A DNA stretch of 64,000 nucleotides from Azolla caroliniana (taxonomy: Eukaryota; Plantae; Polypodiophyta). Where the stretch lies: assembly GCA_043228905.1 (NCBI GenBank), contig JBHGNT010000004.1, positions 19,344,001 through 19,408,000 of the forward strand. Direction: 5' to 3'. The notes under the pieces are model-generated. The model saw only the letters and a list, made by a program, of their open reading frames with translations, did no database searches and was not told where the DNA came from. Every line of letters begins with the position of its first letter. The stretch's first letter is position 1. The position numbers and the translations under genes were made by a program. Below, piece by piece: positions 1 to 64,000 of this stretch.

Positions 1-2440
1 TAATGTATATATGTACAAATGTATAGAGCACCCACATGAGCTTCTTATTGCATTGAATAACCAAGCTTTCATTCAAAAATCGAAGATTCTTATACATACA
101 TATATGTATATATGTATAGAGACATCTTCTCATTGTTCTTTGCTCCTAACTCTTTTCACATATTCTTTCCAAATAATCCATTGATTTTATGCTATGTAAC
201 ATGTAATGCACGATCGTATAAAACTTCTAATGGGCGCCCTAGCAATTAGAATTGATAAGACGGGAGCTGCAATGTAATTGCATTTGGTCAAGACTACATG
301 TTTGGATGGTTGGGTGGGAAATCAATGCCGACATCTCTCTCAAATGTGAGCTTACACATCAAAGAAAAGGCCTTGCACGTTAGAAGACATTGGATATGAT
401 GATATTCTTTGACAATGTTTGTTGCTATCCTTTTAGTAAACCTACAATCTTACTGATTAGTTGAAATCATAGATGTGTGTTATTAACATAAAAGGTTGGT
501 ATCAAATTCTTCATAGACAAATAAAACAATCAAGTGATGTGGAGAGATATGAACAGCTCGCCTCAAGCCACAAATTCATCTTTTCTCAATGAGAAATTCA
601 TCAAGAAGAGTGAGGTCTCCACACATTAAATCCTTTATTTGATTATAGCTTAACCAAAATATCTATTAGATCCTTAATTCTCTAGTATTCCTCTTGTTTC
701 ACCTACCCTTGGAATCATCACCTCATACGACATTTCCGGAATTCAAACATTTGGAGTGTTACACAATCAAAAAACATTCATAGTAATGTCATTTTCATCT
801 AAATAGTACCAATTGCATGGGTTTATGGAAAGCAAAGGATATAAAAAACTCTAGAACAATTCTAATTCTTTAAATTTGTAATAGTATTTCCACAACCTAG
901 AAAGTCACTTTTTTTGCTTGCCCTTAAATTTTGATGATCTCCCTAGCTAAGGGGTTTATGAATTTGAAGGGTGTTGAGGAAGCTGATGATAATGTCTTTT
1001 GGTAACAACGTAGCAAAAGAAGATCATAAGAGAAGAGAGAAAGAGAATGACTGCCTCAACAAGGAGGGAGAACTCGAGGTCTGATACACAATTTCATTTA
1101 TGTGTATGTAGAAAGGTCATGCATTGTCATACCTAAGCATTCCCTCCCCCAACTAAAAGTGAAGTTTATAAAATCTTGCCATATGATTACACATAACTTC
1201 AAGTTATTTAACTCATTCTAATTTCTAGTGAATGCATTTCTTTATATTTTCTTTGAATAGGAATGATTCGATTTCCTTCTCACTTCCAAACTCTTATCCT
1301 ATTTGGTCTTTTAACTTTTGATTTCTTTCGTCTTAGTCAACCATAACACAAATTTATATTCATGGCAAGCCGGCAAAATTTACGCCTTTTTCATAGAGTG
1401 TCTCTTTCCTTTTTTTGTTTGGATAACAAATTTTTTAAAGTATGCTTTTTATTGCATGATAATGTGTAACTTACATCATTTGTTTATGTCGTCTTCTTCC
1501 CGAGCATCATGTGTCTCTTATGTCTTATTTTGCATAATATTCAATTACACAACCATATTAGGTAGACATTTAGAAAACCACTTTGTGACTAGCACAAGTT
1601 TCAAATTTGTTAACACAAGATTAAACCTTCCCTTGATATGGATATGTACAACCATTCAAGAATTGAAAGCTTCAAATTTTCTTGAATGGGATTGGTGACA
1701 ATGAATTTCAATTGGTATATATTATGGATATATTTTGGATCTATAATATGGATATATTTTGGAAGCTGGATTGATGAGAGTGCCTGATTAATACAAAGAG
1801 AAAATAATTGAATTTCAACATTGGTTGATGGTGCCATAAAATTTGAATGTAATTTGTGTCACTCATGGATATGCACATGTATTCGGTTGCATCTTGACAA
1901 TTGTGGTAAAGCATCATATACCTTTGTGATAATACAAAAACAAATGCCATCTCTCAACATAGGGTACACATTATGTACCATTGTTAGGTTGATCCCTTGA
2001 TAATCGCCACATTCCCTTCAATTCTGAACGAAAGCAAGAAGAAACCTTTATACTATGCTTACATGTGAGAAATACTGTAGGTGATCAAACCCTTCTATTA
2101 TTGCATAAAAGAAAGCCTATATGATAGGCTAAGAGTGAAGGAATGTTAAGTTATGGTCATCACCTTGAAAGAATTCCACTAAGTTGTTTTCTTTGTTTGC
2201 TCTCTTGAGAACAGAAATTTGTTGATCGAATCAGCAAGTCTTGCATTCCCAATGAACGATTCCCTTTAGCTGAATGACCTCCACCCTTTGCTTTGATGGG
2301 TTGTTTGTTTAGATTAGAGATAAGGGGGAGAGCAAAGAAAGTATAAAGAAACCTAAAGGGAGATGAAAGAGAGTAAAGTATATACATATAGTGATCTTAA
2401 AAAAAATGATGCAATTTCATTCACCCCGAAAGACCTTTCT

Positions 2441-4549
2441 TCATTTAGACACAATTTGTGCCTCAGCATAAATATTCGACATAGATACATATGCAGTGGC
2501 TTGCATCGGTTCGAGACTCACTACATGCTCGAACATTTCTCTTGCAAGTTCCACATTTCCATGCATTCGACACGAACCTAGCAAAAACAAGCACATGCTC
2601 AAGTCCACCTTACATGACATCCTATGCACAACATCTTCCACCCTTTTGAAATCTCCGGCACGTCCAAGAAGGTCGGCAACACACACATAGTGTCTTGAAT
2701 CGGGAGATATGTCATGATCTTCGGTCATCGAAACAAAGTAATGTATCCCAATTGAGACTCGGCCGGCATGGTTACATGCCGACATCACCGAGGCAAATGT
2801 TATACCATCGGGTTTGATTCCTACACAGTGACCTTGGGCGAACATTTGCACAATTTCTCCATAGTTCCCTTCACCTGCATAGCCGGCTAAGCATGCATTC
2901 ATTGAAACACTATCTAGATTTGGCATCCCATCATGAACTGAACTTGCATCTACCATGCTTCCTGAGCCACCATACCCATGTATGAGGGCACTCCGTAGAA
3001 ATACATCATCATCATGATGCATTGATATGATGGCAAAATGTATGCTATAGCAAGTATTGAGGCTACCCATTTCATTGCAAGCTTGTAGGATACATATCAA
3101 TGAAGTAACATCTAGAGTGACCTCCTCCTTCTCCATTTGTTTATAGAGAGTTAATACTTTCTCTTTTTGTGCTTGATCGATGTATGCCGAAAGCATAGCG
3201 TTCCATGGAATACTGGCATCACCCCCCGCCTTGGACAATAGTGTGAACACTTCTTCTGCTTTCGCGATTTCCCCGATCTTACCATACAGACTAATAAGAG
3301 TAGTTCCAACAAAGGTGTCAGAAGAGAAACCATGGAGATGAGCATCAGTATGCAATGCTTGCCCAACATCTAACGAGACTTGCCTAGAATTTTCTCTCAA
3401 CAATGCAAAGTTCACACATGCTTGAATAGTCACTGCATACGTTCGTTGATCAGGAATAACTCCTTTGGTTTGCATTAGTCTAAAAAATCGCAAAGCTTGA
3501 TCTCCATAGCCTTGTTCTACGTAGCTCGAAATCATGGCATTCCACAATGATAGGTGATGCTTCGATTGTCCAATGAACACATTCTCGGCCTTCTCAACTG
3601 CACCACATTTTCCATACATACTAACAAGGGTAGTATGAACAAACACATGAGATAAGATATGATTCTTCCGAGCAAATGAATGCAAACCCTCACCAATTTC
3701 CAATATCATACTGCTTTCCTTGTGATCTGACACAAGCATACCACATGCTTGGAGGGCAACAACTATGGTTTGATGGGTAGGTGGATACATACCAATCTCT
3801 TGCATTTGCCTGTACAAAAGCAAGGCTTTCTCTCCTTGTGAGTTATCGACATAAGCAGTGAGCATTGCGTTCCAACATACCACATCATGATCACGACACA
3901 AAGTGGTACTAAACAAATCCTCGGCTTGTCTGATATCCCCACATTTACCATACATGCTCAAGATGGAAGTGACAACAAATAAATCCGCACCAAAACCTCT
4001 AGAGTTAGCTAGGGAGTGCATGCTTTCCCCAGCTTTCACATCCCGGATCGAGCCGATGGCCTTGAAAAGTGTCGAGAAAGTGTACCTATCTGGGTTATGG
4101 CCATCTCGTATCATATGGCGATGTAGGCGGATGGCATCCAGCCCGCGCCCGTTCTCGACAAATCCTGAGATGAGACCTGTCCATGAGAAGACAGTGCGGT
4201 GTGGCAATTGGCCAAAGAGTCGTAAAGCACACGGAAGTGCGCCACATCGCGCCAAAGATAGAACCAGATTCTCGCCGAGGAATGGTGAGATGTGGAGGTT
4301 GTGCCGGGAAAGGTGCGTGTAGAGCCTCTTTGCTTGTGGTTGAGCTTTTTGGTATGTGCATAGTTTAAGTAGAGAGAGGTATATGCGTTGGTCTTGGAGG
4401 GGTTGTCTGCTGGCTTCACTTTCTAGGAGCTCTAGGCATTGTTCAAGGTCCCCTGTTTCTGAGAAGGAGCGGAGCTTTTGAAGTGTGGCATCATGAGGTG
4501 ATGGGTCTGCTCCTCCATGGCTATGGAGTTTGCCACATGCTTTCCTCAT
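2441..4549 (-). CDS. PLS-class pentatricopeptide repeat protein with C-terminal E domain and no DYW; probable organellar RNA-editing specificity factor
   Basis: 702-aa intronless ORF with repeated PPR motifs (WNAMLTAYV, LVSMYGKCG, WNAMISSYV). It ends in E1/E2-type HYVCVADLLGRAG...LLGSCRMHGNVELA...AYVSMSNIYA. Confidence 0.93.
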   Translation of the reverse strand: MRKACGKLHSHGGADPSPHDATLQKLRSFSETGDLEQCLELLESEASRQPLQDQRIYLSLLKLCTYQKAQPQAKRLYTHLSRHNLHISPFLGENLVLSLARCGALPCALRLFGQLPHRTVFSWTGLISGFVENGRGLDAIRLHRHMIRDGHNPDRYTFSTLFKAIGSIRDVKAGESMHSLANSRGFGADLFVVTSILSMYGKCGDIRQAEDLFSTTLCRDHDVVCWNAMLTAYVDNSQGEKALLLYRQMQEIGMYPPTHQTIVVALQACGMLVSDHKESSMILEIGEGLHSFARKNHILSHVFVHTTLVSMYGKCGAVEKAENVFIGQSKHHLSLWNAMISSYVEQGYGDQALRFFRLMQTKGVIPDQRTYAVTIQACVNFALLRENSRQVSLDVGQALHTDAHLHGFSSDTFVGTTLISLYGKIGEIAKAEEVFTLLSKAGGDASIPWNAMLSAYIDQAQKEKVLTLYKQMEKEEVTLDVTSLICILQACNEMGSLNTCYSIHFAIISMHHDDDVFLRSALIHGYGGSGSMVDASSVHDGMPNLDSVSMNACLAGYAGEGNYGEIVQMFAQGHCVGIKPDGITFASVMSACNHAGRVSIGIHYFVSMTEDHDISPDSRHYVCVADLLGRAGDFKRVEDVVHRMSCKVDLSMCLFLLGSCRMHGNVELAREMFEHVVSLEPMQATAYVSMSNIYAEAQIVSK

Positions 4550-4696
4550 AAACTATACTACTGTGTGTGTGTGTGTGTGAGATAGAGAGAGATGAGAGAC
4601 CTTTCGTATTGTGCCAGTGTGCCAGAGGAGCCAGAGTTTTTCTTGTATATGCTCATATATATATTTACTTTATAAATCATAGTCTAATGTCCTCAA

Positions 4697-4769
4697 GCGC
4701 CCGTGGCCTAATGGATAAGGCATTTGACTTCTAATCAAGGGATTGTGGGTTCGAGTCCCACCGGGCGTG
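4697..4769 (+). tRNA. tRNA-Arg(UCU)
   Basis: 73-nt cloverleaf: acceptor GCGCCCG/CGGGCGT, A box TGGCCTAATGG, anticodon arm TTTGA-CT TCT AA-TCAAG, B box GGTTCGAGTCC. Upstream TATAAA and CAA; downstream TTTT terminators. Confidence 0.96.
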
Positions 4770-4848
4770 TCCACGTTTTGCTGCTTTTATGGAAAAAAAC
4801 TCGTTTTTGGTAAACTCTCTTGTAGAAAATCCCACCCTTCCTTTTTAC

Positions 4849-5589
4849 TGGCAATAGGCCTGGTTTCGGCTCAAACCGAAGCGAACCGTTAAACCGTAGC
4901 ATAACGGTTTATTGGTTCAAAGATCAATGTCACAATTCGGTTCGGTTCAGTTGAGCCGAAACGAACTGTTAAACCGTAGCATAACGGTTTATTGGTTCGA
5001 AGATAAATGTCACAATTCGGTTTGGTTTCAAATGTCACAATTCGGTTTGGTTTAGTTTCGAATTTCATGGTTTCGCGGTTTATCGGTTTAGGGTTTATGT
5101 GGTTCTGTTTAAAGGTTAAAAGGTTTATAGGTAAAAAAATACTCCTCAATTATCCCTATAGGCTCTAACTTTCAACTTTTAATTTTAAACCCTAGTTTTA
5201 ACTTTTAAATTTTATATGCATTATATGTAGAGTCTCCTTTTCATTTATGATGATCAAATATGATAAGTATGATGATCAAAATTATGATAAGTATGATGAC
5301 CAAATTTATGATAAGTATGATGACCAAATTTATGGTAAGTATGATGAACAAATTTATGATGATTTTTCTCACACAACTTTATAATAAGTATAATAAGTAT
5401 GATGATCGATACCTATAAAAAATGGTTTGGGGTTTGGTTCTAATTTTTCTGTAAACGGTTTGGTTTAAATGGCTTCATAGCTTTTAAACAGTTTGGTTCA
5501 GTTTTTATCATGAATAAACGGTTTGGTTTGGTTTCCAAGGCACCAAAACTGAACCGAACCGAACCAAAACTGAACCGGGCCCATTGGTA
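4849..5589. mobile_element. Non-autonomous hAT-type DNA transposon (MITE-like)
   Basis: 8-bp TSD CTTTTTAC (4841-4848 and 5590-5597). Degenerate TIRs TGGCAATAGGCCTGGTT / AACCGGGCCCATTGGTA. Dense subterminal AACCG/CGGTT motifs. No transposase. Confidence 0.8.
5247..5410. repeat. ~22-bp tandem repeat (TATGATGAYCAAATTTATGATAAG-like) inside the hAT element
   Basis: About 4-5 adjacent degenerate copies read directly from the sequence. Confidence 0.75.
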
Positions 5590-7283
5590 CTTTTTACCAT
5601 CCTTTTTTATCACCCCTCTTATGGAAATGGCCCCCCATGGCTGTGCAATTTATTTACAGGGTGTGTGCATTCATCGGATACTGCTGAATAGAGTGTTACC
5701 AATCATGATAACAGTTAGTTGATTGTATATATAAACCCTAAATGCATCAATTTCACAAAGGCCTGCCCCCAGCTGAGTGAGTATATTTGTTAATGAAGAA
5801 GCATGGTTTCAAGGTAATGAATAAAATTCCAAGATATCTTTCCAATAACTATAGTGTCATATATAGTGTGTTAACGTAGGACCAAGCATGTCCTTTGGGC
5901 ACACTAATGTCACAGCAGGTTCTTGAATCTGTTCCAACATTAAAGAATGCATCCTTTGCTTCACTCCAATGGCAAAGTGGGCATGCATGTCCATGGTCAC
6001 TAGTGTCACAGCAGCTTATTGAATCTGTTCCAACACCAAAGCATGTAACTTTTGCTTCACTCTGATGGCAAAGAAATGGAAACATAAGGGAAAATGATGC
6101 TTTGTGCTTGAGGAATTTACCAAGATGGTCTAAAAATGTCCAAAAATGGTAGTTCGATGTACCAGTGAACCAATTATGTGTAAGGAAATGTACATTCATT
6201 ATTCCTGCGATAAGTACGTTCCAGATCACCATGCATAGTCTGTCTGATCCATATATCACCTTCCAGAAATCGTTCTGATTGTCTTTAATGCTTTTAGTTG
6301 ATTGATTATAGGAGACCTTTAGGTCGATGTTGTGAAACTAAACTAGCTACTATACTTCTCGATGCCACATCGTGTTGCAGGAACAAGAGAAGTTATTTCC
6401 AAAATGGTCAAAACACCTCTATGATCCCTACGAACTTGACGAGAAGAAAATGGTTTTTCACTAGAAAAAATCAGTCTTATAATGAATTTCCACAACCTAA
6501 TATATATTTGTCAATAGCCACCATATATAAGGGACCATATATAATACTCTTTTAACATATGTTCTTATCAGAGATTGTCGAGAGTTACATTTGATGATAC
6601 ATGAAAGAGAACTCAAGCTTACATATCTTAATGACTAACAAACAAATCATCAAGGAAGGCGAGGTTCAGTTCCAATGCCTTCCTACTATTCTCATAACAA
6701 ATTTGTTTACCATCCTTTGTTTTGTTGTTTAGTAATGACTTATTTTCACTAGTGGGAAACCTCAATATGAGGCTATATACCCCACCAAAAGGAATGTTGA
6801 TCTACAAAATGCCTGTGTGGGCAAAAATGGTGCTAAAATGCACTTACAGAAATTCCGAAAGTTGTCCGTTATGAAAGGTTATATATATAGCCTTCTTGAT
6901 TTGTCTACTCTTCTCATTCAGATATCATGGGGAGGTAAAATGGATGTGGCCACACCAATCCGCTTATTTTCTTTTCTTGTTGGACCATTAGCAATTGTCT
7001 AGCTTCTGCTACCAACTCCCCCATTGGGCTGTCTGACTTTACCGTATCCGATAAGTAGTGTTAATGGTCTTCATCGTGTTGATGAAGCAGAGGTTTCATC
7101 CATCACCATAGTGCTTCCCTGCAAGCAAGCAACTTCCGCCGCATTATCCATAGCTTTTCATCAAGAAGGCCTAGAGTTAGTTTTCCGATAAGATTCAAGT
7201 TACGATTTCAAACAGCGCCTTTCCTTCATGAAGTGGAAGAAGAAGCAGTAAAAAGTGTAAATCGTATCACATGATCGCATGCA

Positions 7284-9293
7284 TTAACAGGATTTTACAC
7301 CCTTTTTTTGGTTCTCATTAAGCATGTTTTCCATTCTCATTGCCTCAATCTGTTCGAAATCCTCTTGCATCCCTGCACATGCATAAATATTACTCATGAT
7401 GACATAAGCAGAGCTATTAGTTTTATCCAGTTGTTTTGCCTTTTCAAAGGCCAATTTCCCAACCTTGACGTTACCCCATTTTTGGGATGCACCCAACAAA
7501 GCACACCAAACTGGGTAATCACACGATGCCATTTTAGTAACTACTTCCAATGCTTTGTCAAATAGCCCTGCTCCACCATATAGATCAACCATGCACGTCT
7601 CATGTTCTATGCTGGGAGTGAAATCATACTTCTCGGTCATATCTTGGAAATACATTTCACCCTCCTCTACTCGGCTGGAATGGACACAAGCCACCAAAAC
7701 AGAAAGAAAAGTTACTGGATCAGGAGAGACACCCTTGGTTTGCATCCGTCTGAAACAAGCCAAAGCTTCCTCACTCTGCCCCCTTTGAGCATACCCCGAG
7801 ATTAATGCATTCCAAGAGACTACATTTTGGATCGGAATCTTATTGAAGATTTCTTGCGCTTTCCCTATTGCCCCACATTTCGTATACATGTCCACCAAAG
7901 CAGTGCTAAGGGTAGTTTCTTTTCCCAGCAATCCCTTGGCAATGATCTCGTCGTGAATTCGTTCTCCTTTCTCAAAAGCTCCGATCATCCCACATGCCTT
8001 CAAGACACAAACAAATGTGATTACATCTGGAGAAATGTGGGCATCTTGCATTCTTTGGAAGTATTGGATCGCTTCCTCACCCTTCCCATGCTGGGAAAAC
8101 CCGGATATCAATGAATTCCATGACACTGTGTCACGAACTCGTACTTCATCAAACACTTTTTGGGCTCTTTCCATCTCACCACATTTGGCATACATATCAA
8201 TCAATGCATTACCGAGCTCAATATTCTCTTCTAACAACAACTGTCTACTCTCTATCTCACAGTGAATTCTTCGCCCCTTATGAAAAGCATTGATGGCGCC
8301 AAGACAAGCTGTCAAAACATTAACAAAAGTGATTGTATTCGGTGAAACACCCTCATTAGGCATCCTTTCAAAGTAATTGATAGCTTCTTGTTCATGTCCA
8401 TGGTGTGAAAACCCTGCAATAAGTGCAGACCAAGAGACTACATTCCTATCCAGAAGCTCATCAAACACTTCCTGAGCCTTCTCTAAAGCTCCACATTTAG
8501 CATACATATCTACCAATGCCGTGGAGAGGACAATGTCTTTCTCGAGCATTCTTGCCTGCCGGATTTCGTTGTGGATCCAATGACCCTTATCGATTGCATG
8601 GGTCTGTCCACATGCCTTCAGAATACATGTGAAAGTGATTGCATTTGGGTGAAGACCATCGTTCAGCATTCGATCAAAACACATCAATGCATCTTCGGCA
8701 TGCCCGTGATTCATATAACCCGATATCAATGCATTCCAAGAGACCACATCATGGATAGGAACCTCATTAAACACTTCTTGAGCTTTCCGAAGATCACCGC
8801 ATTTAGCATACATGTCCATCAAAGAAGTGCCCAAAATTGTGCTTTTCCCCAACATGCCATTATTAACGATCTCAGAATGGATTTGCTGTCCTTTATGAAG
8901 GTAACCCATGCTTCCACATGCTTTCAAGATGCAAATGAATGTGATAGAATCTGGGGAGGTTCCTTCATTTTGCATTCTATAGAAACAATCAAAGGCTTGG
9001 TGGCCTTGCCCTTGATGGGTATATCCGGTGATGAGTTCACACCAAGTGACCGTGTCTCGGGCTGAAAGCTCATGAAGCATTATTTGTGCTTTATCCAATG
9101 AACCACATTTCGCATACATACTCACCAAAGAGCTTCCTAACAGGAAGGGGTTAATTTGCATTAAACCTTTCTTCACTATATCCTCATGTAGAGAAGTACC
9201 TTTCTTTAGGTCTTTCCTCTTAGCATAAGCCTTGAGTAAGGCTACACATTCCTTCAACTCTTGGTTTTGCAGAGGTGGGTGGACTGTGGCCAT
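7284..9293 (-). CDS. PLS-class pentatricopeptide repeat protein with E domain and no DYW
   Basis: 669-aa intronless ORF with regular P-L-S triplets (DVVSWNALISGY, ITFTCILKACG, LVDMYAKCG). C-terminal HETCMVDLYG...WCALLGAS...AYVIMSNIYA. Confidence 0.94.
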   Translation of the reverse strand: MATVHPPLQNQELKECVALLKAYAKRKDLKKGTSLHEDIVKKGLMQINPFLLGSSLVSMYAKCGSLDKAQIMLHELSARDTVTWCELITGYTHQGQGHQAFDCFYRMQNEGTSPDSITFICILKACGSMGYLHKGQQIHSEIVNNGMLGKSTILGTSLMDMYAKCGDLRKAQEVFNEVPIHDVVSWNALISGYMNHGHAEDALMCFDRMLNDGLHPNAITFTCILKACGQTHAIDKGHWIHNEIRQARMLEKDIVLSTALVDMYAKCGALEKAQEVFDELLDRNVVSWSALIAGFSHHGHEQEAINYFERMPNEGVSPNTITFVNVLTACLGAINAFHKGRRIHCEIESRQLLLEENIELGNALIDMYAKCGEMERAQKVFDEVRVRDTVSWNSLISGFSQHGKGEEAIQYFQRMQDAHISPDVITFVCVLKACGMIGAFEKGERIHDEIIAKGLLGKETTLSTALVDMYTKCGAIGKAQEIFNKIPIQNVVSWNALISGYAQRGQSEEALACFRRMQTKGVSPDPVTFLSVLVACVHSSRVEEGEMYFQDMTEKYDFTPSIEHETCMVDLYGGAGLFDKALEVVTKMASCDYPVWCALLGASQKWGNVKVGKLAFEKAKQLDKTNSSAYVIMSNIYACAGMQEDFEQIEAMRMENMLNENQKKGVKSC

Positions 9294-10541
9294 GGTAGAA
9301 CCATGGATTAGCAGACTAATTAAATTTCATCTATTTGCAGACTAATTAACATGGGTTTATGCATTCTGACAAGAGGATTTCTCACAAACATATTTTGTGT
9401 GAAGCAAATCTGTGATGTTTTCATTATTTCTCTGGAAATGCCCCTAAGTAGGCTTTTGTTTTTTTCGTTTATACCCCTGACTATTTACTTGTAGTTGTTA
9501 CTTTCCCAAATGCCCATTGTAGAACTAATGTGGGTATTTGAATGTTGATCAATACTTCTCCTAAATGATAGAAGTTAATGAGCAAATTAAGCTTCTAATT
9601 TGACCAATTTAGGGGAATATGGCTTTCCTAATTGGAGAGCAATCAATAATTTGTCAAAATGATTAGCCTTAGTTTTAATATAAGCACGCCTACCTCTTAA
9701 GCATCTTATGCATGTAAGCACATTACGATAATTTTCCCTTATTTCTATGTAGTGTCATGTTTTCAATTCTAATTGTCACGTTTATATGTTATATTTTCTT
9801 CATGTTACTATCATCATGTCAAGATTATTGAGGCTATCACATACTAGAGGGGTGTATGCTAGATTGCTCACAAATTGATCCGTTCACTTCCTTCATTCTA
9901 TGTGTTAACGCATGATAATGGTCACATTGTCATGTTGTTTTTTTATCCACTTATGGTGCATGCTAGTGTTACATATGTGTTCATCCATTCATTTGCTTTT
10001 ATAGAGTGTTTTAATCCATTCGTTTGCATAATGGTGTGTGTGTGTGTGTGTGTTATTGCACAACAAAGGATTAAAATAGCAAGGGAAAGCCATGTGTGGA
10101 CAAATTCTTTTATCTTGTATGAGATTGTTTAAATATGTAAGTTTTAGACTTCAAAGTCACATGGGTGAAAATACATAAAGTGATTATGATTTTTCCTAGA
10201 ACACCTTTTTACTACATTGTATACCTCGTCTTATGAGGTTTTTGCTTGGCCAAATAATGAAGAAATAAGTAGCTCCATTAGAATTGATATTGGGTCAACA
10301 TTCTAGAAGTAGCAACAATGAGAACTCATACTAATATGCCTTTTAAATGTTGAATATGTCTTTAAAGTTCCTATTGTGGCGTCCCTTTCGTGCAAGTGCA
10401 TGCCTTTTAGCACACCACCCTTTTAGCACGCATGTAACTAAGCCAACCCAAATGGGTACCTTTGTATCTTCTATAAATTGAACAAAAAGTAAGAAGCTAA
10501 GCAAGCTAGTTTTGATTCCTTTTATGTGCATTTCACATAAT

Positions 10542-10558
10542 TGGTGGAGGAGCGGGGT
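10542..10558 (+). promoter_or_regulatory. Primer-binding site of the host element, tRNA-Ala type
   Basis: TGGTGGAGGAGCGGGGT lies 4 nt after the LTR-terminal CA and resembles the complement of the tRNA-Ala 3' end (TGGTGGAGATGCGGGG). Confidence 0.7.
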
Positions 10559-11851
10559 AAAATTTTAGCCACTACCAGTCTACCACCTCGTTCATGGCGT
10601 CCCAATTCCCTCCTATCGCCTCCAAACCCGATAACCCTATGCAGCCTGAGTTCCCACAACCTCATGAGCAACCACCCCCCTTCCAAATGGAGCAACTCTT
10701 GAAAGTCCTCTCCAACACTATGCTTCAAATTAACCACGTGAATCAAGTTATGCTCTCCTTCCTCTCCACCAAGAATGACCGGTCTCAAGATCGGCCAGAT
10801 TCCAAGGTACACCCAAAGTCCTTCTTGAAAATCTCGCGACCACCTGGTACGTACAACAAGCAAGCGAAGTGACAGAGAATTGGGTGATCCTTTGGGATCT
10901 CCTCGTGCAAAACTTCGTCCATCAAAATTCAGCCCAAACGGTGTTGCAATAACTTGAGACATTGCAACAACAAGCACACAAACCAGTGGGCCAATTTGGT
11001 GTTCGCCTAAATAAACTCCTCATTCATGCTGATCCTACCATGCTCGAGCATGTCAAGCTTTTCTTCTCATGGCCCCGTTTGTGCCATGACATCACTCGCC
11101 GCGCCCAAGACCAAGGTCCCAAGACATTCAATGAAGCCATCTTCATTGCCCAACTCATCGACGCTTGTACGTTATTCGACTCCCAACCACGCTACCCCCC
11201 TCCACCATTGACCAACCTGCGAGCCCAATACCAGGGAACGGCCTCCATGGACATTGATGTCCAAAACGTGTAGTTGCAGGCTCACCGCAACCTTCTCAAT
11301 CGTGATGCCCAAGGGTGCCCGAAGTGTCTCTACTGCAACAATTGTGGACACGTCTGATGCCACTACTGGAAATTGCAACAACTGTCTCACAAACAACAAG
11401 CCCAGATAATCATGGTTAACGCAACATCGTTGGCTGAGCTTCTGGGAAACTGACTTCCGTGATGTTGATGGAAGAGCCAACCCCCCATGTCCAAGCGTTT
11501 GCCTCTTCCAGTTTGCAGGTATGCACCGCTCTCACCACCATCAATCACTCCACCCACACCATCTTGTTAGACTCTGGTAGTAGTATCTCTTCCATTAGCA
11601 CTGCCTTAGTTCACTAGTTAGGCCTCCCCACATCCACCGCTCCCTCCATCTAAGTCCTTTTTAGCGATCACCAACATCTATACCACTCTCACATGCAACC
11701 CCACTACACTATCACCTTAGGTAGTCTCACCTTCTCACACCACTTTTATGTCTTGTCCCACCAACTCTTCCCCCTCACCTTAGGTTGCGATTGGTTGCTC
11801 AAGCATCACACTATGTTTGATGTCGATGCCCACAAACCTCTTATCCCACGT

Positions 11852-12676
11852 TGTCGTGCCTTTCGGCGCCGGATCGTTGTGTGAGTCGGGTGGGAATCGC
11901 TGAGGTTTTGGACTAGGAGGAAGAAGAATTTGAGACGAATGTAGTTATGAATACATTGTAAGAGAGAGATAAGAAACTCGTGAATCCCACGAGTATAGTG
12001 TATTAATCAATACTTAGATAAGAATATGAATTTAGATTGAAAGAGAGAAATAGATAAAAAACTCGTGAATCCCACAAGCATAGTTTATTAGTTTTATTAA
12101 TATTTAAAACCCTAATAATAAATTAGAATAGATTGGAAGAGAGAGATATTGAAAACTTGTGAATCCCACAAGCATAGTTTATTTTATTAATCATTATTTT
12201 TGAACCCTAATGATTTTTTTATCCACTTTTCTTTTCTCCCCCATTACAATTTACTCCCATCCTTATATAGTGATGGGAGAGGCTTAGCAATCCATGCTTT
12301 TTCTAACTATAGACTTTATGCTTTTTTCTAAACTTTATGCTTTTTCTAATCTCATGCGTTTTTTTATCAGCTATAGTGTTCATGCACGCTAGATGTGCAT
12401 GTGTAGCTTTTTTCTATCATGCGTTTTTCTTCTAACTAAAGCTTTTTCCTTGAAAATATGCGTGAAGTAACCTTTGTATGTGGGAAATCTACTTTTTTAA
12501 TATTTATAATGTGTTAGTATAATGTTAAGGCTTCAACTTATTAACTTGAAGGTACAAGGTTCAAGTCTTGTCCTATGCATGTAATATATATTTTTATATT
12601 TTCTTCTTTTTCTTCATATTTATTCAATTGGTTATTTTCTACGTTTTTCACGTAGTGTACACACTACACTACGACA
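11852..12676 (-). mobile_element. Solo LTR (825 bp), related to element F
   Basis: TGTCGT...ACGACA termini with a 4-bp TSD ACGT. TATA (CTATATAAGG) on the minus strand. Three AAACTCGTGAATCCCAC-type repeats. U5 end resembles 44720-44788. Confidence 0.8.
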
Positions 12677-13442
12677 ACGTGCTCCCCCTATCCCCCTCTT
12701 GCACGATAGCCCCCCTATCCCCCACCTCAGCCAAGTCCAGGTGGCCCTCAGACCATAGGAGCGATTAGTCTCCATCTACCAATTGTTAGCTCGTTTTCCG
12801 TCACTAGCCCTCCAACCCACACATGCTCCTAGTGTCTCTTTCCCGGTACAACATGCCATTCGTACCGGGGAAGCCACTCTCATCCTCATGGCTACCCGTC
12901 AACGTTCCCCTCTTGACCACAATCGCATTGATGCTACTGTCACCGACATGCACGTCAAAGGTATTATCATTCCTTCCACCAACGATTGGGTTTCGGAACC
13001 CCACCTCGTCAAGAAGGATGATGGCACCTTCTGCTTCTACATCCACTTAGGCCTCTCAACAAAGTGACTATCCATTACCTCTACTTGCTGTCAAGACTGA
13101 GAGAGAGAAAGAGAGAGAAAAAGAGATAGAGAGATAATTGAAAGAGAATTATTATATTGAAGCGTAAATTGGATTACAAAGAGTAGGCTACAAAATGGCG
13201 TTGAACCAATTTAAGTTTGGGATGGGTGGTAGATCCCTATTTATAAGTAATAGAGAACTCTCTAGAATATTCTAGGTTATCCTAGAGTGTAGAGTAATCT
13301 AGAAGATCTCTAGAGTATTCTAGAAGGTTCTAGTGGTATAGAACACTCTAGAATATTCTAGGTCATTCTAGAATGTAGAGTAATATAGAATATTCCTATG
13401 ATATTAGATTTCATATTCTAGAGACTATACATATAAGAATAT

Positions 13443-13497
13443 TAATACAATGGTTAAGGATTTGACATGTGTACAACAAGGTCGTGGGTTCAAATCC
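13443..13497 (+). promoter_or_regulatory. tRNA-type A/B-box cassette in the element A LTR (also 18786-18840)
   Basis: TAATACAATGG, 33 nt, then GGTTCAAATCC. Confidence 0.7.
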
Positions 13498-13551
13498 TTT
13501 CGAGTCATAATGTGAGTGTCATGATCCTTTCGATGCATGATGTGATTGTTA

Positions 13552-16500
13552 TCATGACACTATCCCCCTTCTTCGACGACACGTCTCACGGGTCGTAGGG
13601 TTTGTATTAGGACCTGGTTTACAAGGATATTGGCGATGAAATGCATTGACGAGTTCTGCAGCATTGGAAAGATTTGTGGCAGGTTCCCAAGTTCGATCAT
13701 TGGGGGTATAGCCTAACCAATCGACCAAGTAATACAACTTGTTGCGCACGATTTTAGAATCGAGAACGGCAGCAACTTCAAATTCAGGCCCGTCCAAGAA
13801 CTCGATAGGTGGTGGGGGTGTCGTAAGACGGCCCGGAATTGAACTTGTAGTATAAAGTTCCAAAAGGGATACATGAAACACCGGATGAAGATGCATGTGC
13901 GGAGGGAGGTCAAGACGAAATGCAACATCACTTATCTTACCAGTGATCATGTAAGGGCCAAAACGTTGGTAATCCAATTTACTGCAAGGTCGAGTGGTCT
14001 TGATGTTGTGTTGGAGAAGCCATACATGATCCCCAATGCGGAACTTTTTTGAGGAGTCTAGACGATGACGATCGGCAAGCCTCTTGTGTGTAAATTGAGC
14101 ATCGTGCAAATTGTGGAGAATGTTAGCTTGAATTTCTTGGAGGCGACTAAGACGATCCTCGGCAGCAGGGTTGGTAGGAACTTCTGGATGCGCATTCATC
14201 GTCCATCGAGGATGACAGCCCGTATTTGCAAAAAATGGGGAATATCCTGTAGAAGAATGGGCTGAGTTGTTGTAAGCGAATTCCGCCAAGTGCAAAAATG
14301 CAACCCAATCATCTTGTTGATAGTTGATGAAACAACGAAGATATTGTTCCAATGTCTGGTTGGTACGCTCTGTTTGGCCATTTGTTTCAGGATGATAGCC
14401 CGAAGAAAGCTTAACTGAAATGTGGAGAAGTTTGAACAGGTGCTTCCAAAACTTTGAGATGAATTGTGGACCACGATCACTAATAATATCATCTGGCAGA
14501 CCATGATGCTTAAATACCTCCCGCATAACGAGATCAGCCGTCTCTTGACTAGTAATCGACTTTGTACATGGCAAGAAATGTGCCATTTTGGTAAATCGAT
14601 CAACCACTGTGAGAATTGCATCAAAACCTTTTGAAACTGGGAGATCAGTAATGAAGTCCAAGGATATAGACTTCCAAGGTGTTTCCGGAATGGGAAGTGG
14701 TTGTAGTAAGCCATAGGGTCGGTGACGAGGATTCTTTGATCGACAACATATATCACAACTCCGAACATACTCCTCAACAAAATGACGAAGGCGAGGCCAC
14801 CAATAGCGTCGAGAAATTAATTCTAGAGTCTTGTGAACTCCAAAATGGCCAGCCATTGGTGAGTCATGGCAATGTTGCAAAACTTGTAGCCGTGGGGGAC
14901 CATCAGGAACATACAATAAATTTTGTCGAAATAGAAAACCATCATGCCAATAGAACTGACAATAGTCATTACGAGGATTTTTCGACTGTGAGCAAGAAGC
15001 ACGATCCGGGACGATATGATCCAAAACATCCTTGACGAAATCATCAGTGGCCATATGATCTCGAATGGAATCAAGAAGAGTGGAATTTTCAAGTGCTGTT
15101 ATGGCGTTAACTACCATTAATCGTAATCGATTAGGACCCAAAAGGATTTGTTTTTGATGCTCAAAAGCAGGTTCCCCTGGACGAAGTTCCATATAAGAGC
15201 GCCGAGAAAGAGCATCTGCTTTGCCTTGCTGCATCCCAGGGCGATATATGATGATAAAGTCGAAGTGAGTCAAAAATTGCGCCCACCGGGCTTGTCGCCG
15301 ACTCAAGACTCGAGCATTTTGGAAATAAGTCAGGTTCTTATGATCATTGTAGACAATGATCTGCTGAGAAGAACCTTCTAGGAAATGTCGCCATTGTTGA
15401 AACGAATCCACGATTGCAAGAAGCTCTTTGTCATGGATCTCGTAGTTGATCTCTGCAGCTTCAAACTTTTGTGAATGAAAGGCGACAGGGTGTAGTTGTC
15501 CATCATCTCCAGTCTGCGAGAGGACACTCCCTAGTGCAAAATCGGATGCATCGGCTTCGAGGATGAAGCGTTTTGTTGGGTCGACATGTGCTAAGATAGG
15601 TGCCGTTGTAAATGCTCGTTTTAAGCTTTCGAATGCCTCGGATGCATCTGAACTCCATATAAATGGTTGATCTTTATGTGTGAGCTGAGTAAGCGGAAGC
15701 ACAACCTTGGAATAATCTTTAATAAATTTTCGATAAAAATTTGCAAACCCGAGAAAACATTGCACATCACGCACTGAAAGGGGCATTTGCCACTCTAAAA
15801 TTGCCTATACCTTCATGGGGTCCATAGCAATACCATTTGACGATACAACATACCCCAAAAATTCCACTTGATTCTGGCCGAAACTACACTTTTCTAATTT
15901 TGCGTAGAGACCATATTCTCGGAGTCGGCACAGTACTTGACGAACATGTGCATCATGTTCCTCTTGGGTCTTTGAGTAGATTAAAATATCATCTAGGTAA
16001 ACTATAGTGAAGATATCAAGAAAATCTCGAAAAATATCGTTCGCCATATGTTGGAAAACAGCAGGTGCATTCGTGAGACCAAATGGCATCACTGTATACT
16101 CAAAATGTCCATAGCGAGTGCGGAAAGCTGTCTTCCATTCATCCCCCGGGCGAATTCGAACTAGATTATATGCTCCGCGAAGGTCCAACTTCGTGAAATA
16201 TTTTGCACCACTGAGACGTTCCAAAAGATTCGGGATTAATGGTAGAGCATATCTATTTCGGATAGTCACTTTGTTTAGCCCTCGATAATCCACGACCAAC
16301 CGAAGAGTCCCATTCTTCTTCTTAACGAAGAAGATAGGTGCACCAGCAGGGGATCTAGAATGCCGAATGAATCCGTTTGCCAGATTCTCATCAATATATT
16401 CCCGCAAAGTCTCTAGCTCTACAGGGGAGAGATTATAAATTGGGCCCCATGGAGGTTCTTTCCCTGGTTGTAAGTCAATAGGGCAGTCGTATGGCCGATG

Positions 16501-17200
16501 CTCCGGCAATGTATTGGCCTTCACCTTATCAAAGACATCTGAAAACTCCTTGTATATCTCTGGTAGTTTAATATCCGCGTCACGTGAAGTGGATGATGGA
16601 GTTGCTACTATTGCGAAGACGAACATGGCCTCGTTCCCCCCTTCCTCCCGCAACTGTCGTAAAGAGATGGGCGATAACTCCGGGGATCTATTAGCACATG
16701 TAGGAGAGAGGGATGCGGGATTTGTGCTTTTTTCCCGAGTCTCCTCAATTGTTCTTTTCATCCAATCAATCTTCGGGTTATGGAGTTCAAACCAGGGGAG
16801 ACCTAGAACTATTGGGTGGTCCGGACTACGAATAATATTGAAAGAGATTAGGCTTGCCAAATTGCCAAGAACTATCCTAATTGGCTCGGACTCCTCGACT
16901 ATATCTCCTGATGCTATGGGACGTCCATCGATGACTCCTACGACTACTGGGTTGGGAAGCTTATTCAAGAGGATGTTTTGTGACAAGGCAAATTCACGAT
17001 CCATGAAACAAGAGTTGGCTCCAGAATCTAGAAGGGCAGAGGCTAGGACTCGATGACATGTAGATGTGGTAAGCTCGACTTGTGCTGAAAAAACTCGACT
17101 CACTTGATTTGATGAAATGGAACCACGACTAGGAACTAACTCTACATAGCTAGGATGGTCCAGCCAAATGGCTCCTATTTTGGCCGGACTTACTCGTTTA
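13552..17200 (-). pseudogene. pol: Element A Pol (PR-RT-RH-INT-chromodomain) in the -1 frame, with one in-frame TAG at 15805-15807
   Basis: ALLDSGA, YLDDILI, EADASD, H-H-C-C zinc finger, ISDRGPQF, chromodomain FEVAAVLDS..YLVDWLGY..TWEP. ORFs 15805-17103 and 13552-15786 are the same frame across a single stop (PMKV*AILEW). Confidence 0.9.
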
Positions 17201-18314
17201 ACACATCCTCTAATTGACTCAAGACATCGAATCTATTCTCATGACATGGACTATGAGGCTTATTTATGTTATTAGAAGTAGCAATAGAACTCGATGTAGG
17301 GTTTTCATGGGCACTTACTTGGTATACTTGACGCCTAGGTTTATGTGGACAATTTACAGCTATATGTCCTGGACCACCACAATACAGGCAGAGGCGATGC
17401 GCTCGACGTCGTTGCTTCTCAGCATCTGATAACGGCCCACGACGTTGTGTTGACTCTATTTCCATCGGAGTTGGGCCATCCCTTGTAATGGGTCTAGAAA
17501 CTTGTGGAGGCGTTGCGACTACGGAAGCGTAAGTCTGTTCAGGTTGGCGGCGTAACATTTGTTGGCGCTCAGAACGTCGCTCAAATAGGCGATTATCACA
17601 TCGCACAGCTCGACTAATGGCTTCTGTAAGTGACTTCGGATCTTCAGGGAAAGTAAGAAGAAGATCTTTGACATCATTTCTCAAACCTTGACGGAATTGA
17701 TCCATTAAAGCTGCCTCATCCCAAGGGATATCGCATGCCAAGAGACGGAAATCGGCTGCATAAGACGACGCGGGACGATCTCCTTGTCGGAGCCTTCGAA
17801 TCTTGTTTATCGCTGTCCTAGTGCTGTCGGTGTCTCCGAAACTAGCTTGAAACTCTTTAACAAAGGCCTCGAAATCCTCCAGTAATGGTGATTTCTTCTC
17901 GAGAAGTGGTGCGAACCATGCTAACGCCGTACCGCATAGCAAAGTTCCCACTAATCCCACACGAGCAGCATCAGTTGGATACCGATTGGGATGTAGCTGA
18001 ATAACTAAACGAACTTGATTCAAAAAGCCTCGAAATAAAGACCTCGTACCATCAAACTTGGCAGGGAGGCTGATCTTTGGCTCTCTAGGGGAGTTCTGAG
18101 CCCCCGACGCTTGCTCTCGTAATGACAATATAGTCGCCTCAAGTTGATGAACCCGTTGTGATAACTCTTCATATTGTTGGGCTTTTTCGGCGCTCACGTG
18201 CTGTAGATCTCCAAGTAGCCTTTGATTCTCATGCTCTAATGCCACAAATTTATTCGTGAGCATGTCGAGCTCAGAAAGAACACGCATGTATTCTTGTTTG
18301 CTCACGGACTCCAT
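17190..18314 (-). CDS. gag: Element A Gag (PEG10/sushi-like)
   Basis: 374 aa: N-terminal coiled coil, LPAKFDG..FRGFLNQ capsid region, PTPMEI, zinc knuckle CLYCGGPGHIAVNC. Confidence 0.93.
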   Translation of the reverse strand: MESVSKQEYMRVLSELDMLTNKFVALEHENQRLLGDLQHVSAEKAQQYEELSQRVHQLEATILSLREQASGAQNSPREPKISLPAKFDGTRSLFRGFLNQVRLVIQLHPNRYPTDAARVGLVGTLLCGTALAWFAPLLEKKSPLLEDFEAFVKEFQASFGDTDSTRTAINKIRRLRQGDRPASSYAADFRLLACDIPWDEAALMDQFRQGLRNDVKDLLLTFPEDPKSLTEAISRAVRCDNRLFERRSERQQMLRRQPEQTYASVVATPPQVSRPITRDGPTPMEIESTQRRGPLSDAEKQRRRAHRLCLYCGGPGHIAVNCPHKPRRQVYQVSAHENPTSSSIATSNNINKPHSPCHENRFDVLSQLEDVLNE

Positions 18315-19565
18315 AGCTTATGAGGGGAGAGGAGAAGGAAGAAGAGAACTTGTTAGGGTTTGTGGAAGACGAAGAGATGAAAGGAAAAAAATTGGTTCAA
18401 ACTGTCAAGACTGAGAGAGAGAAAGAGAGAGAAAAAGAGATAGAGAGATAATTGAAAGAGAATTATTATATTGAAGCGTAAATTGGATTACAAAGAGTAG
18501 GCTACAAAATGGCGTTGAACCAATTTAAGTTTGGGATGGGTGGTAGATCCCTATTTATAAGTAATAGAGAACTCTCTAGAATATTCTAAGTAATAGGGAT
18601 CTCTCTAGAATATTCTAGGTTATCCTAGAGTGTAGAGTAATCTAGAAGATCTCTAGAGTATTCTAGAAGGTTCTAGTGGTATAGAACACTCTAGAATATT
18701 CTAGGTCATTCTAGAATGTAGAGTAATATAGAATATTCCTATGATATTAGATTTCATATTCTAGAGACTATACATATAAGAATATTAATACAATGGTTAA
18801 GGATTTGACATGTGTACAACAAGGTCGTGGGTTCAAATCCTTTCGAGTCATAATGTGAGTGTCATGATCCTTTCGATGCATGATGTGACTGTTATCATGA
18901 CACTTGCTCCCTCGCGTGGACAACCTCTTGGATTAGCTCGGTGGCTCTTGTTATTTCACCTCCCTTGACTTAGCCTCGGGATATTGGCAGACCCCTCTAA
19001 AGCCTTCTAACGCCCACAAGACCACATTTGGCACACGCCGCGGGCTGTTCTAGTTCACCGGCATGCTGTTTAGCCTGTCTGATGCCGACAACACATTCCA
19101 ACGCATGGAAAACTCCATCTTCACCGCCCTTATCAGCAAAGGTGTCCTCCTCGTTTATCTCGACAACATCCTTATCCACACTACCACTTGGGAGGACTAT
19201 CTACAAACTCTCGCCGAAGTCCTTGCTCACATAACTAAGCATAACTTGCAACTTTAATGGAACAAGTGTCGATGGGGAAGCACTAACTTCCGTTTTCTCG
19301 GCTTCATCATCTCAGGTGAAGGAATCCATATGGACCTTGCAAAGGTAGCTTCCATCACCGACTACCCCCACCCCATCCCAATAAAAACTTTGCAACGTTT
19401 TTTGGGCATGATCACCTTTTCCCTTTGCTTCATCCTGAACCTCGCCTTGGTTACTTTTCCCCTCCACTAACTCTTGAAGAAAGATGTGTCATTCATTTGG
19501 CATCTTGCTTGCAAAGACAACTTTCATCACCTCTAAACCATGGTCAAGGAATCGGGGTTGCTTGC

Positions 19566-20108
19566 TGTTGGGAAACATGTCCTTCCGGATGGGAAGAGAA
19601 CGAACCGAATCGGATGGAGTCAATGAGTATTTCGGTTGAGGCCGAGATCGAAAACCGAAACCGAAAATCAATTATATAACCGACTCAGGGGCTATATTTG
19701 TAAATAGACATAAATATTGTATTTGTATATATACATCTAGGGAAACCATTAGTTTGTAGAGAGATAATCATTATAGTTGTATAGTTGAACAAGGGTAGTG
19801 GCCTCTTTAATAACCAAAAAGAGTGAGAGTGAGAGTAGTAACTCTGCCGCCATCTATTAGACGAAGACGAGCTCGAGGTTGTTGCCTCCGAGTCTACTTG
19901 TACTCCTCTCCTTACACTTAGTGATTCATTTCTTGGGGTTTGCGGACCCTCGTGGTTTTTCCCTTTCGGGTTTTCCACGTAAAATATCTGTGTCTCTGTG
20001 TCTATGTGTTTCTCGTTTTCAGTTTTTCTGTCTATGCGCTTTATCTCGGTCTTCGCACCCGAATATATATACGTGCAAAATCGGTTGTGGCTGGTCATGA
20101 TCCCAACA
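19566..20108 (+). mobile_element. Solo LTR (543 bp), copia-like
   Basis: TGTTGGGA...TCCCAACA termini. Flanks CTTGC/CTCAC both derive from CTCGC by CpG decay. U5 motif GGGTTTTCCACGTAAAA is shared with the copia LTRs at 26332 and 31094. Confidence 0.8.
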
Positions 20109-21742
20109 CTCACCTGTCATGATATGGCAAGACTTGAACCCATGAGCTTATGTTACATAGGTCGAGCTCTTGACTATTATACCATCTATTGTAATACGTA
20201 GGATATTATTTTCATTTAAGTTTTATTATAGGAAATTAATGTATATTCCAAATTTCTCTGAACCATTCTAGAAGCTTCAGGATTACTCCTGAGAACACTA
20301 TAAAAGAAGGCACTAGGCATTATTTTGAACAAAATTGGTTCAACGCCAGTCTTAAGCCTTATAGCCATCTTGTACTTACTCTTCCTATAATATATCATCT
20401 ATTATCATCATCTCTCTCTCTCTCTCGTCCTCACTATCTCTCTCTCTCTCTCTCTCTTCTCTTTTCTTTCCTCCCTCTCGGGAGTCTTACACAGTCCCGT
20501 CCTCTTAGTACTAATAGTACTTCCCTTCTCTAGTACTAATTCTCTCTATGTTTTAGTACTATTCTTGACAGTTTGAACCAATTTTTCCTCTCTAGTCTTT
20601 CTTTTGGTTTCCCTCATCCTCTTATCCTTTTTCTATACAATGGCTTCTGTTAGCGCCCAAGAATACCAATCCGTTGAACCAATTTTGAACAAAATTGGTT
20701 CAACGCCAGTCTTAAGCCTTATAGCCATCTTGTACTTACTCTTCCTATAATATATCATCTATTATCATCATCTCTCTCTCTCTCTCGTCCTCACTATCTC
20801 TCTCTCTCTCTCTCTCTTCTCTTTTCTTTCCTCCCTCTCGGGAGTCTTACACAGTCCCGTCCTCTTAGTACTAATAGTACTTCCCTTCTCTAGTACTAAT
20901 TCTCTCTATGTTTTAGTACTATTCTTGACAGTTTGAACCAATTTTTCCTCTCTAGTCTTTCTTTTGGTTTCCCTCATCCTCTTATCCTTTTTCTATACAA
21001 TGGCTTCTGTTAGCGCCCAAGAATACCAATCCGTTTTCTCCGAACTATAGTGTCTAAAAGAAAAATTTGTTGCCTTGGAACAAGAAAACCAACGGTTGTT
21101 AGGGGATCTTCAACAAATCGCCCTAGAAAAACAACAAACATAGAGACAACATGGGGAGTTGAAACAACAACATGGGGAGTTAGCGTTATGTGTGCAACAA
21201 CTCGAAGCAGCGTTGCAACAACAAGGATCAAGTCCCCACGGATTTCATAAAGAGCCTAAGATTGGACTTCCTGTGAAATTTGATGGAACGTGATCGCAAT
21301 TTAGGGGATTCCTCAATGAGGTACGCTTAATCATTCAAATGCATCCTTCTTGTTACCCCACTGATGCATCCCGAGTTGGCCTAATAGGCACGTTGCTTAG
21401 TGGCTCAACCTTGGCATGGTTTGCTCCACTTCTGGAAAAACAATCGCCCTTACTTAATAACTTTGAAGACTTTATTAGTGAGTTTAAAGCTTGCTTTGGA
21501 GATACAGACAACATCCAGACGGCGATCAACAAAATCCGACGATTGCATCAAGGCGATCGTCCAACCTTTGCCTATGCGGCGAATTTCCGTCTACTCGCTT
21601 CAGATATCCCTGGGATGATCAGGCACTAATGGAGCAGTTTCGCTACGGCCTGCGAAATGATGTCAAAGATCTACTTCTAACCTTCCCTGAAGAACCAAAG
21701 TCTCTTACGGAGGCAATTAGTCGAGCGGTCCGATGTGACAAC

Positions 21743-21971
21743 TGACAGGAACTACACGCTCCCTTTGAACAATGCTCGGCCACAACCGAGCCTAGAATAA
21801 AACACAGAAAACAGGGAATGAAACACAACACGATAGAGAGAAGAGTACACAGGATGTTTACGTGGAAAACCCAAAACTCGGGAAAAAACCACGGCTGCCC
21901 ACAGACCGCAAACTATCACTATGTCAGAATGTACAATAAGAAAGCACCGAGGCCACGACCTCGAGTTTGCT
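21743..21971 (-). mobile_element. Fragment of a copia-like LTR replacing the gag end, protease and RT start of element B
   Basis: Starts with TG directly after gag ...RCDN and contains GATGTTTACGTGGAAAACCC..AAAACCACGG..ACTATCACTAT..GAATGTACAAT, as in the LTR at 26332. B resumes at [10 protein letters not shown]. Confidence 0.7.
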
Positions 21972-24769
21972 ATCATTCGGAATAGGTATGCACTTCCTGT
22001 TATATCAAGTCTTTTAGAGCGAGTTAATGGTCCCAAGTTGTTTACAAAAATTGATCTACGAGGAGCGTATAAACTCGTGCGGATCCGACCAGGAGATGAA
22101 TGGAAGACCGCCTTTTGCACACGGTGTGGGCATTTCGAATATACTGTTATGCCATTCGGTCTAACCAATGCACCCACAATCTTCCAACACATGGCAAATG
22201 ATATATTCAAAGAACTCTTGGATATCTGTTTGATCATTTATCTGGATGATCTATTGATTTATTCGAAGACCCAGGAAGAGCACGATTCTCATGTACTATT
22301 AGTACTAAAACAACTCCGCGAGAATGGTCTTTATGCCAAGCTAGAAAAATGTAGCTTTGATTGCAAGCAAGTGGAATTTCTAGGCTACGTCATCTCCTTA
22401 AAGGGCATCTCCATGGATCCAGCTAAAGTCCAGTGCTAGAATGGCAAATTCCACGGTCGGTACGAGATGTACAATGTTTTCTAGGTTTTGCTAACTTCTA
22501 CCGCAAGTTTATACAGGATTACTCGAAGATTATTTTACCTCTCACACAACTTACGAAGAAGGGACAAGCATTTCTTTGGTCCAATGTAGCGGAAATGGCT
22601 TTTCGGCATCTTAAGAAAGCCTTTACATCAGGTCCTATTCTAGCTCATGTAGATACAAAGAAACCATTCATCATGGAGGCCGACGCATCGGATTTCTCCC
22701 TCGATAGCATCCTTTCTCAACAAGGAGATAAAGAAGAGTTACATCCTGTGGCTTTCCATTCGCGCAAATTCGATGCCGCGGAAATCAACTACGAAATACA
22801 TGACAAGGAGTTATTAGCCATGGTGGATTCCTTTGTGCAATGGGGGCATTTCTTAATGGGCTCTCGACATCAGGTCATCGTCTTTAGTGATCACAAAAAC
22901 CTTGCTTATTTCCAGAACGCTCGGGTGCTAAATCGACGACAAGCTCTATGGGCTCAATTCCGCACGCGTGTTGACTTCAAAATCACATATCGACCGGGGA
23001 AGTAGCAAGGAAAAGCAGATGCGCTATCACGACGTTCATATCATGCACCTCGTCCTGGTGATCCAACGTTTGATAATCAAAAGAAAGTAATCTTGGGACC
23101 AACACGATTGTATACAACGCGGTTTTTTCACACCCCAATGGATTCCTGTATTACCAATGCCATACGTGAGAACTTGAAGACAGACAATTTTGCTCAAGAC
23201 ATTCTGGCACACATTGATACCTCTCGGGCATCCTGTCCCCAATCTCAACAACCAGGTATGGACTACCGACAATTCGAATATCATGATGGTTTGTTATTCT
23301 TTAAGAAGCTTGTATATGTCCTCGATTGCTTCTGTCGCCTTCAAATTGTCCAAAACTGCCACGACACCTATACGGCGGGACATTTCGGTAGTACTAAAAC
23401 CTTGGATCTCGTTCAACGATCTTTTTGGTGGCCCCATATGCGACATTTTGTCGACGACTACGTTCGGAGTTGTGATGCTTGCTGCCAAGCAAAGGAGCCC
23501 CAACACCATCCATATGGCTTGTTGGAACCCTTACCGATTCCAAGTAAGCTGTGGCAGTCTATTTGTCTTGATTTTATCACAGATCTGCCGGTTTCGATGG
23601 GGTTCGATGCTATATTAACCGTCGTCGATGGATATACTAAGATGGCACATTTTGTGCCGTGTACTAAGGCCATCACTAGCGAGGAAACCGCCGCCCTTGT
23701 CATGCGTGAGGTATTTCGGCATCATGGCCTCCCAAACAGTATCATTAGTGACCGAGGACCTCAATTCGTCTCCAAATTTTGGCAGCATCTTTTCACGATG
23801 CTCAAGGTCTCTTGCAACCTCCCCTCCGGCTACCATCCCCAGACCGATGGGCAGGCGAAACGAACAAAACAAACGTTGGAACAATATCTCCGGTGTTTTC
23901 TGAGTTATCAATAGGACGATTGGGCTGAGATTCTCCACTTTGTGGAGTTTGCATATAATAATGCTGTTCACTCGACTCGGGTCTCCCCATTTTACGCTTA
24001 TATACCGGTTCTCATCCTCGTTGGTCGGTGATCAACACCCCAGAGCTACCTACCAATCCTCGTGCCGAGGATCATTTGGAGATGCTACGCAAGATCCAGA
24101 TGGATCTCTCTACTCATCTTCGTCATGCTCAACACACATAGAAGAATTATGCGGATCGTCATCGGCTTCCCTCCTCTTTTGCCATCGGAGATCGAGTATG
24201 ACTCTTACGTCGTCACATCAAGACTACTCGATCGTGCGACAAGTTGGATTATCGACGACTCGGTCCTTTCCGTATTACTAGTAAGGTTAATGATGTCACA
24301 TTTCGTCTTGATCTCCCTACGCATCTTTAGATGCATCTGGTTTTCCATAGCCGATCGTGTTATACCACCACCACCCCCACTTGAGTTGGAAGCCGGCCCG
24401 GAGTATGAAGTTGCTGCCGTCCTCGATTCCAAACTTGTTCACAACAAACTTTATTATTTGGTCGATTGGCTCGGTTATAGTCCGAGCAAACGTACTTGGG
24501 AACCCGTCGAGCATGTTGCCAATGCTCAGGATCTTCTTGCTGAGTTCCACCGAAAGTATCCGAACAAACCCGGTCCGCAATCAGCGCCGACTCGTTCCAC
24601 TCGCCGTCTTAAGGGGGAGATACTGTCATGATATGGCAATACTCGAACCCATGATCTTATGTTATATGGGTCGAGCTCTTGACGATTATACCATCTATTG
24701 TAATACGTAGGATATTATTTTCATTTAAGTTTTATTATAGGAAATTAATGTAAATTCCAGATTTCTCTG

Positions 24770-24787
24770 GAACATTCTAGAAGCTTC
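24770..24787. promoter_or_regulatory. Four-unit heat-shock element ~20 bp upstream of the LTR TATA box (also 45438-45455, 59110-59127)
   Basis: GAAcaTTCtaGAAgcTTC matches the alternating nGAAn consensus; TATAAAA at 24808. Confidence 0.7.
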
Positions 24788-26331
24788 AGGATTTCTCTTG
24801 AGAACACTATAAAAGAAGGCACTAGGCATTATTTTGAACCAAATTGGTTCAACGCCAGTCTTAAACCTTATAGCCATCTTGTACTTACTCTTCCTATAAT
24901 ATATCATCTATTATCATCATCATCTCTCTCTCTCTATCTTCTTTTCTCTTTCCTCCCTCTCGAGAGTCTTATGTAGTCCCGTCCTCTTAGTACTAATAGT
25001 ACCTCCCTTCTCTAGTACTAATTCTGTTTATGTTTTAGTACTATTCCTGACATCACCCGTCCTAACTTTGACCAACCATTCACATTGCAAATAGACGCCT
25101 CAAACCATTGGTTAGGACCTGTCCTCCTGCAAGCCGATTGCCATAGGCAAGAAAAGGCGAGCACTTTCATTAGACGAACTCTCGCGCTGGCTGAACGCAA
25201 CTACTCAACCACCGAGAAGGACCTACTTGTGATCGTCTGGTCTTTCCAATGTCTTCACCCATACCTTCATGGCGGGAAGCTGACGGTTGAGACTAACCAC
25301 CAACCTTTGCTTTCTCTTATCTATCAACCTCACCCCTTGGGTTGCTTGTTGCGATGGACGCTGGCACTCCAAGATGACCAGTTTACCCTCTCCTATCAGA
25401 AAGGTGTAACCAATTTGGTCAATGATAGTCTCTCTCGGGCCGACTTCCAAGCTGTCCAATTTCTCCCCGAGACATCCGATCTTCCGTTGCCACTGCCACA
25501 ACTTGTTACACTTTAGCAACACGACCCCACCATCCAAGAGATAACCCATTAGTTGTGCTCCCTCCAACCATTTCCCTCACAACGATGGTTCATGCTCCGC
25601 TACATCCCTCATGCCCTACAACAAACATACCTCCAATTTTATGACGACCACCCACTGTTGGGCCATCTGGGTTTCCACAAGGTTCTCGAAAAATTACGCC
25701 TTAGGTATTATTGGCCCAACATGTGACACTCTATCTCTACCTACATCAAACAATGTGCTTTGTGTCAACACATCAAACCTACGGGCAAGCCCGTTGGAAT
25801 GCTCCAACCCATCACTATCACATCACCTTTCGAGATTGTCAGATGGGATTTCATGGGACCTTTTCCCAAAACCCCCAGGGGACAAGTGTATCCTAGTCAT
25901 AACAAAATACCTCACAAGATGGGTTGAAACCATTGTCATCCCTAACGTCACTACGCCTACAGTCGCCAGCATGGTTGCCTTGTCCAACTCTTATCTGATC
26001 AAGGTTGCTAGTTCCATGGGATGTTCTCAACGTTGTTGCAACTTAAGTAGGTGTCCAACAGGTGTTTATGTCCCCATACCATCTACAAACAAATGGCCTC
26101 ACCGAACGTCTCAACAAGACCCTCAAGTGGGAGATTGCCTCTTACATCAATCCATGCCACAAAACCTGGGATCAAATCTTGCATTTCATCACCCACGCCT
26201 ACCATACATCCATACATTTGTACAAGCGTTGTCATGAAGATTTTCGGCGATGTTGTTCTCTGACCGGACAACGCCTAACACAAGGTGTCGCGGAGACACT
26301 TCACCAAAGGGTGATTACGGCAAAGGATTAT

Positions 26332-29300
26332 TGTTGAAAAACCGTGCTCAGCCAGAGCCGAGGAATAGGATCAACTCACAGAAAACAGGAAATACAACAA
26401 TGCACGAAGACAATAGAGAGAAGGGCACACTGGATGTTTTACGTGGAGAAACCCTAAATGGAAAAAAAAAAACCACGGGAGTGCAAGACTCCAACTATCA
26501 CTATACGCGGAATGTACAATGGCGAGCTGCAAGGCGACGACCTTGAGCTCGCTGTCCTCGCCACAGGCGGCGGTATTACACAGAGGCGTCGACCTCTTCC
26601 TTCCTCCTTCTCTCTCACTCTCTCACGGCTGCTCTCTCTTCACTCCTCTTGAGTGGAAAAACAGAAAAATGAGTAGCAACACTAAACTGTTTTGCCCTAA
26701 GTCATATTTATACACATATGACTTTCGGGCTATTTACAAATATAGCCTCAAGGGCTCTTGGCAAACATATTCACAAATATGTCCCCGCATCCGGATCTCT
26801 CTCTGGGTACATTCGTCATCCGGCTCCGTAGCCGGGTCTTCGTCATCCGGCTCCGTAGCCGAGGTCTTCATCATCCGTCTCCGTAACCGGGCACTCTTCA
26901 TCCTCCGATTCCGTAACCGCAACCGGGCTTGCCGTCATTCATCTCCGGACATCCCATCCGGAGGGACCGAAATCTCAACAAACTCCCCCTTCACTTCGGC
27001 ATGGGATGTCTCTCCAGTCCGATCCTCTTCCGGCATGCTTCCAGCTTGTCGGGTGTGAGCACCTTGGTCAGCATATCCGACCCGTTCTCGTCCGTGTGGA
27101 CCTTCGTCAGCACGAACTCCTTGTCTTCTATCCTTTCCCGGATCCAGTGATATCTTCGCTGGATGTGCTTCGTCCGGGAGTGATAAGCCGCGTTCTTCGC
27201 AAGGTGGATGGCACTCTGACTGTCGCAGTAGAGTCGGTACTCCTCCTGCTGGATACCGAGCTCTCTAATGAAGTCCTTCATCCATATTATTTCCTTGCCG
27301 GCTTCAACAACCGCCATGTACTCCGCCTCCGTGGTTGACAACGCAACCGTCTTCTGCAGCCTCGACTGCCACGAAACAGCTCCCCCTGCATACGTCATCA
27401 CATACCCTGATGTGGACCGGCTGGTATCTTCATCAGCCGACATATCCGAATCGGTAAAGCCGTCGAGTTCGGGCTTACCGGAGCCGAATCGGAGGCACAC
27501 GTTTGCCGTGCCCTTCAGGTATCGGAGTATCCACTTGACCGCGTTCCAGTGGTCTTTGCCGGGATTACTCATGTACCGGCTCACCACTCCGACTGCGTAT
27601 CCTATGTCCGGTCTGGTACACACCATTGCGTACATCAAGCTTCCGACGGCAGAGGCATATGGTACTTTCATCATGTCCTCCTTCTCAGCCTTTGTCTTGG
27701 GGCTTTGCTTGCTGGACAACTTGCAGTTTGCCGGGAGGGTTGACCCGACCGGTCTTGCTTCCGACATGTTGAACCGTTGAAGCACCTTTGTCACGTACTT
27801 CTCCTGTGACAGCCACAACTGCTTCTTCTTCCGGTCCCGGATGATGTGCATCCCTAATATTTGCCTCGCCGGACCCAAGTCCTTCATTGAGAAGGTTCGG
27901 TGAAGAGCCTTCTTCAGCATCCGTATCTTGACCTGGTCCCGTCCGACGATCAACATGTCGTCCACGTACAGGAGGAGTATTAGAAAGTCTCCTCCTTCGA
28001 ACTTCTTCACAAACACGCAGTGGTCGGACTGCGTTTTGAGGTACCCTTCGTCGGTCATGAAGGAGTCGAACTTCCGGTACCATTGCCGGGGAGCCTGCTT
28101 CAGTCCGTAAAGGCTCTTCTTCAACCGGCATACCAGGTGCTCCTTCCCTTTCTTCTCGAATCCTTCCGGTTGCTGCATGTAGATTTCTTCTTCGAGGTCA
28201 CCGTGAAGGAATGCCGTCTTCACGTCCATCTGTTCTACTTCGAGGTCCATGCTTGCCGCTATGCTCAGCACCGTCCGGATGGAGGTCATCTTCACTACCG
28301 GGGCAAATATCTCGTCGAAGTCGACGCCCTTCTTCTGCTGAAACCCCTTCACCACGATCCTGGCTTTGTATCTCGGGGGGTTTCCGGCATCTCCCGGTTT
28401 CAGTTTGAACACCCACTTGTTACGGAGTGCCCGTTTTCCTTTCGGCAGCTCCACAAGTTCATATGTGTGGTTCTCATGCAGGGAATCCATCTCGTCCTGC
28501 ATGGCACTCAACCACCTGCGGCTCTGGGTGTCATGCTTTGCTTCTTCAAAGCTCTCCGGCTCCCCCTCGTCGGTTAGCAGCACGTGCTCTGGTTCCGGAA
28601 ATCTCCGGGGGGCCCTTCTCTCCATAGAGGATATCTCCGTTCCGGAGCTTCGGTAACCGGTTCTTCCGATTCTTCTTCATCCGAATCCATTTCGGGATCG
28701 GGGCCGGTCCCGGTATCATTTTCATCTTCTTCGGCCGGTTCTGTTTCTTCACCGTCTTCGGCCGGATCCTCGAGTGCTAACCGGTCCCTTGCCGGTCGGG
28801 ATTGCTCCTCGTAGAGTTGATCCTCACCGGTCGACTTGGAGCTCTTCATCTTCTTCTCCGACTCCAAGTCGGCGAGTGTCTTGTCCTCCATGAAGATGAT
28901 GTCTCGACTCCTGAATATCTTCTTGTTGACCGGGTCCCATACTCGGTAGCCGAACTCGTCGTCGCCGTAACCGAGGAATATGCATGGCCGGGTCTTTGGA
29001 TCTAGCTTTCCTCTCCGGTCCTTTGCCACATGCACGTAGGCGAGACACCCGAACACCTTCAGATGCCGGTAGGACACTTCCTTACCGGTCCACACTTTCT
29101 GCGGCGTGTCTCCGTCCAAAGGTACTGAGGGTGATCTGTTTATCACGTATGCCGCCGTCGACATTGCCTCAGCCCAAAACCCCTTGGGTAATTTCGCATG
29201 CGCCAGCATACTCCGGACCCTCTCCATTATGGTCCGGTTCATCCTCTCGGCCAGCCCGTTCAGTTCCGGCGTCTTCGGCACAGTAAACTCGAGCCGGATT

Positions 29301-31741
29301 CCCTTCGAGCGACAATACTCCTGGAACTGCCCCCGGTATTCCCCTCCGTTATCCGCTCGTATCGCTTTCAGCTTCTTGCCGGATTCCCTTTCCACTCTCG
29401 CGTGGAGTTCTTTGAAGACGGACAATACTTGGTCCTTTGTCTTCAACGGTGCTGTCCACAGCTTCCGGCTGTGATCATCAATGAAAGTCACGAAGTACTG
29501 GGCTCCGCCATGTGACTTCGTTTCTACCTGACACACATCAGTGTGCACCAACTCCAATGGTGCGCTACGTCTCGTCGGTGGCCTTGAGTGGAAGGAGGTT
29601 CGGTTCTGCTTACCGGCCAGGCAATCGGTGCACTTCTCCAGATGCACATGCTTCACTGGAATGAGGTTGTCTTCTGCAAGCCTCTTCATCCCCTTCTCGC
29701 TCATGTGGCACAGTCTCTTGTGCCACAGCTCACCGGCAGTGTCGGCTGCCACGTTCAGCTCCTCCGGACGTAGCCGGGAATTCATCAGGTACAGGGTGTT
29801 GACCTTCCGGGGCCGAGCCACTATCAGGCTCCCCTTGCTGAACTTCATGACACCGTTCCGGATGCTACCCGTGTAGCCTTCATCATCTAGCCTCCCGGCC
29901 GAGATCAGGTTCAATCGGACCTCCGGAACGTGTCGCACATCCTTCAACAGCATCTTGCATCCGGTTGATGTCAACAGCCACACGTCTCCTATGCCGGCAA
30001 TCCGGCATGTGCCTTCATTTCCCATCCGGACACAGCCGTGCTCACCGGTTGTGTAGGATGAGAAGTATTTCTTCTCCGGGGTCAGGTGGAACGACGCTCC
30101 GGAATCAACCACCCAGGTCGTCTCTACACCGGCAAGGTTCAGCTCCCTCTCTTCGGTAATGAGCATGATTTCTTCCTCACTTGCCGCGAGTGCCGTCGTT
30201 CCTTTCCGGTCCTGCCCTCGCCGATCCGAACCTCTCCAGTCCGTGGCTCCCCGGTATGCACCGTTTCTCTCCGGTGACTTCTTCGAATCGGTGTCGTCGG
30301 CTCCGTTGTCCTTTCGGTAATGCCGACAATTCTTCCGGAAGTGCCCCGGCTTCCCACAGTGGAAGCATGTTGGCCTTCCTCTTGACTGCGACCGGGTCCC
30401 CGACTTCTCCCGTCTTTGCGGACTCCGGTTCCATTGTCTTCCCCGATCCGATTCGGTAAGCAGCGCCTTCGAGTCGGAGGCCGGTTCTTTATCTCTCCGA
30501 CGCGCTTCTTCGTTCAAAATACTTGTCTTTACCGTTTGTAAGGACAAGTTATCTTCTGTGCAGGAGGTGCTGAGAGTCACCACCAAGTTCTCCCAGCTTT
30601 CCGGCAATGTACACATCAGAATGATGGCTTGCATTGCATCCTCCAGCGGGAACTTGATCGCCGCAAGCTGGTTCACGAATCCCATGAACGTGCTTACGTG
30701 TTCCACCATACTCTCGCCGTCCCGGTACTTGAGGTTCACTATCTTCCTCATCAGGGAGGTCCGGTTCAACGCATTCTTCCTCTCGTAGAGGCCCGACAGC
30801 TTCTTCCACATCTCATATGCGTTGGTGTCGTTTGCCACATGTTGTAGGACGCTTACATCGACATATTGTCGGATCGTCGCTACGGCTTTCCGGTTCAGGA
30901 GCTTCCACTCCGACTCAAGTACCCCCTTCGGTATTTCCGACCTGTCAATCGGTTCGTACAGGTCCCGAACAATCAGAAGATCCTCCATCTTGATCTTCCA
31001 GTCGGCGTAATTCTGCGCATTCAGCACCATCATCCCCGGCTGCCCGCTGCCGCCGCCTTCCATTTTCTGCAGCAGTTCGCTCTGATACCAGTTTGTTGAA
31101 AAACCGTGCTCAGCCAGAGCCGAGGAATAGGATCAACTCACAGAAAACAGGAAATACAACAATGCACGAAGACAATAGAGAGAAGGGCACACTGGATGTT
31201 TTACGTGGAGAAACCCTAAATGGGAAAAAAAAACCACGGGAGTGCAAGACTCCAACTATCACTATACGCGGAATGTACAATGGCGAGCTGCAAGGCGACG
31301 ACCTTGAGCTCGCTGTCCTCGCCACAGGCGGTGGTATTACACAGAGGCGTCGACCTCTTCCTTCCTCCTTCTCTCTCACTCTCTCACGGCTGCTCTCTCT
31401 TCACTCCTCTTGAGTGGAAAAACAGAAAAATGAGTAGCAACACTAAACTGTTTTGCCCTAAGTCATATTTATACACATATGACTTTCGGGCTATTTACAA
31501 ATATAGCCTCAAGGGCTCTTGGCAAACATATTCACAAATATGTCCCCGCATCCGGATCTCTCTCCGGGTACATTCGTCATCCGGCTCCGTAGCCGGGTCT
31601 TCGTCATCCGGCTCCGTAGCCGAGGTCTTCATCATCCGTCTCCGTAACCGGGCACTCTTCATCCTCCGATTCCGTAACCGCAACCGGGCTTGCCGTCATT
31701 CATCTCCGGACATCCCATCCGGAGGGACCGAAATCTCAACA
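26332..31741 (-). mobile_element. Young full-length Ty1/copia element (Tnt1/Tork-like) inserted in the 3' LTR of C
   Basis: TSD ATTAT. LTRs 26332-26980 and 31094-31741 are near-identical. PBS TGGTATCAGAGC (tRNA-iMet) at 31079-31090; PPT AGGGGGAG. Confidence 0.97.
26991..31063 (-). pseudogene. gag-pol: Copia Gag-PR-INT-RT-RH polyprotein with a single frameshift near 28620
   Basis: CFHCGKPGHFRKNC, WVVDSGAS, LWHKRLCH, ADNGGEY, LYVDDML and ALSTTEAEY motifs. Two overlapping ORFs (28574-31063 and 26991-28625). Confidence 0.92.
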
Positions 31742-32136
31742 ATTATGACTCAAAGATTACACCGACTTACGTAGGTTACACGATTAGAGCGCTTTTGTTA
31801 ATTACACGCGTAAGATATAACAGTAATTACAGAACGGAAATCAACATAGAAGTATAAACACCATATGCTCTATTAATTATCCGCTGCGATTACAATGGGC
31901 TCCGGGCCTTTAAATAGGTTTCCGGTCCGTAGTACAAAACGGTGCCTATCGCACCTATTCGGGATCCGTCCGGATCTGGAACGGCATACCGTTTCCAGTC
32001 CGTCCGTCCACACTATGCTTATTTACAACCATACTTAATTAATTCCTTCACTCCGTATTTTGGACTCCTTGCCGGCCGGTAACACATGGCACGCCCGTGG
32101 GACAGTACCTTGTACGTCGAACCCTTCTCGGCCCCT

Positions 32137-35106
32137 TCATTGGTCACCCAAATTGTCCAAAATACTTTGTTCCAGAGTTTCCAATTGTTCTTCCGGTTGT
32201 GGTTGTTGCGGCTGTGCTTGCTGCTGCTGCTGTGGTTGCGGTTGGGACTGAGACTGCTCCGGCTGCTCTATAGGCGGCTGCTCCGTTTGTTTCTCTGACT
32301 CCGGCACCCCCGTTTGACTGCTTCCGGTCCGGTCTCCTTCCAGTAACGGTTCCTCATCACTGAGGTTGACCGTAACCGGTTCTCGTGCTTTCTCTTCCCG
32401 GATCCGGGACCTCTCGTAGCTTTCAAACTGGATCTGCGCCTCCAGCCTGTCGTCGTCCAGCTGAGCTACAAGTTGCCGGACTTGCCCTAGTTGGTCCTCT
32501 GCCAAGGCTTGAAAGTCTTCGGCCAGCTCATCTCTTATGCCGGTGAAGTCTTCGGAAGTCAACATATAGCAATCATCTCCCTCCTTCCGCCGGTTCTCTA
32601 CGTCGGCCCGGAGCAATTGGAGTTCCGCCGCGTTCGGGGCCCACTTGGTCCACCATTTGACGGAACCGTTGTCAATCAAGCTCTTGGTCTGGTTCAACCA
32701 GGCCCGCATGATATCCTGGATGCGACTTGCTCCCATTTGCGCTCTACTTTCCACAACTTGTCGTTCCTCCTTCAACTGCTTGATGAGATTAGCCGTATCC
32801 TCCGCCTGCTCTCTGTAGCGCGTCAGCTGCCCTTGATATGTTGTCTGCAGCCTCTGCAATACCTCCGCCGCTCTTTCTCTTTCCGCCTGCTGTTGCCTGA
32901 GGAGCTTTGTCCGAACCTTCTCCGCCTCTTCCAACCGTCTTCTGGTTTCCGCTTGTTCATTAGCGTATGCCGTTGCGGTCCGATCAACTGCTTGGCGGAG
33001 CTCATCTGTCCGTTCCTTGTGCTCCGTTTGCAACCGTTTATACTCCCGGTGCAAGTGCTCAAATTCCTCCGTTTTTTGTTTGAGCTTGCCGTTGATCTGG
33101 CGATGGTTCCGGTCCTCCCGGTCCTTTAGCGGCCGGAGTTCCTCTTTCAGGCGCTCTACTTCTGTTTCGGCGTTTCTCCGGAGCCTGTCCTTCTCTTGCA
33201 GCATTTTCTCCTTTTCCTCCTTGAGCCGGTCGTACGCTTGGTGGCCTTTTCGTAAGCTCTCCTCGGCCCGGCGTAGATTCTCAGCAGTCTTTTTGAGTTC
33301 TGCCTCCGCTGCCGTCTTCAACTCTCTTTCGCGGCTCCTCAGCGCTTCTTGGGCAGCTAACTCATCCTTTAAGTCCGCAAGCTCTTGGGCTTGTGCCGCA
33401 TTTCTCTCCGGAACGGTTTCCGTTGCCGGGGTCTGATTGCTATGTACAGGTTGATCTGACGCTCTATTCTGTACATTGCCCGGAGTCACCGGTGCTTGGA
33501 CTTGTGTTGTCAAAGCCAATTGAGCCATTTCCCTTGTGACCCTGTCCAAGTCTTGTTCAAGGCTCCGGATTCTGGACCAGGCCGTCTCTAGATCTACAGT
33601 TGTGACGAGCAACCGTTCGTGGTGCGCTCTCTCCTCCGCCTCTATGTACTCGACCGCTCCAGCGATCTGCTCGCCTACCCACCGTAGCCACATGCTACTG
33701 GTGCCTTGCTGCTGTACTGGTCGGGTCGGCTCGTTCACTGTGGAATTGTCTGGCCTGAGTGCCTGTATCTGCCGTTCTGGTTCTACTCCTTGGCCGCTGT
33801 GTGTGCTGGCTGGGCTCGCCGGCTGTTGAGTTCCGGTTCTCGCCGTCTCCGGAGCCCTTGGAAGGACTTCTTGTATAGAAGTCGACAAGGCCGGTTCTAT
33901 ACGCACCGGTTCCGGTTCCTCCCTTGTGGTTTGCTCAGGTTGAGTTGGGGGCGTTTCTTCCTTTTGCGGGTCCGAACGCTCCCCCGCTGTCCCGGCGGTC
34001 CTACTTCTTGACCGTCGTTGGAGGTGCTCTACTGGCTCCTCCGTTTCCTCTTCCTGGGTAACGACATGTATCTGTGTCGTCAAGGGTTCCGGTTCCTTCT
34101 GTCCCGGTCGCCGTATGGTTATCTTAACGGGTCGAACCGGTGACACCTCCTCCGGTTCTGGGAGCCGTTTCTTCCCTTTCGTCGCCTTCGACGCCAGCAG
34201 CTGCTGTCGTTTGGACGCGGGTTTCGAGGTGCTTCCTTCCGATAATCTTGGCCACTTCTTTGGCTGGACGGTCTCGACCAGTGGCGCGAGCAATGTTATC
34301 CACTGAGCTACGGCATGCCACAGCTTCCGGCCCTCCTTGCCGTCCTTTCCTCGTACCGTGTCGATTGCCGCGCACAAACCGTCTGCAATCAACACCGGCC
34401 AATCCACCTTGATCCCTTCATAGGTGGCTATGATCATCCTTGCCCGATTTTTTGGCATGACAGGGGGTCGGGGGTACACGTGGCCGTACTCATGGAGCAC
34501 TCGAGCTATCTCCTTGAATAGCGGATCTTCGCCGCCCTGCGTTCGATAGCCTTTGCCGGCTAGAGAGTACTCACCGAAATATCGGATGAGTTGCTCCGAG
34601 GTTGGGTTATCGATCTGAAAAATACCTCCCTCCGGAAGGCCTGTTAGCGCACGGATCGCTTCCTCGGTGATGACTTCTGTGTCGAGCTCCTTGATGACCC
34701 GGTCGGCTTCTTTGTGCGGTGGTGCCTCCATGATGGTCAAGAACCCATCCAGTCCGTGTTGCCTAAGCCATTTCCTGGCCGCTTCCGACAGCGTTTGTGG
34801 GTCCATGTCTGCTTCGAGGTCGAGGAAAGTTGGCGAGGTAGAGTGGTGATGAGAGTGAGAGCGAGAGAGAGAGAGTTCCGAACGTGGGGGTTCTCTGAGT
34901 GCAGGTTCGCGTTTGCTAAGCTTCCACTGCCTTGGTGCTTCTGTGCTTCTTGGCTCGCGAAATGTAAAGGTCTCCATGCGTTCTGCTTTTTCTCTGTGCG
35001 TCTTGGCGCCTTTTCCGAGCATGCGCACGTCGTGTACCAATTTAGTATTAAGTAACGTGGCGGCTCTTAAATGCCCACTACGTACCTTTTCGTTCCTTGC
35101 TTTCAC
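32137..35106 (-). CDS. Element C extra ORF: globular N-terminal domain, low-complexity linker and long coiled coil; probable start MDPQTL at 34806
   Basis: Uninterrupted 989-codon frame between pol and the 3' LTR. ITEEAIRALTGLP motif and heptad-rich E/R/K/Q region. Confidence 0.8.
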   Translation of the reverse strand: MKARNEKVRSGHLRAATLLNTKLVHDVRMLGKGAKTHREKAERMETFTFREPRSTEAPRQWKLSKREPALREPPRSELSLSRSHSHHHSTSPTFLDLEADMDPQTLSEAARKWLRQHGLDGFLTIMEAPPHKEADRVIKELDTEVITEEAIRALTGLPEGGIFQIDNPTSEQLIRYFGEYSLAGKGYRTQGGEDPLFKEIARVLHEYGHVYPRPPVMPKNRARMIIATYEGIKVDWPVLIADGLCAAIDTVRGKDGKEGRKLWHAVAQWITLLAPLVETVQPKKWPRLSEGSTSKPASKRQQLLASKATKGKKRLPEPEEVSPVRPVKITIRRPGQKEPEPLTTQIHVVTQEEETEEPVEHLQRRSRSRTAGTAGERSDPQKEETPPTQPEQTTREEPEPVRIEPALSTSIQEVLPRAPETARTGTQQPASPASTHSGQGVEPERQIQALRPDNSTVNEPTRPVQQQGTSSMWLRWVGEQIAGAVEYIEAEERAHHERLLVTTVDLETAWSRIRSLEQDLDRVTREMAQLALTTQVQAPVTPGNVQNRASDQPVHSNQTPATETVPERNAAQAQELADLKDELAAQEALRSRERELKTAAEAELKKTAENLRRAEESLRKGHQAYDRLKEEKEKMLQEKDRLRRNAETEVERLKEELRPLKDREDRNHRQINGKLKQKTEEFEHLHREYKRLQTEHKERTDELRQAVDRTATAYANEQAETRRRLEEAEKVRTKLLRQQQAERERAAEVLQRLQTTYQGQLTRYREQAEDTANLIKQLKEERQVVESRAQMGASRIQDIMRAWLNQTKSLIDNGSVKWWTKWAPNAAELQLLRADVENRRKEGDDCYMLTSEDFTGIRDELAEDFQALAEDQLGQVRQLVAQLDDDRLEAQIQFESYERSRIREEKAREPVTVNLSDEEPLLEGDRTGSSQTGVPESEKQTEQPPIEQPEQSQSQPQPQQQQQAQPQQPQPEEQLETLEQSILDNLGDQ

Positions 35107-35170
35107 GTCCGTTCATACCTCGATTTTTAATGATTTTTTTTTTTTTTTTTTTTAATGACGGTATGTGGTC

Positions 35171-38100
35171 TTACACATCCGTAGGTCCCTTCGGACCCTT
35201 ACCATTTTCCTTACGGGTTGCCGTGTCTTCCTTCGCCTCTGCTACGGGTTCCCCGTTGTCTTTTTCTTCCATCCGTACCGTTCCCGGACAGGTTCCCGGT
35301 ATAGTGCCGGTGGGCTGCATAAACGGGTTACTTGGCATCGGTCCTTTATACGGCTTTAGTCTAAATCCGTTGACCCACTTGCCTAGCACTTCACCGGCAA
35401 GTGTCCCTAACTGATAGGACCCGTTGTATTCCCGTGTCAGCCAATACGGGCCTGTCCATCTAAACCAGAGTTTACCCGGCATCTTGCCCATCCTCGTTTG
35501 GAATACTAGCACCGGCTTTCCGATTTCGAACATCTTTTCATTACCTTTCCGGTGACGGTCAACGAACGCTTTCCGTCGTCGTTGCTCCAGTTCCATGTGT
35601 AGGATGCTGGCCAGCCGTTGCTCCTCCAGTTCGCATAGTGCTGCTAGCCGCATTTCCTCCGACTCCTTTTCATTCAGCCGTTCCCGTAGTTGGATCCGTA
35701 AGCTTGGTACCTGAAATTCCACCGGCATGACCGCCTCTAAGCCGAACGCTAACCGGAACGGCGTTGTCCGGATACTTGTTTTGTATGCCGTTCGGTACGC
35801 CCATAGCGCGCTATGGAGCTTTGTATCCCAGTCCGTCCGGTTTTCATTGACGATTTTGCGGAGAATGTTCTGGAGCGTTTTGTTGGTTGACTCTGCTAAC
35901 CCGTTTGCTTGTGGGTAGTACGGTGTGCTCCGTTTATGGACCACGGCATAGAACGTTGTTAAGCTTTCAACTACCTGGCCGAGGAAGTGCCCTCCTTGGT
36001 CGCTGATTAATTCAATCGGACATCCATATCGGCACCAAATGTTTTCGTACAGGAATTTTGTTGTGGATGACGCGGTGTTGTCTTTCAAGGCCTTAGCCTC
36101 CACCCATTTAGTGCAATAATCTGTTGCCACGATGACATAACGATTACCCGTTCTCATTGCCGGTGGCTTGAACGGTCCGACAAAATCCAACCCCCACTTC
36201 TGGAATGGCTCTAGTGGAAGTACCGGTTGGTGTGGCATCCGTGCTTGCTCCGTAGGCTGGCCCATTCGTTGGCATAGGTCACATTCCTTAGCATACTTGA
36301 CGGCGTCTTTTAACGTCGTGGGCCACCATAAGCCGCTCTGCCATACTTTCCTTGCCGTCGCTTCCCCGACATAGTGTCCTCCGGCAACCCCACAGTGTGC
36401 TTCCCGTAAGATTACTTGTTTCTCGTCACTACGGACTGCCCGTCTCCATATTCCATCTGCCCCCTTGTGGTAGAGAGTGTCCCGTAACAGACAGAAATTG
36501 CGGCTCTGCACCGCCAGTCGTTTCCTCTCGTCCCGGTTCATTTCCTCCGGTGGCAGGCCCGTGCTTAGGAACTGGTGCATGTTTGTCAGCCACCTATCTT
36601 CTGATGCCACCGTGTCGTCCGCTGCCGTTTCCGGGGTGATACGGAATAACTCTGCGTCCGGGAATTCATCCGATACTCCGTCGCCTGATTCTCCGGACTC
36701 TAACCGGCTCAGGTAGTCTGCTACGACATGCTGGATTCCGGGCCGGTGGAAGATCTCGAATTCGAACTCCTGCAACAGCAAGGTCCAACGGGCCAACTTA
36801 CCGGTCAGGGACGCCTTGGACACTAAGTACAGGAGCGCCGAGTGATCCACATGAAAGGAGAACTTCCTTCCCAATAGGTAATGACGAAACTTTGTGACAC
36901 TGTAGATCATGCCTAGGGCCTCCCGTTCTGTAGTCGAATAGTTCTTCTCCGCTTGGGACAGCTTCCGGCTGGTGTAATATACCGGCCGGTACCATTTGGG
37001 CTCCGTAAGTTGCATTAAGGCGCTGCCGATAGCGATGTCGGAAGCGTCAACGAACACATGAAATTCCTTGCTCCAATCCGGAGGCTGCACGATGGGTGCT
37101 TGCGACAAAAGTACCTTCAGGGCATTGTATGTCTTATCCTCCGTATCCGTCCATTGGAACGGTGTCCGATGTACCGCGGTGTGTAATGGTGTAGCCAAGT
37201 CAGCCAAGTGACGGAGCATCCGGCTGTGCCACCGGATCTGTCCTAAGAATCGGCTTAGTGCTTTGGCCGTTTTCGGCGCCGGTGCCCCTAGTATCGCGTT
37301 TACTTTGTCCGGGTCGACCGCAATGCCCTCCTTACTTACAATGTGTCCCAGTAAGATTCCACTTGAAACCCCAAAGATGCATTTTGCTGGGTTTAAGCTT
37401 AGCCGGTATAGCCTACACTTTTCAAGGCATAACCGTAGGTGCTGCAAATGGTCTTTTTCCCGGCTATAGACTGCAAAGTCATCCAGGAAAACCTGCATGA
37501 AGGCTGGAATGTATTCGCCGAAGATCTCCATGATGATTCGCTGGAAAGTTGCTGGTGCCGTTTTTAGTCCGAACATCATTACTACGGCCACAAACACTCC
37601 CCATTCGGTTACGAATGCTATCTTCTCCTGGTCGTCAGGGTGCATCCGGATTTGATTGTATCCGCTGAACCCGTCTAAAAAGCTATAAACTTCATGGCCG
37701 GCGACGGCATCCAGTACTCCATCCATGAACGGAAGAGGGAATGCATCCGTAATTGTGGCTGCCTTTAGTTTCCTGTAATCTACACACACGTGGATTTTAC
37801 CGTTCTTCTTTGGGACGACGACGATGGGGCTCAGCCACGTCGCTTTCTTTACCGGCCGGATGAAGCCCACTCTTAAGAGTTTGTCGATTTCCTCCTTCAC
37901 TTTGGCGGCGTAGTTGGGGTTCATTCGGTAACGTCTTTGCGCCACTGGTTTCGCGTCCTTGCCTAAGTGGATCTGATGCTGATATAATTGAGGGTCCAAC
38001 CCTCGCATGTCTTCGTATGACCAGGCGAATACGTCGCGAAACTCCGTGAGAAGTTTGATCATCGCCGCTTTATCTTCCGGCTTCATTTCTTTGGCGATGT

Positions 38101-41029
38101 GTACCGGCTTTGATTCGTCCTTGCTTCCTAGGTTCACTTCGTCGAGCTGGGATGTTTTTACCCGTTGGGAAACGGCCATTTCCCGTTCCAACGCTTCCTG
38201 TGCTTGCCGTAATTCCCGAATCGAATCTTTGTCTGGTTCGGCTTCGGTTTCGTCCCGCTGCGGCAAGTATGGCGCTACGGCTTCAGCTACGTCAATCTTG
38301 AAGAGTGGTACGATCTTCGGGTGTTCCTCCAAGTACTGGGCTTCTTCGTCGTCTGCCAACCCTTCAAGCATGTTCACGCATTCCGCATACAGCGGTGTGC
38401 ATTCCTTACCGTTGCTCGTCCGTGGTTGTGTCGGTACCCGGACCTTGGCTTTTCCGCGCCGGAAGGTAATCATATTTTTCCGCCAATTTTGCTTGATGTG
38501 TGCTGTTTTCAACCATGGTCTGCCCAGCAACAGTGGGTACGCGCCTTGCGCCTGTAGCTGCAGCACTACAGCCGAGATGTGAAATGTGTGACCTCCTATG
38601 GTGACTTCCAATTTCCGTATTAAGCCCGTCGGCCGTACAGAGATCGTATCCGCCATCCGTAGCCAGAACGGACATGGCTCCCATTCATGTATACCCAAGG
38701 CATCACACGTGCGGAGGCTTATTACGTTCACCCTGGAACCTCCATCGATTACTGTGCCGGGAAGTTCGTGCCCTTTGACAATAACTGTAATCATCGGACT
38801 ACTAGTGTCCACCACCGTCGGTCCCTCCTCCGGATTCGAGAAGAGGACTGGTGCCGGTGGGGCTATACCGTCTGTCATGACCGATTTTAGTCCTTCCGTA
38901 AATCGCGGCACGAGCTGCAAGAGTCTTCCTAATGGCAACGTGATCTGACATTCTTGCAGTGCTTGCCATGTCTCGTTTTCTGCGTGGCTACCGCCGGCAC
39001 TCCCTATGGTATTCGCCTTTTGCCGTTCCGCGTCCGCGACGTTTCTTTCATTGGCTTCCTTCACCCATTCCGTCGCCTGTTTTCGTATGGCCTCTTGTGT
39101 TTCCCACTCTTTGGCCATGCCTTTCGACCGTGTGGTTACTTGCTGTACATCCGCCACTTCCGGAACCACCATATTAACTGCTGGTCGTTTATCGTAGCTC
39201 TTTGCCGGGCACTGGTTACTGTAGTGGCCTTCCTGCCTGCAGTAGTAGCAGTACTCTTTACGGGTATTGCTGGATTCAGCATTGTTGGTAGCCGGAGTCG
39301 GTCCCGTAGTGAGTGGTGCGCTCTGTGCCGGTTGGCTCCTTGGGGTTCCATGTTCCGGGTCCCTAGGGTGACCACCTTTCTTGAAATTACGTTTCTTATT
39401 ATTCTTATTTTTATTTCGGTAGTCCTGTCGTGGTGGATCGTAAAATCGGCCGTAGTCCTCCTGGTGCCTTCGGTAACCAGGGGAATGGTCTCTGTCGTAT
39501 TGCTCGTGTCGTCTGTTGGACTCCCAATAACGGTCCGATCGCTCATACCGGTCGTAGTTATCATGCCGATCCCCGTACCAGCCATCATTTTCTTGTCTGT
39601 CTCCGTACCGGACATCCTGTGCCGGTCGGTACCGGTTCATTCTTTGCCAACGATCTTCATCTTCGTCTCGGCTGCTTCTTGGCTCGATCCGTCGGACGGG
39701 TGGTGCTTGTCGGTTTAGCAGGTTATACTCGCACCGGTCCGTTGTATGACTCTTGGATTGACAAATCACACACTGGGTTCGCATGGTGCACTCCACTGCC
39801 GAGTGTCCGGCATTCAAGCAGATTGTGCATTGAATTGCCTGCCGGAACCGGAGATCTTCATCGGTGGGTAACGCCAGTTGCAGTGCTCCCAGTGTAAGCC
39901 ATGAGCTTGACTTTTCCATTTCTCTGACCCGGTCAATGACCTGGTCAATGGTGCTTCCTCGAAAGTCGATCACCGTACACACCGTGCGTAACGGTTCCCG
40001 GAGTGCGTTTAAAAATATCGTCCGTAATTCCTCCTCCGGGGGTGCACGGGCAAGCTGGCTATGCATTCGTTGGAAACGGATGATGAATTGGGGAATGCTT
40101 TCCCTTGCCTCCTGTCGGATCGTATAAAACAGGCCCACCATCGTCGTCTGGTCGACCTCCTTGTGGAAAAAATGCAAGAATTTTGCTTTTAATTCTGCAA
40201 AGGTTGTGATGGTCGCCGGGTCCTGCGTCCGCCGCCATCGTGCCGCTGGTCCTTCCAACGTGACCCCGAATTCCGCTATCTTCGAGCGTTCTTCTTCCTC
40301 CGGTGTCAATCGCTGGGACGCGTGATTTGCTTCCCATGTCTGCTCGAAGGCATGAACATGCGCTTCCGCGTCCGGATCATCGCGATACTTTGAGTATTGG
40401 AACGACATGTCGTCGTCCAGTATTAGGCCGCGGTTTAGTGGCGTTTGTTGATATCTTTCCGGTTCTTTTGCCGGTGCTTTTTCCGGTTCCTCTTCCGGTT
40501 CTTTTTCCGGTTCCTTCACCGGCTCTTCTTCCGGTACCTTCGCCGGCTCTTTCGTTGGTGTCGGTGGCTTTGCTTCTTCCACTTCCGGTGTTGGTGGGTT
40601 GACGGCTTCCGTTTGCGGTTCCGGATAGCCCTGGTCGAACGGTTCCGGTTCTGGAGTCGGCACGGTATCCGACCCGTCGTCCTCTGGGCCGCCGGGGGTA
40701 TCGTTGCTGCTCCGGTAGTTCGTGTGCACGTTGTATCCCCCTTCGGAATCCGATTCGTAGGCTGAAAAGGCTTCTGCCTCGTTTTCTCCGCTTGCCAGCG
40801 CCTCGAGGAGGCGTTCGGTTTCCCGGAGACTACTTAGACCGCTTCCGTCGTCCTAGTCGCGAGTTTGCTGTAACCGAAGAGATTCCTCCGCGACTCTCCG
40901 GATCTCGTTGGAGAACGAACGATCTGAGCGAATTTTGTGCGCTGCTTGCTGGAAAGTCTCACGCCGTCTTTGCCGTTCGGCGAGGCGTCGAGCTCGGTCT
41001 GTAACCAGGTCGTGCGTTGGTCTAGTCAT
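35171..41029 (-). CDS. gag-pol: Element C Gag-Pol polyprotein in a single frame; probable ATG at 41029, in-frame TAG at 40853-40855
   Basis: 1852-aa open stretch with gag, three Cys/His knuckles, VIDGGS protease, FLDDF RT, FVDASD RNase H and integrase (HHCC, ISDQGGHF, NGLAE). No chromodomain. The frame extends upstream to MTRPTHDLV across one stop. Confidence 0.9.
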
Positions 41030-41899
41030 CCATTAAGCCGTCGTTCGCTGCGAGAAAGCAGGAATCGTGGTCGCCAAACTGTGTTGTTCTCTGACCGGAC
41101 AAGGCCTAACACAAGGTGTCGCGGAGACACTTGACCAAAGGGTGATTACGGCATAGGATTATGACTCAACGATTACACCGACTTACGTAGGTTACACGAT
41201 TAGAGCGCTTTTGTTAATTACAAGCGTAAGATATAACAGTAATTACAGAACGGAAATCAACACAGAAGTATAAACACCATACGCTCTATTAATTATCCGC
41301 TGCGATTACAATGGGCTCCGGGCCTTTAAATAGGTTTCCGGTCCGTAGTACAAAACGGTGCCTATCGCACCTATTCGGGATCCGTCCGGATCTGGAACGG
41401 CATACCGTTTCCAGTCCGTCCGTCCACACTATGCTTATTTACAACCATACTTAATTAATTCCTTCACTCCGTATTTTGGACTCCTTGCCGGCCGGTAACA
41501 GGCGATAGTGTGAAACTTGTGAGGAACATACGAAATCGAGTGTGGTTCTTCTCACGAAATATAAAACAATAATAGTGAAGATACTATTTTAAATAAGTTT
41601 AATATCTTGGTACAAAAAGATGGAGGTCTTGAAGAGCTTTTGAATGCACTTTGCTACATAACAAATGGTCAACTAAGTGTGAAGTTATGTGGGTATGAAG
41701 TTACGCAAAAAGAAAAGAAAAGAAAAGAAAAACAAACCTGTGAGATGTCCCACATAGATAGGACAAACAAGGATCTTACAATATATAAAGCAAAGCTAAA
41801 AGCTAGAATTGTGTGTCTATGTGTGGAGCATAGAGAGTTCAAGGTGACTTGAACTAAGTTAATCAAATGAATGGGTGTGGCCTAGCTACTTGAATCATA

Positions 41900-44100
41900 T
41901 ATTCGAATGTACTTGGCATGTTTCGCATGTGGAAACGAATTGGAGTACATCATTACTTCTCCTTCAATTTCTCGAACGTCGCCCATGTTCCTCTATGACC
42001 TGCCCAGGCACTCTCGTGGAATTCGGTCATTAGCGTCACTTGCTCTTCCTTTCTTCACCACCACTCGACGTGGTATTCCTGTCCTTCTTTTTGGGTGTCA
42101 CCAAAGGAATCCTGCCTTCAAGAAGTGTTGGTAAGTTTTCTTCCGGATTCGTAGGGCCTCCTCTTTCGTCAACGAAGCATCCGTCGTCACTTTTCTTAGG
42201 AATCTGCCGATTAGTAACCACTCCCCTTCGTACTCGTCCTCGTTGAAGGCGTGGAGGGTTAGCTTGCCCTTGTCTTCCGCCGATAGTTGAGCCAGCTTTA
42301 AGAAGTCGAGGGTGACGTCTTCATCTTCCGAAACCATGTCACCTTCATTCTCAAATCTTGCCCTCGACAGCATGTCAGCCATGGTGTTCTTCTTTCCTGC
42401 AATGTGGCGGATCTCTGGGTTTAAAGATTTAATATAAGCGATCCACCTTAGCATAGCTAGATCTGGTGTTGCACATCCTGAGATCATCTCGAGGATTGGG
42501 AGACAATCTATCTCAATTATCGCTTCCGACCCGATTAGGTAGTCATTGTCCGTCTTCACTGCCGACACAATACCCCAAAGTTCTCGCTTGACTTGGGTGT
42601 ATCCTCGTTGCCGTTCGTTGAGAACCTTTGCTCCGAACCGGATGGCATACCACGCATTATCTTCTCCTTCTTGATTGATGACCCACCCGATTCCGGTTGG
42701 GCTCGTATCTACAATCACATAAATCGGCTTCCCTTCGGTATAGTCGGCCTTTCTTAGTGCTGGAGCTTCAAGAAGTAGTTTCTTCAATCTTCGCATCACG
42801 TTTGTATGCTCGCTTCGCCATTTGAACTTCATTCTTTTCTTTAGTAGTTCATATAATGGCTCGGCGACACGAGCATAGTGTGGAATCCAGATATGATAAA
42901 ATGCACATGCTCCAAGGAACCTTCGAACCTTCGTTTGGTTTACGCATTCTTCTTTCATGTCCTGGATTGCGTTCACCTTGGATGGCGAAGGCTTCCGGCC
43001 ATATGCTCCACACAAGTGACCTACCACCAAGAGCTCTGGTTGCCCGAATGCGGATTTTTCTCCCAAAAATGTCAAATTCGCATCTTCGAGCCTTTGAAGC
43101 ACCTTCTCGCAATCTTTCATATGATCCACGACAAACTTTCTACACCCTTCCTTATCTTTCGATTCATCTTTCTCCTCATCCTTACATCCTTTTATCGGAA
43201 TATCATCCAAGAATGGCATTGTGATGTCCGTGATGTAATCCTTCAAGACCTTGTTCATGGAATTCACCATATGAGCCACTGAGTTCGTTGCACCTTGAGG
43301 CAAGGTACACATCCGCATGAACCCGATTGGAGTCCTCATGGTCGTAATGTCACGACTGATGATTGCCAATTGGAATTGGTCATATCTGGAGTAGAGATCG
43401 CCAATGGAGTAGATGGACCGGCCCGCAAACGCCTCGACAATTTTGTCCACGCTCGGACCGATTCCAACATTTCGAATTGTCACCTAGTTGATGAGTTGAA
43501 GATCTTGGATGAATCGCAATGATCCATTCTTCTTCTGCACCGTGAACCACCTATTAGAGTAAGGAGCATTCAATGGTTCCAAAATTCCCATATTCACCTT
43601 CTCCTTTAAGAGCTCGATCAGCTTCGGTAGATGTGCTCTCAGAACTGGTATCGGTTTCAAATTCCAAGGTACATGCGGAACCGTGAAGATTACCATCGGC
43701 TCTATCGTCCTTGGATCAACACATCCGATTTCTCGTGGGAAAAATGCGAAAGCCTTCCCATGTCTCTCAAGCATGTCACGAAATATTTGCTCCTCTTCAG
43801 GGAGAAGGAAATCCTCCCTTCCAACTCGTAGCTTCCCCTTCTTCTCTTCGGTGAAGACATGACCTATTGTCTTCGGATCTCTTAAGCTTGGATCGTTAGC
43901 GACTTCCTTCATCTTTTGCTAGTTATCTTCCGGTAGCGGAACCGCAACTGGCTTGATCTTCCTATCCACCGTTTTATATTTTGTGTTGATGTCAGCTTCC
44001 TTCATCAAGATGTTTCGATGATATTCATCAATGATAGCGTACATGTTGATGGAGCTAACCGAAATCATGCGATGATCGTGTAAATCGCGACGGAGCCGGC
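41900..44100 (-). pseudogene. pol: Ty3/gypsy pol fragment (RT, RNase H, integrase zinc finger) inside element F
   Basis: KYKTVDRKIKPV, CTLPQGATNSV, PFLDDIPIKG, VDTSPTGIG and HESAWAGHRG...C..C, with internal stops. No gag or protease visible. Confidence 0.85.
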
Positions 44101-45802
44101 GAGGCGGCGGCAACCGGTGACCAGTCGGTGACGGAACCGGATCGGGATGCGACGACTAGCCGGTGACGGAACCAGCTAGGGATGCGGACCAAACAAGTGC
44201 AAATCAGATGGATCGGTTGATCGCGGTGCATGGTGTCTTAAAGATATTTGGTGTAATTACAAGACCAAAAGCCTAATAGTATTTTGTGCTTTAGAAAGGG
44301 ACGTATGCAAGACTTGAACATTGCACCTCCAAGTTGAGTCTATAGGCTTACCATTAAGCCAAATCATTTCTTTAGAGATATATTTTTTATCACTATACTT
44401 TTACATGTAATTCTCATACATGAGAGCTTAGATGATGACATGGCAAGCATGCATGTCTTGCACCCTCACATGCACCATATGCATGGGGGCATCTATAAAA
44501 GAGTGAGTGAATTTCGGAAGGGGGCTATGTATGAATCAAAAAATTAAGAGAAGAAAATTCGTTATCCAATTGATAATATATCTTGTTCTTCAAATCTAAA
44601 GTCAAGAGTTCAATCTTAATCTCTCTCAATCTAAAGTCAAGCATTCTATCTTATCTCAATCTCTCTCTCTCTTTCAATCTATGTTAAATACTTTCTCGCT
44701 AAAGCTAGTGCAAACTTCGAATCCTTCCGGTCCAGAACCCCGGCGGTTCCGCCTCACGATCCGCACATAGTGGCAGATCTTCACGACAACGTCAACACAG
44801 ATAAACCCTTTTCGATCACTCTATGGGCGTGACCCTTGGCTCCCACTAGAATCGTCCATTGACGTCCATTCCAAACCTGCCAACATGGATAGTGCCACTT
44901 GGGGGATCAATCTCCAACAAATGCTCCCCCTCCTTCGACAAGCCAACTCCCAAAACCTTCAAGTTGCACAACAACGCTAGAATCGACATTACGATGTGGG
45001 TCAAATTACCCCGAATTATGCTTATTGTCACGGACAAGTATAATAGAGCAGAGCGAAGAAAAGACTAGAAAACAAGAGAGAGGAAAAGAACAAGAACTTA
45101 ACTTATAGAATCCGTAACTGGTGTTGTTCACCTCGATTAGAATCAAGGTGCACTTGAGTATTTATACAAGAAGGTAGGGCTATGTAAGCCAATTAGAAAT
45201 AAGAGTATGCATGAGGATGCATGCAATAGAGAATGCATGAGAATGAGTGCAAGCTAGAAATGAGGATGCATGCAAGCTAGGAACTTCCAATTGTCATGAT
45301 ATGGAAAGACTCGAACCCATGACCTTATACTACATGGGTCGAGCTCTTGACCATTAGACTATACATTGTAATACATAGAATATTATTTTCATTCATGTTT
45401 TATTATAGAAAATTGATGTATATTCCAGATTTCTCTGGAACATTCTAGAAACTTCAGGAGTATTCCTTAGAACACTATAAAAGGAGGCACAAGGCATTAT
45501 TTCGAACCAAATCGGTTCAACGCCAGTCTTAAGCCTCCTAGCTACTGTACATTTTCTTCACATAATATATATCTTTTCTTATCATCACTCTCTCTCTCTC
45601 TCTCTCTCTCGATCTCTCTCTCCCTCCCTCTCACTCACTCTTTCCTCCTCTCGAGAGTTCTTCACCTCTCTTAGTACTAATACTTCTTTTAGTACTAATT
45701 CCTTCTCTGTCTTAGTACTGTTCTTGACAGTTTGAACCAATTTGCCTACCTTCTGTCTCTCTCATTTCCTACTAATCTCTTATTCCTCTTTTCTTTCATC
45801 CG

Positions 45803-48800
45803 ATGGCCACTGTTAGCGCTAAAGAATATCAATCTGTTTTCTCGGAATTTCAATGCTTGAAAGAGAAGTTCCATGCTTTGGAACAAGAAAACCAACGGTT
45901 GCTGGGGGATCTTCAACAAATCTCCTTAGAAAAGCAGCAAACGCAACAACAGCATGGGGAACTTGCGTTACGCGTGCAACAACTCGAAGCAACGATCGTA
46001 GCGATGGAACAACAAGGGCCTGGAACACAAGGGATTCATAAAGAACCCAAGATTGGCCTTCCCACGAAGTTTGATGGAACGCGATCGCAGTTTACAGGGT
46101 TCCTTAACCAGGTACGATTAGTTATTCAAATGCATCCTTCCCGGTATCCCACCGATGCATCACGAGTGGGTTTAGTAGGCACTTTGTTAAGTGGCTCAGC
46201 GTTGGCATGGTTCGCTCCACTATTAGAAAAGGAATCCCCGTAACTCAACAATTTTGAAGAGTTTCTAGGTGAGTTTAAAGCATGTTTCGGAGATACTGAC
46301 AGCATCAGGACCGCAATCAACAAAATTCGGCGATTACGCCAAGGTGATCGTCCAGCCTCCGCATATGCTGCAGATTTTCGCCTACTCGCCGCCGATATCC
46401 CTTGGGATGATCAAGCGTTGATGGAGCAATTCCGTTATGGTTTACGCAACGACATCAAGGATTTACTCTTGACCTTCCCCAAAGAGCCAAAGTCCTTAAC
46501 AGAAGCAATCAGTCGCGCGGTGAGATGTGACAACTGCCTCTTTGAGCGATGTTCAGAACGACAACTACAGATACCGAGGGCAAGATCAGAGCCCACCTAC
46601 GCCTCAGTGGTAGCAAGACCTTTTCCGAGGGAGTCATATAATGCGAATACTTCGACTCCGATGGAGATTGACACACACATCGTCGAGGGCCATTATCCGA
46701 AGAAGAAAAGCAGCGACGCCGTACAAATCGACTATGTCTTTACTGTGGTGGATCAGGACATATCGCAATAAATTGCCCCCATAGGCCAAGAAGACAGGTA
46801 AACCAAATAGTCACTAGTTCTAATTGTACTAAACCCGAGCCTATTTCAGTAGCGATATCTGATAGTCCTAATAGTACTAATAGCCCAGATCTAGCTAACA
46901 GATTTGATGTCCTTAGTCAGTTAGAAGAAGAGTTAAACGACTAAGTCCAGCCAAAATAGGAGCCGATTGGTTGGACAACCCTAGATCTGTGCAACCCATT
47001 AGTGGTTCCATTCCCTCTAAGCAAGTTAGTGATGTGTTCGTAGCCCAAGTAATAGTTAGTACTATAAGTACCCCTCCAGTACATGTCCTAACACTCCTAG
47101 ATTTCGGAGCTAACTCTTGCTTTATGGATCAGAAATTTGCTCAAGCTCATAAGATATCCCTAAGAAAACTCCAGTGTCCAGCCTCTGTAGTAGTCATTGA
47201 TGGACGTCCCATTGCTTCCGGAAATATCATAGAAGAGTTAGAGCCCATTAATATTGTCCTAGATAACTTAGCATGTGTAGTGTCATTTAATATTATTAGT
47301 ATCCCAGAACATCCCATAGTTTTAGGATTACCGTGGTTCGAGTTACATAACCCAGACATAGATTGGAGAACAAGAGAAATCCGGTGTCGACAAACCCAAG
47401 GGTCAACTCAGAAGATGGCAACCATTTCGCTACGTCAGTTGCGTAAAGAAGGGCACAAGGAGGAAATGTTCCTCTTTGCAATATCAGTAAATCCCTCCAG
47501 CACCACTAAAGAAGGATCCACCGTTCAACTTCCCGAGAAGTATCGTCATTACGCCGATGTGTTCGATAAAGTACAAGCCAACACACTTCCTCATCATCGA
47601 CCGTACGATTGCCCCATCGATTTACAACCGGGAAAAGAGCCGCCATGGGGACCAATCTACAATTTGTCACCAACCAAGTTGGAAGTCCTTCGGGCCTATA
47701 TAGAGGAGAATTTGGAAAATGGTTTCATCCGGCATTCGAAATCTCCAGCCGGCGCGCCCATTTTCTTCGTCAAGAAAAAGGATGGATCGCTTCGTCTTGT
47801 TGTAGATTACCGTGGCCTGAATAAGGTTACAATCAGGAATAGGTATGCTCTTCCCCTTATCTCAAGTCTTTTAGAACGGATCAATGGTGCCAGATTCTTC
47901 ACGAAGATCGACTTACGGGGGGAGCATATAACCTCGTACGGATCCGACCAGGAGACAAATGGAAGACTGCGTTTCGCACCAGATATGGGCACTTCGAGTA
48001 TACGGTCATGCCGTTCGGCCTCACTAATGCACCGACAGTCTTCCAACACATGGCTAATGATATATTCCGAGATCTATTGGATGATTGTTTGATCATCTAT
48101 TTGGATGATCTACTGGTTTATTCAAAGACCCAAGAAGAACATGATTCTCATGTACTATTAGTACTAAAACGACTTCGAGAACATGGTCTGTATGCAAAGC
48201 TGGAAAAATGTAGTTTCGGGTGCAACCAAGTGGAATTTCTTGGCTACATCATTTCGTCAGAAGGCATCTCCATGGACCCAGCTAAGGTCAAAACGGTGGT
48301 AGAATGGCAGACTCCACGTTCGGTGCGGGATGTGCAATGCTTCGTAGGCTTTGCCAATTTTTACCGGAAGTTCATACAAGATTACTCAAAGATCGTTCTA
48401 CCTCTCACACAACTTACCAGGAAGGGACAACCGTTCATTTGGTCTGAAGAAACGGACGTGGCTTTCGAGAGTCTTAAAAACGCATTTACATTGGCTCCAA
48501 TTCTAGCTCATGTCGATCTGGAAAAACCATTTATTATCGAAGTTGACGCATCGGATTTTGCATTGGGGAGCATTCTGTCACAACAGGGGAATGATGAGAA
48601 GCTACATCCTGTGGCTTTTCACTCACGCAAGTTTGACGCCGCCGAAATCAACTACGAAATTCATGATAAGGAGCTATTGGCAATAGTGGATTCTTTTAGG
48701 CAATGGAGGCATTTTCTGGAGGGATCCTCTCATCCGGTCACCGTATTTAGTGACCACAAGAACCTTGCCTACTTTCGGGATGCTCGTGTGTTGAATCAAC

Positions 48801-50492
48801 GTCAAGCTCGGTGGGCCCACTTCCTCACGCGTTTCGACTTCAAAATTACATATCGTCCGGGGAAGCACCAAGGGAAGGCAGATGCATTATCACGACGTTC
48901 GTATCTAGGACCTCGTCCTGGCGAGCCAGCTTTTGATAACCAAAAACAAGTCATCTTGGGACCGGCACGACTACAAGCAACAAAGATCTTTGACATGCCC
49001 ATGGATTCCCGCGTTATCGATACCATACGCGAAGACTTGAAGAAAGATGCGTTCGCCCAAGCTATACTAGCACAAATTGATCCCTCTGGAGCGTCGTGTT
49101 CACAGTCGCAACCACCAAGTACTGACTATCGGCAATTCAAATACCATGATGGATTACTCTTCTTTAAAGAACTTTTGTATGTTCCTAATGGTTCTTGCCG
49201 CCTTCAAGTAGTACAAAACTGTCATGACACATATACAACTGGGCATTTTGGTAGTACTAAAACACTACATTTAGTACCACGATCATTCTGGTGGCCCTGT
49301 ATGCGACAATTTGTCGAGGATTTTGTTCGGACTTTTGATACATGCTGTAGAGCGAAAATGCCAAGGCATCATCCATATGGTTTATTAGAACCATTACCAA
49401 TTCCAAGCAAGCCGTGGCAATCCATTGCTCTAGACTTCATCACAGATCTTCCAGTCTCTAAGGGGTTCAATGCGATTCTAACGGTGGTCGATCGATATAC
49501 GAAGATGGCTCATTTCTTGCCATGTACTAAGGAGATCTCCAGTGAAGACACTGCCGAAATTGTCATGCGTGAAGTATGTCGGCATCATGGACTTCCCGAT
49601 AGTATCATCAGCGACCGTGAACCCCAGTTCGTGTCAAAATTCTGGAAGCACCTTTTTAACATGCTCAAGGTCAGTTGTAACCTCTCCTCCGGCTACCACC
49701 CACAAACCGACGGCCAAGCCGAACGAACCAATCAAACGTTGGAGGAGTATCTACGGTGCTTTCTCAGCTATCATCAGGATGACTGGGCAGATATTCTCCA
49801 CTTCGCCGAATTTGCCTATAACAACTCTTATACAGGATGTCACCCCTGGTGGTGTGTACTTGAAACCCCAGAGGTGTCCACAAATCCTTGCGCAGAGGAT
49901 CGTTTGGAGAGGTTACACAAGATACAAGCGGATTTATCTACTCATCTCCAACAAGCTCAACAAACACACAAGGTTTATGCGGATCGTCATCGACTCCCAT
50001 CTAGTTTTAACATTGGAGATCGGGTATGGCTACTCCGATGACACATCAAGACGACTCACCCATGCGAGAAGTTGGATTATCGGCGATTAGGTCCTTTCCG
50101 TATTATCGGAAAGATTAATGATGTCGCTTTTCGTCTTGATCTACCTCCACAACTTCGGATACATTGTGTTTCATAGTTCTCTCCTTGAACTCTATCAAGA
50201 AAGCACCATCCCAAGACGTATTACACAGCCTCCACCCCCGATCAAGCTTGAAGATGGACCTGAGTACGAGGTTGCCGCCATCCTTGATTCCAAGCTTGTT
50301 CGCAACAAGCTCTACTATCTAGTCGACTGGCTAGGATATAGTCCCAGCGAGCATACTTGGGAACCGATAGAGAATCTCACCAATGCTCGTGCTCTTCTTG
50401 AAGACTTCCATCGTCAATATCCAGACAAACCGGGTCCTCAATCCAAAATGACTCGTTACACTCGTCGTTTTAAAAGGGGGATAGTGTCATGA
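45803..50492 (+). pseudogene. gag-pol: Element D gag and pol with several stops and frameshifts
   Basis: Gag MATVSAKEY..LPTKFDG; protease LLDFGA (mutated); YLDDLLV; integrase; chromodomain YEVAAILDS. Split across ORFs 45803, 46418, 46971, 48008 and 50118. Confidence 0.9.
46932..46984 (+). other. Predicted -1 ribosomal frameshift signal (also 17150-17202 on minus and 60613-60665)
   Basis: G_TTA_AAC, 6-nt spacer, stem GTCCAGCCAA/TTGGTTGGAC and second stem TAGG/CCTA. Pol is open in the -1 frame. Confidence 0.8.
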
Positions 50493-50499
50493 TATGGCA

Positions 50500-50554
50500 A
50501 GACTCGAACCCATGACCTTATGCTACATGGGTCGAGCTCTTGACCATTAGACCA
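50500..50554 (-). promoter_or_regulatory. tRNA-type Pol III internal promoter in the LTR U3 of the B/D/E family (also 20130-20184, 24639-24693, 45307-45361, 58979-59033)
   Basis: A box TGGTCTAATGG, 33 nt, then B box GGTTCGAGTCT. Spacing is identical to the tRNA-Arg gene in this window. Confidence 0.75.
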
Positions 50555-50943
50555 TACATTGTAATACGTAGAATATTATTTTCATGTATGTTTTATTATA
50601 GAAAATTGATGTATATTCCAGATTTCTCTGGAACATTCTAGAAACTTCAGGAGTATTCCTTAGAACACTATAAAAGGAGGCACAAGGCATTATTTCGAAC
50701 CAAATCGGTTCAACGCCAGTCTTAAGCCTCCTAACTACTGTACATTTTCTTCACATAATATATATCTTTTCTTATCATCACTCTCTCTCTTTTCTTATCA
50801 TCACTTCGACGAGTTTCGTGGGTGGGTTCTTTTGGTGTGCTCGTCCCGTGCTACAAAATGCCGATGTGATTGCGACACACACAAAACTCGGCTAAGTCTC
50901 GAACCCATTTATTTTACCTTCTTTTTTTCTTATTGACACCACA

Positions 50944-51756
50944 ATGACGTCTAGACGGACTAAGGAACTTAAGGATATACAAGACGAGGCTATAAGTAAG
51001 GAGGACTTTTTAGATATGTTTAATCGTTTAACAAAAATAGAGATGGATATGAAAAAATGGGTGAAAGACACCGAAACCTACAAGAAAAAAGATAGAGAGG
51101 AAAAAGACGCCCTCAAGGCCGAAATAGAACAACTTAAAGTAGAAAACATCGACCTTAAAAAACAACTTAAGGACATCGAGGTATCTCGAGAAGACGGTGA
51201 AATATCCTCTATAGAGGATATAAAGGACGAAATTAAAAAAGTTAAAGAGGAAGTTAATAATAACATAGAGTTAGCTAAAACGGGTTGGGTAGATGTGGTT
51301 AAAAGAAACATTAAAAAAGAAATAAAAGATGAAAATATTGTTAACACCACCCTTGAAGAAGAGAAAATGCGTCAGGCCCGACGCTTAAATGTACGTGTCA
51401 CTGGGCTCAAGGAAGGTGCATCCCCAAATGAGGACGCACAAACACTTGGGAAAATGTTAGGGTACACAGAGGCCCTACCTATCACCAAAGCATGGAGGGC
51501 CGGGCGTGACACAACTAGGAAGAGAGCCTTAGTCCTTCAATTTAAAGACTTAGACTCTAGAATCACTTTCTTTAAGAAGAGACCAATCCTTCGAGGAATG
51601 GATGGGGACCCCATCTATCTCGATGAAGACCTCACTAAGATGCAAATTGAGCATCGCAAGAGTTGTATGCCACGAGTTATGCAAGCTCGTAAAGAAGGCC
51701 ATCGCGCCTTTTACCGAGACGGGCGAGTGATCATAAATGATCCCACTACTAACTGA
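50944..51756 (+). CDS. LINE ORF1: coiled coil plus RRM-like nucleic-acid-binding protein
   Basis: 270 aa; coiled coil followed by RRLNVRVTGLKE...ALVLQF...IYLDEDLT. Confidence 0.85.
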   Translation: MTSRRTKELKDIQDEAISKEDFLDMFNRLTKIEMDMKKWVKDTETYKKKDREEKDALKAEIEQLKVENIDLKKQLKDIEVSREDGEISSIEDIKDEIKKVKEEVNNNIELAKTGWVDVVKRNIKKEIKDENIVNTTLEEEKMRQARRLNVRVTGLKEGASPNEDAQTLGKMLGYTEALPITKAWRAGRDTTRKRALVLQFKDLDSRITFFKKRPILRGMDGDPIYLDEDLTKMQIEHRKSCMPRVMQARKEGHRAFYRDGRVIINDPTTN

Positions 51757-51792
51757 CGGCGTGTGGCCCATGTGACAGAAAATGCACTTAGG

Positions 51793-54700
51793 ATGACCCT
51801 ATGGAATTGTAATGGCGCACTCTGGGCACACCCCGGCCGCCTAGAGGAGATACTAAAGGTATCTGATATACTCTTCTTGGTAGAAACACATCAGAGCCCA
51901 AATAGAGGACTCCCACGGGTCGAAGGATTCCGTTGGGAGTCCGCTTTTAGACAAACCTCACGTCGACACACTACTAGGGGATCTGGAGGTGTCGCGATAC
52001 TATTTCGTAGAGAGCTACATAATAGGATAGAAATAATGAAGATAGACCCAGAAGCTCGTTTTATGTGGGTGAAAGTCTCCACAAGCAAAGACCATGCAGT
52101 ATTTTTCGCCATTTGTTACTTTCCCCCAAAAGGATCCCGTTATAATATTAGTGGCTTGACGAGATTAGTCGATGAAGGAATGCCACATGGGCCTTCTCCA
52201 TACGAACCCCTATCGGATGACATAATCCGATATTCTTCCCAAGGAGAAGTATTTCTTGTAGGAGACTTCAATGCGAGAACCCAATCCCGACAATGCACAG
52301 TATTTCAGATGAATAGAAACCTAGAAATGGTAAATGTTGATCCTTTAGACATAGGCACCACACGTAGATCAAAGGATCAAGGTGCGGACGCCACGAGCTT
52401 TGGCCATCACCTGCTCGAACTTGGCAGTCGGCACCAGATGGTCATATATAATGGTTTAGCTAAGTGGCCGGGCTCGGAAGAGCTCACATGTTTCCCACAT
52501 GGAGGAGGGGAAAGCACAGTTGACTATCTAATAGGGCGCCCGACAGCTACCCACTTGATTAACTCCTTCCGAGTGGCCCCATGCCCTATTGGCGCAGACC
52601 ATAGCTTCTTATACTTCGAGCTAAAATGTGATATCTCTAAGGTCACCAAGTCTAGTCAACCATGCCATCACACCACAATACATTTCACACATGAGCTCTC
52701 TGACATATACTCTCAACATGTTCAGGCCCATCTCCCCTCTATTGATCCCTCTCTACCGTTAGAAAGCCTTAGTACAAAACTCACACACATCCTTCACTCC
52801 GCAGCAGCTAGCAGTTTCCCATATACAAAACACTCAAATCTAGGTAGATCAGGATCAATGCCACAAAATAAATGGTATGACGAGGATTGTAGGGACCTAC
52901 ATAGACAACTTACAGTATCGCAACTCAATGGTAGTATTACCTCCACACAAGCTCGCAAAGAAATGCGTAAGATGACACGTCGTAAGAGACGAGCGTGGGA
53001 GGCATCCCAATACTGGGAACTCTACCATATGCTCATGAGTAGCGATTGCGCCACGGCATGGAAGAGACTACGGGAGCCAAGACCACAAACACCCATCGAA
53101 GATCCCGAAACTTGGCACACATATACAGAGAGACTTTACCAAATCCCAAACCAACCACCTTTTCCAATGCCTTCCACACCCCGGCCTACCACGGGGACAC
53201 TTTTCACGACCTCTAGGGTCATGAAGGTCATAAAGAAATTACAACATAGGAAGTCCATGGACCACACAGGATTGCGAGCAGAACACATTATATATGCGAG
53301 AGAGTGCCTAGCTCCCTTGCTAACTCTAATCTTCAATCGTGCCCTTGCGGAGGGTTTTCCACCACAGTGGACTATGAATACAGTGACCCCCATACATAAA
53401 GGGGGGGACCCCATGGACCCAAATACATATAGGACCATTATGATAGGCCATACCCTTGCTAAGTTATATGGTGCAGTAATGGAAGCAGAGCTTAGCGACT
53501 ACATGGAGACCCTAAACCTTCGTGCACCTGAACAAGCTGGCTTTAGACGAGCCTTCTCCACTATTGATCACATCTTCACACTTAGATGCCTAATTGACCA
53601 AACTAGGGCTCGCAAGAAGAGATTATATTGTTGTTTTGTGGACTTCCGCAAAGCCTTTGACACAGTCCCTAGAGATCGGTTGTCTGATAGACTTAAAAGC
53701 TTGAGGATACCAGATGATATGGTATGGGCCATCTACGCACTATATGAACAAGTGTCCGGGTGTGTCCGATGCCCAGGTGGCCTATCCAATCGTTTCATTA
53801 GCACTATTGGTGTAAAACAAGGTTGCCCCCTATCACCGACGCTTTTTGGGATTTACATTGATGAGATCACAGATTTTATTGCTCGTGAAGGAGGCACCGG
53901 AGTGGTCCTTGGGGATACGCAGGTTCGTATCTTGCTCTATGCGGATGACATAGTTTTGCTCTCTGAATCCGAACACGACCTACAGAGGCACCTCAATGCC
54001 TTAGATGACTTTTGTGTACAACGAGGATTGGTAGTGAATCTAGGGAAAACGAAAGTCCTTATCTTCCACACATCGGCCCAAGTTAGAGCTAAGTGTCACC
54101 TAACTATCTCCCATAGCCCAGTCGAGGTGGTTGGATCGTACGTATATCTCGGAGTCACTTTTAGTGCCCGCTCAGGTAAATTTTCGATGACACAGGCAGC
54201 GAAGGATAGACTCACGAGAGGACATGCATCCCTCTCACTCCTAGAGAGACAATGCCACCAAGCACACTTTCAAGAGCCACGGACTAAAGGGTGGCTCTTT
54301 GACTCATTAGTGACCCCCTCCCTCATGTATGCATCTGCGGTTTGGGCTCCAGGATTACCATCCTTCATGTGGACGCAATTAGAGAGACCATTGGTGATGA
54401 TGCTATCACGCCAACTCCGAAGCAAATCGACTGTACCACATGACATTATTAGGGCCGAGTTCACGTTACCCCCAATGCTAGTAGAGGCACTTTTTCAACT
54501 TGTAGTCTTTATTGATAGGATACATAGCCAACCACATGATAGAATATCTCATCAAGCCTTTAAGGCCTCTCGATCATTGTATGAGTCCGGCTATACTAGC
54601 TCATGGTATGGCATGATGGTGACTTGGCTTCTTGCGAATGGTCTAGACATTAATAACCTACCTCCCCTTAGGTACAACCACACGAGTGATAACACCTTAA

Positions 54701-55494
54701 TCTCTCATGAGAACCGCAATAAAGTAATACGCCAAGAAATATGGCAAATTTACACTCGGTGTAAATGGATCACCCCACTAGAGCCACTCCCATCTAAAAT
54801 GTCGTACTATAAGAAACACTTCATGCACTTCTCTGAGTTAGGTTTTATCACACGGCCAAAATATCTAGATGTATTCTTACCACATGCACTAAGGGTTGCC
54901 ATTGGACAACTTAGAATATCATCTCACCAACTTGAGATTGAAAATGGCCGTACTAGTGGAGTCCCTAGGGAGGAAAGGATATGTAGGTTATGTCACATAG
55001 AGATAGAGGATGAGTACCACTTTACTTGCAAGTGTCCAACCTATGCCGAGATAAGGGCAAAATACCAAGACATACTTGGTCCGTCTCCCACCCTCCCCAA
55101 ACTATTAGATACTCTAGATATAAAGAAATTAGGCAAATACATTCTAGAACTAAAACAACACAGAGAGAATAAATTACAAAATGTTGACAATAATGCTGCT
55201 AATGATCACGAACATGTAACAAATGCAGTTTTTCAGGAACCTGAGGAGACAACGAATGCCGACACACTTGCACCACTCGGCCTTTCCATTGATGAGGCAG
55301 AAAACCAGAGAAGAACCAGACGTCCTCGGGTGCCGGGTTTCAAAACAACTCAACGTGATGTGGACGCAATATTGAAAATAAGGGAACGTGAGCTACACCG
55401 CCTAGAAGCCATGGCTAGGGCACTCTCTACATTGGAACCCACATCAAGACCCTTTGACCCCCCACTTCTTTTCGAGAGGCTTGGGTGGAAATAA
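51793..55494 (+). CDS. LINE ORF2: AP endonuclease, reverse transcriptase and CCHC zinc finger
   Basis: WNCNG, LVETH, GDFNA, STVDY and ADH (APE); EQAGFR, FVDFRKAFD, GVKQGCPLSP and LYADD (RT); CRLC..EDEYHFTCKC. First ATG at 51793; the frame is open from 51757. Confidence 0.95.
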   Translation: MTLWNCNGALWAHPGRLEEILKVSDILFLVETHQSPNRGLPRVEGFRWESAFRQTSRRHTTRGSGGVAILFRRELHNRIEIMKIDPEARFMWVKVSTSKDHAVFFAICYFPPKGSRYNISGLTRLVDEGMPHGPSPYEPLSDDIIRYSSQGEVFLVGDFNARTQSRQCTVFQMNRNLEMVNVDPLDIGTTRRSKDQGADATSFGHHLLELGSRHQMVIYNGLAKWPGSEELTCFPHGGGESTVDYLIGRPTATHLINSFRVAPCPIGADHSFLYFELKCDISKVTKSSQPCHHTTIHFTHELSDIYSQHVQAHLPSIDPSLPLESLSTKLTHILHSAAASSFPYTKHSNLGRSGSMPQNKWYDEDCRDLHRQLTVSQLNGSITSTQARKEMRKMTRRKRRAWEASQYWELYHMLMSSDCATAWKRLREPRPQTPIEDPETWHTYTERLYQIPNQPPFPMPSTPRPTTGTLFTTSRVMKVIKKLQHRKSMDHTGLRAEHIIYARECLAPLLTLIFNRALAEGFPPQWTMNTVTPIHKGGDPMDPNTYRTIMIGHTLAKLYGAVMEAELSDYMETLNLRAPEQAGFRRAFSTIDHIFTLRCLIDQTRARKKRLYCCFVDFRKAFDTVPRDRLSDRLKSLRIPDDMVWAIYALYEQVSGCVRCPGGLSNRFISTIGVKQGCPLSPTLFGIYIDEITDFIAREGGTGVVLGDTQVRILLYADDIVLLSESEHDLQRHLNALDDFCVQRGLVVNLGKTKVLIFHTSAQVRAKCHLTISHSPVEVVGSYVYLGVTFSARSGKFSMTQAAKDRLTRGHASLSLLERQCHQAHFQEPRTKGWLFDSLVTPSLMYASAVWAPGLPSFMWTQLERPLVMMLSRQLRSKSTVPHDIIRAEFTLPPMLVEALFQLVVFIDRIHSQPHDRISHQAFKASRSLYESGYTSSWYGMMVTWLLANGLDINNLPPLRYNHTSDNTLISHENRNKVIRQEIWQIYTRCKWITPLEPLPSKMSYYKKHFMHFSELGFITRPKYLDVFLPHALRVAIGQLRISSHQLEIENGRTSGVPREERICRLCHIEIEDEYHFTCKCPTYAEIRAKYQDILGPSPTLPKLLDTLDIKKLGKYILELKQHRENKLQNVDNNAANDHEHVTNAVFQEPEETTNADTLAPLGLSIDEAENQRRTRRPRVPGFKTTQRDVDAILKIRERELHRLEAMARALSTLEPTSRPFDPPLLFERLGWK

Positions 55495-55679
55495 AATTAG
55501 GCTTAGTGTATAGTCACTTTCGAGTATACTACATATTGTACACTACTAGAACTCTTTTAGTTTAAGTTCTATTTTTTTTACTTAATTTTATTTTTAGTTA
55601 TGATGACTGGATAAATACTCTATTGTTGTAAACCAATTGTCTCATGGGCCAAATTTGGCCTTAGAAGACGTTAATACAC

Positions 55680-55716
<37 letters not shown>

Positions 55717-56184
55717 ACTCACTCTTTCCTCCTCTCGAGAGTTCTTCACCTCTCTTAGTACTAATACTTCTTTTAGTACTAATTCCTTCTCTGTCTTAGT
55801 ACTGTTCCTGACACCAATGTTCAATCCACACTACATGAAGTTGGATTTGGTATAAGGTGGTAGGGTTGCCCAATAGAGACCATGAGGTCTTGGGTTCAAG
55901 CCCTACCTTCCTCCATGGCATATGTATATGACATTATCCTCCCTGTAAGGCCGCCTCCTAACACCCACGGTCGGTTTATGAGGGTATCATTGATGAAAAG
56001 CGCGTTGATGAAAAGTGTGAATTGTCTTTGACACATTTTGTAAATGTGTAACTGGTTCCCATATGGCGTCCGAAAGAGGATAGCCTTTCCATAAGATCAA
56101 GTATTGAAGTCTTCATCGACGCAAGTGGGAGTCGAGGATCCAGTCAACCTCGTACTCCTTTCCACGAGCAGCGATGGAGGAGGT

Positions 56185-57660
56185 TGTCATCCCGGTGTCG
56201 CGTTATTACGCGCGTGCGTGTAGAAGGGCGGGACCACGGGGGTCTTGGACTAGGGAGTGTTGGAGCCTAGGAAGTCGGGCTTCACCATATCTCAGAAGCA
56301 CACCGGAAACAACCGAGGGGAGAGAGGGAGAGAGCGCTTAACACCGACTCACGCACACACACACATGCTGACCCGCCTCGCGCCCTCATGTATAGGAAAC
56401 GCAGGAAAGGGGAAACACCCGACACGAACATGGATGTGAATATACACAGACAGACGCAAATATATATATATATATATGTATAAACAGAAGAATACATCCC
56501 TGGCTTCGAGCCGGACTGAGGTAGGTTATAGTAGTCGTTTGCTGCCAAGCCGCCGTCGGGGAGCTCTCGGCTCGTCGCGCCGAGCGAGGTCTTGCACAGG
56601 AGGCCGAACCAAAGCAAACCCTAAGCGAAACACGAAGAAGGGGAAGAAGAAGAACCTAACTCTAAACCTAACGGTATACCCTCTATTGCAAAATGGGCAA
56701 CCCCTTTCCAAAGGGTGATCCCTTCCTTTTATAGTACAAGGAGAGGGATGCGTTACAATGTGGGACAAATCCCGCCTTACATGGGATCGTCTGCCCCGAC
56801 TTGACTCTCTTCGGCGCCATAAAGGCGCCCTCGATATTCACACTAAATGTACATGGGTGCGTACACACGCTGCACCCCGCCGATGTAGCCAACGTTCCCG
56901 GTTTCCACCTTTGGCCAAAATTCTTCACGACATCCGCCCCCACCTAACTGCACGTCCACCGGTACGTGCCAAATCCGGTTGAAGGGTTAGAGATTTCAGC
57001 CGGCGAGAAACCGGTCTTCCGTGATCCGCATCTCGGCTCGCTGCCGGTTTGATCCGTCGGCTCTGAGTCTTCCTTCGCGCACGCCTGTTCGTAGGCTCGT
57101 TCGACCCGCCGATGGGTCCTCTGCCGCGATCTTCATAGTACTCGTACTTCCGTTGGCCCTCGCTCGGCTGTATGAACGCCCCGCTTCCCGCCGTAGGCCC
57201 GATGTCCCCCGCTCGAGGCATGCCCGTAGTGGCCCGCTTGGCCTCCGTTGATCATTCGCGTTGTCCTGATTGCCGTCCCATGTCGTTTCGCGTCGCCCTC
57301 ATCCTCTCGCCGCCACCTTCCTTCTCCATGGTCTTACATTGCCGCGTCGGCTCGAACCGCCATGGTCTCCGGAACGGCGTGGAAGATCCCTTTCCGGCCT
57401 TCTCCGCGCTTGCCTTCTCGCTCCGGCACCTCCGTGTGCCTTTCTCCGGTTTATTGCACGCCTCGTCGGCCCTTTCCGGCCAGATCGTGCATCGACGCTC
57501 ACCCGCATACCGGTGTTCTTTGCATCCGAGGAACACCCCGTAGTAGCCCGTTTGGCCCTTCCCGTCTTCGTGCTGGAGCAATAGCTCCTGGGTCTTTCGC
57601 TTGCCGTCGTCCCCTCGCCCCCACCAGCTTCTCATCCCGGCTTGCCGTGTCAGTCTTCAC
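56185..57660 (-). mobile_element. Element H: truncated GC-rich LTR-like insertion in the G integrase tail
   Basis: Starts TGTCATCCC abruptly in G coding sequence. Minus-strand TATA (CTATAAAAGG) at ~56730. No matching right TIR or TSD, and G sequence is missing at the junction. Confidence 0.55.
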
Positions 57661-57842
57661 CATGGATTTTGTAGTCGAGCTTCGTGTAGGGACGGGTGGT
57701 TGTGATGTGGCGACGTAACAACCAAACCATGTCACCCACTACGAAGGTCGGCGCAACCAAGTGATGTCATGCAAATGCTGAAATGAGGGTGGAAACCATA
57801 GTTTGCAAAGAATGGGGATACCTTAGTTGAGGCATGGATACT

Positions 57843-58330
57843 CCGGCTGGTTCTCACCAAACTCCGGGAATATGGGCTCATCGCCAAAAGTGAGAAACGT
57901 GAATTCGATCAGACCTCTGTCGAATTCCTGGGTTACATGATCTCATCTACGGGGATCACAATGGATTAACGCAAGGTAGCGGCAAACATTGCTTGGCCTC
58001 TCCTGGCGTTCAACATTAAAAGCATTGTGTGCCACGGGGGTCCGAAGAAATGGAGTATCTTTCTAGGTAAGCTGGATGAGAGGTTGGAGTAGGGAAGGGA
58101 ACTCGTCTATAAATCGTCTATAAAAATTTGCAAAACCAAAAAACGATTGTACTACTTTCAGCCGAGTCGGGAGAGGCCAATCAGTGATTGCCGCTACCTT
58201 GCATTCATCCATTGTGATCCCGGTAGATGAGATCATTTAACCTAGGAATTCGACAGAGGTCTGATCGAAATCACGTTTCTCACTTTTGGCGATGAGCCCA
58301 TATTGCCGGAGTTTGGTGAGAACCAGCTGG
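57843..58330. repeat. Inverted duplication of an RT segment: arms 57843-58003 and 58170-58330, 166-bp spacer
   Basis: The arms are reverse complements with scattered mismatches (CTGGTTCTCACCAAACTCCGG / CCGGAGTTTGGTGAGAACCAG). Confidence 0.85.
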
Positions 58331-58963
58331 ACGTGGTGTGTGTGCTCCTCCTAGATGGAAGAAAAAACATGGATGTCGTCAAGGTAGATGACCACAAAAT
58401 GATTGAGATACTCTCAAAAAATATTGTTCATCATGTGGTAGAAGATGACCGAAGCGTTGGTAAGGCCGAATGGCTTCACTTTGTACTCGAAATGTCCATA
58501 GCGCGTCCGAAAAGCCGTTTTCCATTCGTTTTGAGGCTGATGCGCAACAAATTGTAGGCACCCTGAAGGTCGATTTTGGAGAAGATATGCCCAGTTCAGA
58601 GTCGATCGAGGAGCGCTGGAACTAAGGGCAGGGGGTAACGATTACGCACTATAACTTTGTTGAGACCCCGATAATCCACACATAAGCGTAAGGAGCTGCC
58701 CTTCTTTTTGACAAATAAGATTTGTGCCTCAGCTGGTGATTTGGAGGGTTGGATGAAGCCCTTTGCGAGTTTGTCAGCCAGATATGTGTAGAGAGCCTCA
58801 ATTCGGATTCAGATAACCCATAGATAGGACCGAATGGGGGACGCTCACCAGCTTGGAGTTCGATTGGGCAATCGTAGGGGCGATGAGCCGGTAACCAATC
58901 AACATTCTGCGTCGGAAAAGTCGCAATATTGGAGGGGTAAATTGTTGACAGGAACGATGGCAT

Positions 58964-61900
58964 TGTCATGATATGGCAAAACTCAAACCCATGACCTTAT
59001 GTTATATGAGTGGAGCTCTTGACCATTATATCATCTATTGTAATACGTAGGATATTATTTTCATTTAAGTTTTATTATAGGAAATTAATGTATATTCCAG
59101 ATTTCTCTAGAACATTCTAGAAGCTTCAGGATTTCTCCTGAGAACACTATAAAAGAAGGCACTAGGCATTATTTTGAAAGAAATTGGTTCAACGCCAGTC
59201 TTAAGCCTCATAGCCCTTTTGTACTTATTCTTCACATAATATATCCTCTGTTATCATCATCTCTCTCTCTCTCTCATCCTCGCTATCTCTCTCTCTCTCT
59301 CTCTCTCTCCTCTTCTCTCTTCCTCTCTCGGGAGTCTTACGCAGTCCCGTCCTCTTAGTACTAATAGTACTTCACTTTTCTAGTACTAATTCTCTCTCTG
59401 TTTTAGTACTATTCCTGACAGTTTGAACCAATTTCTCCTCAAGTCTACTTGTTGTTTTTGCTCATCCTCCTACCCTTTTTCCTATACTATGGCTATTGTT
59501 AGCGCCCAAGAATATCAATCCGTTTTCTCCGAGCTACAGTGTCTCAAAGAAAAATTTGTTGCCTTGGAACAAGAAAACCAACAGTTGATAGGGGATCTAC
59601 AACAAATCGCTCTCGAAAAACAACAAACGCAGCAACAACATGGGGAGTTAGCGTTACGGGTACAACAACTCGAAGTAGCGTTGCAACAACAAGGATCAAG
59701 TCCCCAAGGAATTCATAAAGAGCCCAAGATTGGACTTCCTGTGAAATTTGATGGAAAACGATCACAATTCAGGGGATTCCTTAATCAGGTACACTTAGTC
59801 ATCCAAATGCATCCTTCCCGAGTCAGCTTAATAGGCACGTTGCTTAGCAGCTCAACCTTGGCATGGTTCGCTCTGCTTCTAGAAAAACAATCGCCCTTGC
59901 TTAATAACTTTGAAGACTTTATTAGTGAGTTTAAAGCTTGCTTTGGAGATATCGACAACATCCAAACAGCGATCAACAAAATCCGACGACTGCGTCAAGG
60001 CGATCGTCCACCCTCTGCCTATGAAGCAGATTTCTGTCTACTCGCCTCAGATATCCCCTCGGATGATTAGGCACTAATCGAGCAGTTTTGCTATGGCCTA
60101 CGAAACGATGTCAAAGATTTACTTTTAACCTTCCTCGAAGAACCAAAGTCTCTTACGGAGGCAATCAGTCAAGCAGTCCGATGTGACAACCGCCTTTTCG
60201 AACGGCGTTCGGAACATCAATTACAAATACCACACTCTAGGCCGGATCCCACTTACGCCTCAGTCACGGCAAGACCGTTTGCACGCGACGTACCTCAAGC
60301 AAATACTCCGACACCGATGGAGATTGACACTATGCATCGACGTGACCCATTATCGGAAGAAGAAAAGCAACGACGACGTGCAAATCGATTATGTCTTTAT
60401 TGTGGTGGACCAGGGCATATCGCAATCAATTGTACCCATAGGCCAAGAAGACAGGTAAATCAGATCTTAGCCTATACTAAACCCGAGTCAATTCTTCCCT
60501 TAGGAGTATCTGATAGTATTAATAGTACTAATAGAGTATCTAATAGTATTAATATTACTAATAGCCCAAGTATCTCAAACCAATTTGAAATCCTTAGTCA
60601 ATTAGATGAACAGTTAAACGGTTGAGTCCAGCCAAAATAGGAGCCGTTTGGTTGGACAACCCTAGATCTGTACATCCCATTAGTGGTTCCATTCTCTCCA
60701 AGCAACTTAGCAATGTGTTCCTAGCCCAAGTCATGGTTAGTACTAAAAGTACTCCCCCAGTACACGTCCTAGCACTTCTAGATTCCGGAGCTAATTCCTG
60801 TTTCATGGATCAAAATTTTGCCCAAACTTCTTAGATATCCTTAAAAAAACTTGCTTGCCCCACATCTGTAGTAGTCATTGATGGTCGTCCCATTGCTTCC
60901 GGGAATATTGTAGAAGAGTCAGAACCCATTCAAGTTGTCCTAGGTAGTTTTGTGTGTGTAGTATCATTTAATATAATTAGTAGTCCAGAGCATCCCTTGT
61001 CCTGGGATTACCTTGGTTTGAATTACATAATCCAGACATAGATTGGAGAACAAGAGAAGTCCAATATCGACAACCCCAAGAATCTACTCATCATGTTTTG
61101 ACCATTTCACTCCATCAATTACGTGAAGAAGGACACAAGGAGGCAATGTTCCTATTTGCAATATCAGTACATCCTTCCAGCACTAATAAGACGGAATCCC
61201 TAGTGCAATTTCTAGCAAAATATCATCCTTATGCCGATGTATTTGACAAGGTAAAAGCCAGTACTCTTCCTCATCATCATCCCTATGATTGTCCCATCGA
61301 TCAACAACCAGGAATAGAGACACCATGGCGACCAATTTACAACTTGTCATCCACCAAGTTAGAAGTCCTTTGAGCCTACATAGAGGAAAACTTGGCAAGA
61401 GGGTTTATTCGTCATTCAAAATCTCCAGCCGATGCACCCATCTTCTTTGTCAAGAAGAAAGATGGCTCACTTCGTCTCGTTGTTGATTACCACGTCTTGA
61501 ATAAAGTCACCATCCGGAATAGGTATGCACTTCTTGTTATATCAAGTCTTTTAGAGCAAGTTAATGGTGCCAAGTTTTTTACAAAAGTCGATATATGAGG
61601 AGCGTATAACCTTGTGCGGATTCGACTGGGAGATGAATGGAAGACCGCCTTTCGCACGCGGTATGGGCATTTCGAATATACTGTTTTGCCGTTCGGTCTA
61701 ACCAATGCACCCGCAATCTTCCAACACATGGCAAATGATATATTCAGAGATCTCTTGGATATCTATTTGATCATCTCTCTGGATGATCTATTGATATATT
61801 TGAAGACCCAGGAAGAGCACGATTCTCATGTACTATTAGTACTAAAACGACTCCGCGAGAATGGTCTTTATGCCAAGCTAGAAAAATGTAGCTTTGACTT

Positions 61901-64000
61901 GAAGCAAGTGGAATTTCTAGGCTACGTCATGTCCTTAAAGGGAATCTCCATGGATCCAGCTAAAGTCCAAACTGTGCTAGAGTGGCAAATTCCACGGTCG
62001 GTACGAGATGTACAATGTTTTCTAGGTTTTGCTAACTTCTACTGCAAGTTTATATAGGATTACTTGAAGATTATTTTACCTCTCACACAACTTATGAAGA
62101 AGGGACAAGCATTTCTGTGCTCCAATGAAGGGGACATGGCTTTTCGGTATCTTAAGAAAGCCTTTACATCAGGTCCTATTCTAGCTCATGTAGATACAAA
62201 GAAACCATTCATCATGGAGGCCGACGCATCGGATTTCGCCCTCGGTAGCATCCTTTCTCAACAAGGAGATAAAGAAGAGTTACATCCTATGCCTTTCCAT
62301 TCGCGCAAATTCGATGCCGCGGAAATCAACTACGAAATACATGACAAGGAGTTATTAGCCATGGTGGATTCCTTTGTGCAATGGCGGCATTTCTTAGAGG
62401 GCTCTCCACATCATGTCATCGTCTTTAGTGATCACAAAAATCTTGCTTCTTTCCAGAATGCTCGGGTTCGAAATTGACGGCAAGCTCGGTGGGCTCAATT
62501 CCTCACGCGTTTTGACTTCAAAATCACATATCGACCGGGTATGCAACAAGGAAAAGCAGATGCGCTATCACGACACCTCGTCCTGGTGATCCAGTGTTTG
62601 ATAATCAAAAGCAAGTAATCTTGGGAACAACACGATCGCACACAACGCGGATTTTTCACACCCCAATGGATTCCCGGATTACCGATGCCATACATGCGAA
62701 CTTGAAGATGGATGGTTTTGCTCAAGACATTCTGGTGCACATTGATACCTCTCGCGCATCCTGTTCCCAATCTCAACAACCAGGTATGGACTACCGACAA
62801 GTCGAATATCATGATGGTTTGTTATTCTTTAAAAAGCTTGTATATGTCCCCGATTGCTCCTGTTGCCTTCAAATCATCCAAAATTGTCCCGACACCCATA
62901 CGAAGGGACATTTCTGTAGTGCTAAGACCTTGGATCTCGTTCAATGATCTTTTTGGTGGTCCCATATGCGACGTTTTGTCGATAACTACGTTCGGACTTG
63001 TGATGCTTGCTGCCGAGCAAAGATGCCCCGACACTAGCCATAAGGCTTGTTGGAACCCTTTCCGATTCCAAGTAAGCCGTGGCAGTCTATTTGTCTTGAT
63101 TTTATCATAGATCTACCGGTCTCGAAGGGGTTCGATGCTATCTTAACTGTCGTTGATCGATATACTAAGATGACACATTTTGTGCTGTGTACTAAGGCCA
63201 TCACTAGCGAGGAAACCGCCGCCCTTGTCATGCGTGAGGTATTTCGACATCATGGCTTCCCAAACAGTATCATTAGTGACCGAGGACCTCAATTTGTCTC
63301 CAAATTTTGGCAGCATCTTTTCAAGATGCTCAAGGTCTCTTTCAACGTCTCCTCTGACTACCATCCCCAAACCGATGGGCAAAGGAACGAACAAACCAAA
63401 CGTTGGAACAATATCTCCGGTGTTTTCTGAGTTATCAACAGGACAATTGGGCCGAGATTCTCGACTTTGCAGAGTTTGCATATAATAATGATTTCCACTC
63501 CTGGACTTGGGTTTCCCCATTTTACAGTTATACTGGTTCTCATCCTCGCTGGTCGGTGATCGATACCCCAGAGCTAACTACCAATCCTCGTGCCGAGGAT
63601 CATTTGGAGAGGCTACGCAAGATCCAGATGGATCTCTCTACTCATCTTTGTCATGCTCAACAAACACAGAAGACTTATGCGGATCATCATAAGCTTCCCT
63701 CCTCTTTTGCCATTGGAGATCGAGTATGGCTCTTACGTCATCACATCAAGACTACTCGACCGTGCGACAAGTTGGATTATCGATGACTCGGTCATTTCCG
63801 TATTACTTGTAAGGTTAATGATGTCACTTTCCGGCTTGATCTCCCTCCGCATCTTCAGATACATCCGGTTTTCCATAGCTCTCTTCTTGAACCTCATAAA
63901 GCAAACACTATTCCCGATCGTGTTACACCACCGCCGTCCCCACTGGAGTTGAAGCCAGCCTGGAGTATGATGTTGCTGCCGTCCTCGATTCCAAAATTGT
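58964..64000 (+). mobile_element. Element E: degenerate chromovirus, same family as B; runs off the window
   Basis: 5' LTR 58964-59420, PBS GTTTGAACCAATTT, gag 59489-60625, and fragmented PR/RT/RH/INT up to the chromodomain start. Confidence 0.93.

What the first reader, a model, noticed from the sequence alone, without database searches (positions are those of the whole stretch)
50485..50560. Antisense tRNA-like Pol III promoter cassette built into the U3 of five LTR families (best copy shown, B/D/E family)
Seen: the first ~70 nt of the LTR, read on the antisense strand, are GTA-TGGTCTAATGG-tcaagagctcgacccatgtagcataaggtcatg-GGTTCGAGTCT-tgccatatc. This is an A box and B box 33 nt apart, exactly the spacing in the real tRNA-Arg at 4697. 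All five B/D/E LTR copies have it. Equivalent cassettes with different intervening sequence occur in A, G, F and the solo LTR at 11852, always antisense and always upstream of the Pol II TATA. No poly(A) tail or TSD flanks them, which argues against chance SINE insertions. Known: A/B boxes recruit TFIIIC, tRNA genes can act as chromatin barriers, and non-autonomous Cassandra elements carry 5S-derived Pol III promoters in their LTRs. Inference: protein-coding Ty3/gypsy lineages here keep a tRNA-derived module at the LTR edge, perhaps as a barrier to heterochromatin spreading, a source of divergent Pol III RNA, or an integration beacon. I do not know of this being described for autonomous plant elements.
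Basis: partly seen in the sequence, partly recalled or inferred. Interest (0 to 1): 0.9.

Follow-up and report, generated by a model that had tools for sequence, protein, structure and literature searches.

The report
Backwards tRNA-derived promoter boxes in LTRs
One clade of protein-coding plant retrotransposons carries, at the outer edge of each long terminal repeat, a backwards-facing remnant of a tRNA gene whose RNA polymerase III promoter boxes have been preserved while the DNA around them mutated freely, so it is probably a selected protein-docking site, though its function is untested.

Summary
The cassette at 50485-50560 is real. Read on the minus strand it has an A box, 33 nt, then a B box, the same spacing as the true tRNA-Arg at 4697, and this is far beyond chance. 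It is not a tRNA (no cloverleaf; ARAGORN and Rfam negative) and not a SINE (no tail, no duplication).

It belongs to U3 in one clade of self-priming, Tcn1/Tf1-like chromoviruses. All 10 sampled relatives in that clade carry it at the same place and strand. 76 of 77 sampled outgroup chromoviruses lack it.

Between lineages the B box (pairwise identity 0.78) and the adjacent AGGTC (0.61) are kept. Spacer and flanks are at background (0.30-0.37). A-B spacing stays at 32-33 nt. Old genomic copies (B, E) have broken boxes, so selection acts on the element, not on each insertion.

A, B/D/E and the solo LTR carry the module. G (a copia element) and F do not. Two more copies exist, at 55845-55909 and 44297-44369.

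TFIIIC/Pol III docking is the likeliest function but is inferred. RNA reads were uninformative.

This scan reached the same reading on other windows of this genome (s1-507360, s1-507359). The closest published relatives are Helenus and Cassandra.

The parts
A box at 50544-50554, B box at 50501-50510, 33 nt apart.
   Evidence: profile hit at 67 bits.
45292..45368 (-). The same module in D's 5' LTR. The A box has one transition (TAG for TGG); the B box is intact.
20114..20191 (-). Decayed module in B's 5' LTR. The A box has G>A; the B box reads GGTTCAAGTC.
24621..24700 (-). Decayed module in B's 3' LTR. The A box has G>C; B-box position C61 is changed to A.
58964..59040 (-). Decayed module in E's 5' LTR. 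The B box reads GGTTTGAGTT, two changes from consensus.
13441..13511 (+). Module in the 3' LTR of element A (A lies on the minus strand, so the module is antisense to it). The B box GGTTCAAATC lies 63 nt from the U3 edge at 13559.
18784..18854 (+). The same module in A's 5' LTR.
12509..12583 (+). Module in the solo LTR (11852-12676, minus orientation judged from its termini). It lies about 100 nt from the U3 edge and is followed by a run of five T.
55845..55909 (+). Module in an older LTR, here called H (45027-45291 plus 55819-55934, minus orientation), into which D inserted. This copy was not used to train the profile.
   Evidence: (E = 5e-5).
44297..44369 (-). Orphan module copy with a good D-arm and T-arm hairpin. 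Its host element is unresolved.
50472..50484 (+). Polypurine tract of D, abutting the LTR start (TGTCATGA). The pol reading frame ends at the TGA inside the LTR.
45292..45729 (+). D's 5' LTR. D's 3' LTR is 50485-50790 plus 55680-55813, split by a LINE. The target-site duplication is CCAAT.
45730..45743 (+). Primer-binding site GTTTGAACCAATTT. It is complementary to the predicted start of R (45509-45521), not to a tRNA, which indicates self-priming.
4697..4769 (+). Genuine tRNA-Arg(TCT), used only as a comparator. Its A-B spacing is also 33 nt.

Best explanation
The cassette is the remnant of a tRNA, or of a tRNA-derived retro-copy. It entered the first few dozen bases of U3, in reverse orientation, in the ancestor of one clade of self-priming (Tcn1/Tf1-like) chromoviruses of this non-seed plant and its relatives, and has been inherited as part of the LTR ever since.

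The tRNA fold has decayed. What has been kept through the turnover of nearly everything else in U3 is the part that makes a type-2 RNA polymerase III promoter:
- the B box, with the adjacent variable-loop AGGTC;
- more weakly, the D-loop/A box;
- the tRNA-like spacing of 32-33 nt between them.

I therefore take it to be a DNA site selected for the element's own benefit, most likely a docking site for TFIIIC and possibly the whole Pol III complex. In the 5' LTR it sits at the outermost edge of the element and points outward, between the flanking chromatin and the element's heat-shock-element/TATA Pol II promoter. The most plausible role there is a portable boundary or anti-silencing site for an element whose chromodomain steers it into heterochromatin. 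A short outward Pol III transcript may be a by-product or a second function.

Shown: tRNA derivation, heritability, clade restriction, box-specific conservation, absence of a tRNA fold, and decay of old copies. Inferred: TFIIIC/Pol III binding and the barrier role.
For: - The boxes and spacing equal those of the tRNA-Arg in the same window. The pattern gives 5 hits against 0.01 expected.
- The module lies in register in both LTRs of A, B and D.
- All nine relatives at 59% or more amino-acid identity fetched by protein look-up carry it directly after the polypurine tract, antisense. They come from at least three independent data sets.
- On an integrase tree the 10 carriers form one clade (SH-aLRT 99). 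76 of the 77 outgroup chromoviruses lack it.
- Pairwise identity between 12 lineages: B box 0.78, AGGTC 0.61, A box 0.37, spacer 0.31, flanks 0.30-0.37.
- A-B spacing is 32-33 nt in nine lineages although their spacer sequences are unrelated.
- In unanchored LTR-against-LTR comparisons the B-box and A-box blocks are among the few collinear conserved blocks. The others are the LTR terminus, the heat-shock-element arrays, the TATA box, the self-primer and the primer-binding site.
- A profile built from the modules finds untrained copies (H, L005, L086) and the true tRNA.
- There is no conserved RNA fold. Z-scores are near 0 in most lineages and the cloverleaf stems are near chance apart from the inner T stem. 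This favours a DNA/protein site over a structured RNA.
- The young pair D (LTRs 97.7% identical) and the A pair (93.5%) keep their boxes. The older pair B (88.8%) has lost them in both copies.
Against: - There is no direct evidence of TFIIIC or Pol III binding, or of an antisense short RNA. Two poly(A) RNA runs gave about 60 reads each, with no start sites.
- Part of the B-box conservation figure is circular, because the alignment was anchored on a B-box-like motif. The AGGTC block, the A-box block and the blastn blocks are free of this.
- A run of four or more T downstream of the module is present in only 7 of 12 lineages, so a defined Pol III transcript is not assured.
- The conserved AGGTC is not needed by TFIIIC as far as I know, which hints at a constraint I have not identified.
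- The A box is degenerate in L005, L086 and L093.
- tDNA barrier function is established in yeasts and mammals, not in plants (my knowledge).
Confidence: 0.5

Rival explanations
1. Neutral relic. A single ancient tRNA or SINE insertion into U3 has simply hitch-hiked, and the boxes look conserved only because of shared descent.
For: The origin is probably single. The cloverleaf is decayed. Individual genomic copies decay freely. There is no expression evidence.
Against: Between lineages whose integrases differ by up to 40%, the spacer and flanks are at random identity (about 0.31). The B box is at 0.78, AGGTC at 0.61, and the spacing is fixed. A neutral relic should have decayed evenly.
Confidence: 0.12
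2. The sense strand is what matters. In the genomic RNA, the complement of the tRNA D loop and T arm, just after the polypurine tract, anneals to a cellular tRNA, as in the bipartite 5'-3' primer-binding site of yeast Ty3 (Gabus et al. 1998, from memory). This would help priming, strand transfer or packaging.
For: The position is right (the start of U3, in the 3' untranslated part of the RNA). The orientation is always complementary to tRNA. The conserved blocks are the D loop and T arm.
Against: These elements are self-primed. The primer-binding site is complementary to the start of R and co-varies with it between lineages (CCAATTT with AAATCGG in D; CCGGAAT with ATTCCGG in L002). This is as reported for the Tcn1 clade (PMC6317226). 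The conserved bases are the generic promoter boxes rather than a long match to one tRNA. The distance to the polypurine tract varies from 16 to about 100 nt.
Confidence: 0.12
3. Homing beacon. The module recruits Pol III factors that this element family's integrase recognises, so new copies land just upstream of resident modules (safe nesting), as Ty3, Tj1 or DGLT-A do at real tRNA genes.
For: D's insertion point (duplication CCAAT, 55814-55818) lies about 27 nt upstream of the A-box region of the module in the older LTR H. My rough chance estimate for at least one such case in this window is about 2%, made after seeing the case.
Against: This is one case out of six or seven insertions in the window. 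Nothing is inserted upstream of the true tRNA-Arg. A chromodomain already gives a targeting mechanism.
Confidence: 0.08
4. An ordinary Pol II or reverse-transcription cis element that only resembles a B box, such as a transcription-factor site or a signal for plus-strand priming.
For: It lies in U3, upstream of the heat-shock-element arrays and the TATA box. AGGTC is conserved beyond what a B box needs.
Against: Two blocks at exact tRNA spacing, each matching the tRNA D-loop and T-loop consensus base for base, and an alignment in register with a real tRNA, are hard to explain without tRNA ancestry. The distance to the polypurine tract and the LTR end is not fixed.
Confidence: 0.1

Closest known systems
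Helenus (TRIMp3) non-autonomous LTR retrotransposons with tRNA-derived LTR sequences (Kojima 2024, PMC10886601)
   Same: A tRNA-derived stretch inside the LTR, with A and B boxes conserved and the tRNA itself mostly non-functional. The elements have a primer-binding site, a polypurine tract and a 5-bp duplication. The proposed origin is a SINE or tRNA insertion into an LTR.
   Different: Helenus elements are 0.3-1.3 kb and non-coding. Their module is in sense orientation, so that Pol III would transcribe the element: all B boxes in the published consensus set are sense and none antisense. Here the elements are about 5.5 kb, encode gag-pol, have their own TATA-driven Pol II promoter, and carry the module antisense at the U3 edge. 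No shared sequence was found with 13-nt probes.
Cassandra TRIMs with 5S rRNA-derived Pol III promoters in the LTR
   Same: A small-RNA-gene promoter built into a plant LTR and conserved over long periods.
   Different: Cassandra is 5S-derived (type 1 promoter), non-autonomous and sense-oriented (as described in PMC10886601).
tRNA-derived SINEs (SINE2)
   Same: A tRNA-related head in which only the A and B boxes are kept.
   Different: Here there is no LINE-related body, no tail and no target-site duplication. The module moves only as part of an LTR.
Tcn1 / Tf1-sushi self-priming chromoviruses (Neumann et al. 2019, PMC6317226; Novikova et al. 2010, PMC2864245)
   Same: The host elements have a chromodomain integrase, a primer-binding site complementary to the start of the transcript, and closest relatives among fungal-type chromoviruses.
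   Different: Neither paper mentions a tRNA-like module in U3.
tDNA and extra-TFIIIC (ETC/COC) chromatin boundary sites of yeasts and mammals; B2 SINE boundaries (PMC8136502, title only)
   Same: B-box-containing DNA acting through TFIIIC binding rather than through its RNA product. This is the mechanism proposed here.
   Different: Those sites are host loci or SINEs. Nothing of the kind has been shown for a plant LTR, and binding has not been tested here.

Membership tests
Functional tRNA gene | Cloverleaf recognised by tRNA finders | tested here: not met
   ARAGORN finds only the tRNA-Arg in the window and nothing in 13 related loci. The Rfam tRNA model gives no hit even at E <= 10 on 111 nt.
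Functional tRNA gene | Paired acceptor and anticodon stems | tested here: not met
   Acceptor stem 47% and anticodon stem 40% of cells paired, against 35-48% when the partners are slid. Only the T stem (72%, mostly G-U) and the D stem (65%) stand out.
Type-2 Pol III promoter (TFIIIC site) | A box TRGCNNAGTGG-like and B box GGTTCGANTCC-like, 30-60 nt apart | tested here: met
Nine lineages have 32-33 nt spacing.
Type-2 Pol III promoter (TFIIIC site) | Downstream T-run terminator | tested here: inconclusive
   A run of four or more T lies within 60 nt in 7 of 12 lineages. In D it is the complement of the polypurine tract.
Type-2 Pol III promoter (TFIIIC site) | TFIIIC/Pol III occupancy or a Pol III transcript | not testable with these tools
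   Only poly(A) RNA runs were on offer, and their coverage was about 1x with no start sites.
tRNA-derived SINE | Tail (A-rich or simple repeat) and target-site duplication around the unit | tested here: not met
   The module is continuous with LTR sequence on both sides and identical in position in paired LTRs.
Helenus / TRIMp3 | tRNA-derived sequence inside the LTR | tested here: met
Helenus / TRIMp3 | Short non-coding element (0.3-1.3 kb) | tested here: not met
   A, B, D and the relatives encode gag, protease, RT, RNase H, integrase and a chromodomain.
Helenus / TRIMp3 | Module in sense orientation, so that Pol III makes the element's RNA | tested here: not met
   The module is antisense in every copy here. 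The Helenus consensus set has 79 sense B boxes and no antisense ones.
Tcn1/Tf1-like self-priming chromovirus (host element) | Chromodomain at the integrase C-terminus | tested here: met
   PF00385 is present in the homologues, and a chromodomain-like sequence is readable just upstream of 50470.
Tcn1/Tf1-like self-priming chromovirus (host element) | Primer-binding site complementary to the 5' end of the transcript | tested here: met
   The primer-binding site and the start of R are complementary and co-vary between D and L002. The transcription start itself is inferred from the TATA position.
Tcn1/Tf1-like self-priming chromovirus (host element) | Placement with reference Tcn1 sequences on a tree | not tested
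   No reference Tcn1 sequences were available. The nearest relatives in metagenomes look fungal-type.
Ty3-type bipartite primer-binding site | The U3 segment is complementary to the same tRNA that primes at the 5' primer-binding site | tested here: not met
   The 5' primer-binding site is not complementary to any tRNA 3' end. It matches the start of R.

The most novel reading that the evidence does not exclude
An autonomous, Pol II-driven retrotransposon lineage has domesticated a tRNA-gene promoter as a portable TFIIIC/Pol III docking site at the outer edge of its LTR. It would serve as a built-in chromatin boundary that lets a heterochromatin-seeking chromovirus stay expressible, and/or as a homing signal for nested integration of its own kin. 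This would be the first such case for protein-coding plant elements.
Probability: 0.35. Interest if true: 0.8.

Novelty: new variant of a known kind. Interest (0 to 1): 0.62.

Why it matters
Small-RNA-gene promoters inside LTRs are known only from tiny non-coding elements (Cassandra, Helenus). There they are thought to drive the element's own Pol III transcription.

Here the module sits in full-length coding elements, points the wrong way to make element RNA, and is still conserved. So it must do something else.

If it binds TFIIIC, these LTRs would scatter boundary-type sites through a plant genome. That would give a natural system for testing tDNA-type insulation in plants, and for asking how chromoviruses escape the heterochromatin they target.

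Practically, these modules will inflate counts of tRNA pseudogenes and SINEs in genome annotation.

Tried and rejected
- **tRNA finders and Rfam on the module.** Negative, so it is not a tRNA.
Searched with the consensus, with up to 3 mismatches, and with a profile HMM. Nothing was found. G is copia.
- **Sequence link to published Helenus consensus sequences.** 13-nt probes gave no match. 10-nt B boxes are present there only in sense orientation.
- **Ty3-like 3' primer-binding site.** I took this seriously until the primer-binding site proved to be a self-primer that co-varies with R.
- **The element's primer-binding site pairing with the module RNA.** Only the generic GGTTCAA is shared, so this was rejected.
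- **A conserved RNA fold.** Only the B/D/E family forms a strong hairpin (z = -4.5). The other lineages are near 0.
- **Expression.** The single read-laying run, on 45100-50790 with two poly(A) raw-read runs, one rRNA-depleted contig set and one probable DNA set, gave too few reads to show starts or strand.
- **Distant chromoviruses.** 80 metagenome loci at 37-57% identity were searched. Only L005 carries the module, as a partial copy.
- **Naming the organism.** Run and assembly accession numbers were not in the paper library. I can say only that it is a non-seed plant whose best named PPR relatives are ferns at up to 50% identity.
- **Context of the orphan copy at 44297-44369.** Not resolved.
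Full report
**1. The observation**

The 3' LTR of element D begins at 50485 (TGTCATGA...), directly after a polypurine tract at 50472-50484. The pol reading frame ends at the TGA inside the LTR.

The genuine tRNA-Arg(TCT) at 4697-4769 has TGGCCTAATGG, 33 nt, GGTTCGAGTC. The resemblance to a tRNA is therefore not chance.

**2. Map of the window**

Self-comparison and Pfam give the following elements.

| Element | Strand | Coordinates | Notes |
|---|---|---|---|
| A | - | LTRs 13088-13559 and 18402-18902 | |
| B | + | 20115-25052 | |
| D | + | 45292-55813 | duplication CCAAT; 3' LTR split by a LINE at 50791-55679 |
| E | + | from 58964 | |
| Solo LTR | - | 11852-12676 | |
| G | - | 26331-31742 | Ty1/copia |
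| F | - | LTR copies at 41083-41500 and 26252-26331 + 31742-32084 | a different Ty3/gypsy element; one LTR copy split by G |

A, B, D and E are related: their internal regions are 66-76% identical.

Two PPR genes (2444-4549, 7284-9293) have their best named relatives in ferns, at up to 50% identity.

**3. Which LTRs carry the module**

All five B/D/E LTR copies hold the homologous stretch. Only the two D copies keep both boxes. B5, B3 and E5 carry one or two box substitutions each.

A has a homologous module that aligns without gaps to D's and to the tRNA. It lies 63 nt from the LTR edge because of a short duplication. The solo LTR has one about 100 nt from its U3 edge.

A profile HMM built from the modules finds two more copies in the window:
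- 55845-55909 (+) lies in an older LTR, here called H, with its U3 edge at 55934. D inserted into H.
- 44297-44369 (-) has an unresolved context.

G and F have nothing, even with three mismatches allowed on either strand.

**4. What it is not**

- ARAGORN finds no tRNA in any copy or relative.
- The Rfam tRNA model gives no hit even at E <= 10 on the isolated stretch.
- I counted pairs on an alignment in register with the real tRNA. The acceptor and anticodon stems pair at 47% and 40%, which is chance level. The T stem reaches 72%, mostly as G-U, and the D stem 65%.
- There is no tail, no duplication and no LINE-like body, so it is not a SINE insertion.
- Minimum-energy folds have z-scores near 0 in most lineages. 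The exception is the B/D/E family, where the spacer has become an inverted copy of the T-arm side (z = -4.5). A conserved RNA structure is therefore unlikely.

**5. Relatives elsewhere**

I used A's RNase H-integrase-chromodomain protein as the query and fetched contigs that encode homologues. Every relative at 59% or more identity carries an antisense module directly after the polypurine tract. These are L001/2, L003, L084, L085, L086, L090, L091, L092 and L093. They come from at least three separate data sets, two of which look like other species.

80 more distant chromoviruses (37-57% identity) came from metagenomes. Among them only L005 (B box only) and L061 (a B/D/E family member) have the module.

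On a quick maximum-likelihood tree of the integrase region, the 10 carriers form one clade with SH-aLRT 99. The sister group holds L005 (partial module) together with L004 and L006 (none). The other 74 rows lack it (the careful search did not finish, so this is the quick tree). This fits one origin with retention.

**6.

I used one representative from each of 12 lineages, aligned on the B box. Mean pairwise identities were:

| Block | Mean pairwise identity |
|---|---|
| B box | 0.78 |
| Eight bases before the B box (AGGTC plus the start of the T stem) | 0.61 |
| A-box/D-loop block | 0.37 (clear in 9 lineages, lost in 3) |
| Spacer | 0.31 |
| Flanks | 0.30-0.37 |

The B-box figure is partly circular, because I anchored the alignment on a B-box-like motif. 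Three other results are not circular:
- The AGGTC and AATGGTTAAGG blocks were not used for anchoring.
- The MAFFT alignment is unanchored.
- Unanchored LTR-against-LTR blastn shows the two module blocks among the few collinear conserved blocks. The others are the LTR terminus, arrays of heat-shock-like elements, the TATA box, the start of R and the primer-binding site.

A-B spacing is 32-33 nt in nine lineages with unrelated spacers.

Within the window, the young LTR pair D (97.7% identical) and the A pair (93.5%) keep their boxes, while the older pair B (88.8%) has lost them. Selection therefore acts while the element replicates, not on resident copies.

**7. The host elements are self-primed**

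The primer-binding site of A, B, D and E is GTTTGAACCAATTT. It matches no tRNA 3' end. It is complementary to AAATCGGTTCAAC, which lies about 30 nt downstream of the TATA box, where the transcript should start.

In L002 the site is GTTTGAACCGGAAT and the start of R is ATTCCGGTTCAAC. The two positions co-vary between lineages. This is the Tf1-type self-priming reported for the plant Tcn1 clade (PMC6317226).

This removes the most attractive sense-strand explanation, a Ty3-like second binding site for the primer tRNA.

**8. Mechanism**

The conserved features are the B box, the D-loop/A box and their spacing. They are kept without a fold, at a variable distance (16 to about 100 nt) from the LTR end. 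This is the signature of a type-2 Pol III promoter or TFIIIC site, as in SINE heads.

Its geometry is constant. It lies at the outermost edge of the 5' LTR, points outward, and is upstream of the element's Pol II promoter. My best reading is a TFIIIC/Pol III docking site that serves the element. The likeliest role is a boundary against silencing for a heterochromatin-targeting chromovirus. A short outward transcript is possible: a run of four or more T follows in 7 of 12 lineages.

All of this is inference. The only RNA data on offer gave about 60 reads per run at 90-95% likeness, with no start sites.

**9. Comparison with the literature**

Kojima (2024, PMC10886601) described Helenus, TRIMs with tRNA-derived LTR sequences in rust fungi, animals and Selaginella. 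The paper remarks that 'not a few LTRs' in Repbase contain part of a tRNA.

In the Helenus consensus set every B box is in sense orientation, and the elements are short and non-coding. Cassandra is the 5S analogue. The Tcn1 papers do not mention such a module. My other searches found no description of an antisense module in autonomous elements, but the library is incomplete.

I therefore class this as a new variant of a known kind.

**10. Earlier notes in this scan**

Earlier notes on other windows of the same genome (s1-507360, s1-507359 and several first-reader notes) reached the same reading.

- the restriction to one clade;
- the self-priming context;
- the quantified conservation;
- the exclusion of G and F;
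- the nested insertion next to H's module.

Noticed in passing
45730-45743 with 45509-45521; L002:4453-4467 with L002:4293-4307 (approximate): The primer-binding site of A, B, D and E is complementary to the predicted first bases of the transcript and co-varies with them in a related lineage. This is Tf1-type self-priming in a non-seed plant chromovirus. The start of R also forms a hairpin with the end of U3.
   Followed up: partly
55814-55934 and 45027-45291: Element D is inserted into an older LTR (H). Its insertion point lies about 27 nt upstream (in the Pol III sense) of H's own tRNA-like module, a position typical of Pol III-directed integration in yeasts and Dictyostelium. It is a single case; my post hoc chance estimate is about 2%.
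   Followed up: partly
50791-55679: A LINE (endonuclease plus reverse transcriptase ORF of 1243 aa, preceded by a 270-aa ORF) is inserted in the CT-microsatellite part of D's 3' LTR.
   Followed up: partly
32087-32127 and 41058-41082: Element F (coding on the minus strand) has, on its coding strand between a polypurine run and one LTR copy, a sense copy of the T loop and 3' end of tRNA-Arg(TCT), including CCA and with one base missing. At the other LTR copy it has an ordinary TGG-type primer-binding site. This is the subject of note s1-512124. It lies outside the LTR and in sense orientation, so it is not the same thing as the module studied here.
   Followed up: partly
26331-31742: G is a Ty1/copia element inserted into one LTR copy of F with a 5-bp duplication. 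The 81 nt at 26251-26331 continue F's LTR.
   Followed up: yes
20322-20675 and 20682-21035: Element B has a perfect 360-bp tandem duplication covering the end of the 5' LTR, the primer-binding site and the leader.
   Followed up: no
50485-50560 and the other B/D/E copies: In this family only, the spacer is an imperfect inverted copy of the T-arm side, so the module can fold into one long hairpin (-31 kcal/mol, z = -4.5). A has a 10-bp version (AAGGATTTGA with TCAAATCCTT).
   Followed up: partly
U3 of A, D, L003, L091 (for example 45430-45460): Arrays of TTCTAGAACATTCTAGAA-type heat-shock-like elements are conserved between lineages in U3, upstream of the TATA box. See also note s1-512385.
   Followed up: no
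44297-44369: An orphan module copy with well-paired D and T hairpins lies about 300 nt upstream, on the same strand, of a truncated RT-RNase H fragment (42098-43483). It could be a piece of another LTR or a free-standing SINE-like unit.
   Followed up: partly
L086 and L093: In two relatives from other data sets the B-box unit is tandemly duplicated and the A box is absent.
   Followed up: no
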